Assembly (NCBI GenBank): GCA_963636305.1
Contig: CAVHKB010000001.1
Location: forward strand, 1 to 42,018
Direction of reading: 5' to 3'
Length of the DNA: 42,018 nt
DNA from: Prevotella sp. P5-108
Lineage (GTDB): Bacteria; Bacteroidota; Bacteroidia; Bacteroidales; Paludibacteraceae
How positions within the stretch are numbered: the first letter of the stretch is position 1; each line of letters starts with the position of its first letter. The notes beneath the pieces are model-generated. The model worked only from the letters and a program-made list of their open reading frames with translations. It was not told the origin of the DNA and ran no database searches. A program made the translations under genes and the position numbers. Shown here piece after piece: positions 1-42,018 of the stretch.

Positions 1-26
1 TTCTGGATTTCTGGGGGATACATTCA

Positions 27-54
27 ATTAACAATTAATAATTAACAATTAATA
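27..54. repeat. Perfect 14-bp tandem duplication ATTAACAATTAATA x2 (contains TTAACAATT, the reverse complement of the AATTGTTAA motif)
   Basis: Read directly: 27-40 and 41-54 are identical. Confidence 0.9.
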
Positions 55-84
55 TACAGGGAATGATACGGCCTCTTTGGCGGA

Positions 85-172
85 GGGGAGAAAATAGGGA
101 AGAGGCAGGGAAGAGGTGGGGGAGAAGTATGGAAGAAGAATGGAAGAGGTAAGGAAGAAGTGGGGTGGGGAA
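85..172. repeat. Eight degenerate 11-bp tandem units, about 90 percent purine on the + strand (core GGAAGAGG)
   Basis: Units: GGGGAGAAAAT AGGGAAGAGGC AGGGAAGAGGT GGGGGAGAAGT ATGGAAGAAGA ATGGAAGAGGT AAGGAAGAAGT GGGGTGGGGAA. Confidence 0.85.
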
Positions 173-213
173 TTGAGCGTATTTGTTATGTTGTATGGAA
201 AGGAAATTTTTTA

Positions 214-221
214 TACCTTTG
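214..221 (+). promoter_or_regulatory. Bacteroidota sigma-A-type -7 element (TAnnTTTG): TACCTTTG
   Basis: Exact TAnnTTTG match 50 nt upstream of ATG 271. Confidence 0.6.
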
Positions 222-270
222 CGTGCAATAGAATGAAAGTGAAAATCAATACGACTTGGAATAGAATACA

Positions 271-1506
271 ATGAAAAAACATCTCTTTATAGTGTGTGCC
301 GTTATGGTTCTGTCGGGCATTTCACCTGCTATGGGCGCCGTATGTAAGACGGGTTTGGAAGTTCTGCGAGAGCAGGGTTTTTCGATATTGGCGGGTAAGC
401 GAGTGGGCTTGTGTACGAATCCGACAGGCATAGACAGTGCTTTGAAATCGACGGTGGATATATTTTACGAGTCACCTTCTGTGAATTTGGTAGCGTTGTT
501 TGCGCCAGAGCATGGCGTTCGTGGAGATGTGTATGCGGGAGACCAAGTGGAGACCTTTACGGACAGCAAGACAGGTGTGCCGGTCTATTCTATATTCGGT
601 AAGACACGCAAACCGACAGCGGATATGCTGCGTGATGTGGATGTGGTGGTGTATGACATACAAGATATCGGTTGCCGTTCGTACACATTCATTTCCACTA
701 TGGGGAACTTGATGGAGGCGTGTGCGGAGTATGACAAAGAGTTTGTGGTGTTGGACCGTCCGAATCCGTTGGGCGGACTGAAGATAGAGGGGAATGTGGT
801 GGAGGAAGGTTACTTCTCGTTTGTATCGCAGTTCAAGATACCCTACTTGTATGCACAGACCTGCGGTGAGTTGGCTACGATGTTGAATGAGGAGAACTAT
901 CTTGGCAGTCGCTGCAGACTTACGGTTGTGAAGATGGAGGGTTGGCACAGGAATATGACTTGGCAGGACACGGGTCTGCCGTGGGTGGCAGCGTCGCCTC
1001 ATATTCCTTTTGCGGAGTCAGCGTTCTTTTATCCTGTTACAGGCATATTCGGAGAGTTGGGTTATTTCAACATAGGCGTAGGATATACTATGCCTTTTGA
1101 ACTGATAGGCGTGCCTTGGGCAGATGCGGACAGTCTTGCTATGGCGTTGAATGCGTTGCAGTTGCCTGGTGTCCGTTTCCGTCCTATTACATACAAGCCT
1201 TTTTATTCGGCTCACAAAGGTGTGTTGTGCGGTGGTGTTCAGATATACCTGACGGATTACGAGCAGGCTCATTTGTCGGATATACAGTTTCTTATCGTAC
1301 AGGAGTTGATGCGGATGTATCCGTACAAGGATGTTTTCGGCTTGTGTGACCAGAGTCGTTTCGGGATGTTTGACAAGGTGTGCGGTAGCCGTCGTATCCG
1401 AGAGTCGTTCGGTGTGCGTTACCGTTGGGAGGATGTGAGGTCGTACTGGTACAAGGATGTGGAATCGTACAGGCAGATGTCGTCAAAATACTATTTTTAT
1501 GATTGA
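271..1506 (+). CDS. Secreted DUF1343-family protein (YbbC/NamZ-like exo-beta-N-acetylmuramidase family)
   Basis: 411-aa ORF with an N-terminal signal peptide (MKKHLFIVCAVMVLSGISPAMG). Family hallmarks GLCTNPTG and FAPEHGVRGD. TACCTTTG -7 box lies 50 nt upstream. Confidence 0.8.
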   Translation: MKKHLFIVCAVMVLSGISPAMGAVCKTGLEVLREQGFSILAGKRVGLCTNPTGIDSALKSTVDIFYESPSVNLVALFAPEHGVRGDVYAGDQVETFTDSKTGVPVYSIFGKTRKPTADMLRDVDVVVYDIQDIGCRSYTFISTMGNLMEACAEYDKEFVVLDRPNPLGGLKIEGNVVEEGYFSFVSQFKIPYLYAQTCGELATMLNEENYLGSRCRLTVVKMEGWHRNMTWQDTGLPWVAASPHIPFAESAFFYPVTGIFGELGYFNIGVGYTMPFELIGVPWADADSLAMALNALQLPGVRFRPITYKPFYSAHKGVLCGGVQIYLTDYEQAHLSDIQFLIVQELMRMYPYKDVFGLCDQSRFGMFDKVCGSRRIRESFGVRYRWEDVRSYWYKDVESYRQMSSKYYFYD

Positions 1507-4318
1507 GCATTTATTACCGACATCTCCCGCCCCGTTGGGCTATGGTGTCGACAGTGGGAGCAAGGACTTCATTCAGCGGTTGACATGGGGAACGGATGCG
1601 GGTTGTTACCGTCTTATCCCTGAAGAGGTGTTCCACCCTGCCGATGAGGGTGAGGTCCGCGAGTTGTTGTCGTATGCCAGGCGCGAGGGGAAGCACATCA
1701 CTTTTCGTGCTGCGGGAACATCGTTGTCGGGTCAGGCTTTGTCGGATTCGTTGTTAGTGGTAGTGGGAAAGCGTTGGGAGAACTATGCAGTGTTGGACGG
1801 AGGGAAGCGTATTTGTATGCAACCGGGCTTGACAGGAGGTCGTGTGAACGAGATATTGGCGCCTTACGGGACTTACTTTACGCCTGATCCGGCATCGCTG
1901 AAGAGTGCGATGGTAGGTGGAATCGTGAACAACAATGCTTCCGGTATGTCTTGTGGCACACACGCTAATTCGTACCGTATGCTTGATAGCGTGCGTATAT
2001 TGTTGGCTGACGGGACCTTGTTGGACACCTCGGACAGCGGTTCGAAGGAGGCATTTCGGTTGTCGCATCGTGAGTTCTTGGAGAAGATTGAGTTGTTGCG
2101 TGACCGGACGCGTGCGAATGCGGCATTGTCGGAACTTATCCGCAGGAAGTATGCGATCAAGAATGTGACGGGTTTGACGATATTGCCTTTTGTGGAGTAT
2201 GATGATCCGTTTGATATAATTGCTCACTTGATAGTGGGAAGCGAGGGGACATTGGCTTTCTTGTCGGAGGTAGTGATGCGTACGGCACCTGTCCCTGGTT
2301 ACAGTGCGTCGGCGTTAATGCTGTTTGCCACGACCGAGATGGCATGCCAAGCGGTTATCCGTCTGAATCGTACGAATGCGGTGTCGGCGGCAGAGTTTTT
2401 TGACAGGAAAGCGATGGCGGTGTTGGAGGACAGTTTTCCGGAGTTGAAAGGCAGACCTGCCGATGCGTCAGCGGTGTTGGTACGGGTGGAGGATTGCAGT
2501 GAGAGCGAGATGGAGCGGAAGATAGAGCAGGTGGAAAAGGTGTTGGAGGGAATAGAGGCAGAAGGCAAGCAGTTTACGACAGACAAGGAGTTGGTAGCCA
2601 AATACTGGGCGATGCGTTCGGGTATATTTCCGGCAGTGGGAGCGACCCGTCGTGTGGGTACGACCTGTTTGATAGAGGATATTGCATTCCCTATAGAGCA
2701 TTTGGCAGAGGCGACAGCGGATTTGCAGGCGTTGTTCAAGGAGCATCGTTATCCGGACGCAGTGATATACGGTCATGCATTGGAGGGTAATTATCATTTT
2801 ATCTTGAATCAATGTTTCAACACGCAGGAGAGTATCGCCCAGTATGACAGTATGATGCGTGCGGTTGTGTCGTTGGTGGTGGACAAGTATCACGGTTCGT
2901 TGAAGGCGGAACATGGGACTGGGCGTAATATGGCGCCTTTTGTACGGAAGGAGTGGGGAGATGATGCGTACGAGTTAATGTGCGAGGTGAAACGGCTATT
3001 CGACCCTGATAATATACTGAATCCGGGAGTTATCTTCAACGAAGACAGTGAGAGTTATTTGCGGTACTTGAAGCCATTGCCGTCGGTTCATCCGATGGTG
3101 GACAAGTGTATAGAGTGCGGTTTCTGTGAAGTGAACTGCGTATCGTGCGGCTTTGCTCTTTCCTCAAGAGGTCGTATCATCGTTCAACGGGAGATTGCCC
3201 GTTTGCTTTCGGAGGGGAAAAAAGGAGAGGCGCAGCGGCTACAGAAGGCGTTCCGACATATCGGTAAGGACCTATGCGCGGGGGACGGGTTGTGTTCTAC
3301 CTCTTGTCCGATAGGGATAAATGTGGGCGAGTACATTCATTTGATTCGAGAACGGGAGTTGTCGGCAACAGGCAGGGCGGCGGGTCGTTTTGCGGCTCAT
3401 CATTTTGCGGCAGTGGGAGGTTCGGTCTCGTCTATCCTATTGATAGCGGGCTTTGCGCAGAAGGTGTTGGGTAACGAGTGGATGTTGAGGGTGTGCAAGG
3501 GGCTACGCTATGCATCGGGTAAGACGATGCCATTGTGGACGCCGTCGATGCCTCACAGGACATGTAGCGGAAAGATAGTGCAATCGGCTTCGGTTCATAC
3601 GGACAAGTCGCTGAAAGTTGTTTATTTCCCATCTTGTCTGAACCAGCGTATGGGGTTGGCTGAAGGTGATCCGTCGAAGCGACCGACGATGGGTGATATG
3701 GTAGAGTTGCTGCATAAGGCGGGCTATGATGTGCTGTTCCCGAAGGATATGAAGCGGTTATGTTGCGGAATGATATGGGAGAGCAAGGGTATGGCAGATG
3801 TTGCGGATGAGAAAGCCTTTGAGTTGGAACAGGCACTGCGAGAGGCAAGCAGTGATGGGCAATATCCTGTGTTGTGCGACCAGAGTCCGTGCCTATATCG
3901 TATGCGCCGCACAATGAAAGGATTGCAACTGTATGAGCCAGCGGAATTTATCGAGCGTTTTCTGTTAAGCAAGTTGGATATTACGCCGTTGGAAGAGCCT
4001 ATCATGCTGCATATTACTTGTTCTATGCGTAAGATGGGGTTGGGAGATACGATATTGCGTGTGGCACGGCAATGCGCTCGGGAGGTGATTGTGCCGTCAG
4101 GCATCGGCTGTTGTGGTTTTGCCGGCGACAAAGGCTTTACAGACCCTGAACTGAACGATTGGGCATTGCGGCACTTGCGTGAGCAGTGTGAAGAGGTGCA
4201 TGCAACGGTAGGTATAAGCAATTCCAGGACTTGCGAGATAGGTCTATCGTCGCATGCAGGTGTTCCGTATATGAATATAGCCTGGCTCGTTAACAAAGTA
4301 AGCAAACCAAGGAAATGA
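1499..4318 (+). CDS. FAD-binding (GlcD/PCMH-type) plus 4Fe-4S and CCG cysteine-rich domain oxidoreductase, YdiJ / D-lactate (D-2-hydroxyacid) dehydrogenase-like
   Basis: ORF track gives 1457..4318. I moved the start to ATG 1499 (MIEHLL...), which overlaps the upstream stop as ATGATTGA. Motifs: FRAAGTSLSGQA (FAD domain), CIECGFCEVNC (4Fe-4S), CCGMIWE and GCCGFAGDKGF (CCG domains). Confidence 0.8.
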   Translation: MIEHLLPTSPAPLGYGVDSGSKDFIQRLTWGTDAGCYRLIPEEVFHPADEGEVRELLSYARREGKHITFRAAGTSLSGQALSDSLLVVVGKRWENYAVLDGGKRICMQPGLTGGRVNEILAPYGTYFTPDPASLKSAMVGGIVNNNASGMSCGTHANSYRMLDSVRILLADGTLLDTSDSGSKEAFRLSHREFLEKIELLRDRTRANAALSELIRRKYAIKNVTGLTILPFVEYDDPFDIIAHLIVGSEGTLAFLSEVVMRTAPVPGYSASALMLFATTEMACQAVIRLNRTNAVSAAEFFDRKAMAVLEDSFPELKGRPADASAVLVRVEDCSESEMERKIEQVEKVLEGIEAEGKQFTTDKELVAKYWAMRSGIFPAVGATRRVGTTCLIEDIAFPIEHLAEATADLQALFKEHRYPDAVIYGHALEGNYHFILNQCFNTQESIAQYDSMMRAVVSLVVDKYHGSLKAEHGTGRNMAPFVRKEWGDDAYELMCEVKRLFDPDNILNPGVIFNEDSESYLRYLKPLPSVHPMVDKCIECGFCEVNCVSCGFALSSRGRIIVQREIARLLSEGKKGEAQRLQKAFRHIGKDLCAGDGLCSTSCPIGINVGEYIHLIRERELSATGRAAGRFAAHHFAAVGGSVSSILLIAGFAQKVLGNEWMLRVCKGLRYASGKTMPLWTPSMPHRTCSGKIVQSASVHTDKSLKVVYFPSCLNQRMGLAEGDPSKRPTMGDMVELLHKAGYDVLFPKDMKRLCCGMIWESKGMADVADEKAFELEQALREASSDGQYPVLCDQSPCLYRMRRTMKGLQLYEPAEFIERFLLSKLDITPLEEPIMLHITCSMRKMGLGDTILRVARQCAREVIVPSGIGCCGFAGDKGFTDPELNDWALRHLREQCEEVHATVGISNSRTCEIGLSSHAGVPYMNIAWLVNKVSKPRK

Positions 4319-4791
4319 ATGCAGATTTTTGCGAGATTGAGCGCAAGTTTTTAGTCAATGACGACTCTTTCAAGACGATGGCAACAGCGAAAAAGGTGCT
4401 ATCGCAAGGCTATCTGTCGCGTGACCCGAAGCGTACGGTGCGCGTACGGATATGCGACGACAAGGGCTATCTAACGATAAAAGGAGAGACGGATGCCGCA
4501 GGGTTGAGCCGTTTTGAATGGGAGAAAGAGATACCCAAAACGGAGGCACAAGCCTTGTTGCGTATATGTTTACCGACGGTGATAGAGAAAGAGCGTTATA
4601 TTGTGCCCTACAAAGGCATGGTATTTGAGGTAGATGTATTCCATGGGATACATGAGGGGCTTGTACTGGCAGAGGTGGAACTACGGTCGGAGACGCAAGC
4701 CGTGACCTTACCTCCTTTTATCGGAAAGGAAGTGACTGGCAATCAGAGATACTACAATTCCTATCTTTCACAGAAGAGTGATAATAACTAA
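4315..4791 (+). CDS. CYTH domain protein (triphosphate tunnel metalloenzyme family)
   Basis: 158 aa with the N-terminal EIERKFLV (ExExK) signature. ATG 4315 overlaps the upstream TGA (ATGA), consistent with translational coupling. Confidence 0.8.
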   Translation: MNADFCEIERKFLVNDDSFKTMATAKKVLSQGYLSRDPKRTVRVRICDDKGYLTIKGETDAAGLSRFEWEKEIPKTEAQALLRICLPTVIEKERYIVPYKGMVFEVDVFHGIHEGLVLAEVELRSETQAVTLPPFIGKEVTGNQRYYNSYLSQKSDNN

Positions 4792-4803
4792 CACAATACA
4801 GCA

Positions 4804-6255
4804 ATGATATTTAACAATACCGATTTAGAACAACTTGCTCAACAGGGTGTATCGGTGGAGCAAGTAGAGCAACAACTGCAATCTTTCCGCACGGGATTTC
4901 CTGCCTTAGACATTGTTTCCGCTGCCACACTCGGTAACGGGATTCTTTGTCCCACCGATGTAGAAGCGAAGTCCTATCTATCTGCGTGGGACGAATATCT
5001 CAAGGAGCAGCATACTATCCTGAAGTTTGTCCCCGCCTCTGGTGCAGCCAGTCGTATGTTCAAGGATTTGTTCGCCTTTCGTGACGGCGGCGAAGAAACT
5101 GACTTCATCAAAGTGTTCTTTGCCCATCTTTCTTCGTTCGCTTTCTATCCCGAGTTGCAACAACGGGTGAACGACAAAGGCGTGCAGAACGATAAGCGTG
5201 CCATCGTGAGTGTTCTCTTGGACGATATGCAATACGGTCATCTGCCTAAAGGATTGCTACTCTTTCACCGCTACCCTGACGAGGCCCGCACACCGGCATT
5301 GGAACATCTTGTGGAGGGTGCGCTCTATGCTGCCAACCAGCAGCGTAATGTTAATCTGCACTTTACGATATCACCCGAGCATCGTTCCCTCTTCGAAAGA
5401 CACATCGCTCAATACCAAGAGGCGTATGCAAGCCGTTTCGATGTACACTATTCCATCTCTTTCTCGGAGCAGAAATCCTCCACCGACACTATCGCTGCGG
5501 ACAGCGACGGTAATCCTTTCCGTGATGCGAATGGCCGTCTGGTCTTCCGTCCCGGAGGACATGGCGCTCTCATCGAGAACCTCGCCGAACAAGATGCAGA
5601 CATCGTATTTCTCAAGAATATCGACAATGTTGTACCCGACCGTTTGAAAGAACCGACGGTTTACTACAAGCGTCTTCTGGCTGGCGTACTCGTGCATATC
5701 CAGCAACAGATTTTCGCCTTTCTCCGTGAGTTGGAGAACCCATGCTCGCAGGAACGCCTCGAAGAGATTCGCGCTTTCATCGAGAACAATCTCTGCTGTC
5801 ATCTGGCAGGTCCTACCACTGCAGCAACGCTTCGCAACAAACTGAATAGGCCTATCCGTGTATGCGGCATGGTTCGTAACTTGGGTGAACCTGGCGGTGG
5901 TCCGTTTCTCGTCAAGAATGCTGATGGCAGTGTCCAATGTCAGATCTTGGAAAGTTCGCAAATAGCCGACAAGTCCCTGATGCAGAAAGCAACACACTTC
6001 AATCCTGTCGATCTCGTATGTGGTCTGCGCGATTATCAAGGCAAGACCTTCCCCCTCAAGCAGTTCGTCGATGCCAATACCGCATTCATCTCGCAGAAGT
6101 CCAAAGACGGACGCGCACTCCAAGCACTCGAACTGCCTGGACTGTGGAACGGTGCTATGGCTGACTGGAATACCTTGTTCGTCGAAGTTCCTATCGAGAC
6201 TTTTAACCCCGTGAAAACCGTTAACGACCTCCTGCGGCCCGAACACAAGGCGTAA
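4804..6255 (+). CDS. DUF4301-family protein, by eye a UDP-sugar pyrophosphorylase (UGP/UAP)-like nucleotidyltransferase fold
   Basis: 483 aa with no signal peptide. Motifs resemble sugar-1-P nucleotidyltransferases: FVPASGAASRMFK (aa 75-87), LPKGLLLFH, RPGGHGAL, FLKNIDNV. Confidence 0.65.
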   Translation: MIFNNTDLEQLAQQGVSVEQVEQQLQSFRTGFPALDIVSAATLGNGILCPTDVEAKSYLSAWDEYLKEQHTILKFVPASGAASRMFKDLFAFRDGGEETDFIKVFFAHLSSFAFYPELQQRVNDKGVQNDKRAIVSVLLDDMQYGHLPKGLLLFHRYPDEARTPALEHLVEGALYAANQQRNVNLHFTISPEHRSLFERHIAQYQEAYASRFDVHYSISFSEQKSSTDTIAADSDGNPFRDANGRLVFRPGGHGALIENLAEQDADIVFLKNIDNVVPDRLKEPTVYYKRLLAGVLVHIQQQIFAFLRELENPCSQERLEEIRAFIENNLCCHLAGPTTAATLRNKLNRPIRVCGMVRNLGEPGGGPFLVKNADGSVQCQILESSQIADKSLMQKATHFNPVDLVCGLRDYQGKTFPLKQFVDANTAFISQKSKDGRALQALELPGLWNGAMADWNTLFVEVPIETFNPVKTVNDLLRPEHKA

Positions 6256-6935
6256 TGCACCTGCCGATGTACAAAGCCTTTTTCTTCGATATGGATGGTG
6301 TGTTGTTCGACTCTATGCCCCACCATGCAAAAGCCTGGGACATGGTCATGAGCAAGTATGCACTCGACTTCAACGCACACGACACCTACCTGCAGGAAGG
6401 ACGCACCGGTCAAGATGTCATCGAAGAGTGTTACCGAAGGAAATATCATACCTCGCCACCCGAGTCATTGGTCTGGCAAATCTATCACGAGAAGACCGAC
6501 TTGTTCCATCAGTTGGGGGAAACACAACCCGTACAAGGCGTAGCAGAGGTGCTGTATTTCCTTAAGAACCTCCCCTCTTCCCCGCAGTTATGGATCGTAA
6601 CGGGTTCGGGACAGCAGACCCTCTTCGCGCAATTGGAGCAATCTTTCCCCTCCGTCTTTCAGCGCGACAAGATGGTCACCGCCTACGATGTCCGTCACGG
6701 CAAACCCAATCCCGAACCCTATCTGTGCGCCTTCCGACAGTCTGGCTGCAAGAAAGAAGAGTGCATGGTCATCGAGAACGCACCCCTCGGCGTCCGCTCT
6801 GGCAAAGGGGCGGGACTCTTCACTGTCGCCGTCAACACAGGCATCCTCAAGCCCGAAGATCTGTCGCACGAAGGTGCCGATAAGGTCTTCAATTCAATGG
6901 CCGACCTACTCCTGTTCCTGAAAACGCTGTTCTGA
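6255..6935 (+). CDS. HAD-IA hydrolase, beta-phosphoglucomutase/sugar-phosphatase family
   Basis: Motif I FFFDMDGVLFDS, then HGKPNPEPY and ENAPLGVRSGKGAG. The start overlaps the upstream stop (TAATG). ATG 6267 (MYKAFFFDMDG) is an alternative start. Confidence 0.8.
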   Translation: MHLPMYKAFFFDMDGVLFDSMPHHAKAWDMVMSKYALDFNAHDTYLQEGRTGQDVIEECYRRKYHTSPPESLVWQIYHEKTDLFHQLGETQPVQGVAEVLYFLKNLPSSPQLWIVTGSGQQTLFAQLEQSFPSVFQRDKMVTAYDVRHGKPNPEPYLCAFRQSGCKKEECMVIENAPLGVRSGKGAGLFTVAVNTGILKPEDLSHEGADKVFNSMADLLLFLKTLF

Positions 6936-7015
6936 AACCATTCCCAATCCATGCAACTGCCCATAACGGAAACGAACAAAACCGATGCACCTCTTGTAGC
7001 ATATCAAAAAAGTTG

Positions 7016-7023
7016 TACCTTTG
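7016..7023 (+). promoter_or_regulatory. -7 element TACCTTTG for nadE
   Basis: Exact TAnnTTTG match 30 nt upstream of ATG 7053. Confidence 0.6.
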
Positions 7024-7052
7024 TTACCATGTCAAACCAATAATATGACCCT

Positions 7053-8966
7053 ATGAATTCACAATCACAAGATTTCGGCTTCGTAAGAGTAGCCGCCGCC
7101 GTTCCTCGTCTGCACTTGGCGGATTGCGCCCGCAATGTCGAAGAAGTGAAAGAACGAATCGACAAAGCCGTTGACGAAGAGGTCGAGATTATATGCTTTC
7201 CCGAATTGGGACTCACAGGCTATACCTGCGCCGACCTCTTCTTCTTGCAACAACTCCAACAAGACGCTCTTGCCGCGCTCGAAGAGGTGTGCAACTACAC
7301 CAAAGGCAAACCCGTCATCGTCATTGTAGGCGCACCTATCAAGGTCGATAACAATCTCTACAACTGTGCTTTCGTCATGACCGACGGCGATGTGTGCGGA
7401 GTGGTGCCGAAGATTAACCTTCCGAACACAGGTGAATTCTACGAGAAACGCTGGTTTACCTCTGGGCGTGTAACTCCCTCCTCCATCGAGTTGTGGAACG
7501 GAGAAGTGCCTTTCGGCTACGACCTCCTCTTCCTCACCAAACGATGCTGTTTCGCTATCGAGTTGTGCGAAGATCTATGGTCACCCCTTCCCCCCTCCAC
7601 TCAACAAGCCATCCAAGGGGCTGAAATCATCTTTAACCTGTCCTCATCCAACTGTGTCGTTGGCAAACATGCTTTCCGACGGCAAATGATAACCCAGCAA
7701 TCACGACGAGTCCATTGCGGATATGTTTACACCTCTTCCGGCATCGGCGAAAGTACCACCGACCTCGTCTTCTCGGGAAGCACCTATATCGCCGAGAACG
7801 GAACAATGCTCGAAGAAGGCGAACGCTTCCTGCAGGAGTCTTCTATGGTCGTTTCCGAAATCGACATCGAACGACTGCGAACCGATAGGCAACGCAATAC
7901 GAACTTCACCGACGATAAACGCGGACAGTATCGCAAAATATATGTGGCTCCTCTCGAAACCGCACAACCGGTTCACCCTATCCATCGCATCTTCTCTGCT
8001 CATCCGTTCCTACCTAAACCCGAAGACGGTAAATCCTATGTCGATGATGTCTTGAGCATACAGACCTGCGGATTGGCACAACGATGGAAACATACACACG
8101 CTCAAACGCTCATTCTTGGCGTGTCGGGCGGACTCGACTCCACACTCGCGCTCCTCGTCTGTGCGCTCACGGCTGACCGACTGGGCTACAGCCGTAGGCA
8201 GATAATAGGAGTCACTATGCCCGGCTTTGGAACAACCGACCGCACACACGACAACGCCGTCGAACTCATGGACCAGTTAGGCATCTCCTCCTACGAAATC
8301 CCTATCCGAAACGCTGTCATGCAGCATTTCCTCGACATCGACCATAATCCCGATGTCCACGACATCACCTACGAGAACGCACAGGCGCGCGAAAGAACAC
8401 AAATACTCATGGACCTCGCCAACAAATACAATGGCTTGGTCGTAGGTACGGGCGACCTTAGCGAACTGGCACTCGGTTGGGCAACCTACAATGCCGACCA
8501 TATGTCCATGTATGCCGTCAACGCAGGCATCCCGAAGACCCTCGTACGCTTCTTGGTCGAATATCAAGCGAAAAACGCTTTCTCCGAACAGATCCAGAAT
8601 ACCCTCAACGATATCCTCTCTACACCCGTATCACCCGAACTGCTGCCCGCCGACGACGAAGGGAATATCCAACAAAAAACCGAAGACAAAGTCGGACCAT
8701 ACGAACTCAACGACTTCTTCATCTACTATTTCTTGCGCTATGGCTTCTCGCACACAAAGATCGAATACATGGCTCGGTTGGCTTTCGTCGAACAGTACTC
8801 CAACGAAGAAATCGCACACTGGCTCAATATATTCTTCTCTCGGTTCTATCAGCAGCAATACAAACGCTCCTGTATGCCCGATGGACCTAAGGTGGTAGAT
8901 GTCACACTTTCCCCGCGCGGCGACTGGCGCATGCCAAGCGATGCCAATCCGCCCAAAATGGAATAA
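7053..8966 (+). CDS. nadE: Glutamine-dependent NAD+ synthetase (N-terminal CN-hydrolase domain plus C-terminal NAD synthetase)
   Basis: 637 aa with a nitrilase-like N-terminal half (FPELGLTGYTC, ELCEDLW) and the PP-loop GVSGGLDST in the C-terminal half. TACCTTTG -7 box at 7016-7023. Confidence 0.9.
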   Translation: MNSQSQDFGFVRVAAAVPRLHLADCARNVEEVKERIDKAVDEEVEIICFPELGLTGYTCADLFFLQQLQQDALAALEEVCNYTKGKPVIVIVGAPIKVDNNLYNCAFVMTDGDVCGVVPKINLPNTGEFYEKRWFTSGRVTPSSIELWNGEVPFGYDLLFLTKRCCFAIELCEDLWSPLPPSTQQAIQGAEIIFNLSSSNCVVGKHAFRRQMITQQSRRVHCGYVYTSSGIGESTTDLVFSGSTYIAENGTMLEEGERFLQESSMVVSEIDIERLRTDRQRNTNFTDDKRGQYRKIYVAPLETAQPVHPIHRIFSAHPFLPKPEDGKSYVDDVLSIQTCGLAQRWKHTHAQTLILGVSGGLDSTLALLVCALTADRLGYSRRQIIGVTMPGFGTTDRTHDNAVELMDQLGISSYEIPIRNAVMQHFLDIDHNPDVHDITYENAQARERTQILMDLANKYNGLVVGTGDLSELALGWATYNADHMSMYAVNAGIPKTLVRFLVEYQAKNAFSEQIQNTLNDILSTPVSPELLPADDEGNIQQKTEDKVGPYELNDFFIYYFLRYGFSHTKIEYMARLAFVEQYSNEEIAHWLNIFFSRFYQQQYKRSCMPDGPKVVDVTLSPRGDWRMPSDANPPKME

Positions 8967-9048
8967 CTCTCCCCTGCAATTGTTAAAATCCAATGAACGG
9001 TACTACACGCCGCCAAGCCCAATAAATACTATACATCACAAAGCATTT

Positions 9049-9114
9049 ATATACGATTCATATAGGACGAATATAGGACGAATATAGGATGAACATACAA
9101 AAAACATACAATCG
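9049..9114 (+). repeat. Copy A of the ATATAGGACGA-type 11-bp phased array (six units)
   Basis: Units: ATATACGATTC ATATAGGACGA ATATAGGACGA ATATAGGATGA ACATACAAAAA ACATACAATCG. The AATTGTTAAAA motif lies at 8978-8988, 60 nt upstream. Confidence 0.9.
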
Positions 9115-9145
9115 CCCTCCGCGCAATTTAACTTTTGCATACCGT

Positions 9146-9176
9146 TTCTTAATGGTTCTTAATGGCTTATTAACGG
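9146..9176. repeat. Short tandem repeat TTCTTAATGG x2 plus variant CTTATTAACGG in the DsbD-gene leader
   Basis: Read directly at 9146-9155, 9156-9165 and 9166-9176. Confidence 0.8.
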
Positions 9177-9211
9177 TCAATCTTTCGGCAACCAAACAGT
9201 GAAGCAGTGTT

Positions 9212-10789
9212 ATGAAAAAAACGAAAATAGCCCTTATCTGTGTCCTTTGTTTACTTTTCGGTGCAGTCAACGCACAGATAGTAGCACCCGTCCATTGGAC
9301 GGGCAAGACTGTAGGCGACAGCATCTGTCTGCAGGCAACCATCGACAAAGGCTGGCACGCTACCATCTTCTCAATTGGCGATTCCGTCATCGAAAAAGAA
9401 TATACCGACACTTACACCGTAACGCTCCCTGCCTCGCATAATGCCTCTGTTCGCTACAATGCCTGCAACGACCAACTCTGCACCGCTCCCGAAGTATGGG
9501 AGTACAACCCGCAAACCCCTGTCGTGCAGCAGAGCATTCCTGCCGATACCTCGCTCTGGAGACTCTTCCTGCTCGGACTGTTGGGAGGACTATTGGCGAT
9601 ATTCACACCTTGTGTCTGGCCTATCATTCCTATGACGGTGTCCTTTTTCCTGAAGCGACCCGACAAAGGCGTACAAAATGCACTCCTCTATGGCTTGGCT
9701 ATTGTTATTATCTATGTCGGACTGGGCTTGATCGTTACCGCAATCTTTGGCGCATCGGCTCTCAACGCTATCTCCACCAACGCCATAGTCAATCTCTTCT
9801 TCTTTGCTTTGTTGGTGGTCTTTGCCCTCTCTTTCTTCGGATTGTTCGAAATAACTCTGCCCTCCTCATGGTCCACCAAACTCGATAGTAAAGCACGCTC
9901 CACTACAGGCTTCCTATCAATACTGCTGATGGCATTTACATTGGTCATTGTTTCTTTCTCCTGCACAGGTCCTATCATAGGCACATTGCTGGTCGAAGCG
10001 GCAGGACACTCATTCATGGCTCCCGCAATCGGTATGCTCGGCTTCGCAATAGCATTGGCGTTGCCCTTCTCTTTGTTCGCTATGTTTCCCCAATGGATGA
10101 GAAGTATGCCCCGTTCAGGTGGCTGGATGCAGTCCTTCAAGGTAGTCCTTGCTTTCCTGGAGTTGGCACTTTCACTCAAGTTCCTTAGTGTAGCAGACCT
10201 TGCTTATGGGTGGGGCATATTGCCACGCTGGCTTTTCCTTGCCATCTGGATTGCATGCTTCTTCGGAATAGGACTCTATCTGCTTTGGAACATAACCAAA
10301 CTTTCTGCAACACGCAAGGTTGTTCGTACCGTCGTCATTCTTCTCTCGTGGGGATTTGCAGCCTATCTCCTGCCCGGACTATGGGGCGCACCCGTCAAAG
10401 CCGTCTCTGCTTTCGCACCTCCAATGAAGATACAGGGTAGGGAAGTCTTCAACGACTACGACGAGGGTATGGCTTACGCCAAGCAGGAACATAAACCCGT
10501 ACTACTCGATTTCTCCGGCTATGGTTGTGTCAATTGCCGTAAAATGGAGGCGTATGTACTGGATAACGAACAAGTCAAGACACGACTCCAAAACTATGTC
10601 CTCATTGAACTCTATGTCGATGATAAACGCAACGGTATAGGAGAGAAAAACAGTCGGCTCCAACGCGAACAATTTGGCTCCAATGCACAACCCTACTACA
10701 TCCAACTCTCCTCCTCTGGAGAACCTGTTAGCGAACCCTATGCATTCTCAACCAATATCGCCGATTTCCTACAATGGCTAAAATACTAA
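9212..10789 (+). CDS. Protein-disulfide reductase, DsbD family (N-terminal periplasmic domain, multi-TM core, C-terminal thioredoxin)
   Basis: Signal peptide present. N-domain cysteines in ACNDQLC, membrane cysteines in FTPCVWP and SFSCTGP, and C-terminal thioredoxin CxxC in GYGCVNCRKME. Confidence 0.8.
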   Translation: MKKTKIALICVLCLLFGAVNAQIVAPVHWTGKTVGDSICLQATIDKGWHATIFSIGDSVIEKEYTDTYTVTLPASHNASVRYNACNDQLCTAPEVWEYNPQTPVVQQSIPADTSLWRLFLLGLLGGLLAIFTPCVWPIIPMTVSFFLKRPDKGVQNALLYGLAIVIIYVGLGLIVTAIFGASALNAISTNAIVNLFFFALLVVFALSFFGLFEITLPSSWSTKLDSKARSTTGFLSILLMAFTLVIVSFSCTGPIIGTLLVEAAGHSFMAPAIGMLGFAIALALPFSLFAMFPQWMRSMPRSGGWMQSFKVVLAFLELALSLKFLSVADLAYGWGILPRWLFLAIWIACFFGIGLYLLWNITKLSATRKVVRTVVILLSWGFAAYLLPGLWGAPVKAVSAFAPPMKIQGREVFNDYDEGMAYAKQEHKPVLLDFSGYGCVNCRKMEAYVLDNEQVKTRLQNYVLIELYVDDKRNGIGEKNSRLQREQFGSNAQPYYIQLSSSGEPVSEPYAFSTNIADFLQWLKY

Positions 10790-10795
10790 ACAAAA

Positions 10796-11623
10796 ATGTT
10801 CTATAAATCTTCCCATTCACCTGCCGAACATACTGTGCGTACACCGCACAAACGGCAGCAATACGACACCAAACGCCCCCCTGAAAAAGAAATGATTTTC
10901 GGAATAAGGGCAGTCATCGAAGCAATCGACGCCGGAAAAGTACTCGACAAAGTACTGCTGCGCCGTGATATGAGCAGCACTATAGGTCGGGAACTGCTGC
11001 AAAAACTCTCCGGCACCAATACCCCCGTGCAGAAAGTACCGATAGAGAAACTAAACCAGTTCACCGATAAAAACCACCAGGGAGTTATAGCCTTCCTCTC
11101 TCCTATCGAGTTCCAACCTGTCGAAAACATCGTACAGTCGCTCTTCGACAATGGGAAAACGCCACTACTCATGATACTCGATGGTATCACCGATGTACGA
11201 AACTTCGGGGCTATTGCACGCACCTGCGTATGTGCTGGCGTCGATGCACTGATAATATCCGCCAAAGGAAGCGTCGCTGTCAATGGCGATGCCGTTAAAA
11301 CTTCGGCGGGCGCACTGCACACATTGCCTGTCTGCAAGGTCGAAAACCTGCAGAACTGCCTCACTTTCCTCAAAGACAGTGGTCTGCAAATACTGGCTGC
11401 TACCGAACATACTACTACCAACTACACCGATGCCAATATGACACTCCCTACCGCAATCATCATGGGGTCCGAAGAAAATGGTATCTATCAGGCAAATCTG
11501 TCGTTAGCCACCCAACAGGTGCGTATTCCTATGACGGGGGCTATTGAAAGCCTCAATGTATCCGTAGCGGCAGGAGTAATACTCTACGAGGCAGTACGCC
11601 AAAGGGCAATTCGTAAAGCGTAA
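10796..11623 (+). CDS. rlmB: 23S rRNA (guanosine-2'-O)-methyltransferase, SpoU/TrmH family (RlmB-like)
   Basis: SpoU substrate-binding N-domain (IFGIRAVIEAI) and methylase core (NFGAIARTC, GSEENG, ESLNVSVAAG). The basic N-terminal extension is uncertain, and ATG 10892 is an alternative start. The gene begins 6 nt after the DsbD-like gene. Confidence 0.75.
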   Translation: MFYKSSHSPAEHTVRTPHKRQQYDTKRPPEKEMIFGIRAVIEAIDAGKVLDKVLLRRDMSSTIGRELLQKLSGTNTPVQKVPIEKLNQFTDKNHQGVIAFLSPIEFQPVENIVQSLFDNGKTPLLMILDGITDVRNFGAIARTCVCAGVDALIISAKGSVAVNGDAVKTSAGALHTLPVCKVENLQNCLTFLKDSGLQILAATEHTTTNYTDANMTLPTAIIMGSEENGIYQANLSLATQQVRIPMTGAIESLNVSVAAGVILYEAVRQRAIRKA

Positions 11624-11686
11624 CAAGCATCGTGCAACAGCGTACGCCGCATATCAATTGGTAATAGTTAAGTGCTATCTGCAACA

Positions 11687-12394
11687 ATGACAGTTCTCTA
11701 CGAAGATAATCATATTATAGCCGTCAATAAGACTTGCAACGAAATAGTGCAGGGCGATAAAACGGGCGACACTCCGCTATGCGACATCGTCAAAGCCTAT
11801 ATCAAACAGAAATACAACAAGCCAGGAGAGGTGTTCCTCGGAGTAACCCACCGCCTCGATCGACCGACGAGTGGAGTAGTCCTGTTCGCCCGTACAAGCA
11901 AAGCACTCGCAAGGCTCAACGAGATGTTCCAATCGCACGGACAAATACGGAAAACATATTGGGCGATAGTCCAAAATCCCCCAGTGCCTGCACAAGGTAC
12001 ACTCGAAAATTATCTGGTGCGTAACGAAAAGCAGAACAAATCTTATATAGCCCGACTGTCCTCCAACGGACTTCCTCTCGCCAAAGATGCAAAAAAGGCA
12101 CTGCTGACTTACCGTACCATCGCTTCAAGCAACCGCTATACACTGCTCGAAATCAATCTCACGACAGGACGGCATCACCAAATCCGTTGTCAACTCTCGG
12201 CAATAGGTTGCCCCGTCAAAGGAGACCTCAAGTACGGTGCTTCTCGAAGTAATCCAGATGGCGGGATTTGTCTTCACGCGCGCCATATTGAATTCATCCA
12301 CCCTGTTAGCCACGAGCATATATCCATCACGGCTCCTGTACCAAACGATAATCTGTGGCAGATACTCGCTGCACAGGTCAAAGAACAAGAATAA
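11687..12394 (+). CDS. RluA-family pseudouridine synthase
   Basis: Catalytic motif HRLDRPTSGVVLFA plus the GRHHQIRCQL motif. The ORF track starts at GTG 11672, but ATG 11687 (MTVLYEDNHIIAVNK) is preferred. Confidence 0.8.
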   Translation: MTVLYEDNHIIAVNKTCNEIVQGDKTGDTPLCDIVKAYIKQKYNKPGEVFLGVTHRLDRPTSGVVLFARTSKALARLNEMFQSHGQIRKTYWAIVQNPPVPAQGTLENYLVRNEKQNKSYIARLSSNGLPLAKDAKKALLTYRTIASSNRYTLLEINLTTGRHHQIRCQLSAIGCPVKGDLKYGASRSNPDGGICLHARHIEFIHPVSHEHISITAPVPNDNLWQILAAQVKEQE

Positions 12395-13053
12395 TGCAAA
12401 AAAGCAAGGTGTTTGATACCGTCTTCCTTATCACGGGATTGGTCGTACAAGTCGTGGTCTATCTGCTCATGCCCGACAACCCTTGGTCGCTCGTCAGTGG
12501 CTTGTTGGGCATGTGTTCGGTCATCCTCTGTTCTCAAGGCAATATACTAACCTTCTTCTTCGGATTCGGGCAGATAATTACTTACACCTACCTCTGCTAC
12601 TTGGAGCGTTTCTATGCCGGCATCGCTATGAACATATTCTATTTTCTTACGCAAATCTATGGAGTCTTCTCCTGGAAAAAACGCTTGGACGATACCTCTG
12701 ACAACAAACATTCATCCATCATTACCACTCGCCGCTTACGACCTCTACCCCTGGTTATTATTTGTTCATGCGCTCTGCTTCTCTCAGCCGTCACGGGCTA
12801 TTTGCTCCACGCTTACACCACCGACAGTAGCCCCTATCTTGATGCTTTCACAACCGTCCCTGCATTGGTGGCACAACTACTCATGATGCTTGCCTACCGC
12901 GAGCAATGGTATCTCTGGCTCTTTGTGGACATCTTGTCGGCAATAATGTGGATTCTCGCTGGAAACTACAGCATGGCTGCACTCTACATCTTTTGGTGCA
13001 TCAATTGTATTCTCGGCTATATCCGTTGGACGAAACAACTTGAAGCGAAATAA
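12394..13053 (+). CDS. pnuC: Nicotinamide riboside transporter PnuC
   Basis: 219-aa polytopic membrane protein with a PnuC-like C-terminal region (WYLWLFVDILSAIMWILAG ... FWCINCILGYIRW). ATG 12394 overlaps the RluA stop (TAATG). The ORF-track start 12355 lies inside the upstream gene. Confidence 0.75.
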   Translation: MQKSKVFDTVFLITGLVVQVVVYLLMPDNPWSLVSGLLGMCSVILCSQGNILTFFFGFGQIITYTYLCYLERFYAGIAMNIFYFLTQIYGVFSWKKRLDDTSDNKHSSIITTRRLRPLPLVIICSCALLLSAVTGYLLHAYTTDSSPYLDAFTTVPALVAQLLMMLAYREQWYLWLFVDILSAIMWILAGNYSMAALYIFWCINCILGYIRWTKQLEAK

Positions 13054-13077
13054 CTACCCGCCTGCTCGCACGCTTGT

Positions 13078-14832
13078 TCAATCATCGTTCAACGCAAGCC
13101 ACTCCGACTCAAGTCCGTCCAGCAACGAACATACCTCGCTGTATCGTACCGACAACGATTCTGCATCCTGCCCGCTTAGTACTTCGCCCGACAATCGTCG
13201 CTCAATCGCCGCTTTCTCCTCTTCCAATCGTGGAATAGTCTGTTCTATCTCCTCCAATCGGTTACGCTCCTTAAACGATAAACGCTTGGGTTTATTGTCT
13301 TCATTCAATCGTGGCTTCACTTTCGCTACTGGAATAGCCGTCTGACGGCTGTTCTCTGCACGACTTTCCGCTTGTTGTCGATAGTCCGTGTAATTACCCG
13401 CAAAGTCTTCTACTACGCCATTACCCTTAAACACAAACAGATGGTCCACTATCCTGTCCATAAAGTATCGGTCATGACTGACAACTATCAGACAACCCTT
13501 GAACATCTCCAACCAATCCTCTAATACTCGCAGAGTTGGTATATCCAAATCATTCGTAGGTTCATCCAATATCAGAAAATTAGGCTGTTGCATAAGGATA
13601 TAGCATAAATACAGCCGCTGTCGTTCTCCGCCCGATAATTTCTCAACATAGTCATATTGTTGGGCAGGCGAAAATAGAAAATACTGCAAAAATTGTGACG
13701 CACTCACACACTTGTCCCTCACGCGCACCTGCTCCGCCACATCACTTATAATATCAATAACCTTCTTTCCCGCTTGAAAATGCAATCCTTCTTGGGCGTA
13801 ATAACCAAAACGCACTGTCCCACCAACATCAAATATACCCGAATCAACAGGCTCAATACCTAACAACATCCGTAAAAAGGTCGTTTTACCTGTCCCGTTA
13901 TTACCTATTATACCCAACCGCTCATACCTCGAAAATACATAATTGAACTTCCGAAGAATGCACAACTCACCATACTGCTTGCACACATCTTTCGCCTCAA
14001 ATATCTTATTACCGATATAAGCAGACTGCATCTGTAGTTGCATATCACCTGCTTCTCCCACACCTCTCGCACGCTCGGATATCTCTCGAAAGTTATCTAT
14101 CCGATAACGCGCCTTGTGTCCTCTGGCCTGCGGCATACGGCGCATCCATTCCAATTCTTTGCGGTATAGATTCCTGTACTTTTCAGTTTCGGCCTGTAAT
14201 GCTTGCAAATACTCCGCCCGTTTCGTCAAGTAATAAGTGTAATTACCATGATATGCACGCAACGAACCTCCTTCCAATTCCCATATATCCGTGCATACAC
14301 TGTCCAAAAAGTACCTGTCATGCGTCACCATAAGCAGAGTCACCGACGAACGCTGCAAATAGCACTCCAACCACTCCACTATACCTAAGTCCAAGTGATT
14401 AGTAGGCTCGTCCAATAGTAGCAAATCCGGATGACTCACCAAACACTCCGCAAGCATAATCCTCTTCTGCTGCCCACCACTCAATGTGCCTATCGACCGT
14501 TGTATATCCGTTATCCCAAACTGCGTCAGCAGCCTGACAAACGCCTCCTTATCCTTCAAACCCTCTGCTATATGCGCTATAGTATCCTCCTCCTTAAAAC
14601 ATACCTTCTGCGGTAAATACCCTATGCGTAGCCCGTTACGGAAGGTTATATTCCCCTTGTCTGCACGCACGCAACCCGTCAGAATGTTCATCAAGGTCGT
14701 CTTGCCGCTGCCGTTACGGGCAATCAACGCAACCTTGTCACCCTGCGCAATACCAAACGACAAATCGTTCAGTAGCAGTCTGTCGCCTACCGATTTGTAT
14801 AGATGTTCTACTTGAAGATAAGAAACTGGCAT
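13078..14832 (-). CDS. ABC-F family ATPase (two tandem ABC cassettes, no TM domain; Uup/EttA-like)
   Basis: Two Walker A motifs (GSGKTT, GNNGTGKTT), two signature motifs (LSGGQQKR, LSGGERQR) and a charged coiled-coil C-terminus. Start taken at ATG 14832 (MPVSYLQVEHL). Confidence 0.85.
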   Translation of the reverse strand: MPVSYLQVEHLYKSVGDRLLLNDLSFGIAQGDKVALIARNGSGKTTLMNILTGCVRADKGNITFRNGLRIGYLPQKVCFKEEDTIAHIAEGLKDKEAFVRLLTQFGITDIQRSIGTLSGGQQKRIMLAECLVSHPDLLLLDEPTNHLDLGIVEWLECYLQRSSVTLLMVTHDRYFLDSVCTDIWELEGGSLRAYHGNYTYYLTKRAEYLQALQAETEKYRNLYRKELEWMRRMPQARGHKARYRIDNFREISERARGVGEAGDMQLQMQSAYIGNKIFEAKDVCKQYGELCILRKFNYVFSRYERLGIIGNNGTGKTTFLRMLLGIEPVDSGIFDVGGTVRFGYYAQEGLHFQAGKKVIDIISDVAEQVRVRDKCVSASQFLQYFLFSPAQQYDYVEKLSGGERQRLYLCYILMQQPNFLILDEPTNDLDIPTLRVLEDWLEMFKGCLIVVSHDRYFMDRIVDHLFVFKGNGVVEDFAGNYTDYRQQAESRAENSRQTAIPVAKVKPRLNEDNKPKRLSFKERNRLEEIEQTIPRLEEEKAAIERRLSGEVLSGQDAESLSVRYSEVCSLLDGLESEWLALNDD

Positions 14833-14865
14833 AATCCTCCTACAACATTCGCATCGCAAGAGAAA

Positions 14866-15663
14866 CTACTTCTCAAAACAAGCCAACTTCTTTATAATGA
14901 CCATTACCGCCCAATCGGGCAAATGTTTTATGATGGGTACAAACAGATGATTAATAGCACCCGGCATGTCTTGCTTCTTACGACGGAACATTTTCTTCAA
15001 CGCACGCTGTGCCAACTTCTCAGGGGGAATACTGACATGCAGATTAACAGCCAAACGACGCAGATGAGGTGCCAATCCATACAAACCTGTATCCACTGCG
15101 CCTGGTGTGATAACGGTCACTCCTACGCCGTGAAGACGCATCTCATACCACAGACTCTTCGAAAAGTTCAGTATATAAGCCTTCGTCGCATTGTAACACT
15201 GTATGCCTGGCATTGCCATCCATGCCGACATCGACGACATATTCAAGATATAACCATGCCCCCGCTTGCACATGTCCTCACCGAACAATCGGCATAACTT
15301 GGTCATCGTTACCACGTGCAACATCGTCATCAGTTCAATCCGCTTCATCGATGTTTCCACCAACGGATTGAAGAAAAACACACCCGCATTGTTAATCAGT
15401 ATATCTACCTCCATATCATGGCTCTCGCACCAGTCATGCAACTCCTCCGCCGCATTCTGTAACGACAAATCACGATACAACGCCGTTGTCTTTACGCCAT
15501 ACTTCTCGGCTATATCCCGTGCTGCCTCCTCTATCTCTTTCTCCTGATTGCTTACCATCAACAAGTCGCAACCATAGGTGCGTGCCAACTCATGGGCATA
15601 CATCAGACCTATCCCGCTACTGGCTCCCGTCACAAGAGCCAACTGTTTGCCTAATTTCTCCAT
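14866..15663 (-). CDS. Short-chain dehydrogenase/reductase (classical SDR), candidate hydroxysteroid dehydrogenase
   Basis: TGASSGIG cofactor motif, NNAG, catalytic YNATK and a hydrophobic C-terminal tail. The start overlaps the upstream gene's end by 13 nt. Confidence 0.8.
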   Translation of the reverse strand: MEKLGKQLALVTGASSGIGLMYAHELARTYGCDLLMVSNQEKEIEEAARDIAEKYGVKTTALYRDLSLQNAAEELHDWCESHDMEVDILINNAGVFFFNPLVETSMKRIELMTMLHVVTMTKLCRLFGEDMCKRGHGYILNMSSMSAWMAMPGIQCYNATKAYILNFSKSLWYEMRLHGVGVTVITPGAVDTGLYGLAPHLRRLAVNLHVSIPPEKLAQRALKKMFRRKKQDMPGAINHLFVPIIKHLPDWAVMVIIKKLACFEK

Positions 15664-16889
15664 CGTGCTTCCGCTTTTGCTATTTCGTCCTCCAATTTCT
15701 TGGGCAGATACTCTTCACACTTGTGGCACTTCATCTCCAATGTGTACATACGACCCACACAATAGTTGCTGCGACCGCATTTCGAGTGATAAGCCTCGTC
15801 TTCCTGAATATGATTCACAAACGCTGGGTCCTCTATCAGTACATGAGCCATCTGAATCAAGTCAAATCCCTCTGCAAGTACAGTCTCGCAATTGGCTCTG
15901 CTCTGTACTCCGCCCACATAGATAAGTGGCAACTGCAACTCCTTGCGGAAACGCTTTGCCGTATCAAGGAAAAAGAGTTCCTTGAAAGGTACCGTCGGTA
16001 TCATCATCCGACCCACCAAATACAACATCGCCTTCAGCCACCAAAAAGTCTTCATAGGCATATAATACGCCAAGGTCTTTATCGGCATCGCTCCGCCCAT
16101 CACTACCATCGGTGCCTTGCTCACAAAACCGGCGGTCAGAACAAGCGCATGAACACCATGCTTCTCTATCGCTTTCGCAACGGTGATACAGTCATCCACC
16201 TGTAGCCCACGCTTGAACCCGTCATACATGTTCGTCTTCACTACAACCGCCATATCATCCCCCGCGTGCCGCATTACCTCGTCCAACACTTCGTGCATGA
16301 AACGCATTCTGTTCTCCAACGAACCCCCGTACTCATCTCTACGATGATTCGTATAAGGCGACAAGAATTGGGAGATAAGATAACCGTGTCCCGCGTGTAT
16401 CTCTACACAATCAAAGCCACATTCCCTGCAGAAATCCACTGCCTCACCGAAATGTTTCACAATCGTCTTGATTTCGTCCTTCCGCAATCCCCTCACTATC
16501 GTGGGTGAATACAGGTTTATTCCCGACGACGCACCCACTGGCAACTGATAACCGCAGGTGTAGAAATGAGTCATATTCCCGCAATGACCCAACTGAATAC
16601 TGGCTTTGGCTCCTTCAGCGTGTATCGCCGAGGTCAGTTCCTTCAACGCAGGCTTAATCTCGTCATGTATGTAAAGTTGTCCGTCAAACGACACGCCTGA
16701 ACGGTCAACGGCACAATAGGCGACCGTCGTCATGCCTATACCGCCACGCGCTACCGATGTGTGATAATCAAACAACGCCTTGCTCGGCTTGTTGCCCTGA
16801 CACATGTTCTCAAAGGCTGCCGAACGGATAGTACGGTTACGCAAGGTTACTGGACCTAACTGAAAAGGACTAAATAGTTTCGATTCCAT
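15651..16889 (-). CDS. NADH:flavin oxidoreductase, Old Yellow Enzyme family, with a C-terminal Cys cluster
   Basis: The N-terminus FSPFQLGPVTLRNRTIRSA is typical of OYE/2,4-dienoyl-CoA-reductase-like enzymes. Also HAGHGYLISQFLSP and a C-terminal CGRSNYC...CHKC cluster. Confidence 0.75.
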   Translation of the reverse strand: MESKLFSPFQLGPVTLRNRTIRSAAFENMCQGNKPSKALFDYHTSVARGGIGMTTVAYCAVDRSGVSFDGQLYIHDEIKPALKELTSAIHAEGAKASIQLGHCGNMTHFYTCGYQLPVGASSGINLYSPTIVRGLRKDEIKTIVKHFGEAVDFCRECGFDCVEIHAGHGYLISQFLSPYTNHRRDEYGGSLENRMRFMHEVLDEVMRHAGDDMAVVVKTNMYDGFKRGLQVDDCITVAKAIEKHGVHALVLTAGFVSKAPMVVMGGAMPIKTLAYYMPMKTFWWLKAMLYLVGRMMIPTVPFKELFFLDTAKRFRKELQLPLIYVGGVQSRANCETVLAEGFDLIQMAHVLIEDPAFVNHIQEDEAYHSKCGRSNYCVGRMYTLEMKCHKCEEYLPKKLEDEIAKAEARWRN

Positions 16890-16971
16890 ACTCTTTCTTT
16901 TGCAATGGGTTCTTATTTCTGCAGACTGCGAACGAACCTTGTGGGTCCATTCGCAATCCGATAATTCTCTT

Positions 16972-17736
16972 TTAATAGATAAATGGAAATATACGCTTCA
17001 GCCGTTTCTTGTCGAACTGATCGGGAAACTCTCTCTCATACTTGTGGTATATCGAGTTGCTGCGCGGAATAAGGTTGGCGCAGGTGAACCAAAGGAACAC
17101 AAGACCCGCGTACGACCAGGTCAGCAACGCAAAACCTGCCCACTCTATAATCTCCCCCAAATAATTGGCTGAAGTCACATATTTGTATAAACCGCCCTGT
17201 GGCAGGTAATGGTTCGTGTCGCCGGGCTTCCGTAAATTCCTGATGACATGGTCGCTGTGCAAGTTTATACCCATCCCCACAAAGAAAACAATACTGCCCA
17301 ATATAAACTGCCAACTCTTCACCCACTCTGCCGAGTAGTAATTCACACCAGGTGCCAACTCAAACAACCACCGTCCCTGTATATATCCGTTCACAAGATT
17401 AAACACGATGCTCATGCCCATAATCACCAATGGCATCTTGCCGTTACCCTTCATAAGCAAAGGAAATACAAACGAACGCTGGAAATAATGCAACTCAAAG
17501 AAGAGGAAGAACAGAATATAAGGCAATGTCATCTGCACGTCCGATTTCGCCCAAAAGAAGAGCATAACCAAAAACACCGGACATTCCATCAATATCCATC
17601 CTACCTTGTTCGAAATTGTAGGACCCCACTTTGAGGATATCATCTTACCATAACCGGCATCAACAAAGTATAAGGCAATAATAACGATAACGCCGATTAG
17701 TGATACAATAAAAAGTAATGTGTTAAATTGTTCCAT
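16972..17736 (-). CDS. 3-oxo-5-alpha-steroid 4-dehydrogenase (steroid 5-alpha-reductase) family membrane protein
   Basis: 254-aa polytopic protein with a C-terminal GGLYKYVTSANYLGEIIEWAGFAL motif. Start set at ATG 17736 (MEQFNTLLFIV), because the ORF-track extension to 18006 runs through noncoding repeats. TATCTTTG -7 box at 17808-17815. Confidence 0.75.
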   Translation of the reverse strand: MEQFNTLLFIVSLIGVIVIIALYFVDAGYGKMISSKWGPTISNKVGWILMECPVFLVMLFFWAKSDVQMTLPYILFFLFFELHYFQRSFVFPLLMKGNGKMPLVIMGMSIVFNLVNGYIQGRWLFELAPGVNYYSAEWVKSWQFILGSIVFFVGMGINLHSDHVIRNLRKPGDTNHYLPQGGLYKYVTSANYLGEIIEWAGFALLTWSYAGLVFLWFTCANLIPRSNSIYHKYEREFPDQFDKKRLKRIFPFIY

Positions 17737-17807
17737 AAGCGTACTTTTTTCACAAGTCTGAGCCGTATCCTGCACGGCTCTCTCACCGCAAAAAGATAAG
17801 CAACTCG

Positions 17808-17815
17808 CAAAGATA
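17808..17815 (-). promoter_or_regulatory. -7 element TATCTTTG (minus strand) for the 5-alpha-reductase-like operon
   Basis: The reverse complement of CAAAGATA matches TAnnTTTG, 72 nt upstream of start 17736. Confidence 0.5.
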
Positions 17816-18123
17816 CGACTAATTCTTGATACTGGCAAAAAAGATAGACCTTTGTGTTCGGAAAAAATGTCCGTAGGTTCTTTTTTCTGCTTCCCGACCC
17901 TCAAAATAGAAGACAAATCCCTCCGTCCCCGCAAGCAAAAAAACTCGTCCTTCCCTCTCAATATCTGCGACCTGATGTTGTCCTTCCGAAATCTTTGGAA
18001 ACGCAAAGCGAATTGTTAAAAAATAGATGTATTTCTCCTGGCGAAAACATTCCGTTTTCCCTCCCGTTCCCTCACGGTCGCCCTCCGCAATGCCCCGTAA
18101 ACACTGACTGTTTCAAAGGTTTT

Positions 18124-18200
18124 ATATACCATTTATATAGGACGAATATAGGACGCATATAGGAAGAACATAGAATCCGTATCGGAAACATACAAAAAAC
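18124..18200 (+). repeat. Copy B of the ATATAGGACGA-type 11-bp phased array (seven units)
   Basis: Units: ATATACCATTT ATATAGGACGA ATATAGGACGC ATATAGGAAGA ACATAGAATCC GTATCGGAAAC ATACAAAAAAC. AATTGTTAA lies at 18011-18019 upstream, with C-rich CCCTC phased segments in between. Confidence 0.9.
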
Positions 18201-18227
18201 AAGGGGATCTAAAATATAAATCCCCTT
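18193..18227 (-). terminator. Rho-independent terminator downstream of panB (potentially bidirectional)
   Basis: 8-bp stem AAGGGGAT/ATCCCCTT (18201-18208 / 18220-18227) with an 11-nt loop. On the minus strand it is followed by GTTTTTTG. On the plus strand it is followed by TTTTAT. Confidence 0.65.
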
Positions 18228-18346
18228 TTATAAAACGGCTTGTTTCAACGCCTCTTGCTGCGGTACTCGTCCGTCAATGCCGTGCCAGTCGTACTGCGGT
18301 TTTCGCCTGCGTCTGCGATATGCCCGGCGTCCGCGTTCCCGCCGCG

Positions 18347-19165
18347 TCAGTACTGCTCCTCTTGGTTCGGGAAACTTCTGTCCTTCACCGCTGCAATATA
18401 CGCCTCTGTGGCTTCTTTTATCGTCTCCCCGATATTGGCAAAACGACGCAGGAACTTCGGTTGGAAACCCTGTGTAATACCCAACATATCATGCAGCACC
18501 AACACCTGTCCGTCCATCTCCCCGCCTGCACCGATACCTATCGTAGGGACCTTCACCGCCTGGGTAACCTTCGCACCCAATGCGGCAGGTATCTTTTCAT
18601 ACAACAACGAAAAGCAACCCGCTTCTTCCAATGCCAACGAATCTTCGAACAATTGTTGAGCCTCTTTCTCTTCTTTAGCGCGCAACGCATAACCGCCGAA
18701 CTGATTGACACTCTGCGGCGTCAAACCCAAATGAGCCATCACTGGAATACCCGATGCCGTCAACTTCTTCACAAGTGGGACAATCTGTCGGCCACCCTCA
18801 ATCTTAAGTCCGTCGGCACCTGTTTCTTTCATCACCCGTACTGCATTCGCCATCGCACGCTCCTCCGACTCCTGATACGAACCGAATGGCATATCAAACA
18901 ACACAAATGCACGCTGCGCCGCTTTTCTTACTCCTTTTGTTAGGAATATCATCTCATCAAGCGTTATAGGTAGTGTCGTGGAGTTACCACACACTACATT
19001 CGATGCCGAATCACCCACTAAAATAATATCTATACCTGCTGAATCAATCAGTGAGGCTAAGGTGTAATCGTATGCCGTCAGCATACTGATTTTCTCTCCG
19101 TCGGCTTTCATCTGCCGAAGAGTACGGGTACTTACCCGTTGGCTCTGTCCTGAATGTACTGACAT
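18347..19165 (-). CDS. panB: 3-methyl-2-oxobutanoate hydroxymethyltransferase (ketopantoate hydroxymethyltransferase)
   Basis: 272 aa with typical PanB sequence (MLTAYDY, ILVGDS, the DMPFGSY block, KIEGG). It begins 18 nt downstream of the preceding gene on the same strand. Confidence 0.9.
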   Translation of the reverse strand: MSVHSGQSQRVSTRTLRQMKADGEKISMLTAYDYTLASLIDSAGIDIILVGDSASNVVCGNSTTLPITLDEMIFLTKGVRKAAQRAFVLFDMPFGSYQESEERAMANAVRVMKETGADGLKIEGGRQIVPLVKKLTASGIPVMAHLGLTPQSVNQFGGYALRAKEEKEAQQLFEDSLALEEAGCFSLLYEKIPAALGAKVTQAVKVPTIGIGAGGEMDGQVLVLHDMLGITQGFQPKFLRRFANIGETIKEATEAYIAAVKDRSFPNQEEQY

Positions 19166-19183
19166 ATTATTTCTGATATAAAC

Positions 19184-20683
19184 TTATTGACGCAATTCTT
19201 TGTGGTCCTTCAACAACCGTTGCACCGCAAACTTGCCTGTCACAACCGCATTAGGCAAACCGCCCGGTGCTTGCAACCACTGACCCGCAAGATACAAGTT
19301 ATCTACCCCCTTCACACGACCCCTGTGATAAATCTTTTCGTTCTGCGAGGTAAGCGCAAAACTCATAAATGCCCCCTTATATACATTGCAATAACGGCTA
19401 TTGGTCACGGGCGTCGCCACATCCAACAACTTCAATTGCCCGCACAACTCTGAAAAACGCTTTTCTAATGCCTTCTGTACACTCTGGGCAACAAGATACT
19501 TTTCCACCTTGTATGCCTGGTAATCGCTTCTGCGCAACTCCGCCCAATAATCATAATCCTCCTCATATTGCGTCAATAGCACCTGCAAAATGCTTTTGCC
19601 TTCCGGCGAAAACGATGCCTCGTAATTGAAGTGTTTCAAAAAGCCTGTATCTACCGCACGCCCGTCTATCTCCAAGTTGTCAATATCCAATACCATAGCA
19701 CACGGAATATCACGAGTAATATGGTCCACTGCAAAATACAAGTTGACACTGCTGTAGGTCGGATATTTCTTCGGCAATCCGATAAAATGCTCATGCATAT
19801 ACTGGTCCGTATATTCTTTCGGCAACAGATTGACCATCGTATGATAAAGGTCGCAGGCTGCAATAATGTAATCTGCTTCCACGGTTATACCATTGCTGAA
19901 ACTGACAGAATAGGCGTGTCCCTCCTGTATGTTGATTCGCTCTGCCTCCCAGCCTGTATAAATCTTGCCACCAGTTGCCTTGTACCTCTCCACTATTCTG
20001 TCTGCCATACCCTTGCTCCCACCTTCAGGCAAGTCTGCATTGTCGTTGCAAAACGCTGCATATACGTAGAACAAAGAAGATACATTGTAAAACTTTGGGA
20101 AATAAACATTCAGCATCTTTCGGATAAGTGGGTTCGTAAAGCGTTCCGCATACTCCGATATAAGCATCTTCGAATAAACTCTGTGTACTTTCCCTACCTT
20201 CCTCATCGACCATACCAACTTCGCATATTCCCACAGCGACAGTTGCTCCATAGGCTTGTCTGCCACCAACGCCACATCCTGGTAGATATGCAGCAACTTG
20301 ATAAACTCGTCTATATGCTTCTTGTCTTCCGGCGCAATACGCAACAGGTCCTTGTGCAATCGGTCAATATCATGCCAGACATTCAAGGTCTGTCCCTCCA
20401 ACTCTACCTGCATAAACGACTCAGGTTGTATCACGCGCACATCATCGCCCAACACCCCTATGTCCTTCCATACTTTGTAAATAGCAGTCTTTGAGTTCGT
20501 GCCTGTAAGCCAATGCACACAATTATCAATCAAATAACCTTTGCGCTTCCACCAAGATAACAATCCGCCAGGAGTATGATGACGCTCATATACGGCACTC
20601 TCCAAACCCGCCTTCTGCGCATATATCCCAGCCGTTATTCCCGCTACGCCTCCCCCAATAATCAATACTTTTGCCATAATCAA
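19184..20683 (-). CDS. NAD(P)/FAD-dependent oxidoreductase, phytoene-desaturase (CrtI)-like family
   Basis: N-terminal Rossmann motif VLIIGGGVAGITAG. Its ~500-aa length and C-terminal GQW..PGGLPN segment are typical of amine-oxidase/CrtI-type flavoenzymes. TACTTTTG -7 box at 20757-20764. Confidence 0.65.
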   Translation of the reverse strand: MIMAKVLIIGGGVAGITAGIYAQKAGLESAVYERHHTPGGLLSWWKRKGYLIDNCVHWLTGTNSKTAIYKVWKDIGVLGDDVRVIQPESFMQVELEGQTLNVWHDIDRLHKDLLRIAPEDKKHIDEFIKLLHIYQDVALVADKPMEQLSLWEYAKLVWSMRKVGKVHRVYSKMLISEYAERFTNPLIRKMLNVYFPKFYNVSSLFYVYAAFCNDNADLPEGGSKGMADRIVERYKATGGKIYTGWEAERINIQEGHAYSVSFSNGITVEADYIIAACDLYHTMVNLLPKEYTDQYMHEHFIGLPKKYPTYSSVNLYFAVDHITRDIPCAMVLDIDNLEIDGRAVDTGFLKHFNYEASFSPEGKSILQVLLTQYEEDYDYWAELRRSDYQAYKVEKYLVAQSVQKALEKRFSELCGQLKLLDVATPVTNSRYCNVYKGAFMSFALTSQNEKIYHRGRVKGVDNLYLAGQWLQAPGGLPNAVVTGKFAVQRLLKDHKELRQ

Positions 20684-20756
20684 TCTTTCTCACTCAAGAG
20701 CAGTATCATCCGTCCTCCCACCTGCCTCCTCCGTCGGTCCGCTCTCTTTCGCGCTG

Positions 20757-20764
20757 CAAAAGTA
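20757..20764 (-). promoter_or_regulatory. -7 element TACTTTTG (minus strand) for the FAD oxidoreductase-panB operon
   Basis: The reverse complement of CAAAAGTA matches TAnnTTTG, 74 nt upstream of start 20683. Confidence 0.5.
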
Positions 20765-20833
20765 CAATTATTATACCATTTATTCAAACACCTCATTCGT
20801 CCCCCTCTCCTCAAAGGGCAAATCCGCAATGCA

Positions 20834-23140
20834 TCAGTCGTCAAACCCTGAATCATCCGCCCTCAAACGCTTCAACTGCGTATTAGGAAAATAATGCGCC
20901 AATATCTCTTTGTAACTGTATCCCTGCGTCGCCATAACTGCGGCACCAATTTGACACAACCCCACACCATGACCCCAACCTGCACCATACAGTGTAACCC
21001 CAACTTCCTCACTGTCTGCGTCCTGCTCCCTCTTGACTACAAACGCCGAACTATACAGATGCGACGGCGATAGCCATTTCCGTATTTCCAACTCCTTACC
21101 TACTGTCAACCGTCGCTTACTCCCCACTATCTCCAACTCGTATATGCGACCCGACTCACCCCTCTTCAATGGTATCAACGATTCTATCTCACCAAAATCA
21201 ATACCGCTCTTCTCTCGTACCAATGCCGATAGTTCCGCCACGCTGTAATGTACCTTCCACCGATAAAAATCCTGTGTCTCTTGGTCGTAGGTATTCAGTA
21301 CTTGCGACAAAATAGCATGGTCCTTCGTATTGCAAAAAGCCTCTGGAGATGACATAATCCATGCTTCCGCCTCACTCTCTCGTGTCAAGTCCGGTAGAAC
21401 AGCCTCCCGCGCATCTCTGATAGGGCGCAGATAAGGGTGACTCTCTTCTGCCCAGCAGTGTTCAAAACGCTCCGTCGCACCTCCGCACGACTTATAAAAA
21501 CGCGCATCACATATATGGTTCTCCCATGTAAGCACCTCACCCCAAGTAGCCTTCACCGCTTCTTCTACCGACTTACTGCTTTGGCGGGTAATACCCTGAT
21601 AACGCTGACAATGGTCGTCGGCGCATACATCAAAATGCTTGTGAGCATCACGCTCATACCAACGGATATGGCGCGTAGGTGTGTCCTCCCCGCATACTGC
21701 GTTCCCGCTACCTCCCTCCAACATCGGACGAAGCACCCAACTGCGTGAAATAACCGCATGTGCCTTCAATAGTTCTATATCACTTGCAGCATTCATCTCA
21801 CTCGAAATCACACTCTGCAGATAATCCTCCACCCCAGTCACATTAATAGCCGTTAAATGGTCCTCCTCCACAATTATCTCCAATCCACCTGCGAATCTCT
21901 GTTCTTCTTTACGCTCCCAATGAAAGTGAATGCCTATTACCACATCATGCAACCAGTAGGTGGAATATGCCTCCACCCCAGTAAAAAGCAATCTGTCATA
22001 TAACTTGCCCCTGAAACGAATCTTGCCGTCCTCTAACTCCACACTCTGTTCCCCTGTATATCGACTACCGTCCATACACAGCATATAGTCGCTTTCAAAA
22101 CGGAAGCGTATGCAAGGACTGTACAGCACGCCTACTCGAAGCGTCTTTTGTTGCTTTTCTATCATATTGTCTGTCATTTTAATCTCATCACTGCCTAACG
22201 AAACCTCTCTCACAATCTTCTCCAACAACTCTCCCGTCAACCTCCTGTAACTCTCCGAATCTGCCACAATGGCTATACCACTCATCTCCACACATGCAGG
22301 CGAAATAAGTATTTGAGCCTCTCCTTGCGCAAAGAAACACTTCGGACGCGACTCACTCCGCAGAATAACAAGCAATGCATACTCCTCCCGCTCTGCATCA
22401 TACCACGCAACCAAATTCATTCTCGGCTCCCACTCCGACCTCTCTCGCCCGTGCAATGCACCATAAATACGCAAAAACTGCTCCTTGACACACTCTCTCT
22501 TCAAACCCGCTACATAATACGCCGAACGAGCATAACGGCAAACTTTATAAACCGTCACACCATCCTCTCTCCTCAGCAACTCAATGCCTTCACCTCTTTC
22601 GCACATCCGTTGCAGCGGTAACGCATTATACGGAATCGCTTGAAAATGAAAATGATCAGGTGCCGACGCCCCACAATAAGGACCGTTATAAAATAGGGTG
22701 AAGTGTGGCAACGCCTCACACAACACAAACATATCATCTATATGAGGCAATATAGCCTGATGCTCATGCCTCGCTGACGAAATGGTATAATGTTCCTCAA
22801 AAATAGGAAACGGGTTCACTCGAATACAGTAACACCCCTCTTCTCCCTCATGCAAAGGCGACTGCCAATAGGTTGTCAACTGATTCTCTTCTAACCCGCT
22901 CGGACATAAAAAGCACGCTCGCCGTCGCAAACTCGCTGCATCTACCTCTGCCATAACCGACCTGACGCGCTCTCGGTTGAAGCGTATCTCTACCTCCAAC
23001 CCGTCACAAACACACCGCTTCTTTTCAATGTGCCTCAACTGCATATAATGAGCAGATGCCCGCCCGCAAGAGGCTATCTCGCAAGCAAACATCTGCCGTA
23101 TTCTCTCCTCCAAAGGAGAAACAGAATCAATGCTCATCAT
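20834..23140 (-). CDS. Fusion protein: N-terminal DUF4922/HIT(GalT)-like nucleotidyltransferase-phosphorylase domain plus C-terminal SpoIID/LytB-like domain
   Basis: Continuous ORF. Start set at ATG 23140, which overlaps the GT2 stop as ATGA. HFHFQ (HxHxQ) lies at 22640-22654. SpoIID-type motifs are VISSEM (Glu codon 21797-21799), CADDHCQRYQG and GAGWGHGVGLCQIGA. No signal peptide or TM segment. Confidence 0.7.
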   Translation of the reverse strand: MMSIDSVSPLEERIRQMFACEIASCGRASAHYMQLRHIEKKRCVCDGLEVEIRFNRERVRSVMAEVDAASLRRRACFLCPSGLEENQLTTYWQSPLHEGEEGCYCIRVNPFPIFEEHYTISSARHEHQAILPHIDDMFVLCEALPHFTLFYNGPYCGASAPDHFHFQAIPYNALPLQRMCERGEGIELLRREDGVTVYKVCRYARSAYYVAGLKRECVKEQFLRIYGALHGRERSEWEPRMNLVAWYDAEREEYALLVILRSESRPKCFFAQGEAQILISPACVEMSGIAIVADSESYRRLTGELLEKIVREVSLGSDEIKMTDNMIEKQQKTLRVGVLYSPCIRFRFESDYMLCMDGSRYTGEQSVELEDGKIRFRGKLYDRLLFTGVEAYSTYWLHDVVIGIHFHWERKEEQRFAGGLEIIVEEDHLTAINVTGVEDYLQSVISSEMNAASDIELLKAHAVISRSWVLRPMLEGGSGNAVCGEDTPTRHIRWYERDAHKHFDVCADDHCQRYQGITRQSSKSVEEAVKATWGEVLTWENHICDARFYKSCGGATERFEHCWAEESHPYLRPIRDAREAVLPDLTRESEAEAWIMSSPEAFCNTKDHAILSQVLNTYDQETQDFYRWKVHYSVAELSALVREKSGIDFGEIESLIPLKRGESGRIYELEIVGSKRRLTVGKELEIRKWLSPSHLYSSAFVVKREQDADSEEVGVTLYGAGWGHGVGLCQIGAAVMATQGYSYKEILAHYFPNTQLKRLRADDSGFDD

Positions 23141-24564
23141 TCCTTTCGGGCATTCATGGCTATACGAGCCTTCAACTCCCAAGTGCGTATCCTGTCTTTA
23201 TAGAGGTTGTTCTTGTTCATAGCCTCTATATCACAGTTCGCGTCTGAATTGTCGTCCCAACGACGGCAGTTGTAAACCACTTCATAGATACGACCAATCT
23301 GATACTCCCTGCTCACGCGCAATCCCACTGCATAGTCCTCCCCATATTTGGTGGTAGGGAAATTAATCTTGCGCAATAGCGGAGTATAGAACCCTCGAGG
23401 CGCACCCAATCCATTGATACGGAGTGCATTATTCCTGCCGTTATCTGGTGTCCACTCTCTGTGGTCTATCACGCCAGGAGGAAGAATGTTCCCGTCAAAG
23501 TCTGTCATACGATAGGTACCAACCACCATAGCGCAGTCCTGTTCATGAAAGGCATCTATAAACTTCTGAACCGTATGCTCGTCATAATAGGTGTCGTCCG
23601 AATCCAACTGAATGGCAAAACGACCGCATTTCGGGTGGTGTAGGGCTACATTCCAGTTTCCGCCTATCGCGTGCCAACTCTTATCCTGAGCAATATAAAT
23701 CAAGTTCTCATGACCCTCCGACACAATCTCTCGGATAATATCAACTGTACCGTCTTCAGAATTGTCATCCACAACAATCACGTTGTATTTATACTGCTTG
23801 TCCACCACCTGGTTCAATGCACTGCGTATCGCCGTGCCTATCGTGCGCACCCTGTTCTTGCACGGTATCACTACCGATGCCTCATACTCAAATCCACCCC
23901 CCTGCAAATCTATATCCTTGAATCGGGGAACAAGATATCCACCTATATCCTTCAAGTGTTGCGTGCAGGCTGCCTCCATCTCTATCTGAACACCACGGTT
24001 CTTGGGGTCCACATAGTCAAACAGTTTCTCCCCCGACTTGCGTGTATCCAACTCAACATCGTAATACAAATACTCGTTGATATGCTCCAATGCCCCGTGC
24101 TGACTAACTTTCAACCGCAAATCATACAGTCCCGCATAAGCATAATCCTTGTCCATTCTCTCTACCGCTGCTTTCAGCGCACTCGTGCGATAAAACAACA
24201 CCGAACCGAAATCAAAGTCATCTCGCAATGCGCCCATCTGGTAATCTATCACAGGAGCATTGCTGCGCTCCTCGCCCACCTGGTTAAAGTGGTCCGAGTA
24301 AACCATTGCGGCACCGCTGTCTTCTATCAACGCCTCCATTCGCTCCAAGGCAAACAGCACAAACGATAGGGTGGTGTACTTGGTGTAAATCAAAGTATAA
24401 GGAGTTGTCGTGTGCGAGGCAATAAAGCGCATATTCGCACTACTGCGCATATCTCCCTTCAGGAAATGTATCTCGTTAACGAGCGGTTGTGCCTGCAAAT
24501 TGGCTACGGTCTGTTTCACTTGTTCCTCACTCTGGAACGGAATAAAGCAATCAATGTTTTTCAT
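23137..24564 (-). CDS. Soluble family-2 glycosyltransferase with an additional degenerate GT-A-like N-terminal half
   Basis: Start at ATG 24564 (MKNIDCFIPF). The canonical GT2 half carries VVIPCKNR...VIVVDDNSEDGT...QLDSDD. The N-terminal ~230 aa has a GT-A-like pattern (CFIPF ... MVYSDH). No TM segments. Confidence 0.75.
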   Translation of the reverse strand: MKNIDCFIPFQSEEQVKQTVANLQAQPLVNEIHFLKGDMRSSANMRFIASHTTTPYTLIYTKYTTLSFVLFALERMEALIEDSGAAMVYSDHFNQVGEERSNAPVIDYQMGALRDDFDFGSVLFYRTSALKAAVERMDKDYAYAGLYDLRLKVSQHGALEHINEYLYYDVELDTRKSGEKLFDYVDPKNRGVQIEMEAACTQHLKDIGGYLVPRFKDIDLQGGGFEYEASVVIPCKNRVRTIGTAIRSALNQVVDKQYKYNVIVVDDNSEDGTVDIIREIVSEGHENLIYIAQDKSWHAIGGNWNVALHHPKCGRFAIQLDSDDTYYDEHTVQKFIDAFHEQDCAMVVGTYRMTDFDGNILPPGVIDHREWTPDNGRNNALRINGLGAPRGFYTPLLRKINFPTTKYGEDYAVGLRVSREYQIGRIYEVVYNCRRWDDNSDANCDIEAMNKNNLYKDRIRTWELKARIAMNARKE

Positions 24565-24610
24565 TCTTATGATATGTTTTTTACGGATTATATGGCTATA
24601 ATCCTGTTGT

Positions 24611-26593
24611 TTACAAAATATGATACTGCACAAAGGCCTCTATCGCCTCATAATTGGCTAAACCCAACTGTGCATACAACTCCGCTGTGGCATGATTCCG
24701 GTCCTCTGCACGCTGCCAGAACAAACGCTCATCATTCCCCATAAACGGCGCTGACTCCATCTGACTCTGATGTTTCAATATCGTATTACGCTTGAAACGC
24801 AACTCTTCAGGCGACATCGGAACTGCCATCTCTATCAAATCCACCTCCCATTCCATCCAAGCACCTCTGTACATCCAAATGCGGCACTTCTGCAACCATT
24901 TCTCTTTGTCCTTCAGTTCGTCTATCGCAGCCAACACTGCGTCCAAACATACCTTGTGCGTACCATGCGGGTCCGCTAAGTCACCGGCAACAAACATCTC
25001 GTCTGGCTTTATCTCTACCAATAGACGCTTCACAATATCAATGTCCTTTTGCGACAAATCACCCTTCTTTATCGTCCCCGTCTCATAGAACGGCAGATTC
25101 AAAAAGTGTATGTGAGAGGTCGGCAATCCCATATGACGGCATGCCGCTGTCGCTTCACCCCTTCGGATAAGTGCCTTGATATCCAATATCTCACGAGTAT
25201 CTCTGTCGTCCTTTTTCTCGTTGAACAAGTAATGAGTGTACTCGTTATACTTCTCCTCAATCACCTTGTCCTCCGGGCTGTGCATCTGACCGAAACCGCG
25301 CATGAAGTCCATAAAACGAACCACCTCGTCATCACACACCGCAATACAACCGCTCGTCTCGTAGGCTATATGCACATCATGACCTTGCTTAATCAAACGG
25401 GCAAATGTGCCACCCATCGAAATCACATCATCATCCGGATGCGGCGAAAATATCAACACTTTCTTTGGATATGGCTTTGCACGCTCAGGACGGTTACTGT
25501 CGTCCGCGTTGGGCTTACCACCCGGCCAACCTGTAATCGTGTGCTGCAAATCGTTGAAGATTTTTATGTTGCAGTTATAAGCCGAACCATAAATAGTTAT
25601 CAACTCGCTCAAACCGTTCTCGTTGTAGTCTTTGTTCGTCAGTTTCAGTATAGGCTTGCCCGTTTGCTGGCACAACCATACTATGGCACGCCGTGTCAAC
25701 TGGTCGTCCCACTCGCAAGAGGTCAACAACCACGGACACTTTAGTCTTGTCAACTGACCCGCTGCCGATAAGTCCAACACTACCTCCGCATTCGAATGTA
25801 ACTGCAAAGCAGAGGCAGGACACGACGGGTTACACTGCTTCTCCACTGCCGCACGAATCTGTGCCGACTTGTGTTCTCCCCAAGCAACCATAACTACCCG
25901 CTTCGCCCGAAGTATAGTACCCAAACCCATCGTTATGGCACACATCGGCACCTGCTCAACCGAACCGAACAGATTGGCGGCATCATTCTTCGATACATTG
26001 TCCAACACCACCAAACGGGTCGGACTGTTAAACTGCGTACCAGGTTCGTTGAAACCGATATTGCCGCCGCGACCGATTCCCAACAACTGAAAATCAACTC
26101 CGCCCATATCTTGCAACTTCTGCTCATAATCCATACAAGCATTCAGTATATTGCTCTTCTCCTGCGTGCCGTCTATCGTGAACACATTCTCTGCCTGAAT
26201 GTCAACCTGGTCCAACAACTGCTCTTTCAACTGACCAAAACAACCCTGCAGATTGTCTGTCAACGGGTAGTATTCAAACAGGTTGAATATAACCACATTC
26301 CTGAAACTCAGCCCCTCCTCCTTATGCAAACGCACCAATTCTTCGAACACATCAGTCATGCTCCTGCCTGCAACAAGCGACAAGATGGCAAACGAATGTT
26401 TCTTCTGCTTCGCCAGAATAACTTCCGCTATCTGACGCGCTACATACTTCGCACCTTCCTGTGCACTCGAACAAATATGCGTGTGGAGAAGTTCAAAACG
26501 GGTCAAACGCGACAACTCAAATACATCGTCCGTTTGGTAAAGTTTCTTCGCTATGTGAGTCAGCGAAATCTGTGAACTTAAATTAGTTCTCAT
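24611..26593 (-). CDS. Fusion protein: NagB-like sugar-phosphate deaminase/isomerase-fold domain plus PIG-L/LmbE-family deacetylase domain
   Basis: Start at ATG 26593 (MRTNLSSQ). NagB-like blocks are VVIFNLFEYYP and LGIGRGGNIGFNEPG. LmbE motifs are IFSPHPDDDVISMGG (HPDDD at 25427-25441) and DPHGTH. TACCTTTG -7 box at 26671-26678. Confidence 0.75.
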   Translation of the reverse strand: MRTNLSSQISLTHIAKKLYQTDDVFELSRLTRFELLHTHICSSAQEGAKYVARQIAEVILAKQKKHSFAILSLVAGRSMTDVFEELVRLHKEEGLSFRNVVIFNLFEYYPLTDNLQGCFGQLKEQLLDQVDIQAENVFTIDGTQEKSNILNACMDYEQKLQDMGGVDFQLLGIGRGGNIGFNEPGTQFNSPTRLVVLDNVSKNDAANLFGSVEQVPMCAITMGLGTILRAKRVVMVAWGEHKSAQIRAAVEKQCNPSCPASALQLHSNAEVVLDLSAAGQLTRLKCPWLLTSCEWDDQLTRRAIVWLCQQTGKPILKLTNKDYNENGLSELITIYGSAYNCNIKIFNDLQHTITGWPGGKPNADDSNRPERAKPYPKKVLIFSPHPDDDVISMGGTFARLIKQGHDVHIAYETSGCIAVCDDEVVRFMDFMRGFGQMHSPEDKVIEEKYNEYTHYLFNEKKDDRDTREILDIKALIRRGEATAACRHMGLPTSHIHFLNLPFYETGTIKKGDLSQKDIDIVKRLLVEIKPDEMFVAGDLADPHGTHKVCLDAVLAAIDELKDKEKWLQKCRIWMYRGAWMEWEVDLIEMAVPMSPEELRFKRNTILKHQSQMESAPFMGNDERLFWQRAEDRNHATAELYAQLGLANYEAIEAFVQYHIL

Positions 26594-26670
26594 AATGTTG
26601 TGATTAGTTGGTATTATAGGGTTAACAGATGTGGTACTGCCCTCGAAAAGGCTTGCACCGTTCTGCGCTG

Positions 26671-26678
26671 CAAAGGTA
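26671..26678 (-). promoter_or_regulatory. -7 element TACCTTTG (minus strand) for the NagB-like/GT2/SpoIID-like operon
   Basis: The reverse complement of CAAAGGTA matches TAnnTTTG, 78 nt upstream of start 26593. Confidence 0.55.
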
Positions 26679-26845
26679 AACATTCTTACAATCCCCACCA
26701 AATTTTATTGCATAAATCCACGCTCGTGCCTCCTGCTTCTTTCAATCGGAATTCCACCAACCCGCCTTCCCCCTCTTCCCTCCCCGTCCGCTCCCTCTCA
26801 CTGCGCTTTTTTTGTCGTATTTGTATCGAGGTTTTCCCGTACCGT

Positions 26846-26889
26846 AACCGAAGCATAACCGAAGCATAACCGAAGCATAACCGAAGCAT
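26846..26889. repeat. Perfect 11-bp tandem repeat AACCGAAGCAT x4
   Basis: Read directly at 26846-56, 26857-67, 26868-78 and 26879-89. Confidence 0.95.
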
Positions 26890-26907
26890 TAGCGCAAAAC
26901 AACCACT

Positions 26908-26940
26908 CCAAAAACATTCCAATAACACGCCAATAACAAT
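26908..26940. repeat. Three 11-bp units CCAAAAACATT CCAATAACACG CCAATAACAAT
   Basis: Read directly. It lies 19 nt downstream of the AACCGAAGCAT array in the same intergenic region. Confidence 0.8.
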
Positions 26941-27098
26941 CCGCTGACCTATCTTCTGCGCACCGCTATGCAAGCGTGGTCGCAAAGGGGGAATGTCCCC
27001 AATCTCTTGATTCCCTTCGGTTTCCTGTCCCAATTCGTTTTATCGCCATTTCCCATTGCAATTTTTAGCCAAATGTTGTGCTGTTTCCAAAATCTTTG

Positions 27099-27106
27099 TA
27101 CCTTTG
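27099..27106 (+). promoter_or_regulatory. -7 element TACCTTTG for the kinase-murQ operon
   Basis: Exact TAnnTTTG match 63 nt upstream of ATG 27169. It overlaps the small palindrome CTTTGC-C-GCAAAG (27102-27114). Confidence 0.55.
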
Positions 27107-27168
27107 CCGCAAAGTATTGCCTGCAAGGGCAAGATAAATGGTGAACACATAATTATAATAGAAATACC

Positions 27169-28026
27169 ATGATTTTAATCGCTGACAGTGGTTCTACCAA
27201 AACCACATGGACACTCATGGCTGCTAACAGCCAAACTTCCGAGTTCTCAATGGACGGTATCAATCCTTTCTACCAGACTTCCGACGCCATTAAGAACTCT
27301 ATCGTCACACAACTCCTTCCCCAACTCTCCCACCTACTCTGGGCGGGGACTATAACTGACATCTATTTCTATGGTGCAGGATGTACACCCGAGAAAACCA
27401 AATTTGTCATATCTGCACTCGAAGGCTCGTTCAAAACTGCCAAAGCCCATGTCGAAAGTGATATGGTCGGTGCAGCAAGAGGACTGCTCGGGCGGACGCA
27501 AGGTATCGCCTGCATTCTTGGTACAGGCTCCAACTCCTGCCTCTACGACGGAGAAAAAATCATCAAGAATGTACCCGCACTCGGCTTTATTCTCGGCGAC
27601 GAAGGCAGCGGTGCTGTACTTGGCAAACGCCTCGTGGCAGATGTACTCAAAAATCAGTTGCCCGAACATATCAAAAACAAATTTCTTCAGCAATACAACC
27701 TCACGCAGGCGGAAATCATAGAGAATGTCTATCGCAAACCTTTCCCCAACCGATACCTCGCCTCTCTTTCCAAGTTCGCTGCCGAAAACATACAGGAAGA
27801 ATCCATCTACAACCTCGTTTACGAGCATTTCCGTCAGTTCGTCATCCGTAACCTCAAGCAGTATCCTTCTCTGCCCGTCGGATTTATCGGCTCCATTGCT
27901 TACTACTATGCCGATGTTCTCCGCAAGGTCATGAACGACAACAATATGCAAGTCGCACAAATACTCCAGTCGCCCATGCCAGGACTCGTGAAGTATCATG
28001 CACAAGATGCCAAACCGACTAACTGA
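27169..28026 (+). CDS. BadF/BadG/BcrA/BcrD-type ASKHA sugar kinase (GlcNAc / MurNAc kinase, MurK-like)
   Basis: 285 aa with MILIADSGSTKTTW (phosphate-1), ILGTGSNS (phosphate-2) and ILGDEGSGAVLG (adenosine motif). It sits directly upstream of murQ. Confidence 0.7.
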   Translation: MILIADSGSTKTTWTLMAANSQTSEFSMDGINPFYQTSDAIKNSIVTQLLPQLSHLLWAGTITDIYFYGAGCTPEKTKFVISALEGSFKTAKAHVESDMVGAARGLLGRTQGIACILGTGSNSCLYDGEKIIKNVPALGFILGDEGSGAVLGKRLVADVLKNQLPEHIKNKFLQQYNLTQAEIIENVYRKPFPNRYLASLSKFAAENIQEESIYNLVYEHFRQFVIRNLKQYPSLPVGFIGSIAYYYADVLRKVMNDNNMQVAQILQSPMPGLVKYHAQDAKPTN

Positions 28027-28033
28027 TAACGAT

Positions 28034-28852
28034 ATGTTTGCAAAAATAACCGAACAGCCCTCCCTACACGATAACCTCGACCAGAAATCTGTACACGAAC
28101 TATTGGTCGAAATGAACGAAGAGGACAAAAAAGTACCTCTCGCCGTCGAGAAAGCAATACCGCAGATAACCAAACTCGTCGAACAAATCGTACCACGAAT
28201 GAAACAGGGAGGACGAATCTTCTACCTTGGAGCAGGCACTTCAGGACGACTCGGCGTACTCGACGCAAGCGAAATACCACCTACCTTCGGTATGCCTCCT
28301 TCACTCGTCGTAGGACTCATCGCCGGTGGTGACACCGCCCTCCGTAATCCCGTCGAGAAAGCCGAAGACGACCTCGAAAGAGGATGGCAGGACCTCCAGA
28401 AATACAACATCAATTCCTCCGACATTCTCATCGGTATCGCCGCTTCAGGCACAACGCCCTATGTCATAGGCGCACTCCGACACGCACGCGAACAGGGAAT
28501 ACTCACCGCTTCTGTCTCCTGCAATCCCGACTCGCCCGTCGCAGCCGAAGCCGACATACCTATCGAGGCAATAGTAGGTCCCGAATTCGTTACAGGTAGC
28601 ACACGGCTCAAATCCGGCACCGCACAAAAACTCATCTGCAACATGATAACCACCACTACCATGATACAACTCGGACGAGTCAAAGGCAATCGGATGGTCA
28701 ATATGCAACTGACCAACAAGAAACTTGTCGACAGAGGAACCCGTATGCTCGTCGACGAACTCGGCATCGACTACGAACAGGCAAAGCATCTCCTGCTCAT
28801 TCACGGCTCTGTCAAAGACGCACTCGACGCCTGGCAACAACAGAAAAATTAA
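28034..28852 (+). CDS. murQ: N-acetylmuramic acid 6-phosphate etherase
   Basis: SIS-domain protein with YLGAGTSGRLGVLDASEIPPTFG, GIAASGTTPYV and the TGSTRLKSGTAQK blocks typical of MurQ. Start chosen at ATG 28034, 8 nt after the kinase stop. Confidence 0.85.
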   Translation: MFAKITEQPSLHDNLDQKSVHELLVEMNEEDKKVPLAVEKAIPQITKLVEQIVPRMKQGGRIFYLGAGTSGRLGVLDASEIPPTFGMPPSLVVGLIAGGDTALRNPVEKAEDDLERGWQDLQKYNINSSDILIGIAASGTTPYVIGALRHAREQGILTASVSCNPDSPVAAEADIPIEAIVGPEFVTGSTRLKSGTAQKLICNMITTTTMIQLGRVKGNRMVNMQLTNKKLVDRGTRMLVDELGIDYEQAKHLLLIHGSVKDALDAWQQQKN

Positions 28853-28889
28853 AATAAACAAACACCGAAAATACTATTATAGCCCGAAA

Positions 28890-28907
28890 ATATGTTGTAA
28901 AACATAT
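28890..28907. promoter_or_regulatory. Inverted repeat ATATGTT-GTAA-AACATAT, candidate operator upstream of the SusC promoter
   Basis: Perfect 7-bp arms with a 4-bp spacer, 33 nt upstream of the -7 box. No T-tract follows, so it is unlikely to be a terminator. Confidence 0.3.
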
Positions 28908-28939
28908 AATGATGGGGTATAATTCTCGTAAAATTGTAT

Positions 28940-28947
28940 TACCTTTG
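28940..28947 (+). promoter_or_regulatory. -7 element TACCTTTG for the SusC/SusD locus
   Basis: Exact TAnnTTTG match 72 nt upstream of ATG 29019. Confidence 0.55.
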
Positions 28948-29018
28948 CGACGAACTTTTTGGCAACCTTATGCGCTGTATAAGTAATCGCCTTAAGTTCT
29001 TTCAATTAACAAACCGTA

Positions 29019-32000
29019 ATGCGCATGAAAAAAACATTGCTCTTACTTGCTTGTGTTGCTTCAACCCTCTTCGCTTGGGCTGACATCACTGTTACAGGCA
29101 TAGTAACTTCCAAAGACGACGGACAACCCGTCATCGGGGCTACCGTCCTCGAAAAAGGAACTACCAATGGTACAATAACCGACTTCGACGGAAACTACCA
29201 ACTCAAAGTCGCCGACAAGGCTACACTCGTAGTCAGTTATGTCGGCATGAAAACACAAGAGGTCAAGGTTACAGGCATGAAGCATAATGTCGCACTCGCT
29301 ACAGAAGCCATCGCTATGGAAGAAGTAGTCGTCACCGCTATGGGCGTCGTACAAGAGAAAAAGCGAATGAATTTCGCAGTGCAGAATGTAACCTCCGAAT
29401 CTATCACCGCAAGCAAATCTGCTAACTTCGTCAACTCTCTGCAAGGGCAAATAGCAGGCGTCACTGTCACTAACTCAAGCAGTTCTCCTAACGCCGGCTC
29501 ACAAATCATCGTACGAGGCATATCCTCCATCAATACTGCCCAATCCAACGAACCTTTGTTCATCATGGATGGGGTCCCCTTAAGTGGAGGCGCATCTTCT
29601 GCTGCCGACATCAACCCTAACGACATCGAGAATGTAACCGTCCTCAAGGGTGCTGCGGCTTCTGCACTATACGGACAAGATGCTGCCAACGGCGTCATTA
29701 TGATTACAACCAAACGCGCACAAGCAGGTAAAATATCGGTCGCCGCTAATGCAAGTTGGCAGTTCGATACTCCCTACCGACTGCCAAATATTCAAAAAAG
29801 TTATATACCAGGCTCACAAGGTATCTATGTCGATAAAGCACAGGGAGGATGGGGTCCGTTGCTTAATCCTGGAGAGCAGATATATGATAACCTCCATAAC
29901 TTCTTCAACACAGGCTTCTATCACAAATACGATGTCAGCGTAACCGGCGGTACCGAGAAGTTCCAGGCTTATGCCTCCGCAAACTGGTCCAAAAACGACG
30001 GTATCATACCCAACGACTATAAGCAACGCTTTGGTGGACTCGTAAAAGCAACCTACAGCCCCGCTAAATGGGTCACCATCAATGCTTCTATCAATGTCAT
30101 GCAAAGCGACTCCCGCTCCACCTCCGCCGATGCAATCACAGGCACTTCAGCAATGAGCAGCCTCTATGGATGGTCAAATACAGATGATATAACCGACTAT
30201 CAACTCTCCACTGGATATCCGCGCTATATCTACTACAACGACTCCAAAAAATACAACTCCACCTATAGCCCGCTCTACGGTATCTACAACGACGGCGGAC
30301 AATCCACCTCCCTGCGTAATGTCATGAACGCTTCCGTCACATTCAAACCTGTCAAAGGGCTTGAAATCGTAGGACGCGTAGGTTACGACACCAGCAGTTC
30401 CACCTCCGAGACCTATGGGGTACCCCGTTGGGACGACTCCTATGTAACACAGTCCTATACCAAACCTACCGAACCATCAGATCCCGGCTCCACTGCTACA
30501 GCGGAAGAAAAAGCCGCCTACCAGGAGGCACTCAAAGAGTACAATACCAACCTCGCTCTCTACAACTCCTACCAGGACTATCTCAACGGCGCATATCAAA
30601 CCGACCCCTATCTCACAACCAACGACATCGCCAACATGGACAAAGCCAAACTCGGCAAGTATTCCTCCTCTGCCGGACGAAGCCAACTGCTTACTGCAGG
30701 CTTCATGGCAACTTACCGCTTGGACCTTCCAAAGGACTTCGGTATGGACTTCATGGCAGGTGGCGAGTTGAAGGCATCTAAGGGCTTCTCTATGACCAAC
30801 AGCGGTGTCGATTTCGTCATACCAGGTGTTTACTCCCTCTCCAATACTAACCCCAACGAGGTATATCTCACCGACCGTACACTCACACACTCGCAACGAC
30901 GCACCTTCGGCTACTACTACGAAGTTCGAGCCGACTACAAAGGACTTGCTTCGCTCTCTGTAACAGGACGATGGGACTGGTCCTCCACACTCAAGACTTC
31001 CCCCTACTTCTATCCGTCCGTAACAGCAGGTATCGTATTCTCTGAACTCATACCCGGACTCAATGAGACGAAAAACAACTGGTTCTCCTACGGTAAACTG
31101 CGGGGCAACTATGCAGTCGTAGGTAAAGATGCGCCAATCTATCTATTCGACCGACGCTACAAACAGTTCGCTAACTATCCCGACAACGGCTATGGTATCG
31201 ACCCTACACGCTCTTCGGCATCTGCCGATTTGCAGCCCGAAATGTCCTACTCATGGGAAATAGGTCTCGACCTCCGTTTCTTCGATAACCGTACACGCCT
31301 CGACATGGCATACTATTCCACCAAAGTCGATAACCAAATCGTAACCGTACGCGTCTCACCTGCCTCAGGCTATATCTTGCAAACCCGTAACGAAGGTGCC
31401 ATCCGTAATCAAGGTATGGAACTCACTTTGGAACAAGACATCATTCGCCGTAAGAATGTAAAGTGGACAGCAGCACTCAACTTCGGACTCAATCGCGGCA
31501 AGGTGGTCAGCCTGCCCGAGAATGTATCCGAGATAACGGGTCCCCAATACACCGACATCTTTACATCGGCTTACCTCGGTGGGTCCACCACAGGTCTTAC
31601 CGGTAAAGACTATCTGCGTACCGACGATGGCAGAATAATCTGCGATAGCGAAGGCTACCCGCAAATCAACCCCAACAAGAACCTCTATATCGGTAACCGC
31701 GAGGCGAAATTCTCTGCAGGTCTCCGTAGTACCCTCGATGTTTATGGCGTACAACTCTCTTTCTTGTTCGACGGACGGTTGGGAGGCGATGTGGTCAACA
31801 TAACGGGACGCTCCCTCATCTCTAACGGACAATCGGCTATGCTCGAGAAATATCGTGGACGGCAAGTTGTGTTCGATGGCGTCGTCGACGATGGCAATGG
31901 CAACTATGTTCCCAACACCAAGCCTATCACGCTCGACTATACCACCATCACCAACTATTTCTACAATGTGTCCTCCAACTTCATCGAAGATGGCTCCTAC

Positions 32001-32243
32001 ATACGGCTTAGTTACGTTACCGTAGGATACGATTTCGCACAACTCATGAAGTCGCAGAAAGTACTCAAAGGACTGAACCTCTCTTTCACGGCAAACAACC
32101 TTTTTGTACTCACTAAGTACACGGGAACCGACCCGCTCTGTAATGCGTCCACCTCTGGTGGCGGTACAGGCTCTGCAGGCGTCGATAACTATCCCGTGCC
32201 TTCCACAAGAAGTTATAATATATCCCTTAATGTTAAATTCTAA
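29019..32243 (+). CDS. SusC/RagA-family TonB-dependent outer-membrane transporter
   Basis: 1074 aa. Signal peptide, carboxypeptidase-regulatory-like domain (ITVTGIVTSKDDGQPVIGATV...DFDGNYQLKV), plug (NVTVLKGAAASALYGQDAANGVIMITTKR), and a C-terminal beta-barrel ending in F. There is no N-terminal STN signalling domain. ATG 29025 is an alternative start. Confidence 0.9.
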   Translation: MRMKKTLLLLACVASTLFAWADITVTGIVTSKDDGQPVIGATVLEKGTTNGTITDFDGNYQLKVADKATLVVSYVGMKTQEVKVTGMKHNVALATEAIAMEEVVVTAMGVVQEKKRMNFAVQNVTSESITASKSANFVNSLQGQIAGVTVTNSSSSPNAGSQIIVRGISSINTAQSNEPLFIMDGVPLSGGASSAADINPNDIENVTVLKGAAASALYGQDAANGVIMITTKRAQAGKISVAANASWQFDTPYRLPNIQKSYIPGSQGIYVDKAQGGWGPLLNPGEQIYDNLHNFFNTGFYHKYDVSVTGGTEKFQAYASANWSKNDGIIPNDYKQRFGGLVKATYSPAKWVTINASINVMQSDSRSTSADAITGTSAMSSLYGWSNTDDITDYQLSTGYPRYIYYNDSKKYNSTYSPLYGIYNDGGQSTSLRNVMNASVTFKPVKGLEIVGRVGYDTSSSTSETYGVPRWDDSYVTQSYTKPTEPSDPGSTATAEEKAAYQEALKEYNTNLALYNSYQDYLNGAYQTDPYLTTNDIANMDKAKLGKYSSSAGRSQLLTAGFMATYRLDLPKDFGMDFMAGGELKASKGFSMTNSGVDFVIPGVYSLSNTNPNEVYLTDRTLTHSQRRTFGYYYEVRADYKGLASLSVTGRWDWSSTLKTSPYFYPSVTAGIVFSELIPGLNETKNNWFSYGKLRGNYAVVGKDAPIYLFDRRYKQFANYPDNGYGIDPTRSSASADLQPEMSYSWEIGLDLRFFDNRTRLDMAYYSTKVDNQIVTVRVSPASGYILQTRNEGAIRNQGMELTLEQDIIRRKNVKWTAALNFGLNRGKVVSLPENVSEITGPQYTDIFTSAYLGGSTTGLTGKDYLRTDDGRIICDSEGYPQINPNKNLYIGNREAKFSAGLRSTLDVYGVQLSFLFDGRLGGDVVNITGRSLISNGQSAMLEKYRGRQVVFDGVVDDGNGNYVPNTKPITLDYTTITNYFYNVSSNFIEDGSYIRLSYVTVGYDFAQLMKSQKVLKGLNLSFTANNLFVLTKYTGTDPLCNASTSGGGTGSAGVDNYPVPSTRSYNISLNVKF

Positions 32244-32257
32244 TTCCGTTGCGCTAT

Positions 32258-34057
32258 ATGAAATCAATCAACTATCTCAGTGTATGTATGGCGTCAGTCC
32301 TGCTCTTGACTGGTTGCAACGACTTCCTCGATGTCAACACAACCAAAGATGACCCCACTACCGTAACGGTCGACCAAATACTGCCGACTCTCTGCTTCTA
32401 TGCCTCACAGATATGCTACGACCATGCCGAATATGGCGTCTATATGTCACAGGCACTCACCACAGGCGATAAGTCACAAACAGGATCCTACCCCTATAGT
32501 CAGGGATGGGAATTCCTCAGCGTCAACCGTCACCCTATGTGGAGACGGCATTTCTACGACCTCGGGGCAAATGCCAACGCCATGTTCGAACTGACGGCTA
32601 AAAACGGCTCGAAAAACTACGAACTCATCGGGCGTACACTCGTGCTGCAATCCACCATGTTCACCACCGATGTGTTTGCCGATATGCCTCGCTCCCAAGC
32701 CTATACCGTCACTTCTCCCAAGTACGACTCGCAACAGGAAATCTACGATTGGATGTTCTCCGAAGCCGACCAACTCGTCAGCCTCTACCAAGACCCTGCT
32801 TGGACCAACGGCGCACAAGCACTGCCTATAAGCGAAAAATCCGACCGTATCTACAAAGGCGATATGAATAAATGGGCTGCCTACACCAAAGCACTCCGTT
32901 GCCGTCTGTGGCTGCGCAAACTTCCTAACTGGGACAACACACCCACCACCTGCCAACAACTCGTGGCTATGGTCGACGATGTACTCAACGACCCCAACTG
33001 GGAAGAACCTCTCTACAACTACCCTGGCGGTAAAACAGAGTCCAACTGCCCGTGGGGACCTGCTGCTCCGAAAATAAATTCGTGGGAAAGTCGTAACAAC
33101 CGACTTGCTTCCTCCATACCGACCAAGTTCTTCGCCTATGCTGTCTTGGGAGGATATACGGGCAGTTCTCTCAACACATCCGACTATCGCTTCGCATTGG
33201 ACCCCCGTGCCGAAATGATAATGACTCCCCGCACCAACAAAGATAATAGTCAGGCATTGCGCTGGTTGGAGAGCAACATAGGTAAGGATGAAAACAATAA
33301 ATATACCTACTACCCCGACCTCTATGCCACCGATGCCGGAACCAATCCTTATACCAAAAACGATGGCTATATCGCTCTGATAACCACCGAAGAACTGCTC
33401 TTCATCAAAGCCGAAGCACTCTATTGGATGAACCAGAAAGCCGAGGCATACAATGTCACAAAGCAAGCCGTCGAACGCAATATGCAACGCTATGGCATCA
33501 ATGTAGGAGCATTGACCAAAAAAGAACAAAAACGCTACGACCTCTTCATGTCTGTCCGTCTTCCGGGTGAGTCCGTGTTCACCATTGCTGACCTCATGCA
33601 GCAGAAATTTGTGGCTATGTACTTGCAACCCGAACAGTGGACCGACCTCCGCCGCTATAACTATTCCAGCAAAACCAACGGCATATTCTACGATGGCGTT
33701 CCTGTCTATACTGTGTCAACCTGTCTGACAAAGCACAGTCCGATTGCTCTGTCACCTTCCAACTTCACCACCGAGTATAGCCTGCGCCGACCCTACAACC
33801 TCTATGCTGCCTATTGGGACCAACCCGACTGCTACGAAGACCCTTCCACCAAAGCCGTCTATTCGCCTAACGCTTGGGTCAATCGCCTGAACCCCGATAC
33901 CGAAACGGAAACAAAATACAACAAGAAAGAACTCATCCGTATCGGCGCGTGCGATGCGGCAGGAAATGTCGACTACCATTGGATGCAGAAACACATGATT
34001 TGGGCAATGAAGAACTCTTCGGTCTGCACCGTATCTAACAATATAGAATGGAAATAA
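32258..34057 (+). CDS. SusD/RagB-family nutrient-binding outer-membrane lipoprotein
   Basis: Lies immediately downstream of SusC. Lipobox LLLTGC followed by NDFLDVN, typical of SusD N-termini. ATG 32249 is an alternative start. Confidence 0.85.
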   Translation: MKSINYLSVCMASVLLLTGCNDFLDVNTTKDDPTTVTVDQILPTLCFYASQICYDHAEYGVYMSQALTTGDKSQTGSYPYSQGWEFLSVNRHPMWRRHFYDLGANANAMFELTAKNGSKNYELIGRTLVLQSTMFTTDVFADMPRSQAYTVTSPKYDSQQEIYDWMFSEADQLVSLYQDPAWTNGAQALPISEKSDRIYKGDMNKWAAYTKALRCRLWLRKLPNWDNTPTTCQQLVAMVDDVLNDPNWEEPLYNYPGGKTESNCPWGPAAPKINSWESRNNRLASSIPTKFFAYAVLGGYTGSSLNTSDYRFALDPRAEMIMTPRTNKDNSQALRWLESNIGKDENNKYTYYPDLYATDAGTNPYTKNDGYIALITTEELLFIKAEALYWMNQKAEAYNVTKQAVERNMQRYGINVGALTKKEQKRYDLFMSVRLPGESVFTIADLMQQKFVAMYLQPEQWTDLRRYNYSSKTNGIFYDGVPVYTVSTCLTKHSPIALSPSNFTTEYSLRRPYNLYAAYWDQPDCYEDPSTKAVYSPNAWVNRLNPDTETETKYNKKELIRIGACDAAGNVDYHWMQKHMIWAMKNSSVCTVSNNIEWK

Positions 34058-34071
34058 CTTCTCTTACGACT

Positions 34072-34929
34072 ATGAAACACTCCCATATATTCGTTCTCGC
34101 ATTCGCTCTGCTCGCTTGCACTGCGTGCGATAAACATGACTTCATCGACGACCTCGTCATCACTGGTAATGTCGGACCTCAACCCTATTGGGTGGTCGAG
34201 AGTTCTGTCGTAACGGCAGGTGCCGATGTACCGTTCACTGCGCAGTACTATACAAGCGTCAATGGCGTTTCTATCGACCGCTCCGAAGTGTGGTACAATG
34301 TCACCGAAAACCTCGAGAAAGTGGTTACTTGCCCGTGGACAAAAAGTTTCACGTACTCCATCTCTAAAATCACCGCTTCCGAAATGCGTATCTCCCAAAA
34401 GATAAAGACTTTCCCTCATAAGGATGTTGCCGTATGGAACGACTCCATCCATGCCTACTATTTCGAAGGGACTTTCCCCGTAAGCAGTACACTCGCTTCT
34501 TTCAAATGGGAAAAACCTGCACACTACGACAACGAGAACTTTCTGAAGTATTTCGGCGAAGACTATAAACAGCATTTCAAAGATAGTCTTTATAACCTCC
34601 TTAAATACGACGATTTCAGTAATATCATTAAAGGAGCAGGTCTGCGCGATAATTTCCAGGAGTTTACCGACTCCACTTTCGATGCCAATACCAATCAGTG
34701 GGTACGACACTTCAAGTGGAACGCCGACTCCACCGACACGCCTGTTCCTGAAAAAGTAACCGAACTCTATCAGGATAGCGTTTCTTTCGAACAACTGATT
34801 TTCAATTCCGGTGAAAACTGCTACGACATCACCTACAAGCGTACCTACCAGATACGCGCACTCCTCCGTGTTTACGACGACCGAAATGTCTATGGTACTA
34901 CGGTGGCTAAAGATATAGAAATCAACTGA
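34072..34929 (+). CDS. Lipoprotein of unknown function (in the position of a SusE/F-like surface glycan-binding protein)
   Basis: Start at ATG 34072 (MKHSHIFVLAFALLACTAC, signal peptide plus lipobox). I recognise no catalytic motif. Confidence 0.6.
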   Translation: MKHSHIFVLAFALLACTACDKHDFIDDLVITGNVGPQPYWVVESSVVTAGADVPFTAQYYTSVNGVSIDRSEVWYNVTENLEKVVTCPWTKSFTYSISKITASEMRISQKIKTFPHKDVAVWNDSIHAYYFEGTFPVSSTLASFKWEKPAHYDNENFLKYFGEDYKQHFKDSLYNLLKYDDFSNIIKGAGLRDNFQEFTDSTFDANTNQWVRHFKWNADSTDTPVPEKVTELYQDSVSFEQLIFNSGENCYDITYKRTYQIRALLRVYDDRNVYGTTVAKDIEIN

Positions 34930-34945
34930 TAAATCCTGTTTTGCT

Positions 34946-36643
34946 ATGAAATCCTTCTGTAAATATATGCTGCCTCTCATGGCACTGATGCTGCTTCCCG
35001 CTTGTCGCGACCACGAACCCAAAGTCGAAGACCTGCCCACCGATGCTGTGTCCTTCGAGTATTCTATACCTGGCAACTATGCACTCGACTACTATGTCGA
35101 CTCTGAGGTGATGTTTGTCAACACTTCGCCCACTGCCGGTACTGCGCTCTGGGACTTTGGCGATAATACCAATGCCGAAGGCGACACCGTTTACCATGCC
35201 TATTCTGTCGCTGGTACCTATACCGTAACGCTCACCATTCGTCAGGCTGACGCTACCACCGTGCAGAAGAAACAACCCCTCTTCATCTCCGACATCAAGC
35301 CTTTGCTTACACTCAATCCTATTCAAGAGGAGGTCTGCGAAGTACTCACTTCCAAAATCTCTTTCTCCATTCAACTGCCTAACCCGAAAAACCGTACCGA
35401 AGAGTATCAGTGGATATTCCCCGAAGGAACACGCTTGTTAGATAATACTCCTGTTGACACTGTCTTCCAGAAAGTACCGCCCGAAGTGGTTTTCTCTAAT
35501 GTCGGTTCCCAAACAGTGCGCCTGCAAGCCAAGTTAGACGGTCGTGCGTTGGAAGAGGTTTCCGTCAATGTCCAGGTGGGCTACAACAAAGAGGTACCCA
35601 CACTCTACTATGCCGTTCGGGGCGGAAATATCATGGCACTCAAATTGGCTCCCGATGCACCGGCAGATATGAAAATTATGCCTTTCGACTTGGGCGTGGC
35701 TTCAGGGCAGCACCCGTTCAATATACTCTTTGCCGACTCTTCCATCTATATGCTCGATGCAGGACAACAGTTCTACTATGTCGACGATGCCGATGGCGTA
35801 TTGGGTGACGGCAAAATCTCTGTCATCGCAAAAGACGGTTCCAAAGTCGAAACGCTTATCTCCAATGTCGGACAAGCCGCTTTCGACGACCCGTTCTATG
35901 GGTACATCGAAGAAGGCACGCTCTACTATGCCAACCGCAATACGGGCATCATTGCCGTACGCACCAAAGAACGCAACAGAATCTATAGTGCAACCGAGTT
36001 CCCCTACTATGTACAGCATTCCACACTCGGCTACTATGGTCGTGGCATCGAATATGGTGCCATAGGAGGTATGTTCGGCAAGGTCGAAGGCACTTGGTAC
36101 TGGACGAAGTTCTATAACGCCTATGGCATCTTCCGTTTCACCGATGCCGACATCTACAAAGATCCTGTCACCAAAGGAGAAGCACCTACCCCCGAAGCAG
36201 GCGTAGCACTCAGTACAATGTGTCCGAAGTCATTCGCTTACAACAGCAAGACCAAAGAGTTCTTCTTCACGGTCTTCAACGAAGGCTCAAATGGCTTCTA
36301 TCGCTGCCCATCCATCGCTGCTTTGGATGCCATAGGAAATAGCGCAACAAACCTCAAACAGTATAAAATCCTTCATGAGTCGGGAAAAGAACTGGAGGTC
36401 AACACATCCGGCGAACCTGCTCTCTACGAGGGTACGCGTGCCGAAGTGGTCGGCGTCTGCCAAATGGTATTGGACGAGGCTACGGGCTGTGTTTACTTCG
36501 GATTCCGCTCCGATGGCAAAGACACCAATGCACCTTCTGGTCTGATGCGCTACAATCCTGCTACAGGCAAGGTCGAAACAGTCATCGAAGGCGTCGAAAT
36601 CTATGGCGTGACCATCAACCCCAACCCATCGAAGTTGTTCTAA
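34946..36643 (+). CDS. Lipoprotein with a PKD domain followed by a beta-propeller-like repeat region
   Basis: Lipobox LMLLPAC. PKD signature WDFGDNTNAEGDTVYHAYSVAGTYTVTLTI. Later recurrent blade-like segments (TLYYAVRGGNIMALK, SIYMLDAG, TLYYANRNTGIIAV, CVYFGFRSDG). Confidence 0.65.
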   Translation: MKSFCKYMLPLMALMLLPACRDHEPKVEDLPTDAVSFEYSIPGNYALDYYVDSEVMFVNTSPTAGTALWDFGDNTNAEGDTVYHAYSVAGTYTVTLTIRQADATTVQKKQPLFISDIKPLLTLNPIQEEVCEVLTSKISFSIQLPNPKNRTEEYQWIFPEGTRLLDNTPVDTVFQKVPPEVVFSNVGSQTVRLQAKLDGRALEEVSVNVQVGYNKEVPTLYYAVRGGNIMALKLAPDAPADMKIMPFDLGVASGQHPFNILFADSSIYMLDAGQQFYYVDDADGVLGDGKISVIAKDGSKVETLISNVGQAAFDDPFYGYIEEGTLYYANRNTGIIAVRTKERNRIYSATEFPYYVQHSTLGYYGRGIEYGAIGGMFGKVEGTWYWTKFYNAYGIFRFTDADIYKDPVTKGEAPTPEAGVALSTMCPKSFAYNSKTKEFFFTVFNEGSNGFYRCPSIAALDAIGNSATNLKQYKILHESGKELEVNTSGEPALYEGTRAEVVGVCQMVLDEATGCVYFGFRSDGKDTNAPSGLMRYNPATGKVETVIEGVEIYGVTINPNPSKLF

Positions 36644-36646
36644 ACA

Positions 36647-39211
36647 ATGAATACAACAGTGAAGAGAATCTGCCGCATACTACCTCTTTTGCTATCTGTT
36701 CTTTCAGTGCAGATGCTCTTTGCTGCGGCTCCTAAACGCGAGTTTCGTGCGGCTTGGATATCAACCGTCTGGGCTATCGATTGGCCCAAGAACTCGTGGG
36801 GAAGTGCCGACAACGCTGCCGCACAGCAACAGGAACTCATTCAGATACTCGATTCCCTCCAAATGGCGAATATGAACGCCGCCTGCTTGCAGGTACGGGG
36901 TTTTTCCGATGCAATGTATCGCTCCAAATACGAACCATGGAGCAAGTATCTCACCGGTACACGAGGAGGTGAACCTACCTACGACCCGCTCGCTCTCGCC
37001 GTGCAGGAAGCACACAACCGGGGCATGGAACTCCATGTGTGGCTCAACCCCTACCGCTATGCCTCCTCCAACGAGACCTATGGCAACCTGCCAACCGACT
37101 ACTCGCAGACTCACCCCGAGTGGCTCATGCGCTATGGCGATGCCACTATCCTCAACCCCGGTCTCCCCGAAGTAAGGGAACGCATTGCGGCTGTCGTGGC
37201 GGATATACTCGAGAACTACGATGTCGATGGCGTACTCTTCGACGACTATTTCTATCTCTCCGGTACACCCATGTCTATGGACGCCGACCTCTATGCCGCC
37301 AACAATCCGCAGGGACTGTCCCAAGCCGAATGGCGACGTGAGAATGTCAACGAAATGGTGCGCCTCGTTCACGACACCATCAAGGCTGTCAAACCTTGGG
37401 TCACGTTTGGTATAGGACCTGCACCGCAAGTCGCTTCATCCGATGAACATGCTGCCAAGTATGGTGTCGAGAAAATGCCGTTCTCCGATTGGCAGTACAA
37501 TGGCATCTACTCCGACCCGCTCGCATGGCTCAGCCGTGCTACAATTGACTACATCTCCCCGCAGATGTATTGGAACATCAACTCCTCCTATAGTTTTGCA
37601 GTCTTCTCTGCCTGGTGGTCAAAAGTCAGCAACCAGTTCGGGCGGCATTTCTATGCAAGCCACTCTGTCGAGGGTGCAGGGGTGTCCTATCCTGTTACCG
37701 AAACATCCGACCAGGTAACAGTCCTGCGTAACGACGACCGCAACTCCGCTACTGGCTCTGTCTTCTTTTCCATCTACAAGGCTATGCTGGCTGACGGCTT
37801 CATTCGTAACTTGCGCAATACGGTCTATCGCTATCCCGCTCTCCCACCCATGAAAGCATGGGAACGCTCCAGCGAGGCTCTCTATGTCAGCAACATAACC
37901 TATTCGGGCAGTACGGGCAAACTGTCGTGGACTGCACCTGCCGAAAACCTGCGTTATGCAGTCTACTGCATTCCCAAAGACTATCAATCGCGCCGTGGAG
38001 TGTTCTTCTCGCCCGAGAACTTGGTGGGCTTCACCTATACCAACTCCTGCAAAGTGCCTCTCAAACAAAACTACACCTATGCCGTAGCCGTTCTCGACCG
38101 CTATGGAAACGAATATCCTCCTGTGGTGCGCGATGCTGCAAAGGCTGTTCTCTCCGCTCCCCAATTGCTTGTCCCTGCCGACGGCGCAGTGCAACTGGTG
38201 CCGTCCACCTTCAGTTGGACTACGGCTTCTGGAGTCGATTCCTACCTCTTGCAAGTGGCAACCGACCAGGAGTTCAACAACCTCATCGAGTCCTACGAAA
38301 CAGCCGACACTACTTTCTTCTCTGGCAAAGTAGCCCGTATCGCCGATGGAGGTACCTACTACTGGCGGCTTATTGCACGAGGAGCAAATGCCGACGACCT
38401 GCCTACTGCTGCCCACAGGTTCACGGCGAAGATGTTCTCCATACTGTCCCCTGCCAACACACAGACCGATGTATCGCTTGTGCCTGTCATCTCTTGCGAT
38501 AGCGTCGAGGAATCCGATGTGCGCTACAACTTCGAGATTAGCCGCTCTGTTCAGATGCGCACCGAAGATATGGTATATACGGCACAAACAACGGTCCCCC
38601 GTTGCGCTGTACCCGATTCCACTTTGGCACAGACCACCACCTACTATCTCCGTTGCACCGCCTCCTACGGCACAGTGCAGATAGTGTCCGACATCTCCTC
38701 TTTCACCACGATGTCCCTCCCCGTGCCTACCCCTGTCATCCTGTCGCCTGCCGACAATGAGGTGGTCCGTTCTGCCGACCTCCATGTCGCATGGGAGAAG
38801 CAGAACGCCCGTTCATTCCGAGTCGAGTTATCTACAGTCACAAGTTTTGCTCCTCGCAACACCAAGACACTGAACACCGATGCCTATACCTACAATGCAA
38901 CCTATACCAATCTCTCAGAAGGCGACTATTACCTCCGTGTGCGTGCCTCGTCTGTCGATGGTTGGGTCACCTCCGATATGCTCCGTGTCACCATACAACC
39001 GGCTACTGCCTGCGAGGCTGCCCGCGAGAACAATTGGTATGTGTCCAATGGAGCAATAGTGGCAGAGCAGCCAATGCCTTACTCTGTCTATAACCTGCTG
39101 GGCATTGTGCTGGCAAAAGGAACAACCAACATAGGAACAACCGCTCTGCCCGCAGTGCAGGGCGTGCTGATTGTGCAGGTCGGAACAACAAAAAGAATAG
39201 TGGTTATGTAG
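36647..39211 (+). CDS. GHL10 (DUF187/YngK-like, glycoside-hydrolase-like family 10) protein with three Ig/Fn3-like repeats and a T9SS C-terminal sorting domain
   Basis: Signal peptide, then REFRAAWISTVWAIDWP and later blocks (ELHVWLNPYR, DGVLFDDYFY) typical of the family. Three ~90-aa internal repeats span about 38156-39017. The C-terminal tail PYSVYNLLGIVLAKG...GVLIVQVGTTKRIVVM (about 39029-39208) resembles the Por/T9SS CTD. Confidence 0.75.
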   Translation: MNTTVKRICRILPLLLSVLSVQMLFAAAPKREFRAAWISTVWAIDWPKNSWGSADNAAAQQQELIQILDSLQMANMNAACLQVRGFSDAMYRSKYEPWSKYLTGTRGGEPTYDPLALAVQEAHNRGMELHVWLNPYRYASSNETYGNLPTDYSQTHPEWLMRYGDATILNPGLPEVRERIAAVVADILENYDVDGVLFDDYFYLSGTPMSMDADLYAANNPQGLSQAEWRRENVNEMVRLVHDTIKAVKPWVTFGIGPAPQVASSDEHAAKYGVEKMPFSDWQYNGIYSDPLAWLSRATIDYISPQMYWNINSSYSFAVFSAWWSKVSNQFGRHFYASHSVEGAGVSYPVTETSDQVTVLRNDDRNSATGSVFFSIYKAMLADGFIRNLRNTVYRYPALPPMKAWERSSEALYVSNITYSGSTGKLSWTAPAENLRYAVYCIPKDYQSRRGVFFSPENLVGFTYTNSCKVPLKQNYTYAVAVLDRYGNEYPPVVRDAAKAVLSAPQLLVPADGAVQLVPSTFSWTTASGVDSYLLQVATDQEFNNLIESYETADTTFFSGKVARIADGGTYYWRLIARGANADDLPTAAHRFTAKMFSILSPANTQTDVSLVPVISCDSVEESDVRYNFEISRSVQMRTEDMVYTAQTTVPRCAVPDSTLAQTTTYYLRCTASYGTVQIVSDISSFTTMSLPVPTPVILSPADNEVVRSADLHVAWEKQNARSFRVELSTVTSFAPRNTKTLNTDAYTYNATYTNLSEGDYYLRVRASSVDGWVTSDMLRVTIQPATACEAARENNWYVSNGAIVAEQPMPYSVYNLLGIVLAKGTTNIGTTALPAVQGVLIVQVGTTKRIVVM

Positions 39212-39311
39212 AAAAGAAATAATATAAGATAACAAATTAACCGTTGTGGAGTACCGCTTGACGGGTCTTGCGGAACAAAACGACAATTTACTAACATTAA
39301 TCTATCTATTT

Positions 39312-41840
39312 ATGAAAAAATTAACAGTATTGTGTAGCGCGCTCTTGTTGGCGGCTACCTCATTCGCGGCTGTTGAGTACGTCCTCCCCGACGGAGCCGT
39401 CACCAACGACTACGGATGGACAAGCAAGAAAGACATGTACGAGGCTCTGAATGCAGATTGGAACACATTCTCTGGGGCTACTACAACATGGAAAGCCTAC
39501 GAAGAACAATTGGGAGTAGGAAATTCTAATGGAGGTATTCCTACCTCTGTTCCTAATGCTGTAAACGAGAAAACTATATTGCAGTTCTTTGCAGATGATA
39601 CTTATAAAGCAAAATGGGGATGGTTGCCCGCATACTTGGATTCTGTGGCAAAGAAACAATATAAAAAAGGTGTTGCTGCAGACGGAACTAAAACATTGCC
39701 ATCTTCAGACGTTGGGTCAATGCGCTTTGGTCTCGGGAACTTCTTTGGCGAAGACAAAAATCACACAACCGATTGGCTTGATGCTGTTGATATGTCAAAT
39801 GGTGAGGCTCTCTTGGCAGCATACCAACCCGTTTGGAAACATGCTTATGCCAATCCTACCGAAATCGCAGAAGGTGAGTTCACACTCAATGCTCCTTACA
39901 AAGAGGGTGAATCTTTCCGTGGCTGGTACGACAACCAAGAAGGCTCGGGTACTCCTATCACCAAGATAACCTCTGAAACCACCGGTAAACTCTATGCTTG
40001 CTTTGGCGAGTATATCAACACGGTGGCTGAAGTGCTTGCTCTCGCTGATGGCACTGAAACCAAAGTGAAAGGTACGGTTACCTACACTGCAGGTGACAAC
40101 TTCTGGATTCAAGACGCTTCAGGCGCCATCCTTTGCTACGGTAAAAACAATGGCGTGGCTAATGGCGACGAAGTAACCCTCAGTGGTAATTTTGTGGCTG
40201 ATTTCAATGGTTCGCCCGAACTGAACAACGCAACTGTTATCAGCAAAGTGGCGGGTACGGCTGTTAATCCTACCGAAGTTACACTTCCTCAACTGGTGGC
40301 TGACGAGGCTTCATATCTCAATAAGTTGGTTGCCGTTAAGGGCGTTAAAATTGTTTCTTATGAAGGCGACTACAATACACCTTATGTTTCCGATGGTATC
40401 AATAAAATAGCGTTGTACAAATATACGGGTGTAACAGTAGATAAGTACCCTGTAGGCACGCAAATCAACTTCAAGGCTGTTTTCTCTGTCTATAAGAGTG
40501 GAGATACCAAAGAATTCCAGTTCCGTGGCGAAGCCGAATGGATTGAGGCTTCCGCTGCTGCTGTAAAAGATGACTACGCATATCCTGCTCGTGGCGAAAA
40601 TGGCGAATATACCCTCGTAAACAATTGGATCTATTCTGTCAAGTTAGGTAACTATGCCGACAATCGTCCTGGCGAAGATGGCAATGTTCGTGGTATGGCT
40701 GCAAAAGATGGCAAGATGTATTTCATCGACCGTGGAACATCTACCCTCCAGGTTTACGATGGTGCTACTGGCAAGAAATTAGATCCTATCACCATCACAG
40801 GCGACCATCTCTTCCAAGTGGAAACAATCGACGAGACTGGGGCTTCTAAGTGGGAAAGTGCTGTAACTCTTCCTTTCAACGATATAAAGGTGGATAATAA
40901 AGGCAATTTCCTGATTGGCGCATGCCTTACCTCTTCGCAAACATTCTTCATCTACAAGGTTGACCTGGCAACAGGTGCTGCTACCGAAGTCATCAAAGAG
41001 CGTCTTTGGGATAACACCGAAGAGGAATTCGACAAAATCTCTTATCGTTTCGATGCATTTGGTGTATATGGCGATGTTGATACCCATGCAGTTATCATGG
41101 CACAAGATGCCAATTCAATGACGGCATTCAAGTGGGTCATCGACAATGGTGTTGCTGCCAAAGCAACAAAGGTGGTTCTTTATGTTGACCCTGCTTCTGA
41201 TAACTCTTATCTTATCAACGACGGTGCAATGATTGCAAATCCTGGAACTGCTCCTCAAATATTCCCTGTCGACGACAACTATTTCTATTTGGATGGCAAT
41301 GCTACTCTGCCTACTCTGTTCAATATGGATGGTACACTGGCTGACGACTTCAAGAACTGCGCTGCAGGCATCCAAATAGGTAACAACGAAGGCGATACTT
41401 GCAAATTGAATCAAGGACACAATGGCTTGGCTGAGTTCCAAGTAGGCGACGAGTACTTCCTCGTAATGGCTGCTACCAATACTGCAGGTACTCCTTCTTC
41501 TGCTTTTGCACTCTATAAGTATAAAGATGCCTCCAAGTCCTTTGCCGATATGACTCCTCTGTGGTTCTTCCCGAACAACGGTATGAGTTTTTCAAATAGT
41601 GTCAACGGATTCCGTTCGGCTGTGCCTTCTGTCGATGTAAAAGACAATGTGGCTACCATCTACTTGTACACAGGTAATTGTGGCTTCGGTGTTTACACAT
41701 TCACAGGTGTAAAGGGTACAGGTTTCAACGAGGTAATTGGCGAGAAAGCCGATAATGTTCAAAAGGTTATGGAGAACGGTCAAATCTATATCCTGAAAGA
41801 CGGCGTTCGCTATAATGTATTAGGTACAGTGGTGAAGTAA
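39312..41840 (+). CDS. Large secreted protein of unknown function (Listeria-Bacteroides-repeat-like segment, OB-fold-like segment, beta-propeller-like C-terminal half)
   Basis: Start at ATG 39312 (MKKLTVLCSALLLAATSFA signal peptide), 842 aa. The FTLNAPYKEGESFRGWYDNQEGSGTPI repeat-like motif lies at about 39876-40004. The tail ENGQIYILKDGVRYNVLGTVVK may be a sorting motif. A strong terminator follows. Confidence 0.6.
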   Translation: MKKLTVLCSALLLAATSFAAVEYVLPDGAVTNDYGWTSKKDMYEALNADWNTFSGATTTWKAYEEQLGVGNSNGGIPTSVPNAVNEKTILQFFADDTYKAKWGWLPAYLDSVAKKQYKKGVAADGTKTLPSSDVGSMRFGLGNFFGEDKNHTTDWLDAVDMSNGEALLAAYQPVWKHAYANPTEIAEGEFTLNAPYKEGESFRGWYDNQEGSGTPITKITSETTGKLYACFGEYINTVAEVLALADGTETKVKGTVTYTAGDNFWIQDASGAILCYGKNNGVANGDEVTLSGNFVADFNGSPELNNATVISKVAGTAVNPTEVTLPQLVADEASYLNKLVAVKGVKIVSYEGDYNTPYVSDGINKIALYKYTGVTVDKYPVGTQINFKAVFSVYKSGDTKEFQFRGEAEWIEASAAAVKDDYAYPARGENGEYTLVNNWIYSVKLGNYADNRPGEDGNVRGMAAKDGKMYFIDRGTSTLQVYDGATGKKLDPITITGDHLFQVETIDETGASKWESAVTLPFNDIKVDNKGNFLIGACLTSSQTFFIYKVDLATGAATEVIKERLWDNTEEEFDKISYRFDAFGVYGDVDTHAVIMAQDANSMTAFKWVIDNGVAAKATKVVLYVDPASDNSYLINDGAMIANPGTAPQIFPVDDNYFYLDGNATLPTLFNMDGTLADDFKNCAAGIQIGNNEGDTCKLNQGHNGLAEFQVGDEYFLVMAATNTAGTPSSAFALYKYKDASKSFADMTPLWFFPNNGMSFSNSVNGFRSAVPSVDVKDNVATIYLYTGNCGFGVYTFTGVKGTGFNEVIGEKADNVQKVMENGQIYILKDGVRYNVLGTVVK

Positions 41841-41859
41841 TTCATCTCGTTCCCTACAC

Positions 41860-41889
41860 AAAAAGGCTGCCCCAAAGGCAGCCTTTTTT
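41860..41889 (+). terminator. Rho-independent terminator after the 842-aa secreted protein gene
   Basis: GGCTGCC-CCAAA-GGCAGCC hairpin (41865-41883) flanked by an A-run and followed by TTTTTT (41884-41889), 20 nt after the stop codon. Confidence 0.85.
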
Positions 41890-41979
41890 GTTCCTCACCC
41901 CTCGCCTGCTAATTGTTACCTGTTAATTGCTCCCTTACCTCCGCCCACCCAACTATTTACTACCAATCCCAAACGATTT

Positions 41980-42018
41980 ATATAGGTTTTATATACGATC
42001 TATATAGGACGCATATAG
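41980..42018 (+). repeat. Copy C of the ATATAGGACGA-type 11-bp phased array, truncated by the window end
   Basis: Units: ATATAGGTTTT ATATACGATCT ATATAGGACGC ATATAG... AATTGTTAC (41911-41919) and TGTTAATTG (41921-41929) lie upstream. Confidence 0.85.

Follow-up and report, generated by a model that had tools for sequence, protein, structure and literature searches.

We lean, with modest confidence, towards reading the five genes at positions 271-6935 as one real operon that joins two functional units, one for peptidoglycan salvage and one for nucleotidyl transfer, in a Bacteroidales lineage apparently dependent on scavenged MurNAc. The window, i.e., the whole stretch of 42,018 nucleotides that was analysed from Prevotella sp. 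P5-108, holds the following features of relevance:

214-221, + strand: candidate Bacteroidetes -7 promoter box TACCTTTG, 50 nt upstream of the namZ ATG, which would serve the whole array
271-1506, + strand: first gene of the array, predicted namZ1-type GH171 exo-beta-N-acetylmuramidase with an N-terminal signal peptide
1499-4318, + strand: Dld-II-type FAD/Fe-S 2-hydroxyacid (probably D-lactate) dehydrogenase, 939 aa, assigned from domains, synteny and co-occurrence; alternative ATG at 1457
4315-4791, + strand: CYTH/triphosphate-tunnel metalloenzyme, 158 aa (Pfam CYTH, 50.3 bits against a cut-off of 23.2)
4804-6255, + strand: predicted DUF4301 nucleotidyltransferase, 483 aa (PF14134, 694 bits)
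6255-6935, + strand: predicted BT2127-type HAD-family inorganic pyrophosphatase, 226 aa (NCBIfam NF053653, 255.5 bits against a cut-off of 245)
7016-7023, + strand: separate -7 box, a second TACCTTTG, upstream of nadE and marking the operon boundary
7053-8966, + strand: nadE, NAD synthase (NF002730, 845 bits)
20834-24633, - strand: DUF4922-SpoIID and GT2 genes (Pfam), part of a dispersed peptidoglycan-salvage cluster
27169-28852, + strand: predicted murK-murQ (MurNAc kinase and MurNAc-6-P etherase), the proposed source of D-lactate

All five genes lie on the same strand behind one promoter element, and their spacing leaves no space for a promoter or terminator inside the array. The namZ and dehydrogenase genes overlap by 8 nt (ATGATTGA, 1499-1506, as read from the sequence), the dehydrogenase and CYTH genes by 4 nt (ATGA, 4315-4318) and the DUF4301 and HAD genes by 1 nt (TAATG, 6253-6257), while a 12-nt gap (4792-4803) separates CYTH from DUF4301. 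These are exactly the four junctions given in the preliminary description, which had read them as one translationally coupled unit behind a single -7 box. The single box is confirmed: in a motif scan of the + strand from 1 to 7100, TAnnTTTG matched only at 214-221 and 7016-7023, so that the former is the sole match ahead of the array. The octamer TACCTTTG also stands ahead of four more genes or operons of the window, at 7016-7023 (nadE), 27099, 28940 and 26671 (- strand). Terminator-like hairpins in the array region were at chance level (8 found, 8.1 expected), as were the counts of a sigma-70 promoter scan of the region. Among the array loci compared, nadE lies 3′ of the array in the window and in L093 only. 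The layout of the reading frames thus supports a single coupled unit under one promoter box, and the domain and family calls made earlier for its members were confirmed by Pfam (NamZ_N and NamZ_C; FAD_binding_4, FAD-oxidase_C, Fer4_8 and CCG; CYTH; DUF4301; HAD).

The product of the first gene carries both NamZ domains well above the Pfam cut-offs (NamZ_N, 276 bits against 26.9; NamZ_C, 139 bits against 25) and is the only NamZ of its genome. In the PDB, it matches 4K05, the NamZ1 of B. fragilis, at 577 bits and the NamZ2 structure 4JJA at 175 bits; under published clade definitions (bioRxiv 10.1101/2021.12.02.470905), it is by similarity of the NamZ1 and not the NamZ2 type. This changes part of the earlier reading of the DUF1343 protein as a MurNAc-releasing muramidase: it does belong to the NamZ family, but the Tannerella enzyme of the NamZ1 type mainly releases the disaccharide GlcNAc-MurNAc rather than free MurNAc (bioRxiv 10.1101/2021.12.02.470905).

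Gene anatomy, family and fold assignments, synteny, fusions and co-occurrence are the observations from which we infer the catalytic activities of the array. In the salvage unit, the periplasmic NamZ1-type exo-muramidase would trim peptide-free glycan strands. Following uptake, GlcNAc-6-P and D-lactate would be formed by the kinase MurK and the etherase MurQ, whose genes lie 21 kb away, and the Dld-II-type FAD/Fe-S dehydrogenase would oxidize D-lactate to pyruvate, its electrons entering the quinone pool. The presence of MurQ in the window, claimed before, was verified, with the ORF at 27998-28852 passing the NCBIfam equivalog model TIGR00274 (321 bits against a cut-off of 302); MurK matches PDB entries 8OQW and 8OW9 at 285-286 bits. 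With a D-lactate dehydrogenase among the salvage genes, the carbon balance of MurNAc catabolism would be closed.

The 939-aa enzyme holds FAD_binding_4, FAD-oxidase_C, Fer4_8 and CCG in a single chain, all above the Pfam cut-offs. FAD_binding_4 and FAD-oxidase_C with a 4Fe-4S dicluster and CCG make up the Dld-II architecture (PMC4481167, PMC4117512), and the likeness to the Dld-II proteins of Shewanella (SO_1521) and H. pylori (HP1222), also single polypeptides of ~940 aa, is one of architecture. Stereospecificity varies among Dld-II relatives: the activity reported for Cj1585c of C. jejuni is that of an L-lactate dehydrogenase (PMC4117512). Known dld-II genes sit beside genes of a lactate permease and a regulator (lldP-dld-II, PMC6731338), whereas the window gene stands in a cell-wall salvage operon of a genome without LctP. 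This permease was not found in the host (G000), its congener G119, or G528 and G299, which makes an internal source of lactate likely.

Gene order and co-occurrence point to the same substrate. G528 and G299, from two other Bacteroidales families, show the order GT2-DUF4922-SpoIID-AmpG-NamZ1-FAD/FeS-MurT-MurK-MurQ, and murK-murQ come directly after the Dld-II-like gene at loci L173 and L174. The NamZ1 and FAD/FeS genes adjoin in 5 of the 11 other sampled genomes that have both. Of the 21 genomes with the FAD/FeS enzyme, 17 have MurQ; of the 180 that lack the enzyme, 23 do (Fisher p = 1.6e-10, with kin not independent and positives spanning 18 families). Since the orthologue lies inside a salvage operon and co-occurs with MurQ, the substrate is probably D-lactate, and the link first drawn between NamZ, a D-lactate-dehydrogenase-like enzyme and MurQ gains weight from the orthologues placed between NamZ1 and MurT-MurK-MurQ. 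We regard it as unlikely that the enzyme instead oxidizes another 2-hydroxyacid, be it D-2-hydroxyglutarate (the YdiJ substrate), glycolate (the GlcDEF substrate) or L-lactate. Such a role would accord with the activity reported for Cj1585c (PMC4117512), with the four genomes that have the FAD/FeS enzyme and no MurQ, with the glycolate oxidase and D-2-hydroxyglutarate dehydrogenase among the PDB relatives, and with the two best NCBIfam matches, GlcD (TIGR00387) and YdiJ (NF049975). Yet all equivalog cut-offs are missed widely (200.7 bits against 567.9 for GlcD; 159.5 against 1350 for YdiJ, over residues 22-515 only). In the PDB, the enzyme comes closest to lactate and glycolate oxidoreductases, the top match being the lactate dehydrogenase subunit LctD, and the insertion of the gene in a MurNAc operon likewise argues for lactate.

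The described scavenging operon of Tannerella forsythia (Tanf_08345-08385) encodes Gtf, Gtf, LytB, AmpG, NamZ1, MurT, MurK and MurQ (bioRxiv 10.1101/2021.12.02.470905). G528 and G299 share these families and their order (GT2, DUF4922/SpoIID, MFS AmpG-like, NamZ1, HGSNAT-like MurT, MurK, MurQ), with the Dld-II-type dehydrogenase after NamZ1 as an addition that is absent from the described operon (bioRxiv 10.1101/2021.12.02.470905). The window has these genes too, but dispersed: in its lineage, NamZ1 and the dehydrogenase stand apart from MurT-MurK-MurQ and are linked with CYTH-DUF4301-pyrophosphatase instead. Homologues of the DUF4922-SpoIID and GT2 genes lie immediately upstream of AmpG-NamZ1 at three loci (L173, L174, L178).

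Peptidoglycan scavenging is a survival route of MurNAc-auxotrophic Bacteroidales such as Tannerella, and in gut communities it probably makes up an important flow of nutrients. MurA and MurB were not found in the host genome (G000) or in the complete genome of its congener (G119), and T. forsythia is alike in seemingly being without both. The host lineage therefore appears unable to make its own MurNAc and to depend on scavenged MurNAc; if both enzymes have indeed been lost in this gut lineage, Tannerella-type auxotrophy would extend beyond the oral cavity. The AmgK-MurU shortcut for UDP-MurNAc salvage is known from Pseudomonas putida and T. forsythia. Its logic resembles the one we propose for the window, as a kinase, a nucleotidyltransferase and the removal of pyrophosphate return a scavenged wall sugar to synthesis; MurU, however, is an RmlA/GlmU-type nucleotidyltransferase, whereas DUF4301 has the UDPGP fold, and the host has a separate AmgK/MurU-like pair. 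With a MurU-like gene in the host, UDP-MurNAc synthesis does not require DUF4301, and we discarded the idea that it is a necessary missing MurU or GlmU. None of the five genomes compared had a bifunctional GlmU equivalog, which leaves that comparison uninformative, and the two best GlmU-like matches turned out to be the GDP-heptose genes hddC/gmhB.

The second unit is centred on DUF4301, a family present in 63 of the 401 Bacteroidota genomes that were sampled. Its AF2 model (pLDDT 90.7) was compared with the PDB by Foldseek, and the top 45 matches were all UGP, UAP or USP (E 2e-11 to 1e-7; TM 0.40-0.54, with ~0.5 over ~510 columns, whole-length). By phmmer, the protein had no match in the PDB even at E = 10, and Pfam returned PF14134 only, with no match to UDPGP (PF01704). 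Across 34 sequences, the loop PASGAA(S)RMFK and the motifs GHG and NIDN vary hardly or not at all. The model thus supports a UDP-sugar-pyrophosphorylase fold and a UGP/UAP-like nucleotidyltransferase. With the eukaryote-type UDP-sugar pyrophosphorylases (UGP, UAP1/AGX1, USP), DUF4301 shares the whole-length fold, as modelled, and a glycine-rich nucleotide-binding loop; it differs from them in its 9-14% identity and in being fused, depending on the lineage, to CYTH, an AAA_28 kinase or a GT4 transferase.

The two partners of DUF4301 are suited to the removal of its by-products. The CYTH protein has the ExExK motif (EIERK at residues 7-11, within EIERKF), aligned with the same motif of NE1496; its closest solved structures are those of NE1496/NeuTTM (2FBL, E = 2.8e-15, and 3TYP), and by sequence it resembles the NeuTTM triphosphatase. 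BT2127 of Bacteroides thetaiotaomicron reportedly was the subject of a study by Huang et al. in 2011, as an inorganic pyrophosphatase. PMC11210485 also gives it that activity. Against its structures (PDB 3QU2/3QX7), the HAD protein of the window scores 205 bits with 3QU2 and keeps the catalytic, metal-binding and cap residues: D12, D14, E48, Y77, VTGSGQ, GKPNPEPY and IENAPLG, i.e., the two Asp of the nucleophile motif, the cap Glu and Tyr, and the Thr, Lys and ENA motifs. The models of beta-phosphoglucomutase (TIGR01990, 61.2 bits against a cut-off of 189.4) and of the MurNAc-6-P phosphatase MupP (NF009696, 39.3 bits against 359) failed. Because the pyrophosphatase equivalog was passed, these markers are kept and both alternative models failed, the protein is, by sequence criteria, a BT2127-type inorganic pyrophosphatase and not a sugar-phosphate mutase or phosphatase. 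The sugar-1-phosphate activation module of the preliminary description thus keeps its UGP/UAP-like member, through the fold match of DUF4301, and loses its HAD sugar-phosphate enzyme (NF053653 and the 3QU2 residues).

We hypothesize that DUF4301 would couple an NTP to a phosphorylated small molecule with release of pyrophosphate, and that CYTH, as a NeuTTM-like tri-/pyrophosphate hydrolase, and the BT2127-type pyrophosphatase would destroy the phosphoanhydride by-products and so pull the reaction forward. The three proteins may plausibly act on a sugar phosphate derived from peptidoglycan; in the window lineage, the substrate of DUF4301 may be, e.g., GlcNAc-1-P or MurNAc-1-P. CYTH is fused to DUF4301 in five relatives from sister lineages (P0003, P0005, P0008, P0010, P0026; 68-84% identity), and at locus L232 a MurK orthologue overlaps the start of such a fusion. 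The latter arrangement gives, by its gene order, a second tie of the nucleotidyl-transfer unit to MurNAc salvage. At four loci (L154, L157, L158, L164), DUF4301 is divergent to a GT2 gene of the salvage module, which is accompanied by DUF4922 except in the truncated L157. Our most specific proposal, which is tentative and which we hold to be rather doubtful, is that CYTH and DUF4301, often fused into one protein, and the pyrophosphatase form a new route in MurNAc-auxotrophic Bacteroidales from a peptidoglycan-derived sugar phosphate (GlcNAc-1-P, MurNAc-1-P or related) to a nucleotide sugar, co-transcribed with a NamZ1 trimmer and a D-lactate dehydrogenase dedicated to clearing the lactyl group. 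If true, such re-activation would provide the first substrate for the large DUF4301 family and a defined metabolic partner for bacterial CYTH proteins. The fusions and the coupling to a pyrophosphatase are the first concrete biochemical handle on two poorly understood groups, DUF4301 and small bacterial CYTH proteins.

Alternatively, DUF4301, CYTH and the pyrophosphatase could serve the salvage of riboside vitamins (nicotinamide riboside/NAD or thiamine) by adenylylating NMN or thiamine phosphate, the cell-wall neighbours being incidental. We deem this improbable, even though it has its own genomic context: in 25 genomes of one large class-level family (Flavobacteriaceae-type neighbourhoods), DUF4301 follows PnuC and an AAA_28 (NadR-RNK-like) kinase, which is fused to DUF4301 in ~15 of them, and Prevotella sp. 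oral taxon 376 has an AAA_28-CYTH fusion 3′ of DUF4301. In the window itself, nadE lies 0.1 kb and pnuC 5.4 kb downstream, and pnuC is 6 kb downstream in L230. On the other hand, PnuC or AAA_28 adjoin DUF4301 in 0 of 80 Bacteroidales loci, and the only AAA_28 gene of the host is on another contig. Rfam gave no family at gathering score, and hence no riboswitch, in the window or five related array loci; six PnuC-kinase-DUF4301 loci also had no riboswitch, their only matches being Flavo-1 sRNAs. A fusion of Glycos_transf_4 (WecA/MraY-like) to DUF4301 points instead to a UDP-sugar product.

Conservation of gene order in Bacteroidota, the check proposed in the preliminary description, extends over the window's own lineage and is absent across the rest of the phylum. 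We surveyed 60 phylum-level and 80 species-representative Bacteroidales loci, and retrieved array relatives as metagenome contigs by protein search. The partners adjoin DUF4301 in none of the 60 and, among the 80, only in L093 and partly in L091. The metagenome contigs refute the notion, suggested by both surveys, that the array is unique to one near-identical genome: with changed flanks, the five genes are kept in L093, L228, L230/L231, L234, L235 and L237, all of the window's own lineage, at 69-95% DUF4301 identity, and L233 has CYTH-DUF4301-HAD without namZ and the dehydrogenase gene.

These patterns also bear on whether the genes share a pathway at all. The two units, and CYTH, could be unrelated housekeeping genes that were juxtaposed once and stayed together as the operon is young or shared regulation harmless; we find such mere co-expression less probable, while granting it real weight. 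The five genes have different and mutually unrelated neighbourhoods in most other Bacteroidota, the array is split in the same-genus G119 (NamZ-FAD/FeS-CYTH on one contig, DUF4301...HAD on another), and its genes are 18-95 kb apart in G075. A chance juxtaposition fits less well with tight overlaps that persist down to 69-70% DUF4301 identity while the flanks change wholly, or with the two further independent arrangements that put CYTH::DUF4301 or DUF4301 beside MurNAc-salvage genes.

Outside the array lineage, the CYTH gene is found in a phosphate-porin/anion-symporter cluster, and DUF4301 of other Bacteroidales lies beside relA, dnaK or purT. These recurrent neighbours (relA/spoT, DnaK, a DUF1573-like lipoprotein, purT) are divergent housekeeping genes and offer no clue to function. 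The pyrophosphatase gene follows lysS-gpsA-pgi in most Bacteroidales or lies beside aroB, whereas in the window its translation is coupled to that of a nucleotidyltransferase predicted to form pyrophosphate; in some relatives, the BT2127-type pyrophosphatase is fused to an HD domain.

The five-gene array was confirmed as observed, and its earlier interpretation was supported in part. Its features are as follows:

271-1506, + strand, ORF, gene 1, NamZ
1499-4318, + strand, ORF, gene 2, 939-aa FAD/FeS enzyme
4315-4791, + strand, ORF, gene 3, CYTH
4804-6255, + strand, ORF, gene 4, DUF4301
6255-6935, + strand, ORF, gene 5, HAD

Re-reading the sequence reproduced all four junctions of the preliminary description: an overlap ATGATTGA at 1499-1506 between genes 1 and 2, ATGA at 4315-4318 between gene 2 and CYTH, a gap of 12 nt between CYTH and DUF4301, and TAATG at 6253-6257 between DUF4301 and HAD. 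The Bacteroidetes -7 motif TAnnTTTG occurs on the scanned + strand (1-7100) only at 214-221 and at 7016-7023, 30 nt upstream of nadE, and hairpin-plus-T sites in the array region are at chance level. Taken together, these features give the array the anatomy expected of one transcription unit, bounded by what would be nadE's own promoter. An identical octamer, TACCTTTG, also lies ahead of murK, a SusC gene and a minus-strand gene starting at 26701; since it recurs before other genes of the window, it acts like a genuine promoter element. In all, five genes or operons of the window have it upstream (214, 7016, 27099 and 28940 on the + strand, 26671 on the - strand), and it is a usable local promoter signature.

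Gene 1 encodes a protein with an N-terminal signal sequence plus the domains NamZ_N and NamZ_C; no other NamZ was found in the window's genome. The protein scores 577 bits against the B. fragilis NamZ1 structure 4K05 versus 175 bits against NamZ2 (4JJA). The two clades differ in Tannerella forsythia: NamZ1 is the exo-disaccharidase, releasing GlcNAc-MurNAc, and NamZ2 releases MurNAc (bioRxiv 10.1101/2021.12.02.470905). The 939-aa enzyme combines FAD_binding_4, FAD-oxidase_C, 4Fe-4S dicluster and CCG domains. Such an architecture is the defining mark of Dld-II D-lactate dehydrogenases (PMC4481167, PMC4117512). The enzyme scores far below the YdiJ and GlcD equivalog cut-offs, and its best solved relatives are the flavoprotein subunits of lactate and glycolate oxidoreductases.

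The preliminary description had this enzyme consume the D-lactate that MurQ splits off MurNAc-6-P. In G528 and G299, genomes of two other families, one operon runs GT2, DUF4922, SpoIID, MFS (AmpG-like), NamZ1, FAD/FeS enzyme, HGSNAT-like membrane protein (MurT-like), BadF-type kinase (MurK), MurQ and beta-lactamase-fold protein; this is the Tannerella Tanf_08345-08385 operon, except that the dehydrogenase is inserted. A third genome, G483, has a Tannerella-type salvage operon without it. Across a fixed set of 201 sampled Bacteroidales genomes, the Dld-II-like enzyme and the NamZ1 subgroup were each found in 21, the BT2127-type pyrophosphatase in 36, MurQ in 40 and CYTH in 120. Eleven further genomes of the sample carry both NamZ1 and the dehydrogenase, and in 5 of them the two genes adjoin. 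MurQ is present in 17 of the 21 dehydrogenase genomes versus 23 of the 180 others (odds ratio 29, Fisher p = 1.6e-10); related genomes are not independent data points in this test, but the positives span 18 families. A solitary dehydrogenase gene often has neighbours that belong to this system (a Metallophos/PQQ-propeller protein, a beta-lactamase-fold protein), or else unrelated ones. No LctP lactate permease was found in the window's genome, the same-genus genome G119, G528 or G299, which fits an internal source of D-lactate. Synteny, co-occurrence and LctP absence thus support the central D-lactate idea: the link between NamZ, D-lactate dehydrogenase and MurQ has real comparative support, from which we infer the activity, and the first two genes are a predicted part of peptidoglycan salvage. 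MurQ is known to free D-lactate from MurNAc-6-P, and Corynebacterium engineered for growth on MurNAc accumulated D-lactate (PMC6165865). We found no published description of a Dld-II insertion in a salvage operon; for MurQ together with D-lactate dehydrogenase, the literature yielded nothing beyond an engineering paper and an off-topic preprint on glucokinase regulatory protein.

The remaining three genes had been read as a sugar-1-phosphate activation module. The CYTH protein (158 aa) has the EIERK motif, and its nearest structures are those of Nitrosomonas NE1496 (2FBL, 3TYP), which we take to be a specific tripolyphosphatase. DUF4301 scores 694 bits against PF14134 and has no sequence-level match among solved structures. 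All 45 of the best PDB matches of its AlphaFold model (pLDDT 90.7, alignment of 34 sequences) cover the whole length, with E 2e-11 to 1e-7 and TM about 0.5, and are UDP-glucose, UDP-GlcNAc or UDP-sugar pyrophosphorylases of the eukaryote type. The modelled fold supports the proposed assignment as a UGP/UAP-like nucleotidyltransferase. The sugar-phosphate role of the HAD protein did not hold. It passes the NCBIfam equivalog of the BT2127 inorganic diphosphatase (255.5 bits, cut-off 245) but not the models for beta-phosphoglucomutase, sugar-phosphatase and MupP. In the alignment with BT2127 (3QU2), the two aspartates of the nucleophile motif are conserved, as are the Thr, Lys and ENA motifs and the cap residues Glu and Tyr, which shut out larger substrates. 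All this identifies it as a predicted pyrophosphatase, neither sugar-phosphate mutase nor phosphatase.

The recurrence of a CYTH-DUF4301 fusion shows that these two proteins, by all appearances, work together. The pyrophosphatase follows DUF4301 throughout the lineage; in other Bacteroidales, the BT2127-type enzyme follows lysS-gpsA-pgi or precedes aroB. Elsewhere, CYTH lies in a phosphate-porin/LTD/anion-symporter cluster, which suggests a possible role in (poly)phosphate handling. From these other neighbourhoods, both look like general phosphoanhydride-handling enzymes recruited to the array. The CYTH cluster (phosphate-selective porin, lamin-tail-domain protein, 213-aa protein, CYTH, Na/sulfate-type anion symporter) is conserved in 6-7 of 20 Bacteroidales loci (L195, L196, L198, L200, L203, L205). 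In L091 (11709-12974), L234, L235 and L237, the pyrophosphatase carries an HD phosphohydrolase domain as a C-terminal fusion, in proteins of 421-437 aa.

DUF4301 has other partners as well. In one large class-level family (Flavobacteriaceae-type neighbourhoods), PnuC and an AAA_28 (NadR-kinase-like) protein precede it, the latter often as a fusion; in Prevotella sp. oral taxon 376, an AAA_28-CYTH fusion comes after DUF4301 (P-loop kinase-like::CYTH, 367 aa, L126:11524-12627, beginning 3 nt past DUF4301). A single Paludibacteraceae MAG fuses a GT4 (WecA/MraY-like) transferase to DUF4301, hinting at a possible UDP-sugar product; this Glycos_transf_4 membrane transferase::DUF4301 is one 902-aa ORF (L169:8729-11437). 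The common theme is kinase, nucleotidyltransferase and by-product removal, and the DUF4301 substrate may differ between lineages. In a Cyclobacteriaceae MAG (L166:10001-11990), the DUF4301 ORF continues into ~14 tandem HWSLVTG copies, probably read-through into a DNA repeat. No published description of a CYTH::DUF4301-pyrophosphatase unit was found, and a rumen metaproteome was the sole full-text match for DUF4301.

Within the window's lineage, DUF4301 is linked to MurNAc salvage by two more arrangements. In L232 (7163-9917), a MurK orthologue and the start of CYTH::DUF4301 share 8 nt; this orthologue is 61% identical to window 27169-28026 and scores 275 bits against the T. forsythia MurK structure, and no MurQ, NamZ or HAD gene was found nearby. 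In L154, L157, L158 and L164, a large protein is encoded divergently from DUF4301. GT2 comes after it and then, in all except the truncated contig L157, a second GT-like gene and DUF4922; these neighbours are homologues of the cytoplasmic salvage module. From these arrangements, we would give a peptidoglycan-derived sugar phosphate about one chance in three of being the DUF4301 substrate here.

Of 401 Bacteroidota genomes sampled, 63 carry DUF4301. Among the neighbourhoods of 60 of these loci (±9 kb) and of 80 Bacteroidales loci from species-representative genomes (±10 kb), the full array occurs only in L093 (proteins 89-95% identical) and the DUF4301-HAD pair in L091. L093 (CAVEFV010000023.1) was deposited as 'Firmicutes bacterium CAG:95' with Bacteroidales gene content, and the bin is probably mislabelled. 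The same-genus G119 splits the array into NamZ-FAD/FeS-CYTH (contig 11) and DUF4301, a 176-aa gene and HAD (contig 1). The closest DUF4301 relatives in a protein database search (68-84% identity) include CYTH::DUF4301 fusion proteins, and their contigs carry NamZ-FAD/FeS-CYTH(::)DUF4301-HAD with equally tight junctions and wholly different flanks: L228 (DUF4301 identity 84%, adjoining the dcw cluster), L230 and L231 (79%), L234 (72%), L235 (70%) and L237 (69%). L233 (80%) has DUF362-CYTH-DUF4301-HAD without the first two genes. Gene order is therefore conserved, and the array maintained, within the window's own lineage (L093 and the six full-array contigs) but not across Bacteroidota as a whole.

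Neither MurA nor MurB was found in G119 (100% complete) or the window's genome (89% complete); G075, G231 and G528 have both, and MurB is present in 196 of the 201 sampled Bacteroidales genomes. The window's genome has a pair of AmgK-like kinase and MurU-like transferase genes (G000:C42:2753-4856). Together, these suggest a host resembling T. forsythia in its dependence on scavenged MurNAc, a putative gut MurNAc auxotroph. G075, which keeps MurA and MurB, is without NamZ1, the dehydrogenase and MurQ. A GDP-heptose gene set (hddA-like kinase, gmhA, fused hddC/gmhB) occurs twice in the window's genome, at G000:C62:8289-11178 (L238:3289-6178) and G000:C206:1152-3952.

Follow-up and report, generated by a model that had tools for sequence, protein, structure and literature searches.

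A dispersed repeat with an 11-bp-phased array in the intergenic mosaics of three related gut Bacteroidales

The stretch of 42,018 nucleotides analysed here (the window, which is the whole of contig C1 of the Prevotella sp. P5-108 metagenome-assembled genome, G000) carries copies of an intergenic repeat which very probably belong to a lineage-specific, DNA-level, dispersed non-coding family, present in about 100-190 copies per genome across three related uncultured gut Bacteroidales species. Each element consists of a C-rich arm of ~55 nt, followed by 4-6 ATATAGGAnnn units phased at exactly 11 bp, and then by a CA-rich tail. Judged by its sequence surroundings, this arm-array-tail repeat is one module of BIME-like intergenic mosaics. 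As a whole explanation, we lean slightly towards a DNA-level, BIME-like repeat which would have spread in a strand-specific manner, would be subject to homogenisation, and might be a candidate binding platform. Among the classes raised by the first-pass annotation, a REP-like element or protein-binding array gives the best reading, in which the binding is putative.

The first-pass annotation had placed three same-strand copies, A, B and C, in the window and had taken them for one composite intergenic family. The sequences are indeed present at the coordinates given, and the family is real, with an order of parts common to the three copies. In a repeat search of the window the copies align with each other over 78 nt at 74-78% identity, TRF assigns a period of 11 with 0% indels to all of them, and a search with the 18-mer TATAGGACGMATATAGGA, tolerating 3 mismatches at most, gives 6 matches in the window where 0.04 are expected. 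Their parts, together with a related piece at the window start, are as follows.

25-165, minus strand: inverted mosaic piece at the window start (sequence, TRF)
8978-8988, plus strand: AT-rich upstream motif of copy A, AATTGTTAAAA (sequence, motif statistics)
9002-9048, plus strand: C-rich left arm of copy A, ending in CGCCGCCAAGCCCAATAAATACTATACATCACAAAGCATTT (BLAST-repeated part, arm consensus)
9049-9114, plus strand: array of copy A, six 11-bp units (TRF, pattern matches, sequence)
9111-9130, plus strand: second, truncated arm start of copy A, ATCGCCCTCCGCGCAATTTA (compared with the arm consensus CTnCCCTCCGCCAAGCCC)
18011-18034, plus strand: AT-rich block of copy B, AATTGTTAAAAAATAGATGTATTT, with AATTGTTAA at 18011-18019 (sequence)
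18035-18076, plus strand: C/T-rich, G-poor filler of copy B (sequence)
18077-18123, plus strand: left arm of copy B, GTCGCCCTCCGCAATGCCCCGTAAACACTGACTGTTTCAAAGGTTTT (BLAST-repeated part, consensus)
18124-18200, plus strand: 11-bp array of copy B (TRF, conservation across the three species)
41910-41929, plus strand: AT-heptad module of copy C, TAATTGTTACCTGTTAATTG, a mosaic partner module (sequence)
41930-41979, plus strand: left arm of copy C, CTCCCTTACCTCCGCCCACCCAACTATTTACTACCAATCCCAAACGATTT (sequence, window repeat search)
41980-42018, plus strand: array of copy C, ATATAGGTTTT, ATATACGATCT, ATATAGGACGC and ATATAG..., cut by the contig end

The units of copy A run in the order ATATACGATTC, ATATAGGACGA twice, ATATAGGATGA, ACATACAAAAA and ACATACAATCG, with intact units in the centre and decayed ones at the edges (TRF 92% matches, 0 indels). 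Those of copy B are ATATACCATTT, ATATAGGACGA, ATATAGGACGC, ATATAGGAAGA, the decayed ACATAGAATCC, GTATCGGAAAC and ATACAAAAAAC, and the panB terminator hairpin at 18201-18229 abuts this array. The AT-heptad module of copy C comes after a terminator at 41856-41889, and the same module adjoins arrays on other contigs as well. When the copy A region (9002-9120) was used as a BLAST query, more than 80 other loci were matched in the sister species G272 and G273; with copy B as the query, the repeated part extends from about 18056/18081 to 18175/18201. Here the first-pass annotation has to be corrected. The sequence TCGCCCTCCGC on the 3' side of the copy A array is the beginning of a second, truncated arm, and this indicates, as far as the sequence can tell, a tandem or mosaic arrangement. 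The supposed fourth, inverted copy at the window start is a related minus-strand mosaic piece with another array unit: it has AT heptads at 25-54, an arm-start-like CTCCCCTCCGCCAAAGAGG when 72-90 is read in reverse complement, and at 95-165 an 11-bp array whose unit is TAGGGAAGAGG; no ATATAGGA array is visible in positions 1-165. For the gene beside this piece, an exact look-up of the protein found no recorded counterpart.

The whole repeat measures ~110-230 bases. On the left, homology between copies breaks off sharply some 50-59 nt ahead of the array, which makes the repeat a defined unit. In some copies a leader reaches about -113 via CT-rich filler and an AT block; thus, in copy B, TTGTTAAA begins exactly 111 nt 5' of the array start. 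The AATTGTTAA-type motif ascribed to all window copies stands at a fixed distance of -111 solely within a sub-family to which copy B belongs (9 of 53 elements in G000 and 16 of 83 in G273), and the motif of copy A, AATTGTTAAAA, lies 69 nt ahead of its array. Across copies the top strand is poor in G, at 10-13% from -160 to -1 and 6-9% in the tails. Period 11 is also the modal tandem-repeat period of the genome, with 159 rows where periods 10 and 12 have 41 and 59. ATATAGGAnnn arrays of at least 3 units carry TAG in all three frames when read from the unit.

How far does the repeat extend beyond the window? In G000 (2.38 Mb, 89% complete) the 18-mer pattern has 243 matches genome-wide, corresponding to ~95 arrays, against 0/1 for the reversed control. 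The core is therefore repeated elsewhere in the genome, clearly contrary to the outcome that the first-pass annotation had named as refuting it, and there are still more arrays in the two sister species, of which G273 is 98% complete. Within G000, 55 of the 95 arrays lie no more than 300 bp from a contig end, and both ends of the window are among them; the repeat breaks this assembly, and contigs end in it. In a set of 267 genomes from the genus, the pattern abounds only in G000 (236 matches), G272 (468) and G273 (384), and the same composite was found in CAVEIE01 and CAVEFV01. Other congeners have unrelated 11-bp array families, including a clade with AGGATATACGT arrays. In JGI metagenomes the flank-specific pattern gave 0 matches and the array pattern 1 short contig. 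No match to the repeat was found in viral contigs, plasmids or phages, and an origin from such elements was rejected on this ground. The repeat is also a resident of spacers: 85 of 88 arrays in G273 are intergenic, one overlaps a called ORF, and two lie at contig edges.

The positions of the elements are conserved among the species. A same-strand G273 element was found at the orthologous site for 30 of the 32 G000 elements with a mapped flank, it being noted that orthologous sites of the three species are non-independent samples. In the opposite direction, 12 G273 arrays map to a single array-bearing G000 contig and 1 to a contig without an array; 52 map to G000 contig breaks, and in 40 of these 52 cases array units are present at the contig ends. 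Copies A and B themselves occur at orthologous sites in G272 and G273, and copy B is identical in five conspecific assemblies, with no insertion polymorphism there. The spacer between nadE and the DsbD-like gene is 245 bp long in the window and 20-100 bp in congeners which keep both genes adjacent, although these junctions are not alignable at ~70% identity. One site empty in G000 lies in a rearranged region of variable gene content; no clean empty site at nucleotide resolution, target duplication or recent insertion polymorphism was seen.

The sequences at these conserved sites behave differently from the sites themselves. The orthologue is the closest copy at just 9 of 30 loci; elsewhere paralogues within G000 are far closer, at distances down to 0.03, while the flanks of such overwritten copies are unalignable (0.35-0.46 identity). 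About half of the copies carry species-specific, homogenised sequence, and ordered sets of units are species-specific too. At the other, 'frozen' loci the arm and the array are both 0.70 identical against 0.57-0.66 for the flanks, a margin so small that it does not, overall, speak for purifying selection, or with it for function.

A strong polarity is superimposed on this. The strand carrying ATATAGGA coincides with the locally C-rich strand in 60 of 76 cases in G273 (p=4e-7) and 60 of 74 in G000 (p=6e-8), and the occupied spacers are spread too evenly, at ~10-13 kb, with a spacing CV of 0.59 where the null gives 0.875 +/- 0.088 (P<1/3000) and none less than 3 kb apart where 17-19% are expected, both properties being those of MAG contigs not placed relative to the replication origin or terminus. 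Once skew is in the model, gene orientation adds nothing (LR p=0.38, G273). The window itself follows the rule: its GC skew changes sign near 4.8 kb, and the piece at 1-165, inverted relative to copies A-C, sits in the part of positive GC skew. A KOPS-like reading of the bottom strand of the arm, GCGGAGGG, found no support, since outside mosaics the word is polar by no more than 8:3 or 19:8; the 8-mers with the strongest polarity are common words rich in G and T.

The mosaics are completed by runs of AT heptads (TTAATTG) and by a REP hairpin with a GTAG head, TGTAGAGCCATAGCGTGCTATGGCTCTCAAC, which is absent from the window. REPs located no more than 500 bp from an array are on the same strand as the array in all 66 cases, 30 of 30 in G000 and 36 of 36 in G273, and in 21 of 23 cases the GTAG strand of the REP is the C-rich strand. 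Such hairpins flank some arrays in direct orientation (on C156, C19 and C141), and most simple copies, including A and B, lack them.

Tests against known classes gave largely negative answers. That the arrays are not CRISPRs, as the first-pass annotation had maintained, is borne out by contiguous 11-bp units with 0% indels, as opposed to repeats of 24-48 bp with unique spacers. Its view that terminal inverted repeats are missing agrees with a window repeat search in which no inverted arm/tail pair appeared, and none of the tails contains the left end in reverse complement (GGCGGAGGG...); a MITE with inverted ends was rejected accordingly. Neither an inverted repeat nor the imperfect palindrome of 20-40 bp, headed by GTAG or CGTC, that marks a REP was found in the arm-array-tail element. 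Folding gave MFE z-scores of -0.46 and -0.36 on the two strands, no structure above shuffled sequence, and a search of the window against Rfam returned no match at gathering score, the sole match (E=0.79) lying outside the element; a structured RNA or known RNA family was rejected on these grounds. The consensus shows, by eye, no TAnnTTTG box on either strand, nor a pair of TAnnTTTG with a -33 TTTG, and a recognisable promoter within the element was rejected on its sequence, real promoter boxes lying further downstream at variable distance. As to enzymes, neither G000 nor G273 gave a match to Y1/RAYT (PF01797), and searches for the TnpB and IS110 families were likewise negative, in MAGs where repeat-flanked genes often stay unassembled. 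G272 has one Y1 gene of 160 aa with no GTAG hairpins beside it, and across the genus IS200-like Y1 genes occur only here and there (36 of 267 genomes). An autonomous parent with inverted array pairs was also considered, and the two candidates in G273 proved to be spurious weak matches inside genes.

By what route might such a family have arisen? Evidently it expanded in the common ancestor of the three species into spacers between transcription units, and vertical inheritance has kept it at fixed sites ever since. All modules of a mosaic are on one strand, the locally C-rich one, which would be the lagging strand if the usual rule of a G-rich leading strand holds. In that case the strand with GTAG and ATATAGGA would be on the leading-strand template, opposite to the simple expectation from IS608. 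Strand-specific spread, probably via single-stranded DNA or the replication fork, as with REP/BIME and IS200/IS605 elements, might account for this polarity, and we consider the chances of such a mechanism evenly balanced. Simple copies such as A and B have stayed 'frozen' and drifted along with their orthologues, while paralogous sequence has been replacing that of mosaic copies, which would be the work of gene conversion or of re-insertion into the same spacer; overwriting of this kind leads to a species' own consensus and ordered unit set. In the duplex, the 4-6 identical 8-bp boxes of an array could all lie on one helix face, a geometry that we propose tentatively, and the array might then be a putative cooperative platform for a DNA-binding or architectural protein, a suggestion that is likewise made with considerable reserve. 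The even spacing of ~10-13 kb could reflect such a role, and equally target immunity or recombinational loss of close pairs. A more far-reaching version, to which we give little credence, makes the arrays sites of chromosomal architecture: a putative nucleoid- or partition-type protein would bind them cooperatively every ~10-13 kb, and the sites, oriented to replication, would mark domain boundaries or give a readable polarity, KOPS/parS-like in function although derived from a domesticated repeat, with each lineage having its own 11-bp word and protein.

Other explanations place the function of the arrays elsewhere, or deny it. Response regulators of the OmpR/PhoB type recognise direct repeats spaced by 10-11 bp, and the 11-bp repeats could be tandem boxes for one transcription factor, for instance of this winged-helix type, in which case the ~100 copies would form a repeat-seeded regulon. 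Phasing at exactly 11 bp without indels is what such an operator array would show; promoter-bearing divergent spacers are the most occupied (32%, as compared with 15% for convergent and 7.7% for tandem ones), and the array of copy B is the best-conserved stretch of its spacer across the three species. We find this explanation improbable, however, as arrays stand anywhere between 39 and 915 bp from the downstream start codon, no distance being favoured, orientation tracks strand composition rather than the neighbouring gene, the downstream genes are unrelated in function (DsbD-like, lepA-like GTPase, tRNA cluster and others), and 12 copies lie in promoterless convergent spacers. Moreover, homology of the 55-nt arms from copy to copy points to common descent and not to convergent evolution of operators. 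If the element acted as RNA instead, its G-poor, C/A-rich, unstructured top strand might be a Rho-loading (rut-like) terminator or insulator, or a GGA sponge for an RNA-binding protein, and the base composition (G 6-13%, C 30-42% from -160 to +80), the missing secondary structure in folding, the TAG triplets in all three frames of arrays of at least 3 units, and the 32:16 excess of elements co-oriented with genes in tandem spacers are all in its favour. Yet orientation is untied to the upstream gene (44 of 85 co-oriented), terms for gene orientation add nothing beyond strand skew, one third of the copies in tandem spacers are antisense to both neighbours, and there is no Rfam family; an RNA-level role is thus also improbable in our estimation.

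It might also be that the elements are functionless relics of an extinct mobile element, with no binder at all, their polarity coming from the mechanism of insertion and their spacing from target immunity or from recombinational loss of close pairs. The frozen loci, which show no excess conservation, are as this would have it, and so are the undetected transposases (Y1/RAYT in G000 and G273; TnpB, IS110), the decay of edge units, the drift of unit number between orthologues, and the unrelated 11-bp array families of congeners, which are expected from the turnover of selfish repeats. On the other hand, site occupancy is retained at ~94% although the flanking genes are only 80-88% identical between species, and near-identical paralogues in G000 speak for ongoing exchange of sequence and not just decay. 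In copy B the array is ~87% invariant across the three species against ~55% for the arm, and the modal period of 11 hints at a constraint on helical phase. We therefore regard pure relics as unlikely, though worth keeping in view beside the BIME-like repeat with a candidate binding platform.

How does the repeat compare with known systems? Modules of BOX elements fold into stable structures of RNA or DNA, with a unit of 45 bp, and are regarded as MITE-like. The BOX elements of Streptococcus pneumoniae (boxA-boxB(n)-boxC; PMC3049150) resemble the array repeat in modularity, in variable central units between conserved ends and in their roughly 100 copies, whereas the array repeat is unstructured (z about -0.4) and its unit is 11 bp long. 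Cyanobacterial STRR/heptamer arrays are likewise dispersed short-period tandem units between genes, and (TTAATTG)n is of that type, but the units and arms of the array repeat differ from them in sequence. The 11-bp iterons of plasmid R1 parC, bound by ParR, and PhoB/PhoP boxes are helically phased direct repeats, and phased boxes on the same face are the classical geometry for cooperative protein binding. The array repeat shares with them 4-6 short boxes at an exact 11-bp period on one helix face; those arrays, however, are single loci beside their cognate genes or promoters, while here ~100 are dispersed, with homologous arms and no evident partner gene. A PATE derived from IS200/IS605 would have sub-terminal hairpins in direct orientation on one active strand, no TIR or TSD, and a strand bias relative to replication. 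Here all modules are co-oriented, the strand polarity is strong, and some arrays have flanking hairpins in direct orientation; most simple copies are nevertheless hairpin-free, no TnpA was found, and the sign of the polarity is the reverse of that under the IS608 rule if the leading strand is the G-rich one. In IS200/IS605 transposition the lagging-strand template is preferred, according to the passage of PMC3333891 that cites Ton-Hoang 2010.

The closest likenesses are to REP/BIME elements, dispersed repeats well known in Proteobacteria, and to BrickBuilt. With REP/BIME and REPIN-RAYT systems of E. coli and Pseudomonas (PMC3333891; PMC3733652; bioRxiv 10.1101/2021.07.10.451892) the family shares high copy number, intergenic (extragenic) location, species specificity, clustering into mosaics with other motifs, conserved spacers and within-genome homogenisation, and the GTAG-headed palindrome is a partner module of the array repeat. 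The array module itself differs in having no palindrome, and at its core is an 11-bp minisatellite in helical phase; where REPINs and BIMEs combine REPs in inverted pairs, the modules here are all in direct orientation, and RAYT was not found in two of the three genomes. REPIN/RAYT populations are long-lived and vertically inherited (bioRxiv 10.1101/2021.07.10.451892), and the REPs of Bacteroidetes in a 2013 survey were of the CGTC type only, with none of the GTAG type (PMC3733652). BrickBuilt, a minisatellite MITE of Porphyromonas gingivalis (PMC4596501), is also of the Bacteroidales, and shows the same layout of a leader, a spacer-less tandem block and a tail, with intergenic position, restricted hosts and multiple copies. 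Its unit is 23 nt long, each genome bears 19 copies, the ends are small inverted repeats and promoter activity is present (PMC4596501), whereas the array repeat, compared by description, has an 11-nt unit, ~95-190 copies, and neither inverted ends nor a recognisable promoter box. Besides BrickBuilt, our literature search for REP/BIME-type repeats in Bacteroidales gave almost nothing; the present repeat is uncatalogued.

What, finally, does such a family mean for the genomes that bear it? At a practical level, the repeat explains the fragmentation of these MAGs, and it could mark the clade. The family also unites four properties rarely shown together: conservation of sites along with homogenisation of sequence, strict co-orientation of modules, a polarity of ~80%, and an over-regular spacing. 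Two questions thereby become accessible to testing in a lineage of gut bacteria: by what means repeats of this sort spread when no transposase is in sight, and whether the chromosome is structured by them.

The three plus-strand copies that the first-pass annotation had placed in the window (A, B and C, listed below) stand at those coordinates, and they belong to a family that reaches far beyond it. Tandem Repeats Finder (TRF) gives all three a period of 11 with 0% indels, they align with one another over 78 nt at 74-78% identity, and the 18-mer TATAGGACGMATATAGGA has six matches in the window where 0.04 would be expected. In the genome of the window (G000), a metagenome-assembled genome (MAG) of 2.38 Mb in 260 contigs and 89% complete, of which the window is the entire contig C1, the pattern of the array matches 243 times, against 0 and 1 in the reversed control. 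About 95 arrays have at least two units, and 55 of them lie within 300 bp of a contig end; thus the element breaks the assembly. Repeat modules are found at both ends of the window as well.

8978-9114, plus strand: copy A, in the spacer between nadE and a DsbD-like gene; period 11 at 9060-9097
9146-9177: 10-bp tandem TTCTTAATGG x3 (TRF), shortly after copy A, within the leader of the DsbD-like gene
18011-18200, plus strand: copy B, beside panB; period 11 at 18135-18173
18201-18229: hairpin AAGGGGATCTAAAATATAAATCCCCTT, directly abutting the decayed end of the copy-B array and kept in all three species that carry the family
41911-42018, plus strand: copy C; period 11 at 41975-42009
1-165, inverted: mosaic piece at the window start
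95-165, 26845-26889, 26907-26942: 11-bp arrays of other units (TAGGGAAGAGG, TAACCGAAGCA, TCCAATAACAA)
Outside the window, G000 contigs C141, C156, C19, C52, C96, C124 and C1/C2 of the sister species G273: GTAG-headed hairpin TGTAGAGCCATAGCGTGCTATGGCTCTCAAC
Outside the window, G273 C1:291672-291714, C2:97160-97200 and other loci: 22-bp repeat GGTGTGACGAGGTATATACAAAAGTGTGACGAAA
Outside the window, loci L212-L231 in the congeners G130, G167, G183, G202 and G241: AGGATATACGT array element

The element has a definite anatomy. Anchored alignments give a C-rich left arm (consensus aaaaCTnCCCTCCGCCAAGCCCnnTAAATACTAcctnTTCAAAGGwTTT), then the array of 11-bp units, then a CA-rich tail, and homology between copies starts fairly sharply 50-59 nt before the array. 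The units follow a fixed order in G000 (ATATAcGATTT, ATATAGGACGC, ATATAGGACGA, ATATAGGATGA, ATATAGGAAGA, then decayed ACATAnAAAAA units), which rules out a homogeneous microsatellite, and G273 has an order of its own; therefore the array has been copied as part of the whole element, even though the number of units drifts between orthologous arrays. A TTGTTAAAWAATA-like block stands exactly 111 nt upstream in about one-fifth of the copies, copy B among them; with this block the unit reaches about 230 bp, and it is in this sub-family that the composite order described earlier for the repeat holds. The top strand is poor in G (6-13% from -160 to +80 around the array). After several ATATAGGA arrays in G273, GGTGTGACGAGGTATATACAAAAGTGTGACGAAA replaces the usual tail and may be a further mosaic module. 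The hairpin beside copy B resembles a bidirectional intrinsic terminator for panB, because it has T-runs on both strands.

Many copies are joined into larger mosaics with AT-heptad runs (TTAATTGTTAAyTGTTAATT) and with the GTAG-headed, REP-like palindrome TGTAGAGCCATAGCGTGCTATGGCTCTCAAC, of which G000 holds 229-240 copies in its 2.38 Mb. These modules are co-oriented: hairpins within 500 bp of an array are on its strand in 30 of 30 cases in G000 and 36 of 36 in G273, usually on the tail side and in a fixed register. The hairpin often sits inside a longer module of about 75 bp. A survey of REPs in 2013 lists only the CGTC type, and no GTAG type, for Bacteroidetes (PMC3733652), and our literature search found no description of GTAG-type REPs in Bacteroidales or of the array family.

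The family is restricted to one clade. Among 267 species-level genomes of the genus, the array occurs in bulk only in G000 (236 matches) and the sister species G272 (468) and G273 (384); a few pattern matches appear in other congeners (six in G050, three in G278), and 16 genomes from other families of the order have none. A scan of named GTDB genomes turned up many occurrences of this composite in two records, CAVEIE01 ('Bacteroidaceae bacterium') and CAVEFV01. The latter, which is G272, is titled 'Firmicutes bacterium CAG:95' at NCBI while GTDB places it in the genus of the window; the orthologous loci (L034, L041 and others) and the repeat that it has in common with the window make the title evidently a mislabel, and the fault probably lies in the label or in part of the bin. 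Spacers of other congeners hold arrays of other units with periods of 7, 9, 11, 15 and 21 bp, and another clade has its own dispersed 11-bp array, ..ATTACGT(AGGATATACGT)3-5AGGATAA.., with 24-51 matches per genome and arms that are not homologous to those of our element. In G273 itself period 11 is modal among tandem repeats (159 rows vs 41 for period 10 and 59 for period 12), other units form period-11 arrays in about 30 spacers, and the TAACCGAAGCA unit of the window recurs in C1 and C5 as well as in C33 of G000.

How old are the individual sites? Between G000 and G273 the flanking genes share 80-88% identity, and for 30 of the 32 G000 elements with a mapped flank the orthologous G273 site has an element on the same strand. 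In the other direction, 12 G273 arrays with both flanks mapped fall on a single G000 contig with an array and one on a contig without it, in a rearranged region; a further 52 coincide with breaks between G000 contigs, and in 40 of these cases the contig ends carry array units. Both G272 and G273 have copies A and B at the orthologous positions, while in more distant congeners that keep nadE beside the DsbD-like gene the two genes are only 20-100 bp apart. Thus, the family expanded in the ancestor of the clade and has been inherited in place. Its sequences have nevertheless evolved in concert, since at only nine of 30 loci is the orthologue the nearest copy; elsewhere it resembles the element no more than a random copy does, paralogues in G000 are near-identical (distance down to 0.03), and the spacer DNA flanking such overwritten copies is unalignable between species (0.35-0.46 identity). 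These distances and flank identities separate simple, frozen copies such as A and B from mosaic copies, which are probably still undergoing homogenisation, either through gene conversion or because elements insert again into the same spacers. Conservation of the element at frozen loci exceeds that of its flanks by a small margin only (0.70 vs 0.57-0.66). The copy-B array is the best conserved stretch of its spacer across the three species and is identical in five conspecific assemblies.

Gene context was taken from 1.08 Mb of well-assembled G273, with genes called crudely as longest ORFs, which is adequate only for flanking orientation. Of 88 arrays there, one per 12 kb, 85 are intergenic, one overlaps a called ORF and two are at contig edges. 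Arrays occupy 32% of divergent, 15% of convergent and 7.7% of tandem spacers, and those in tandem spacers point the same way as the genes in a ratio of 32:16 (p=0.03). They are also evenly spaced: the 83 occupied spacers have a median distance of 10.6 kb and a coefficient of variation (CV) of 0.59, whereas random sets of equally many spacers, drawn with weights for spacer type and with operon-internal gaps either kept or excluded, give 0.87-0.92 +/- 0.09, and 3000 draws did not once yield so low a value. Occupied spacers never lie less than 3 kb apart, where 17-19% would be expected to do so. When period-11 arrays of other units are added the CV is 0.61 and the mean 10 kb, and in the window such arrays of any unit stand at 0.1, 9.1, 18.1, 26.9 and 42.0 kb. 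A structural role, target immunity during the expansion and recombinational loss of close pairs are all possible causes of this spacing, which was measured on MAG contigs of one clade, where orthologous sites in sister genomes are not independent.

The element is, in addition, polar with respect to the DNA strand. With GC skew computed from coding sequence only and balanced for gene orientation, the C-rich strand is the one that bears ATATAGGA in 60 of 76 cases in G273 (p=4e-7; 33 of 39 at |skew| of 0.05 or more) and in 60 of 74 in G000 (p=6e-8). Skew alone gives a likelihood-ratio chi-square of 31 in G273, after which gene orientation adds nothing (p=0.38). The GTAG strand of the hairpins is biased likewise (21 of 23), while the word TCCTATAT shows the opposite bias outside mosaics (3:14 vs 137:19 inside), and among ordinary 8-mers the most polar ones are G/T-rich, which fits skew of the replication type. 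On the plus strand of the window the skew has a value of +0.3 as far as about 4.5 kb and lies between -0.1 and -0.28 from 5 kb, independently of the direction of the genes; the negative part contains copies A-C, every one on the plus strand, and the positive part contains the mosaic at 1-165, which is inverted. The flip at 4500-5300 falls inside a co-directional, tightly coupled operon (271-6935) and is therefore not an effect of gene orientation; it may mark a replication terminus, the breakpoint of an inversion or the site of an old fusion. If the G-rich strand is the leading one, the top strand of the element is the lagging strand. Strand-specific behaviour is known for single-stranded-DNA transposons of the IS200/IS605 type and has been proposed for REP/BIME (PMC3333891), and the array element may similarly have spread by a replication-coupled, single-stranded-DNA mechanism. 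We regard this as evenly balanced between right and wrong, because the polarity has the opposite sign to that of the simple IS608 rule and the strands were assigned by skew, not from a mapped origin or terminus.

To which known family could the element belong? The array has no spacers and so is not CRISPR, and the element has no inverted ends, both as the first-pass annotation had it. There was no match in Rfam or among IMG/VR viral contigs, PLSDB plasmids and GenBank phages, and folding energy is no better than that of shuffled sequence (z -0.46 for the top strand and -0.36 for the bottom, 40 copies). The consensus contains no recognisable Bacteroidetes-type promoter box; downstream genes have their TAnnTTTG boxes beyond the element, at varying distances of 39-915 bp. 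In behaviour it comes closest to REP/BIME and REPIN populations, with which it shares a high copy number, intergenic position, mosaic structure, species-specific sequence and vertical persistence (PMC3333891; PMC3733652; bioRxiv 10.1101/2021.07.10.451892), but unlike REP/BIME it has no palindrome of its own, and no cognate RAYT was recognised. A search for Y1/RAYT (PF01797) genes detected none in G000 or G273; G272 has one Y1 gene (160 aa) on a short contig with no adjoining GTAG hairpins, IS200-like Y1 genes are sporadic in the genus (36 of 267 genomes), and TnpB and IS110 domains were found in none of the three genomes. Such absences are weak evidence, since MAGs easily lose repeat-flanked genes. 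In architecture the closest is, by its description, BrickBuilt of Porphyromonas gingivalis, also in Bacteroidales, with a leader, a spacer-less minisatellite and a tail, always intergenic; its unit is 23 nt instead of 11, its copy number differs, and our element lacks its inverted ends (PMC4596501). The array element is thus an abundant, uncatalogued repeat family, similar to REP, BIME and BrickBuilt but a member of none. Its exact 11-bp phasing resembles that of the R1 parC iterons and Pho boxes, which are cooperative binding arrays, though at single loci. Tentatively, then, and with the balance rather against it, the array might serve as a platform that binds protein on one face of the helix, possibly with an architectural role.

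Follow-up and report, generated by a model that had tools for sequence, protein, structure and literature searches.

A conserved glycosyltransferase, HIT and SpoIID-like module linked to peptidoglycan-salvage genes in Bacteroidota

Two adjacent genes, g2 and g3, in the 42,018-nt stretch of DNA that we analysed (the window) encode a widespread, conserved set of three enzymes, a tandem GT-A glycosyltransferase of family 2 (GT2), a GalT-type HIT protein of the nucleotidyltransferase/phosphorylase kind (DUF4922) and a SpoIID-like glycan-cleaving protein, and we judge it somewhat better than an even bet that they form a cytoplasmic module that processes AmpG-imported GlcNAc-MurNAc and GlcNAc-1,6-anhydroMurNAc in a peptidoglycan-salvage locus of Bacteroidota. 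This locus comprises an AmpG-type permease, NamZ, MurT, MurK, MurQ and a D-lactate-type dehydrogenase along with the module, which may explain the reuse of imported wall sugars by these bacteria.

Gene layout and domain composition

The g1, g2 and g3 genes are co-oriented on the minus strand, and inspection of the window confirmed their predicted coordinates (Table 1), the 46-nt spacing of g1 and g2 (24565-24610), the ATGA at 23137-23140 in which the g2 stop overlaps the g3 start, and the 575-bp divergent intergenic region (26594-27168). The chosen starts give proteins as long as their database homologues (660, 475 and 768 aa, respectively), and the motifs originally quoted (SPHPDDD, DPHGTH, VVDDNSEDGT, QLDSDD, HFHFQ, SSEM, CADDHCQRYQG and GAGWGHGVGLCQIGA) were all found in the translations. 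The original prediction also took a single promoter box to indicate one transcription unit. The TACCTTTG box 5' of g1 is real, and exact copies number five in the window, compared to ~1.3 expected from base counting, each lying ~30-80 nt 5' of a gene start in the correct orientation. However, the looser pattern TAnnTTTG was not enriched in the window (26 occurrences against 24 expected), which leaves room for internal promoters in the three-gene array.

Table 1. Features of the window discussed in the text
Feature	Position	Strand	Remarks
g1	24611-26593	(-)	660 aa, NagB-like + LmbE; first gene of apparent operon
g1 NagB-fold domain, residues 43-266	25796-26467	(-)	PDB alignments to 2bkv, 3hn6, 1cd5
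g1 LmbE/PIG-L zinc deacetylase domain, residues 380-557	24923-25456	(-)	SPHPDDD + DPHGTH
g2	23137-24564	(-)	475 aa, soluble tandem GT-A glycosyltransferase; core module member
g2 GT-A-like N-terminal domain, residues 1-170	24055-24564	(-)	without canonical DXD
g2 canonical GT2 domain, residues 227-437	23254-23886	(-)	PF00535
g3	20834-23140	(-)	768 aa, GalT-type HIT (DUF4922) + beta-rich linker + SpoIID-like; core module member
g3 HIT fold, GalT branch, two-lobed (DUF4922), residues 1-330	22151-23140	(-)	conserved residues, profile, Foldseek
g3 beta-rich domain before SpoIID core, residues 333-425	21866-22144	(-)	AF2 secondary structure
g3 SpoIID/LytB-type domain, residues 426-768	20837-21865	(-)	TIGR02669, alignments, Foldseek
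TACCTTTG, Bacteroidetes-type -7 promoter box	26671-26678	(-)	78 nt 5' of g1 start
Mirror TACCTTTG box	27099-27106	(+)	serves divergent kinase-murQ unit
MurK-like ASKHA sugar kinase	27169-28026	(+)	divergent partner of g1-g3
MurQ, MurNAc-6-phosphate etherase	27998-28852	(+)	NF003915 381 bits (cut-off 168), TIGR00274 321 (cut-off 302)
NamZ-type exo-beta-N-acetylmuramidase	271-1506	(+)	clusters with proteins matching NamZ_N + NamZ_C
FAD/FeS D-2-hydroxyacid (D-lactate-type) dehydrogenase	1457-4318	(+)	cluster-mate with FAD-oxidase_C, FAD_binding_4, CCG domains

Profile and structure searches of all half-proteins upheld six of the six domain assignments. The scores of g3 were far above chance (DUF4922 1e-42, SpoIID 9e-24 and TIGR02669 7e-53, the last at 180 bits versus a cut-off of 83), its AF2 model has a pLDDT of 85 and a pTM of 0.77, and the fusion is common to thousands of homologues. 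Profile, PDB and AlphaFold/Foldseek searches all agreed with the proposed pairing of a HIT/GalT-type and a SpoIID-type domain. The HIT half matches yeast Apa2, an Ap4A phosphorylase, in a profile search (8.6e-7), and in Foldseek it matches Apa2, ADP-glucose phosphorylase (2h39) and GalT (1hxq); its CxxC (C76, C79), H117, H125 and H163-x-H165-x-Q167 are invariant in 24 diverse homologues. The beta-rich domain that follows carries an invariant FHWERKE-type motif (H407, W408, R410, E412, Q414) and is also found at the N-terminus of stand-alone cytoplasmic SpoIID-like proteins. The SpoIID domain itself could be aligned residue by residue to SpoIID structures 4rwr and 5i1t (TM 0.77 to 5i1t in Foldseek) and keeps CADDHCQRY, GWGHGVGLCQ and the catalytic-Glu motif SSEM, whose E448 is invariant in 58 homologues.

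As anticipated, g2 joins a degenerate GT-A-like half to a canonical GT2 half, the latter matching Glycos_transf_2 (PF00535) at 8.5e-23. In Foldseek, g2 aligned over ~550 columns to the chondroitin polymerase K4CP (2z86/2z87), which likewise has two GT-A domains, with further matches to LH3 and ColGalT1. A Pfam search gave no match for the N-terminal domain, and an alignment of 28 diverse homologues contained no invariant DXD there; D91, D107 and D115 are shared by 25 of them, and the other three have N, E and N instead. In the GT2 domain, D266, D321-S-D323-D324, E409-D410 and C-R-R-W (433-436) are invariant in all 28, as are many further Arg residues.

For g1, which scored far above chance on Glucosamine_iso (5e-19), PIG-L (PF02585, 7e-19) and NF002557 (983 bits), both domains of the predicted NagB-like deaminase/isomerase and LmbE fusion stood, but the NagB half lacks the catalytic Asp72 and His143 family-wide and is not a canonical deaminase. 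PDB alignments place F106 at Asp72, G176 at Asp141 and N178 at His143, with Glu148 and Lys208 retained; among the 121 members aligned, Asp72 is replaced by Phe/Tyr and His143 by Asn in 119-121, and g1 scores 186 on TIGR00502, under the cut-off of 236.9. The LmbE half, whose SPHPDDD and DPHGTH are kept in 120 of 120 homologues, is predicted from its motifs to be an intact amino-sugar de-N-acetylase, joined to a NagB fold without the deaminase residues, and its substrate would probably be an N-acetyl-amino-sugar phosphate downstream of MurQ.

Neither a signal peptide nor a hydrophobic segment of transmembrane grade was found in g1, g2 or g3 (top 19-residue Kyte-Doolittle means of 1.26, 0.96 and 1.64) or in any of the ~170 family proteins examined, and in the fusions the SpoIID-like part follows nucleotide-dependent domains. 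All three products are thus predicted to be cytoplasmic, as proposed. We regard the domain identities, catalytic motifs and cytoplasmic location as established, together with the fusion patterns and synteny described below.

A conserved unit in putative cell-wall salvage loci

The synteny survey covered 80 related genome loci, spanning Bacteroidaceae, Prevotellaceae, Odoribacteraceae, Prolixibacteraceae, Marinifilaceae and Ignavibacteria-like MAGs. GT2 adjoins or is fused to DUF4922 in 50 of them. The three functions occur as separate genes (24 loci), as GT2 with a DUF4922-SpoIID fusion (7), as a triple fusion of 1240-1336 aa (7) or as a GT2-DUF4922 fusion with a separate SpoIID (3), and their order is constant throughout these 41 loci. 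DUF4922 is fused to SpoIID, GT2 and GNAT only, among the best 150 of 1293 representative clusters. These fusion patterns argue for functional coupling of GT2, DUF4922 and SpoIID. Weighing against the reading that we favour, some lineages (Proteiniphilum, Odoribacter) have GT2 and SpoIID without DUF4922, and the SpoIID-like gene stands alone in 24 of the 80 loci, 11 of them with an adjoining MATE transporter.

The co-inherited unit consists of GT2, DUF4922 and SpoIID-like together with an AmpG-type permease. Of the three genes first proposed to be one conserved unit, g2 and g3 therefore belong to it, whereas g1 is a lineage-specific neighbour: it adjoins GT2 in only 6/80 loci plus locus L081, limited to close relatives of the window and one Paludibacteraceae lineage, and elsewhere its homologues adjoin unrelated genes.

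An AmpG-family MFS gene is present in 52 of the 80 loci, directly 3' of the SpoIID-like gene in 49, and other neighbours include a MurK-like kinase (18), NamZ (12), MurQ (10), a MurT-like protein (9), a D-lactate-type dehydrogenase (3 loci with the triad) and, in some loci, a GH3 NagZ-like gene. The predicted NamZ, MurQ, MurK-like kinase and SusC/SusD genes were all recovered in the window, and the NamZ-type gene shares the functional neighbourhood that the module has in other genomes. The window kinase matches Tannerella forsythia MurK (8oqw) at 286 bits and the MurK paralogue K1058 (8oqk) at 254 bits, and its lactyl-site motif reads PAL as opposed to SPL in MurK. The window dehydrogenase, which gave NCBIfam GlcD/YdiJ-like matches under cut-off, could plausibly consume the D-lactate that MurQ releases. 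No AmpG gene was found in the 42,018-nt window, so the link to import here depends on the neighbouring MurK and MurQ genes and on orthologues in loci that carry AmpG.

The connection with MurNAc and cell-wall recycling that was originally proposed is real, both in the divergent MurK-like and MurQ genes and, phylum-wide, in AmpG, NamZ, MurT, MurK and MurQ. We found no specific support for the idea that g1-g3 form a self-contained intracellular pathway which makes, deacetylates and cleaves its own amino-sugar glycan; the phylum-wide neighbours suggest instead the processing of imported peptidoglycan fragments.

A candidate route and its Tannerella forsythia counterpart

The substrates, direction and products that we infer for the module can be arranged in a three-step mechanism which, taken on its own, is tentative and rather unlikely to be correct as drawn. 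First, Glu448 of the SpoIID-like domain would act on MurNAc C1 and open the 1,6-anhydro ring, running the lytic reaction backwards with either water or phosphate serving as acceptor and standing in for the AnmK step; alternatively, the domain might cut MurNAc-beta-1,4-GlcNAc bonds of imported oligomers. Second, GT2 and HIT would release GlcNAc, with GT2 working the GlcNAc-beta-1,4-MurNAc bond via a nucleotide-sugar and HIT, via His165-NMP, letting phosphate exchange with that nucleotide-sugar so that HexNAc-1-phosphate forms and the NDP carrier is regained, the net reaction being an NDP-catalysed phosphorolysis in place of NagZ. Third, MurNAc would pass through MurK and MurQ to GlcNAc-6-P and D-lactate.

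We know of no Leloir GT2 that runs backwards in vivo, nor of any lytic-transglycosylase fold that opens a 1,6-anhydro bond. We estimate that the cellular UDP-GlcNAc pool would make GT2 reversal unfavourable unless a separate nucleotide carrier (ADP or GDP) were used, and the GH3 NagZ-like gene of some loci weakens the notion that the module replaces NagZ. The module might also run in a biosynthetic, GlmU-like direction, which the GNAT fused to or adjoining DUF4922 in several lineages fits better than it does phosphorolysis. As to the AnmK step, a second kinase, of the K1058 type, lies 5' of the cluster in T. forsythia (PMC10465942) as well as in loci L007 and L045, and could itself be the analogue.

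The salvage reading that we favour has a parallel in T. forsythia, whose AmpG takes up GlcNAc-MurNAc and GlcNAc-anhMurNAc and in which the NagZ and AnmK steps are reported to be lacking or undescribed. The gene set had been thought to be without an assigned role; no experimental function has been assigned to it or to the gtf and lytB genes of T. forsythia, the gtf functions being termed 'unknown' (bioRxiv 10.1101/2021.12.02.470905), but it was already recognised there, co-transcribed with ampG and murTKQ, with Tanf_08345-08385 (gtf, gtf, lytB, ampG, namZ1, murT, murK, murQ) forming a single transcript (PMC5388701). Judging by annotation and gene order, g2 and g3 are likely orthologous to Tanf_08350, 08355 and 08360, and the module with its AmpG, NamZ, MurT, MurK and MurQ neighbours matches this peptidoglycan-scavenging operon.

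The operon and its three products

ORF analysis of the operon, whose genes we call g1 (NagB-like and LmbE parts), g2 (tandem GT-A/GT2) and g3 (a HIT-type DUF4922 domain with a SpoIID-like part), returned the gene coordinates, the 46-nt spacing between g1 and g2 and the ATGA shared by the g2 stop and the g3 start that the original prediction had given; the motifs it had quoted were all found in the three translations. The chosen starts are consistent with the lengths of database homologues. The TACCTTTG box upstream of g1 is real as well: each of the window's five exact copies is found 30-80 nt 5' of a gene start, and one copy is a mirror box serving the divergent kinase-murQ unit. Exact copies alone are informative as a promoter signal: the pattern TAnnTTTG is not enriched (26 occurrences, 24 expected), and its use for predicting promoters across the genome was rejected. 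A second TACCTTTG box lies in the stretch of MurK-like, MurQ and Sus genes. A scan for terminators gave none that was convincing, either within the operon or beyond it. Between g1 and the kinase, the divergent promoter region contains a perfect 11-nt tandem repeat of TAACCGAAGCA, followed by a looser 11-nt array, and these repeats could be operator or regulator-binding repeats for both divergent units.

Coordinates of the features discussed, in the window or in loci of relatives (L-numbers)
Feature	Location	Positions	Strand	Remarks
g1	window	24611-26593	-	660 aa
g2	window	23137-24564	-	475 aa
g3	window	20834-23140	-	768 aa
ATGA shared by g2 stop and g3 start	window	23137-23140		
TACCTTTG box upstream of g1	window	26671-26678		
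Second TACCTTTG box	window	28940		
Tandem repeat of TAACCGAAGCA	window	26845-26889		perfect, 11 nt, 4.1 copies
Looser 11-nt array	window	26907-26942		3.3 copies, 80% matches
MurK-like kinase	window	27169-28026		lactyl-site 'PAL'; only such kinase in the window
MurQ	window	27998-28852		
SusC	window	29019-32243		same strand as MurK-like and MurQ
SusD	window	32249-34057		same strand as MurK-like and MurQ
MurK-like gene to 864-aa protein	window	27169-41840		candidate peptidoglycan PUL
NamZ	window	271-1506		
NamZ and D-lactate-type dehydrogenase	window	271-4318		
NamZ to HAD protein	window	271-6935		
GNAT joined to DUF4922 N-terminus	L079	19220-20518		
APH-family phosphotransferase 3' of g1 homologue	L083	9020-10060		
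DUF4301 gene adjoining g1 homologue	L085	9101-10453		
Kinase 5' of GT2/DUF4922/SpoIID cluster	L007	7514-8362		
Kinase 5' of GT2/DUF4922/SpoIID cluster	L045	4884-5732		

The predicted composition of g1, a NagB-like fold joined to PIG-L/LmbE, holds by profile, with Glucosamine_iso and PIG-L found by Pfam and NF002557 ('glucosamine-6-phosphate deaminase-like protein', 983 bits) by NCBIfam. Its LmbE half scores 69 bits against PF02585 (cut-off 28) and keeps the zinc motifs SPHPDDD and DPHGTH in 120 of 120 homologues, in common with the deacetylases MshB, BshB and diacetylchitobiose deacetylase; a deacetylase role is plausible. The other half shares with NagB the fold, Glu148 and Lys208, but reaches only 186 against TIGR00502 (cut-off 236.9) and differs in having Asp72 replaced by F/Y, Asp141 by G/S/C and His143 by N in 119-121 of the 121 family members (E. 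coli numbering). Because NagB catalytic residues are replaced across the family, this half is no canonical GlcN-6-P deaminase, and a simple bifunctional NagA/NagB enzyme converting GlcNAc-6-P to Fru-6-P was rejected on the same grounds. A 'NagB' of the NF002557 type that has lost the deaminase residues appears to be new, and it exposes an annotation problem, the 660-aa Bacteroidales protein being widely named 'glucosamine-6-phosphate deaminase'. Our literature search found no tested function for the NagB-LmbE fusion.

In g2, Pfam placed Glycos_transf_2 on residues 230-364 only, and this C-terminal domain (PF00535, 81.5 bits against a cut-off of 23.3) has the residues of an inverting GT2 enzyme of the GT-A fold, with D266, D321-S-D323-D324 and E409-D410 invariant in 28 diverse homologues together with a C-R-R-W motif and many Arg and Asn residues; its xRRW resembles the QxxRW of processive family-2 synthases. 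Since the AlphaFold model (pLDDT 75) aligns over ~550 columns to the chondroitin polymerase K4CP (2z86/2z87) and also matches LH3 and ColGalT1, all with two GT-A domains in one soluble chain and a DXD in the C-terminal one, the tandem GT-A call was right, at 14-16% identity to this group. The N-terminal domain has conserved acidic residues, yet no canonical or invariant DXD. For this reason it resembles, unlike the corresponding half of K4CP, an accessory GT-A domain such as those in LH3 and ColGalT1 more than a second transferase site, and g2, with its two GT-A folds but no canonical N-terminal DXD, does not belong to the two-site polymerase type of K4CP and PmHAS. A sugar-1-P nucleotidylyltransferase was also considered for this half and rejected, there being no GxGTR-type motif and no Pfam hit, and Foldseek leading to accessory GT-A domains. 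As a family g2 is much better conserved than g3: identity is 72% even for the 120th-best g2 cluster, but for g3 it has dropped to 45-50% around the tenth match.

The assignment of g3 to a HIT/GalT-type domain joined to a SpoIID/LytB-type domain likewise stands, both by profile and by fold (AlphaFold model pLDDT 85, pTM 0.77). Its N-terminal half (Pfam DUF4922, 146 bits) was matched by Foldseek, over ~320-360 columns, to Apa2 (7e-9), ADP-glucose phosphorylase and GalT, and the Ap4A phosphorylase Apa2 is also its closest solved relative by profile. With the GalT branch of HIT enzymes (Apa2 4i5t, Arabidopsis ADP-glucose phosphorylase 2h39, GalT 1hxq, VTC2/GDPGP1) it shares the two-lobed fold, the HxHxQ motif with its nucleophilic His (H163, H165 and Q167, conserved without exception in 24 diverse homologues and in 58 close ones) and a Cys/His site (C76-x-x-C79, H117 and H125, also invariant). 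By analogy with GalT, we take the latter to be the metal site and the His of HxHxQ to be the nucleotidyl acceptor. Eukaryotic Pfam members of DUF4922 include the GDP-L-galactose phosphorylases VTC2/GDPGP1; the g3 domain differs from the solved GalT-branch enzymes in showing ~15% identity to any solved structure and in belonging to a bacterial clade that is always linked to GT2 and SpoIID-like partners.

The C-terminal half of g3 scores well above the family cut-offs (PF08486, 84 bits against 23; TIGR02669, 180 against 83) and has the SpoIID fold (Foldseek TM 0.77 to 5i1t). Its SSEM aligns to the ASEM/AGEM of 4rwr and 5i1t, with the catalytic Glu, E448, invariant in 58 homologues; the GHGVG motif, part of the GHGVG(M/L)xQ of SpoIID/LytB enzymes, is kept, and the C-x-D-x(1-2)-H-C-Q-x-Y motif is like that of C. 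difficile SpoIID. Unlike those enzymes, the g3 type occurs in non-sporulating Gram-negative bacteria, is fused to HIT and GT2 parts, and has an additional conserved beta-domain (g3 residues 333-425) that is also present in the stand-alone cytoplasmic SpoIID-like homologues.

A further difference lies in location. The SpoIID and LytB domain family is otherwise extracytoplasmic, and g3 and its homologues depart from this: a scan for signal peptides and TM-grade hydrophobic stretches found neither in g1, g2 or g3, which bears out the cytoplasmic placing of all three products, and no signal peptide or membrane anchor was found on the SpoIID-like protein, fused or stand-alone, in 79 of 79 homologous loci. 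Moreover, 14 of the 80 loci encode the SpoIID-like part at the C-terminus of nucleotide-dependent cytoplasmic domains, and thousands of proteins in the databases are built in this way. As judged from sequence, this 'LytB' product must be cytoplasmic, which appears to be new. These same observations leave next to no credence for an ordinary periplasmic lytic transglycosylase ('TfLytB') that acts on foreign or own peptidoglycan with GT2 and DUF4922 as unrelated neighbours, a reading that could draw on the usual location of the family, on the retained catalytic Glu and on the anhydro-disaccharides that T. forsythia extracts yield from peptidoglycan (PMC7670621).

The conserved module and its neighbours

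We fetched 80 genome loci encoding g3 relatives, clustered all their ORFs and named the recurrent clusters by Pfam and NCBIfam; the loci span Bacteroidaceae, Prevotellaceae, Odoribacteraceae, Marinifilaceae, Prolixibacteraceae, Paludibacteraceae, Dysgonomonadaceae and Ignavibacteria-like MAGs. The GT2, DUF4922 and SpoIID-like parts form three separate genes in 24 loci, a GT2 gene with a DUF4922-SpoIID fusion, as in the window, in seven, a single protein of 1240-1336 aa in another seven (Prevotella, Hoylesella) and a GT2-DUF4922 fusion with a SpoIID-like gene in three. Their order, GT2, then DUF4922, then SpoIID, is the same in all 41 loci of these four main architectures and rearranged in four loci, and the window, with g2 followed by the g3 fusion, has the T. 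forsythia-type gene order. An exhaustive HMMER search with the DUF4922 half returned 1293 representative clusters, and the best 150 of these show fusion to SpoIID, GT2 and, in one case, GNAT, and to nothing else. The gene fusions make a Rosetta-stone pattern, and therefore the three activities work together; that GT2, HIT and SpoIID-like enzymes make up a single fused functional module throughout the phylum appears to be a new finding.

The first gene of the operon does not share this conservation. It is missing from 74 of the 80 loci and adjoins GT2 only in the window's closest relatives and in one Paludibacteraceae lineage, where a homologue (79% identity) heads the GT2/SpoIID cluster; elsewhere its homologues adjoin an APH-family kinase or a DUF4301 gene. 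Because the adjacency to GT2 is so confined, g1 is a lineage-specific operon passenger, and while the three genes are indeed co-oriented and tightly packed in the window, the conserved unit comprises g2 and g3 only. Loci of other Bacteroidales lineages illustrate these contexts: in L083 a g1 homologue (75% identity) is followed by a 346-aa APH-family phosphotransferase that has no NCBIfam match, and in L085 one adjoins a DUF4301 gene. DUF4301 (694 bits) is also encoded near the start of the window, in a run of genes for NamZ, the D-lactate-type dehydrogenase and then CYTH, DUF4301 and HAD proteins, the last above the NCBIfam cut-off for BT2127-type inorganic diphosphatase. A sequence search of the PDB gave no match to DUF4301, and its pyrophosphatase neighbour suggests a reaction that releases PPi, such as nucleotidyl transfer.

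The tightest association is with an AmpG-family MFS permease, which lies directly 3' of the SpoIID-like gene in 49 of the 80 loci and stays paired with it where GT2 and DUF4922 are absent; AmpG as a fixed partner of the module appears to be new. Genes for a MurK-like kinase (18 loci), NamZ exo-muramidase (12), MurQ (10) and a MurT-like transporter (9) also recur in the neighbourhood, as do those for a sodium-solute symporter, a D-lactate-type FAD/FeS dehydrogenase and a secreted protein with Golvesin_C/fn3 domains. Ignavibacteria-like loci have in addition a NagK-like kinase, a GH3 NagZ-like/PBP4B-like fusion and a GNAT gene placed between GT2 and DUF4922. The window's 42 kb hold no AmpG/MFS gene, the gene 3' of g3 encoding a CrtI-family oxidoreductase, and no murT; they do hold NamZ and the dehydrogenase, and genes for a MurK-like kinase and a bona fide MurQ are transcribed divergently from the operon. 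Taken together, the sequences indicate three catalytically intact, physically coupled cytoplasmic enzymes, co-inherited with a muropeptide importer and MurNAc catabolic genes.

These neighbours bear on two other readings. The original prediction saw a self-contained pathway in which HIT activates a sugar-1-phosphate, GT2 polymerises it, LmbE de-N-acetylates the product and the SpoIID-like part cleaves it, so that a cytoplasmic amino-sugar glycan is made and turned over. Such a cycle would suit the close packing of the genes after a single promoter box, the D, DxD, ED and xRRW motifs of the GT2 domain, the K4CP-like tandem fold, the g1-headed cluster of the Paludibacteraceae lineage and a GNAT-DUF4922 fusion that would fit GlmU-like activation. 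Yet g1 is absent from most triad loci and occurs in unrelated contexts, the module's partners are catabolic genes and AmpG, for which import was shown in T. forsythia (PMC7670621), no glycan has been reported, and a bifunctional polymerase finds no support in an N-terminal domain that has no canonical DXD; the cycle is not supported, and we consider it quite improbable. Still less can be said for a glycosylation or exopolysaccharide operon ('glycosylation-related operon') that modifies surface or S-layer glycoproteins or makes an envelope glycan, an idea first put forward for the T. forsythia cluster, which we hold to be very improbable. It draws on the gppX mutant, in which the level of the TF1061 glycosyltransferase protein and surface-glycoprotein modification are both altered (PMC5706477, PMC5388701), and on the best named NCBIfam matches of the g2 GT2 domain, EPS and teichuronic-acid transferases, all far below cut-off. 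The gppX effect is pleiotropic, however, no triad member has a TM segment, no flippase, polyprenyl-phosphate transferase or Wzx/Wzy is found among the annotated clusters that occur in four or more of the 80 loci, and the conserved neighbours serve peptidoglycan-fragment import and MurNAc catabolism.

Several loci show variations of their own. In Ignavibacteria-like and other non-Bacteroidales lineages, GNAT genes lie between GT2 and DUF4922 (L066, L068, L071, L072 and L076) or GNAT is joined to the DUF4922 N-terminus (locus L079 and protein P0499). A lipoate-ligase-like gene between GT2 and SpoIID in L081, considered as a substitute for DUF4922, encodes a true LplA (TIGR00545, 233 bits) and is probably an unrelated insertion. 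In eleven Paludibacteraceae loci (L020-L027, L029, L033, L034) the SpoIID-like gene occurs with none of GT2, DUF4922 and AmpG. A MATE efflux gene follows it directly, and in nine loci a gene for a membrane protein of 168 aa directly precedes it; the same enzyme may serve another purpose there. An AmpG variant of ~620 aa, with a ~190-residue insertion between the MFS halves (cluster 5), replaces the 430-aa form in L014, L037, L038, L040-L043, L048, L050-L052, L056 and L080 (Prolixibacteraceae, Draconibacterium and others). Three loci titled 'Firmicutes bacterium CAG:95' (L002), 'uncultured Clostridium sp.' (L003) and 'Coprobacillus sp. CAG:698' (L045) are of Bacteroidales type, with 88%, 74% and 55% identity to g3, and these MAG records are probably mislabelled or mis-binned. 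In the window itself, MurK-like and MurQ are followed on the same strand by SusC and SusD and, 3' of these, by a 293-aa protein, a PKD-domain protein, an 854-aa GHL10 (glycosyl hydrolase-like 10) protein and an 864-aa protein; the stretch looks like a PUL coupled to MurNAc catabolism and is a candidate peptidoglycan PUL.

The MurK-family kinases fall into two classes by their lactyl-site motif. Those beside MurT/MurQ (L007, L042, L045, L047, L049, L050) have the 'SPL' of MurK, and those 5' of the GT2/DUF4922/SpoIID cluster (L007, L045) show 'RSL' or 'KAA', whose first residue is basic, as it is in the T. forsythia MurK paralogue K1058 (R132-A133). The gene of K1058 lies just 5' of the T. forsythia cluster, and the enzyme binds MurNAc (Km ~30 uM) with a turnover ~200 times slower than that of MurK, its 'natural substrate is not MurNAc' (PMC10465942).

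Possible fates of imported muropeptides

On balance we lean towards a role of the module in processing AmpG cargo. The chemistry that we put forward for it, in four steps, is tentative. First, the SpoIID-like domain would act at C1 of MurNAc and open the 1,6-anhydro ring, the lytic step being reversed with the vacant +1 site taken by water or phosphate, and would in this way stand in for AnmK; alternatively, it might cut the MurNAc-GlcNAc bonds of imported oligomers. Second, GT2 and HIT would take off GlcNAc via a nucleotide-sugar, which HIT would phosphorolyse with regeneration of the NDP. By our estimate this step would be feasible overall (~+5 kJ/mol standard, pulled by MurK), and it would work only if the carrier differs from the abundant UDP-GlcNAc pool; a non-UDP carrier would fit the purine-nucleotide preference of the closest HIT relatives. 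Third, MurNAc would pass to MurK and MurQ, and D-lactate to the dehydrogenase, and fourth, in the window's lineage, g1 would deacetylate an amino-sugar phosphate downstream. We know of no precedent for either reversal, that of a GT2 enzyme or the opening of an anhydro ring by a lytic-transglycosylase fold. The GNAT association, which suggests a biosynthetic direction, the lineages that have GT2 but no HIT, the NagZ-like genes of some loci and K1058 as an alternative AnmK analogue all speak against the four-step model. A conversion of anhMurNAc and UDP to UDP-MurNAc by reversed SpoIID and GT2 was estimated at ~+15 kJ/mol, with sub-nanomolar product at equilibrium, and was rejected.

A forward reading of the same enzymes would have HIT, with GNAT where present, make NDP-HexNAc from HexNAc-1-P, GT2 add it to imported GlcNAc-(anh)MurNAc or MurNAc, and the SpoIID-like enzyme cleave or rearrange the product, with a K1058-type kinase as the AnmK analogue, a logic that can be likened to MalQ/MalP transglycosylation in the maltose system. 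Leloir glycosyltransferases normally run forward, as our thermodynamic estimate indicates, and the GNAT genes and the GNAT-DUF4922 fusion, the slowness of K1058 on MurNAc and the basic lactyl-site residue of the kinases 5' of the triad would all fit. Against this, a nucleotide-sugar would be spent during salvage for no obvious benefit, SpoIID-like and AmpG pairs occur without GT2 or HIT, and no product is known, so that we regard the forward reading as unlikely.

Returning to the four-step model, its furthest-reaching form would make the SpoIID-like enzyme an ATP-independent opener of the anhydroMurNAc 1,6-anhydro ring and GT2/HIT an NDP-catalysed disaccharide phosphorylase, jointly a NagZ/AnmK-free route from anhydromuropeptides to MurNAc and HexNAc-1-phosphate. 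This we hold to be doubtful; if true, it would give Bacteroidota, including the MurNAc auxotroph T. forsythia, a route not known before. The chemistry would also, if true, widen the range of activities of the lytic-transglycosylase, HIT and GT2 folds and provide a drug target in a MurNAc-auxotrophic pathogen. As it stands, the module offers concrete candidates for the use of GlcNAc-anhMurNAc without AnmK and for gtf and lytB beside ampG in T. forsythia. Because fragments of peptidoglycan act as NOD1/NOD2 ligands and Bacteroidota are the dominant members of the microbiota in the gut and at subgingival sites, muropeptide consumption by these bacteria shapes what the host sees.

Relation to known recycling pathways

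To summarize, we regard the module as a probable variant of peptidoglycan recycling, and the original interpretation is partly supported: MurK-like, MurQ and NamZ in the window and the AmpG-linked loci show that the link originally drawn to MurNAc and cell-wall sugar recycling had the pathway area right, and its unit wrong. The gene set has also been recognised before. In T. forsythia, Tanf_08345-08385 (TF1059-1067) comprises 'xanthan lyase', gtf, gtf, lytB, ampG, namZ1, murT, murK and murQ, forms a single transcript by RT-PCR and is activated by GppX (PMC5388701), TfAmpG takes up GlcNAc-MurNAc and GlcNAc-anhMurNAc (PMC7670621), and both gtf functions are given as 'unknown' and lytB as a putative lytic transglycosylase (bioRxiv 10.1101/2021.12.02.470905). 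The cluster is thus already known as a transcription unit in one species, its three central enzymes being uncharacterised; our search of the literature on DUF4922, SpoIID-like proteins with AmpG in Bacteroides, NagB-LmbE and the Tanf/TF genes found no assigned function.

The majority architecture of the 80 loci (Golvesin_C protein, GT2, DUF4922, SpoIID-like, AmpG, NamZ, MurT, MurK, MurQ) matches the T. forsythia cluster, and annotation and synteny suggest that the triad is orthologous to the Tanf genes. The window shares with that cluster GT2, DUF4922-SpoIID, MurK-like, MurQ and NamZ, and differs from it in its DUF4922-SpoIID fusion, in having neither ampG nor murT within the 42 kb, in a murK-murQ pair that is divergent, not downstream, and in a NagB-like/LmbE gene at the head of the operon. 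With the recycling pathways of E. coli and Pseudomonas (AmpG, NagZ, AmpD, AnmK and MurQ, or AmgK-MurU) the system has in common an AmpG-type importer of GlcNAc-anhMurNAc, cytoplasmic processing and the MurQ exit to GlcNAc-6-P. It differs from them in that AnmK is reported absent from T. forsythia (PMC7670621) and in that the permease is coupled to GT2, GalT-type HIT and SpoIID-like enzymes, none of which is used in the proteobacterial pathways.

Follow-up and report, generated by a model that had tools for sequence, protein, structure and literature searches.

Genes at the Locus

The window, i.e., the whole stretch of 42,018 nucleotides analysed here, carries on its minus strand an ORF of 768 aa (20834..23140), which ORF, profile and hydropathy analyses describe as a GalT-type HIT domain of the DUF4922 family joined to a SpoIID/LytB-like domain. 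That these two domains share one ORF had been claimed in an earlier note on this DNA, and the ORF call, Pfam and NCBIfam all agree with it. The ORF starts at an ATG (MMSIDS), and an alternative TTG start at 23182 would add 14 non-hydrophobic residues. An exact-sequence look-up of the protein gave no match, and a relative of 98% identity (P0001), whose public contig has an identical 768-aa gene call, was taken in its place. A scan for terminators and promoters downstream of the ORF found none, using a promoter model that does not cover Bacteroidetes.

The ATG of the fusion gene overlaps the stop codon of the upstream gene (ATGA, 23140-23137), which encodes a soluble GT2 protein of 475 aa (23137..24564, minus strand) in which no TM segment was found. 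The N-terminal domain of this protein (~225 aa) is uncharacterised, and a Pfam search with its first 224 aa returned no match even at E = 10. The GT2 resembles two-domain polymerases such as the chondroitin polymerase K4CP by sequence (3e-17) and weakly by fold; its AF2 model is unusable (pLDDT 48.7), and the Foldseek matches to IspDF, K4CP and SpsA, with a TM of about 0.2, are unreliable hints. It is 89% identical to a Paludibacter homologue; the value for the fusion protein, apparently from that same contig, is 55%.

The first gene of the operon (24611..26593, minus strand) encodes, according to profile searches, a protein of 660 aa in which a NagB-like deaminase is joined to a PIG-L/LmbE deacetylase. 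Divergent to the operon, a MurK-like sugar kinase (27169-28026, plus strand) and the MurNAc-6-P etherase MurQ (27998-28852, plus strand; 381 bits) are followed by SusC/SusD genes. The window also encodes the exo-beta-N-acetylmuramidase NamZ (271..1506, plus strand) and a D-lactate-dehydrogenase-like enzyme, and the fusion gene is thus linked to genes for MurNAc catabolism (MurK, MurQ and NamZ) within the window itself. No AmpG-like gene was found within these 42 kb; the downstream neighbour of the fusion gene in this lineage is an unrelated FAD oxidase.

The N-Terminal HIT Domain

The first 320 residues (22181..23140, minus strand) form a two-lobed, HIT/GalT-like domain according to Pfam, Foldseek and the AF2 model, the pLDDT of which is mostly 80–94 in this part. 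Pfam DUF4922 (PF16269) matches aa 23–169 (1e-42; 145.8 bits against a cut-off of 23.6). The pseudo-dimeric fold was recognised through the yeast Ap4A phosphorylase Apa2 (4i5t), which Foldseek superimposes over 323–336 columns with a TM (target) of 0.55–0.62 and an E-value of 2e-8, although the two share only ~14% sequence identity. The profile of the N-terminal part of Ap4A phosphorylases (PF19327) gives 19.7 bits for the window protein, which is below the gathering cut-off of 23.1, and 25.3 for the Prevotella triple fusion described below.

The nucleotidyl-histidine motif HxHxQ is present as H163-F-H165-F-Q167 (22640..22654, minus strand), and H163, H165 and Q167 are invariant both in an alignment of 120 sequences and in one of 13. 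The equally invariant C76-x-x-C79 (22904..22915, minus strand) may form a GalT-like zinc site with H117, which is invariant as well, and H163, which we take to be the counterpart of C52/C55/H115/H164 in E. coli GalT. The two-lobed HIT fold, HxHxQ, the CxxC plus His pattern and the DUF4922 match are shared with Apa2, with VTC2 (GDP-L-galactose phosphorylase) and with GDPGP1 (GDP-D-glucose phosphorylase), and the domain is predicted to be a GalT/Apa2-type HIT nucleotidyl-transferase or an NDP-sugar phosphorylase. What sets it apart from other HIT enzymes of the GalT branch is its fusion or coupling to a GT2 and to a glycan-cleaving domain of the peptidoglycan type; to our knowledge, no characterised member of this branch has been reported with such partners. 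DUF4922 is the domain of the GDPGP1/VTC2 NDP-hexose phosphorylases (PMC7041677).

The C-Terminal SpoIID/LytB Domain

The NCBIfam model SpoIID_LytB (TIGR02669) covers aa 430–758 (20867..21853, minus strand) with 7e-53 and 180.2 bits (cut-off 83.3), and Pfam SpoIID (PF08486) covers aa 426–539 with 9e-24 and 84.3 bits (cut-off 23). The SpoIIDs of Bacillus and Clostridioides (4rwr and 5i1t), which act as lytic transglycosylases on denuded glycan during sporulation, are matched by sequence and by fold, with Foldseek E-values of 1e-9 to 1e-8, although the AF2 model is only moderate here (pLDDT 33–60 over aa 480–630). The E-values of the domain matches, together with ~8000 homologues, exclude chance. 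The stage II sporulation protein D equivalog (TIGR02870) remains below its cut-off (136.6 against 234.75 bits).

The family-invariant Glu448 (21797..21799, minus strand) lies in VISSEM, which aligns with VVASEM/VLAGEM of 4rwr/5i1t and agrees with the V-x-S/G-E-M motif of SpoIIDs. The catalytic residue of the C. difficile enzyme is E101, and its zinc site consists of H134, C140, H145 and C146 (PMC6221140). The invariant residues of H500-x5-C506-x3-H510-C511 (21608..21643, minus strand) resemble that zinc site as a pattern. Towards the C-terminus, the invariant GWGHGVG (aa 721–727; 20960..20980, minus strand) aligns with GFGHGVGMSQ of 4rwr, a block of the GxGHGVGMSQ type. The motifs picked out in the earlier note are therefore real; in the direction of transcription, they lie at 22654-22640 (HFHFQ), 21799-21797 (the Glu codon of VISSEM) and 20980-20960 (GWGHGVG). 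In both domains, the catalytic signatures are retained throughout the family.

Unlike the SpoIIDs of sporulation, this domain belongs to a non-sporulating organism, has neither a membrane anchor nor a signal peptide, is joined to a HIT enzyme and carries two additional parts. One is a beta-rich leader of ~95 aa (aa 331–425; 21866..22150, minus strand), seen in the AF2 secondary structure, at which the stand-alone SpoIID-like ORFs begin. The other is a family-specific, cysteine-bearing insert of ~70 aa (aa ~560–630; 21251..21463, minus strand) with invariant C562, PDLT, C603 and DQET and low pLDDT, which the alignments show to be absent from sporulation SpoIIDs. By these features, the C-terminal domain is of the lytic-transglycosylase fold known from SpoIID/LytB proteins.

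Localisation

Export was assessed by hydropathy analysis. The first 40 residues contain no hydrophobic segment (maximum Kyte-Doolittle mean over 12 residues of 0.87), and the sole 19-residue stretch above 1.6, which scores 1.64 at aa 275, is part of the C-lobe of the HIT domain. The extracytoplasmic location typical of SpoIID/LytB proteins is thus not indicated for the window protein. Neither a signal peptide nor a TM helix was detected in this protein, 120 homologues, 18 stand-alone SpoIID-like ORFs and 39 triple fusions. The neighbouring NamZ proteins, which served as a positive control and carry clear signal peptides, score 1.9–3.4 on the same measure, with seven of the eight shown at 2.5 or above. 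The lack of an export signal reported in the earlier note therefore extends to the whole family, including the stand-alone SpoIID-like ORFs, and the fusion appears to be a genuine cytoplasmic protein with two predicted enzyme domains.

Origin and Distribution of the Fusion

The linker between the domains (aa 314–330; 22151..22201, minus strand) contains two in-frame ATGs, i.e., Met322 (22177-22175) and Met326 (22165-22163). Three close relatives (L009, L006 and L025) encode two genes that are split exactly at this junction. In L009, which is 74% identical, the TGA of the upstream gene overlaps the ATG of the separate SpoIID-like gene, and this ATG aligns with Met326. The fused clade of the window is nested among such split relatives, which supports the proposal that an in-frame ATG at the junction is a former start codon; the alignment identifies the relic as Met326 rather than Met322, the codon that had been singled out. 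The out-of-frame TAA described beside it is present, but it is unused, the upstream gene of L009 ending in TGA.

The existence of these split relatives, which differ at the junction by a small indel, would be expected if a one-base assembly error, a frameshift or a pseudogene had merged two genes in the window. However, independent assemblies at 98, 88, 86 and 69–73% identity share the same fused frame, as do many other lineages, with hundreds of species down to about 40% identity, and both halves are strongly conserved. An artefact, which had been left as an option beside a true fusion, is therefore refuted. Homologues of the same architecture number in the thousands, from at least 594 species and with identities of 44–98%, and the evolutionary fusion is real.

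Comparison of orthologues, which the earlier note had proposed, revealed both fused and split states of a module with three parts, i.e., GT2, DUF4922 and SpoIID-like. Within the Bacteroidales, B. clarus and Odoribacter have the module in three separate parts, the window has a fused pair, and Prevotella has a single protein of ~1260 aa. Among 80 loci, 39 triple fusions, 23 pair fusions (two of which are probably triples truncated by the contig end), 16 split modules and two other or partial cases were counted. Fusions of GT2 with DUF4922 also occur, so that pairwise fusion takes place in either combination, and an NJ tree requires at least eight transitions between split and fused. The fusion is one of several interchangeable forms taken by this module of three components in the Bacteroidales. 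Since the three genes are fused in every combination, they are considered to be one functional unit.

The Neighbourhood of the Module

The GT2, regarded as an obligate partner, is located immediately upstream of, or fused to, the DUF4922-SpoIID part in about 74 of the 80 loci, and in 66 of the 80 the module lies directly upstream of a gene of the AmpG family of MFS transporters. The best NCBIfam match of these AmpG-like proteins is TIGR00901 (E-values of 1e-45 to 1e-50), at 156–171 bits against a curated cut-off of 350. Loci of the Bacteroides/Dysgonomonas type also contain NamZ, MurQ, a MurK-like kinase and a MurT-like membrane protein near the module. In Prevotella, joint conservation is limited to the triple fusion and AmpG; the other conserved neighbours there (RlmN, PdxA, DUF4837, LptE, SecG and a sigma-54 activator) have housekeeping roles and were not considered further as context. 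NagB-LmbE was rejected as a conserved partner, as it adjoins the module only in the close relatives L001, L006 and L009.

In T. forsythia, the peptidoglycan-scavenging operon Tanf_08345-08385 includes gtf (08350), gtf (08355) and lytB (08360), followed by ampG, namZ1 and murTKQ; its gtf and lytB genes are uncharacterised in the literature, and its AmpG imports GlcNAc-anhMurNAc and GlcNAc-MurNAc (PMC5388701, bioRxiv 10.1101/2021.12.02.470905, PMC7670621). The same order, GT2-DUF4922-SpoIID-like-AmpG-NamZ-MurT-MurK-MurQ, was found in loci of Bacteroides, Phocaeicola, Dysgonomonas and Muribaculaceae (L011, L013, L017 and L042). From gene order and the published annotations, we infer that Tanf_08350, 08355 and 08360 correspond to GT2, DUF4922 and SpoIID-like, respectively. 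The DUF4922 protein was apparently annotated as a second ‘glycosyltransferase’ in T. forsythia, where the three genes are separate, whereas DUF4922 and SpoIID-like form one polypeptide in the window. The window has the same enzymes in a partly rearranged order; here, AmpG is not adjacent and NagB-LmbE heads the operon.

The growth of T. forsythia is sustained by GlcNAc-anhMurNAc, although no AnmK is predicted, and the processing of the GlcNAc-(anh)MurNAc imported by AmpG was stated to be an open question (PMC7670621). The recycling pathway of E. coli (AmpG-NagZ-AmpD-AnmK-MurQ) has in common with this system the AmpG-type importer, the MurQ etherase and the logic of leading a disaccharide taken up into the cytoplasm to GlcNAc-6-P. 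At the position in the operon where splitting of the disaccharide and opening of the anhydro ring would be expected, however, the GT2/DUF4922/SpoIID-like module is found. The suggestion in the earlier note that the glycan substrate is intracellular is strengthened by the AmpG-like muropeptide importer and the MurNAc catabolic genes that almost always adjoin the module.

Alternative Explanations

All characterised SpoIID/LytB proteins act outside the membrane, the T. forsythia gene is annotated as an ‘amidase enhancer precursor’ and lytic transglycosylase activity is present in T. forsythia extracts. The protein could accordingly be imagined as a conventional, extracytoplasmic lytic transglycosylase, or an ‘amidase enhancer LytB’, whose transport into the periplasm is non-classical, with the HIT domain as an unrelated passenger. 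This is hardly credible, given that none of the three architectures has a signal peptide or TM helix, which are obvious in the secreted neighbours, that the fusion protein contains many invariant cysteines and that the domain has repeatedly been fused to two enzymes that are nucleotide-dependent and therefore cytoplasmic. It is also improbable that the SpoIID-like domain is a non-catalytic module that binds a muropeptide or anhydro-MurNAc and regulates or targets the HIT domain and the GT2. A sensor of this kind would be compatible with fusion to enzymes, and the insert at aa 560–630 could alter the cleft. However, at least 120 sequences, with identities down to 44%, show no variation in the catalytic Glu, the residues of the zinc motif and GWGHGVG, and such constancy is more than binding alone would need.

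A biosynthetic role deserves somewhat more consideration, even if it is unlikely. The GT2 would then use a UDP-sugar to synthesise a beta-linked oligosaccharide of the HexNAc type in the cytoplasm, the nucleotide sugar would be supplied or proof-read by the HIT domain, the SpoIID-like domain would cut the product to a fragment with an anhydro end, and the AmpG-like MFS protein would export it, e.g., as a signal or envelope component. GT2 enzymes normally run in the synthetic direction and could equally do so here, and the likeness to K4CP as well as the very strong constraint on the GT2 (see above) can be read in this way. On the other hand, the AmpG of T. forsythia, in the same relative position, was shown experimentally to be an importer on which growth with peptidoglycan fragments depends, the recurrent neighbours (NamZ, MurK, MurQ, NagB-LmbE and SusC/D) are catabolic or serve salvage, and the GT2 lacks the TM segments of processive synthases. 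This alternative is close to the ‘product of the neighbouring GT2’ mentioned in the earlier note.

Proposed Function

Bacteroidales are dominant in the human gut, count oral pathogens among their members, and both shed and use up muropeptides, which act as signals to host NOD receptors. The reading preferred here, to which a probability of roughly 60% is assigned, is that the module is a cytoplasmic processor of peptidoglycan disaccharides imported by AmpG. Its chemistry is deduced from the predicted domains, and its substrate is likely to be such a disaccharide rather than the product of the neighbouring GT2. The module would act on GlcNAc-anhMurNAc and GlcNAc-MurNAc and would fill the steps carried out by NagZ and AnmK in E. 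coli. The SpoIID-like domain would supply the glycosidic chemistry at MurNAc or 1,6-anhydro-MurNAc, either by opening the anhydro ring with water or another acceptor, i.e., the microscopic reverse of the lytic transglycosylase reaction, or by cleaving the MurNAc-beta-1,4-GlcNAc bond. The GT2 and the HIT domain might pass the sugar on through a UDP-sugar intermediate. If, for example, glycosyl transfer ran in reverse, onto UDP, and phosphorolysis or uridylyl exchange came next, the outcome would be a net energy-conserving cleavage. The products would enter catabolism by MurK, MurQ and NagB-LmbE, all encoded in the window, or the salvage of UDP-MurNAc or UDP-GlcNAc. The assignment of the individual steps, and of their direction, to the domains is speculative.

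A more far-reaching version is possible but doubtful. A cytoplasmic enzyme with the lytic-transglycosylase fold would open or transfer the 1,6-anhydro-MurNAc end of muropeptides imported by AmpG and, coupled through fusion to a reverse-running GT2 and a HIT NDP-sugar phosphorylase, would split the disaccharides while conserving the energy of the glycosidic bond as a UDP-sugar or sugar-1-phosphate; this non-orthologous replacement of NagZ and AnmK would define the route by which Bacteroidales recycle and scavenge cell walls. We know of no precedent for the opening of the anhydro-MurNAc ring by a lytic-transglycosylase fold, nor for a GT2 that works in reverse and is coupled to a HIT phosphorylase. 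The direct conversion of anhMurNAc and UDP to UDP-MurNAc, by reverse lytic transglycosylase and reverse GT2 reactions, was retained as no more than a sub-variant, since rough textbook free energies make it thermodynamically unfavourable unless later steps pull it.

Three uncharacterised operon genes can thus be viewed as one functional unit, with all parts predicted to be cytoplasmic, which pairs the chemistry of the SpoIID/lytic-transglycosylase fold with two nucleotide-sugar enzymes and turns the processing question in T. forsythia into a short list of testable reactions. If a lytic-transglycosylase fold does work inside the cell, the remit of this enzyme class would be wider. A literature search on DUF4922, TfLytB, the Tanf loci and cytoplasmic lytic transglycosylases found no functional characterisation. 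The fusion itself is already catalogued in databases as a ‘DUF4922 domain-containing protein’, and the pathway implied by it would be new. For biochemistry and structural work, the single-polypeptide form of Prevotella is the handiest object.

The Fusion Protein and Its Domains

The open reading frame described in the earlier note is present at 20834..23140 (-) and encodes a 768-aa protein that begins with MMSIDS. The start codon shares bases with the TGA of the GT2 gene upstream, as ATGA (23140-23137), an arrangement typical of a co-translated operon. The same 768-aa gene is called on a 98%-identical public contig (GCA_963654935.1, CAVKCY010000001.1). Pfam matches DUF4922 with 1e-42 (aa 23-169) and SpoIID with 9e-24 (aa 426-539). 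NCBIfam assigns aa 430-758 to SpoIID_LytB (TIGR02669, 180 bits versus a cut-off of 83), and the protein misses the cut-off of the sporulation-specific equivalog TIGR02870 (136.6 versus 234.75). The three motifs read from the sequence beforehand lie where they had been placed: HFHFQ is H163-Q167, VISSEM contains Glu448 (codon 21799-21797) and GWGHGVG is aa 721-727.

An alignment of 120 sequences showed at least 98% conservation at 199 query positions, with both halves represented. A second alignment, of 13 sequences at 45-73% identity, has among its invariant residues C76, C79, H117, H163, H165 and Q167 of the N-domain; in the C-domain they include E448, H500, C506, H510 and C511, along with the GWGHG-G block. 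The CxxC, His and HxHxQ of the N-domain presumably resemble the zinc site and nucleophile of E. coli GalT. The AlphaFold2 model has a mean pLDDT of 76.6, with values of 80-94 in the N-domain and lower ones in parts of the C-domain. In a Foldseek search of the PDB, the C-terminal part matched the SpoIIDs of B. anthracis and C. difficile (4rwr, 5i1t; E 1e-9 to 1e-8), and the N-terminal part matched a DUF4931 protein and, with E 2e-8 over about 330 aligned columns, the yeast Ap4A phosphorylase Apa2 (4i5t). A profile-to-PDB sequence search was consistent with this and aligned VISSEM to VVASEM and VLAGEM of solved SpoIIDs. The catalytic residue of C. difficile SpoIID is E101 and its zinc ligands are H134, C140, H145 and C146 (PMC6221140); the same H-x5-C-x3/4-H-C pattern is found, invariant, in the window protein. 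DUF4922 is also carried by GDPGP1 and VTC2, the GDP-D-glucose and GDP-L-galactose phosphorylases (PMC7041677). Taken together, these motifs, matches and family membership suggest that each half is a functional enzyme, the first a nucleotidyl-transferase or NDP-sugar phosphorylase and the second a glycan enzyme of the lytic-transglycosylase fold.

The SpoIID-like domain also carries a family-specific insert at aa ~560-630 (21251-21463 (-)), with invariant C562, P583-D-L-T586, C603 and D619-Q-E-T622, which the sporulation SpoIIDs do not have. It is poorly modelled and may form an additional metal site or act as a specificity loop.

Fused and Split Architectures

The earlier note had left open whether the frame was a true fusion or an assembly error hiding two genes. 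Among 5.8 billion proteins searched there were about 8000 homologues, and nearly all of the best 120 had 737-777 aa, both Pfam domains and 44-98% identity. They come from Bacteroidales and go by the name 'SpoIID/LytB domain protein' or 'DUF4922 domain-containing protein'. When one genome per species was scanned, at least 594 species had a relative. Because the same fused frame recurs across many independent assemblies, an artefact merging two genes can be dismissed as practically impossible, and the fusion is real. As a member of a catalogued, uncharacterised family, the fusion itself is not new.

Eighty related loci were fetched from the scan, and their ORFs were called and clustered. The window type, with a separate GT2 and a fused DUF4922-SpoIID, was found in 23 loci (e.g., L001-L005, L007, L030), two of which (L044, L057) look like contig-truncated triple fusions. 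All three parts are separate in 16 loci (e.g., Bacteroides clarus, Phocaeicola, Dysgonomonas, Odoribacter, Muribaculaceae). A single GT2-DUF4922-SpoIID polypeptide of ~1210-1320 aa occurs in 39 loci from Prevotella, Segatella, Alloprevotella and Paraprevotella, directly upstream of an AmpG-like gene (L020, L021 and 37 others); that of L020 (6474-10259) was verified by Pfam. Two loci (L025, L065) have another or partial architecture. Used on its own in an exhaustive HMMER search, the N-domain gave 1287 clusters at 50% identity and no more; the best 150 comprised 130 stand-alone DUF4922 proteins, 12 DUF4922-SpoIID, six GT2-DUF4922 and two triple fusions. GT2-DUF4922 fusions lacking SpoIID have 778-831 aa (P0318, P0319, P0340, P0345).

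A neighbour-joining tree of the SpoIID-like domains requires at least eight changes between split and fused states, and nests the fused clade of the window and L001 among split relatives (L009, L025, L006, L065). In L009 (74% identical), the TGA of the DUF4922 gene overlaps the ATG of the SpoIID-like gene, and this ATG aligns with the Met326 codon of the window (22165-22163); a small indel upstream explains the difference in frame. The suggestion that the junction retains a former start codon was therefore right, with the second ATG (Met326) rather than the first as the relic. Forms of this locus that are typical of Bacteroidales also appear on contigs of 'cleanbin' assemblies (L009, L032, L059, L063, L064, L069) whose titles name Clostridium sp., Lachnospiraceae, Faecalibacillus, Butyricicoccaceae or Eggerthellaceae; these are probably mislabelled or chimeric bins.

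Localization

Export and membrane insertion were assessed by hydropathy alone. The absence of an export signal, noticed beforehand, was borne out: the window protein has neither a signal-like N-terminal segment nor a convincing TM helix. No signal peptide was seen in any of the 18 SpoIID-like ORFs of <520 aa, which are stand-alone or not linked to DUF4922; they start M..EPKV.VGI and run straight into the first beta strand. The DUF4922 and triple-fusion proteins likewise showed none, barring two or three exceptions that are probably mis-called starts, and the GT2 partner has no TM helix. NamZ of the same loci, which was positive, scored 1.9-3.4 on the same 10-residue measure (at least 2.5 in seven of the eight shown). 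An independent argument for the cytoplasm comes from the fusion partners, two enzymes that depend on nucleotides.

GT2 Partner and Genomic Context

GT2 lies directly upstream of, or is fused to, DUF4922-SpoIID in about 74 of the 80 loci, and its conservation greatly exceeds that of the fusion protein (89% versus 55% identity to one Paludibacter genome, apparently on the same contig). The whole GT2 partner (23137-24564 (-)) is unusually conserved among sampled Bacteroidales (72-93% identity). Its N-terminal domain of ~225 aa has a beta-alpha-beta pattern and no Pfam match, and may represent a degenerate second GT-A domain, as in K4CP.

An MFS protein is among the first three downstream genes in 66 of the 80 loci; its best NCBIfam match (E 1e-45 to 1e-50, below the curated cut-off) is to the AmpG muropeptide transporter family. 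A long variant (~615-670 aa), with a soluble insertion of ~200 aa between the two halves, replaces or accompanies the ordinary ~430-aa gene in L008 (10267-12138), L010, L026, L028, L032, L049 and L074. In Bacteroides-type loci the AmpG-like gene is followed by the exo-beta-N-acetylmuramidase NamZ, a D-lactate-dehydrogenase-like FAD/Fe-S protein, an HGSNAT/NagX-like membrane protein, a BadF/BadG-type sugar kinase and MurQ. This is the order published for Tannerella forsythia Tanf_08345-08385: 'xanthan lyase', gtf, gtf, lytB, ampG, ybbC/namZ1, murT, murK, murQ (PMC5388701). Conservation in Prevotella-type loci is limited to the pairing of the triple fusion with the AmpG-like gene; the remaining neighbours are housekeeping genes.

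Proposed Role and Alternatives

In the T. forsythia papers, Tanf_08360 is a 'putative lytic transglycosylase TfLytB' or 'amidase enhancer precursor', and Tanf_08350 and 08355 are 'putative glycosyltransferases' of unknown function. Growth is supported by the anhydro disaccharide, no AnmK orthologue is predicted, and the handling of imported fragments is an open question (PMC7670621). In the literature searched, no paper characterised any family member or noted the absent export signal or the fusions.

By hydropathy and fusion partners, the three-component module is cytoplasmic. In most of the related loci it is closely linked to an AmpG-type importer, and its DUF4922 and SpoIID-like parts have intact catalytic signatures. 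The general role of the module is probably to process imported disaccharides (a probability of roughly 0.6). The pathway demands two activities, separation of GlcNAc from MurNAc and conversion of 1,6-anhydro-MurNAc to a form usable by MurK or AmgK. The operon has exactly three uncharacterised enzyme domains. The lytic-transglycosylase fold is a natural candidate for anhydro-MurNAc chemistry: the SpoIID-like domain may open the anhydro ring, in reverse of the normal reaction, or cut the MurNAc-beta-1,4-GlcNAc bond. An inverting GT2 beside an NDP-sugar phosphorylase suggests a UDP-sugar intermediate. A glycoside and UDP could give a UDP-sugar, which with Pi would yield a sugar-1-P and UDP, the net effect being phosphorolysis with catalytic UDP; alternatively, GalT-type uridylyl exchange could give UDP-MurNAc. 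This specific chemistry, both the anhydro-MurNAc step and the UDP-sugar route, is put forward only tentatively.

Other readings were weighed against processing of imported disaccharides. A biosynthetic or export role for the GT2 product is unlikely. It is improbable that the SpoIID-like domain is a non-catalytic sensor, and still less credence is given to a conventional periplasmic lytic transglycosylase exported by a non-classical route. Overall, the earlier observation is confirmed and its interpretation finds support. In Bacteroidales peptidoglycan salvage, a lytic-transglycosylase-type enzyme appears to work in the cytoplasm, in a single unit that also comprises a GT2 and a HIT nucleotidyl-transferase; no such statement was found in the literature searched. 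It is this inference, rather than the fusion, that merits follow-up, as it makes an acknowledged open question directly testable.

Other Genes of the Window

The operon begins with a 660-aa fusion (24611-26593 (-); NCBIfam PRK02122, 983 bits) that joins a deaminase domain for glucosamine-6-P, NagB-like, to a deacetylase domain of the PIG-L/LmbE type, and may couple deacetylation and deamination of GlcNAc-6-P. It adjoins the module in the closest relatives only (L001, L006, L009). Divergent from the operon is a putative polysaccharide-utilisation locus (27169-41840 (+)), in which a MurK-like kinase and MurQ (381 bits) are followed by SusC/SusD, a PKD-domain protein and an 854-aa GHL10 protein (PF02638). 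It also contains an unknown 293-aa ORF and an 864-aa protein in which a Listeria-Bacteroides repeat is weakly matched, and could serve peptidoglycan or amino sugars. The left end (271-4318 (+)) encodes NamZ and a 953-aa FAD-oxidase/4Fe-4S/CCG protein, and B. clarus (L013) has the same pair after AmpG. NamZ overlaps the start of the second gene, and the 953-aa protein, which is D-lactate- or glycolate-dehydrogenase-like, may oxidise D-lactate released by MurQ. No AmpG-like gene was found within the window. Given its NagB/LmbE, MurK-like, MurQ, SusC/SusD and NamZ genes, the locus is an amino-sugar/peptidoglycan utilisation region. Downstream of the operon (16972-20683 (-)) are a phytoene-desaturase/amine-oxidase family FAD protein, panB and a steroid-5-alpha-reductase-like membrane protein, which are unrelated to peptidoglycan and conserved in L001 only.

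Follow-up and report, generated by a model that had tools for sequence, protein, structure and literature searches.

A Prevotella NagB-like/PIG-L fusion lacking the deaminase catalytic Asp and His, a candidate stand-in for NagA

What does a protein annotated as a glucosamine-6-phosphate (GlcN-6P) deaminase do when its deaminase half has lost the catalytic Asp and His? The question is posed by a gene at 24611..26593 on the minus strand of the window, by which we mean the whole 42,018-nucleotide stretch of DNA analysed here, from a gut-dwelling Prevotella of the order Bacteroidales. It encodes a NagB-like domain fused to a PIG-L/LmbE domain (P0001, 660 aa with the Met; residues are numbered with Arg2 as residue 1) and belongs to NCBIfam family NF002557/PRK02122, named 'glucosamine-6-phosphate deaminase-like protein' (it scores 983.5 bits, with the cut-off at 384, and covers positions 4-651 of the 653 in the profile). 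Homologues are 660-663 aa long and share the N-terminus MRTNLSS. Our literature searches turned up no account of what the NagB/PIG-L fusion family does, only annotation-level mentions and a paper on F. johnsoniae. Thousands of Bacteroidales proteins in the databases are named 'glucosamine-6-phosphate deaminase', and the clade described here lacks residues that this reaction needs; pathway reconstructions for gut and rumen Bacteroidales would therefore assign deamination to the wrong gene. On balance we lean towards a reading in which the NagB-like domain would be non-catalytic and the PIG-L half would replace NagA, converting GlcNAc-6P to GlcN-6P, with a standalone NagB acting next.

A NagB fold without the catalytic Asp and His

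The NagB-fold domain lies at 25741..26524 (minus strand, approximately residues 23-284), with a match to PF01182 over residues 42-265 (5.4e-19). It is followed by a helical inter-domain linker (25475..25735, minus strand, residues 286-372), which is more strongly conserved in the variant clade than any other segment, and by the PIG-L/LmbE deacetylase domain (24923..25456, minus strand), which matches PF02585 over residues 379-556 and the full profile (1-129 of 129; 69.0 bits against a gathering threshold of 28.2). This is the only PIG-L domain found in the source genome, and a Pfam search of the fusion found no amidohydrolase domain.

In E. coli NagB, Asp72 is the general base and His143 the ring-opening histidine. 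A catalytic role for His143 has been described (PMC4008608). Residues were mapped by aligning the protein with NagB of E. coli and B. subtilis in phmmer/HMMER. These alignments are gap-free around both motifs and agree with MAFFT L-INS-i; phmmer matched the solved structures 2bkv and 1cd5 at 1.5e-41 and 6.6e-32, respectively. Conservation was read from a close set of 121 sequences, made up of the window protein and the 120 cluster representatives closest to it, at 68-98% identity, and from a wider comparison of 26 variant-clade members with 64 canonical fusions. By both alignment methods, Phe105 (codon 26276..26278, minus strand) occupies the Asp72 position and Asn177 (26060..26062, minus strand) the His143 position. 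Position 72 is Tyr in 61 and Phe in 60 of the close set, never Asp (0/121), whereas it is Asp in 64/64 canonical fusions; position 143 is Asn in 119 and Ser in 2, with His in 0/121 as against 64/64. An earlier note, made from the DNA by eye, had placed FNLFEY at 26270-26287 and the Phe and Asn codons at 26276-26278 and 26060-26062, all correctly, and its claims that Asp72 has become Phe and His143 Asn are borne out, as the rigorous alignment it called for places no Asp or His equivalents at either site. Nor did the alignments reveal a conserved acidic or His residue near the two lost sites. Chance, frameshift and sequencing error were ruled out, since the reading frame is unbroken and both residues are lost in 121/121 sequences.

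The same note counted Gly175 (26066..26068, minus strand) as a third catalytic loss, at the Asp141 position. Here the mapping holds and the diagnostic value does not: Gly at this position is uninformative because B. subtilis NagB, an active enzyme, has Asn, and the canonical fusions have Thr (39), Asn (14) or Ser (6). Loss of Arg172 was likewise rejected as a diagnostic change of phosphate ligand, since Ser is also the usual residue there in the canonical fusions. Thr41, Pro45 and Ser84 are also replaced in the variant, and Tyr85 is deleted. The canonical fusions keep Thr41, Asp72 and His143 (64/64 each) and Tyr85 (61/64), whereas the variant clade has lost all four. In the phosphate-binding loop, Arg76 (26363..26365, minus strand) takes the E. 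coli Gly43 position as a clade-specific residue, being Arg in 108/121 close homologues and 15/26 of the wider variant clade and Ser in 58/64 canonical fusions.

Parts of the phosphosugar pocket persist, namely Gly42, Glu73-Tyr74, Asn147-Glu148, Arg158 and Lys208; E73-Y74, N147-E148-P149 and K208 are shared with NagB. The glutamate of the NEP motif, which the earlier note had reported as kept, is Glu182 (26045..26047, minus strand), aligned to Glu148 and present in 119/121. Phosphate-binding Lys208 is retained as Lys241 (25868..25870, minus strand; 119/121 in the close set, 22/26 in the variant clade and 64/64 in canonical fusions). We also rejected the idea that the N-domain holds an allosteric GlcNAc-6P site of the E. 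coli type: although Arg158 is conserved, Lys160 is Val and Thr161 is Leu or Val.

The fold itself is kept, as had been proposed: an AF2 model of the N-domain (pLDDT ~90) superposes by Foldseek on B. subtilis NagB 2bkv with a target TM of 0.93-0.94 and an rmsd of 1.6-1.7 A. The C-domain, the packing of the domains and residues 576-652 were modelled with low confidence (pTM 0.54). NagB (EC 3.5.99.6; E. coli 1dea/1cd5, B. subtilis 2bkv) thus shares its fold with the variant, at 35% identity to 2bkv; unlike NagB, the variant is fused to a deacetylase, lacks Asp72 and His143 and falls below the cut-off of the NagB equivalog TIGR00502 (186.2 bits against 236.9). It also scores below the cut-offs for 6-phosphogluconolactonase (TIGR01198, 56.9 against 124.45) and AgaI (NF007291, 84.6 against 271). 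The NagB-like fold is reused as a non-catalytic phosphosugar-binding module in SorC/DeoR effector domains (PF04198), such as those of CggR and B. subtilis DeoR. Similarity of the fusion to that family is sub-threshold (12.4 bits against 27, E = 0.089), and the variant has no DNA-binding domain and is clearly derived from a true NagB.

The PIG-L half presents a different picture. Its HPDD metal-binding and catalytic motif (25430..25441, minus strand; His384, Asp386, Asp387) is invariant in 121/121 and throughout the variant and canonical clades, and aligns to PHPDD of Pyrococcus diacetylchitobiose deacetylase. A presumed second zinc-ligand motif, HGTH (24956..24967, minus strand; His542, His545), is also invariant in 121/121, with H545 invariant in both clades. 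The family HxxH motif and its position in the Pfam match suggest that HGTH supplies metal ligands; it could not be mapped to a solved structure by sequence because a phmmer search of the PDB with the C-domain aligned the first 50 residues only. The suggestion that the metal-binding motifs are intact therefore agrees with H384, D386, D387, H542 and H545, each at 121/121. The PIG-L/LmbE deacetylases Pyrococcus Dac, MshB and BshB share the whole PF02585 profile, PHPDD and the HxxH motif with the fusion. They are single-domain enzymes acting on unphosphorylated GlcNAc glycosides, whereas the variant has an insertion of ~70 residues and a NagB-like N-terminal partner.

History of the variant clade

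Canonical Asp/His fusions are common in Bacteroidota; the nagB of the F. johnsoniae chitin utilisation locus is an example (PMC5127042). They resemble the variant in architecture, length and PIG-L motifs (~50-54% identity) and, like it, often have SusC/D, a sugar kinase or MurQ as neighbours. We take B. thetaiotaomicron BT_0258 to be another such fusion. The variant proteins form a single clade nested among the canonical fusions (SH-aLRT 100, full length), and the sister of this clade has lost only the His. We rejected the possibility that the grouping is an artefact of a fast N-domain, as the linker and PIG-L columns alone recover the same clade (SH-aLRT 99.6). Loss of the deaminase residues is thus a trait of a whole old lineage, with a single origin.

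In the canonical fusions the halves evolve at equal rates, whereas the N-half is the faster in the variant clade. At equal C-domain divergence, the ratio of N- to C-domain identity is ~0.68 in the variant clade against ~0.95 in canonical fusions, and within the genus dN/dS is ~0.10 for the N-domain against 0.045 for the C-domain. Moreover, 15 positions show at least 95% conservation among canonical fusions yet are kept by fewer than half of the variant clade, and all 15 fall in the N-domain. In deeper members of the clade, position 72 can be S, T, C, G or E, and position 143 can be G or T. The N-domain is therefore under relaxed constraint in the variant clade and still under purifying selection.

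Taken together, alignments, model, conservation, selection and gene content favour the earlier note's prediction that classical deamination has probably been lost and that this half may be a binding or regulatory module. The NagB half would be a non-catalytic pseudo-deaminase within an old PRK02122 sub-clade, which may still bind a sugar phosphate or may scaffold the enzyme. The clade would then be a natural separation-of-function form, its deacetylase half intact and its deaminase half predicted dead, and an example of one half of a bifunctional enzyme turning pseudoenzyme once a standalone copy exists.

Gene content and the proposed pathway

Whether separate nagA and nagB genes exist elsewhere in the genome has a divided answer. 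A standalone canonical nagB of the E. coli type is present on another contig, C37 (TIGR00502, 422.7 bits; FNMDEY and GPDGHIAFNEP), and no TIGR00221 match, that is, no nagA, was found in the source genome, which is 89% complete. With a canonical nagB present and nagA not found, the gene content points to the LmbE half as the NagA substitute. Of the genus genomes sampled, 19 carry the variant, counting the source genome; a standalone canonical nagB occurs in 19/19 of these and nagA in 0/19. Five variant-bearing genomes that are 100% complete have no nagA. Across the other genomes sampled from the genus, nagA is absent in 22/24. In two outlying lineages (G325, S/N; G330, D/Q) a canonical nagB is directly adjacent to the fusion. 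Canonical fusions, by comparison, can be a genome's only NagA/NagB candidate, as in the relatives G326 and G338, whereas in the genomes examined the variant always occurs alongside a standalone nagB.

The two sampled genomes of the genus with nagA, G316 and G318, retain the SusD-SusC-MurQ-kinase / GT2-SpoIID locus, with the fusion precisely missing between the kinase and GT2. The pair probably represents one evolutionary event. Within the genus, the occurrence of NagA is thus complementary to that of the fusion; one gene has not simply been exchanged for the other, because both genomes also lack nagB. Direct insertion of nagA in the fusion's place was rejected, since it sits elsewhere in these genomes, among suf, prs and other unrelated genes.

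Across the phylum, 79 of the 106 fusion-bearing genomes have no nagA match at E<=1e-30 and 27 have both genes; the two are positively associated (odds ratio 2.7), not exclusive. Since roughly three in four of the Bacteroidota genomes sampled with a fusion have no NagA, the family's PIG-L half stands out as the candidate for the GlcNAc-6P deacetylase missing from the catabolism of amino sugars, chitin, mucin and peptidoglycan sugars in the phylum. The fusion would catalyse the reaction of NagA (TIGR00221) and take its place in the pathway, after MurQ/NagK and before NagB. NagA is a TIM-barrel amidohydrolase, as opposed to the Rossmann-like zinc hydrolase fold of PIG-L/LmbE; the folds are unrelated, and a replacement would therefore be non-orthologous, with the fusion a candidate analogue.

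The neighbourhood provides a possible source of substrate. Divergent from the fusion is a BadF-type, MurK-like sugar kinase gene (27169..28026, plus strand), with neighbours in relatives that are 65-73% identical and a weak PF01869 match in its homologue, followed by a MurQ-type SIS etherase gene (27998..28852, plus strand) whose product is a GlcNAc-6P producer. In the E. coli-type pathway the MurQ product GlcNAc-6P is the substrate of NagA (PMC13691567). We propose that the kinase and MurQ turn imported MurNAc into GlcNAc-6P, that the PIG-L half, in the role of the missing NagA, would convert this to GlcN-6P and acetate, and that the standalone NagB would yield fructose-6P. GlcNAc-6P is suggested as the substrate by gene content and context. 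The idea that the NagB half feeds the LmbE deacetylase was not upheld: the known pathway runs from deacetylase to deaminase.

Several observations count against the reading of the PIG-L half as a NagA replacement. Expression of the F. johnsoniae canonical homologue failed, and its deletion gave no phenotype (PMC5127042). To these may be added the incompleteness of the source genome, the phylum-wide odds ratio and the 27 genomes with both genes, and the fact that, by sequence, the PIG-L half matches best in the PDB to an archaeal diacetylchitobiose deacetylase, whose substrates are unphosphorylated sugars.

Other explanations

The neighbouring operon offers another role. Downstream of the fusion and in the same operon are a GT2 glycosyltransferase gene (23137..24633, minus strand) and, as last gene, a DUF4922 + SpoIID fusion (20834..23182, minus strand). 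The whole protein could serve the pathway of these GT2, DUF4922 nucleotidyl-transferase-like and SpoIID-like proteins by deacetylating another substrate, for example GlcNAc, the disaccharide GlcNAc-MurNAc or a nucleotide sugar, with the dead NagB as a carbohydrate-binding module. Conservation of the fusion-GT2-DUF4922-SpoIID operon in homologues of 70-73% identity and within the genus speaks for this, as do the nearest solved PIG-L relatives, the diacetylchitobiose deacetylases, of which the archaeal enzyme acts on chitobiose. However, G316 and G318 keep the operon without the fusion, while P0089, G231, G299 and G243 have the fusion without that operon; the intact deaminase domain of canonical relatives points to GlcN-6P as the deacetylase product, and the nagA gap would stay unfilled in genomes with MurQ and NagB. 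We regard this role as unlikely, though it keeps a fair claim to attention. A far smaller chance is given to an N-domain that still deaminates GlcN-6P through other residues: the fold match, the kept NEP-Glu and Lys208 and the database annotation are compatible with it, but the general base and ring-opening His are gone with no conserved acidic or His residue nearby, the TIGR00502 score is below cut-off, and the variant genomes examined all keep a canonical nagB where canonical fusions can stand alone.

The pocket might instead be a new catalyst of some other isomerisation or elimination, for instance on a MurNAc- or muramic-acid-derived phosphate. Its replacements are fixed rather than random (Tyr/Phe at 72, Asn at 143, Arg at 43 in 108/121), Glu148, Lys208 and Arg158 are retained, dN/dS is ~0.1 and the gene is linked to MurNAc genes. 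Yet Phe and Tyr swap freely at 72, so the residue there does not act as acid or base; deeper members drift at 72 and 143 as expected for lost, not re-tuned, catalysis; the N-domain evolves ~1.5-2x faster than its partner; and the protein scores below the cut-offs of the 6-phosphogluconolactonase and AgaI models. We know of no PF01182 enzyme that works without the His, and consider a new catalyst improbable. Very improbable is a functionless, decaying N-domain that is simply tolerated. Its faster evolution relative to the C-domain would fit such decay, but every member of this deep clade keeps the domain at full length with an undisrupted frame, dN/dS is ~0.1, many positions are invariant and the fold is confidently predicted.

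With the NagA-replacing deacetylase as the preferred reading, the remodelled pocket might, at rather long odds, be an allosteric sensor of a phosphosugar derived from peptidoglycan, for instance MurNAc-6P or GlcNAc-6P, that gates the deacetylase, or else a new MurNAc-salvage catalyst. If true, this would be a deaminase turned receptor and wired to a NagA-replacing PIG-L enzyme. The features behind a new ligand site are the phosphate-loop Arg, the aromatic residue at 72, Asn143 and the kept Glu148, Lys208 and Arg158.

Catalytic residues of the NagB-like domain

A minus-strand ORF (ATG 26593-26591, stop 24611-24613) encodes the 660-aa fusion protein, with Pfam placing PF01182 (glucosamine-6-phosphate isomerase/6-phosphogluconolactonase fold) at residues 42-265 and the entire PF02585 (PIG-L/LmbE) profile at residues 379-556. 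Among NCBIfam models it belongs to NF002557 (PRK02122, 'glucosamine-6-phosphate deaminase-like protein'; 983.5 bits, cut-off 384), scoring below the cut-offs of the NagB equivalog TIGR00502 (186.2 against 236.9 bits) and of the 6-phosphogluconolactonase and AgaI models. Searching all PDB sequences with phmmer aligned residues 40-278 to NagB of B. subtilis (2bkv, 1.5e-41) and E. coli (1cd5, 6.6e-32), both motif regions being gap-free. E. coli vvtfnmDeyvgl lies opposite vvifnlFeyyplt, and gvgnDgHiafnEp opposite gigrGgNigfnEp; MAFFT L-INS-i on 100 family members plus both reference enzymes returned an identical residue mapping. Both alignments thus agree with an earlier note that Asp72 (E. coli numbering) is replaced by Phe105 (codon 26276-26278, minus strand) and His143 by Asn177 (26060-26062, minus strand), codon coordinates included. 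Asp72 is said to have been assigned as the general base by Oliva et al. in 1995. His143 has been described as catalytic and as interacting with Glu148 (PMC4008608). Asp141 to Gly, which the note also took as a sign of lost catalysis, is uninformative: Asn occupies this position in B. subtilis NagB, an active enzyme, and Thr, Asn or Ser occupies it in canonical fusions, i.e. those keeping Asp72 and His143. The AF2 model (pLDDT ~90 across the N-domain) superposes on 2bkv with a target-normalised TM of 0.93-0.94 and an rmsd of 1.6-1.7 Å, and therefore the NagB fold is kept, as had been proposed.

Residues were counted in 121 sequences, comprising the window protein and its 120 nearest relatives (68-98% identity; labelled Paludibacter, Paludibacteraceae or Bacteroidales MAG). 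The Asp72 position is Tyr in 61, Phe in 60 and never Asp; the His143 position is Asn in 119, Ser in two and never His, and that of Gly43 is Arg in 108. The NEP glutamate, Glu148, is present in the window protein and kept in 119/121, as is Lys208 (119/121), with Arg158 kept throughout (121/121). The LmbE metal-binding motifs are indeed intact, His384, Asp386, Asp387, His542 and His545 being found in all 121; all of these except His542 were also scored as near-invariant in the variant clade described below and in canonical fusions alike.

A variant clade with domain-specific constraint

The NF002557 family is common across Bacteroidota, with matches above cut-off in 106 of 301 sampled genomes and 2-3 paralogues in some. 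The best-scoring 30 members all carry FNLDEY and G(I/V)GRTGH(I/V)GFNEP and are therefore canonical. When 101 full-length fusions were placed in a maximum-likelihood tree, all proteins with Phe or Tyr at 72 and Asn at 143 fell into one clade (26 representatives, SH-aLRT 100, stem 0.30). This variant clade, which also includes deeper relatives (S/N, T/G, C/T, E/G, G/G and Y/T at 72/143), is nested within the canonical fusions, and its sister is D/Q, where only the His is gone. The linker and PIG-L columns by themselves give the same clade (support 99.6), ruling out an artefact of the altered N-domain. Other losses are few and sit on long branches outside it. Loss of Asp72 and His143 is a clade trait and no accident, and the D/Q forms resemble an intermediate stage, His143 having gone before Asp72. 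Among order-level relatives, G031 (locus L100) is N/Q (FNINEY, GRGQIGANEP), G127 (L101) has Tyr at position 72 (FSIYEF), and G330 (L076) and the protein P0123 are D/Q. In the Bacteroidota genomes G022, G047 and G239 three full-length canonical paralogues coexist and nagA is absent, a pattern suggestive of sub-functionalisation by substrate or regulon.

Of the positions showing 95% conservation or more among canonical fusions, 15 survive in only a minority (less than half) of variant-clade members. The N-domain contains every one of them (including, in E. coli numbering, Thr41, Pro45, Asp72, Ser84, Tyr85, which is deleted, His143 and Thr166), with none in the linker or PIG-L half. When proteins of similar C-domain divergence are compared, the ratio of N- to C-domain identity is ~0.68 among variant-clade members, against ~0.95 for canonical fusions. 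Genus-level dN/dS comes to ~0.10 (N-domain) and ~0.045 (C-domain), rough estimates given that dS is nearly saturated and usable pairs are few. Therefore, the N-domain is under weaker yet clearly purifying selection. The linker (residues 286-372; 25475-25735) is 85% identical across the genus in the variant clade, against 60% and 83% for the two enzyme-like domains; at equal divergence its conservation is 0.60 versus 0.31 in canonical fusions, a hint that loss of the deaminase residues was accompanied by the evolution of a new interface or function.

Gene content and locus

A check for canonical nagA and nagB, as the note had suggested, yielded nagB but no nagA in the window's own genome, which is 89% complete. 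The standalone, E. coli-type nagB (contig C37, 7882-8658; L001 1501-2310) scores 422.7 bits with TIGR00502 and encodes FNMDEY and GPDGHIAFNEP. Because its allosteric-site residues S151, R158, K160 and T161 are all there, this NagB may be GlcNAc-6P-activated. Its neighbourhood is housekeeping (sigma-70, TerB/DnaJ, CysRS) and not a sugar operon. The fusion holds the sole PIG-L domain of this genome.

Across the genus sample, standalone nagB occurs in all 19 variant-bearing genomes (own genome counted). Five variant-bearing genomes that are 100% complete, one of them closed, all lack nagA. Of the 24 other genus genomes only G316 and G318 have nagA above cut-off; they are also the sole pair with no NagB-like match whatever, and so lack both fusion and nagB. 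Both retain the entire SusD-SusC-MurQ-kinase/GT2-(DUF4922)-SpoIID locus (65-83% protein identity), from whose kinase-GT2 interval the fusion gene is precisely absent, with ~135-430 bp in its place (L096, G316 contig C11, 8488-10976; L097, G318 contig C89, 4084-6789), probably through a single evolutionary event. In two more distant lineages whose N-domain is disabled, canonical nagB immediately adjoins the fusion (G325, S/N; G330, D/Q); in the relatives G326 and G338, by contrast, a canonical fusion is the sole NagA/NagB candidate. Phylum-wide, a nagA match at E<=1e-30 is absent in 79/106 fusion-bearing genomes; nagA and the fusion do co-occur in numerous Bacteroidota genomes.

The fusion gene is first in an operon with GT2 and a DUF4922+SpoIID gene; oriented divergently from it are genes for a BadF-type kinase and MurQ, plus a SusC/D-GHL10 locus. 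This layout is kept in 70-73%-identical homologues and inconstant across the variant clade. MurQ yields GlcNAc-6P, which NagA deacetylates in the E. coli-type route (PMC13691567). Where nagA is missing, the PIG-L enzyme encoded next door would be the natural candidate for this step.

Proposed role and alternatives

The gene-content pattern suggests that the PIG-L half would perform the GlcNAc-6P deacetylase step, that canonical fusions would be bifunctional NagA-like/NagB enzymes, and that a separate NagB would have taken over deamination in the window's clade. Judged from sequence and gene content, the protein most likely combines a pseudo-deaminase domain, shared by its whole lineage, with an intact predicted deacetylase that replaces NagA; the note's reading (fold kept, deaminase chemistry probably lost, deacetylase intact) is thereby supported and sharpened to a lineage-wide trait.

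Alternatively, the fusion may act on a different substrate in the GT2/SpoIID pathway. In favour of this, the nearest solved PIG-L relatives are enzymes on unphosphorylated chitobiose, whereas the proposed substrate here is GlcNAc-6P. For the N-domain, neo-functionalisation and residual deaminase activity both compete with the pseudo-deaminase reading. An unchanged enzyme does not agree with the weakened selection, and neither junk sequence nor a functionless remnant agrees with selection that is clearly purifying at a dN/dS of this order; the constraint is consistent with a domain that lacks catalysis and serves in structure or in ligand binding. AF2 packing of the two domains is unreliable (pTM 0.54). 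The sole experimental work on the family found in the literature concerns F. johnsoniae ChiUL nagB, whose deletion gave no phenotype and whose protein was not expressible (PMC5127042). No description of the pseudo-deaminase variant was found in the searchable literature; it is a variant of an already known protein family.

The operon itself varies. DUF4922 and SpoIID form one 782-aa ORF in the window (20834-23182) and are separate neighbouring genes in 70-73%-identical relatives (L083, 11461-13804; L087, 13153-15650). In L087, GT2 and DUF4922 are separated by genes for a BsaWI-like restriction enzyme and an N6/N4 methyltransferase. Lastly, a BT1/MFS-type transporter gene, possibly AmpG-like, extends the operon in L083 (13828-15693); the window lacks it and has an amine-oxidase-like gene (19184-20683) there instead.
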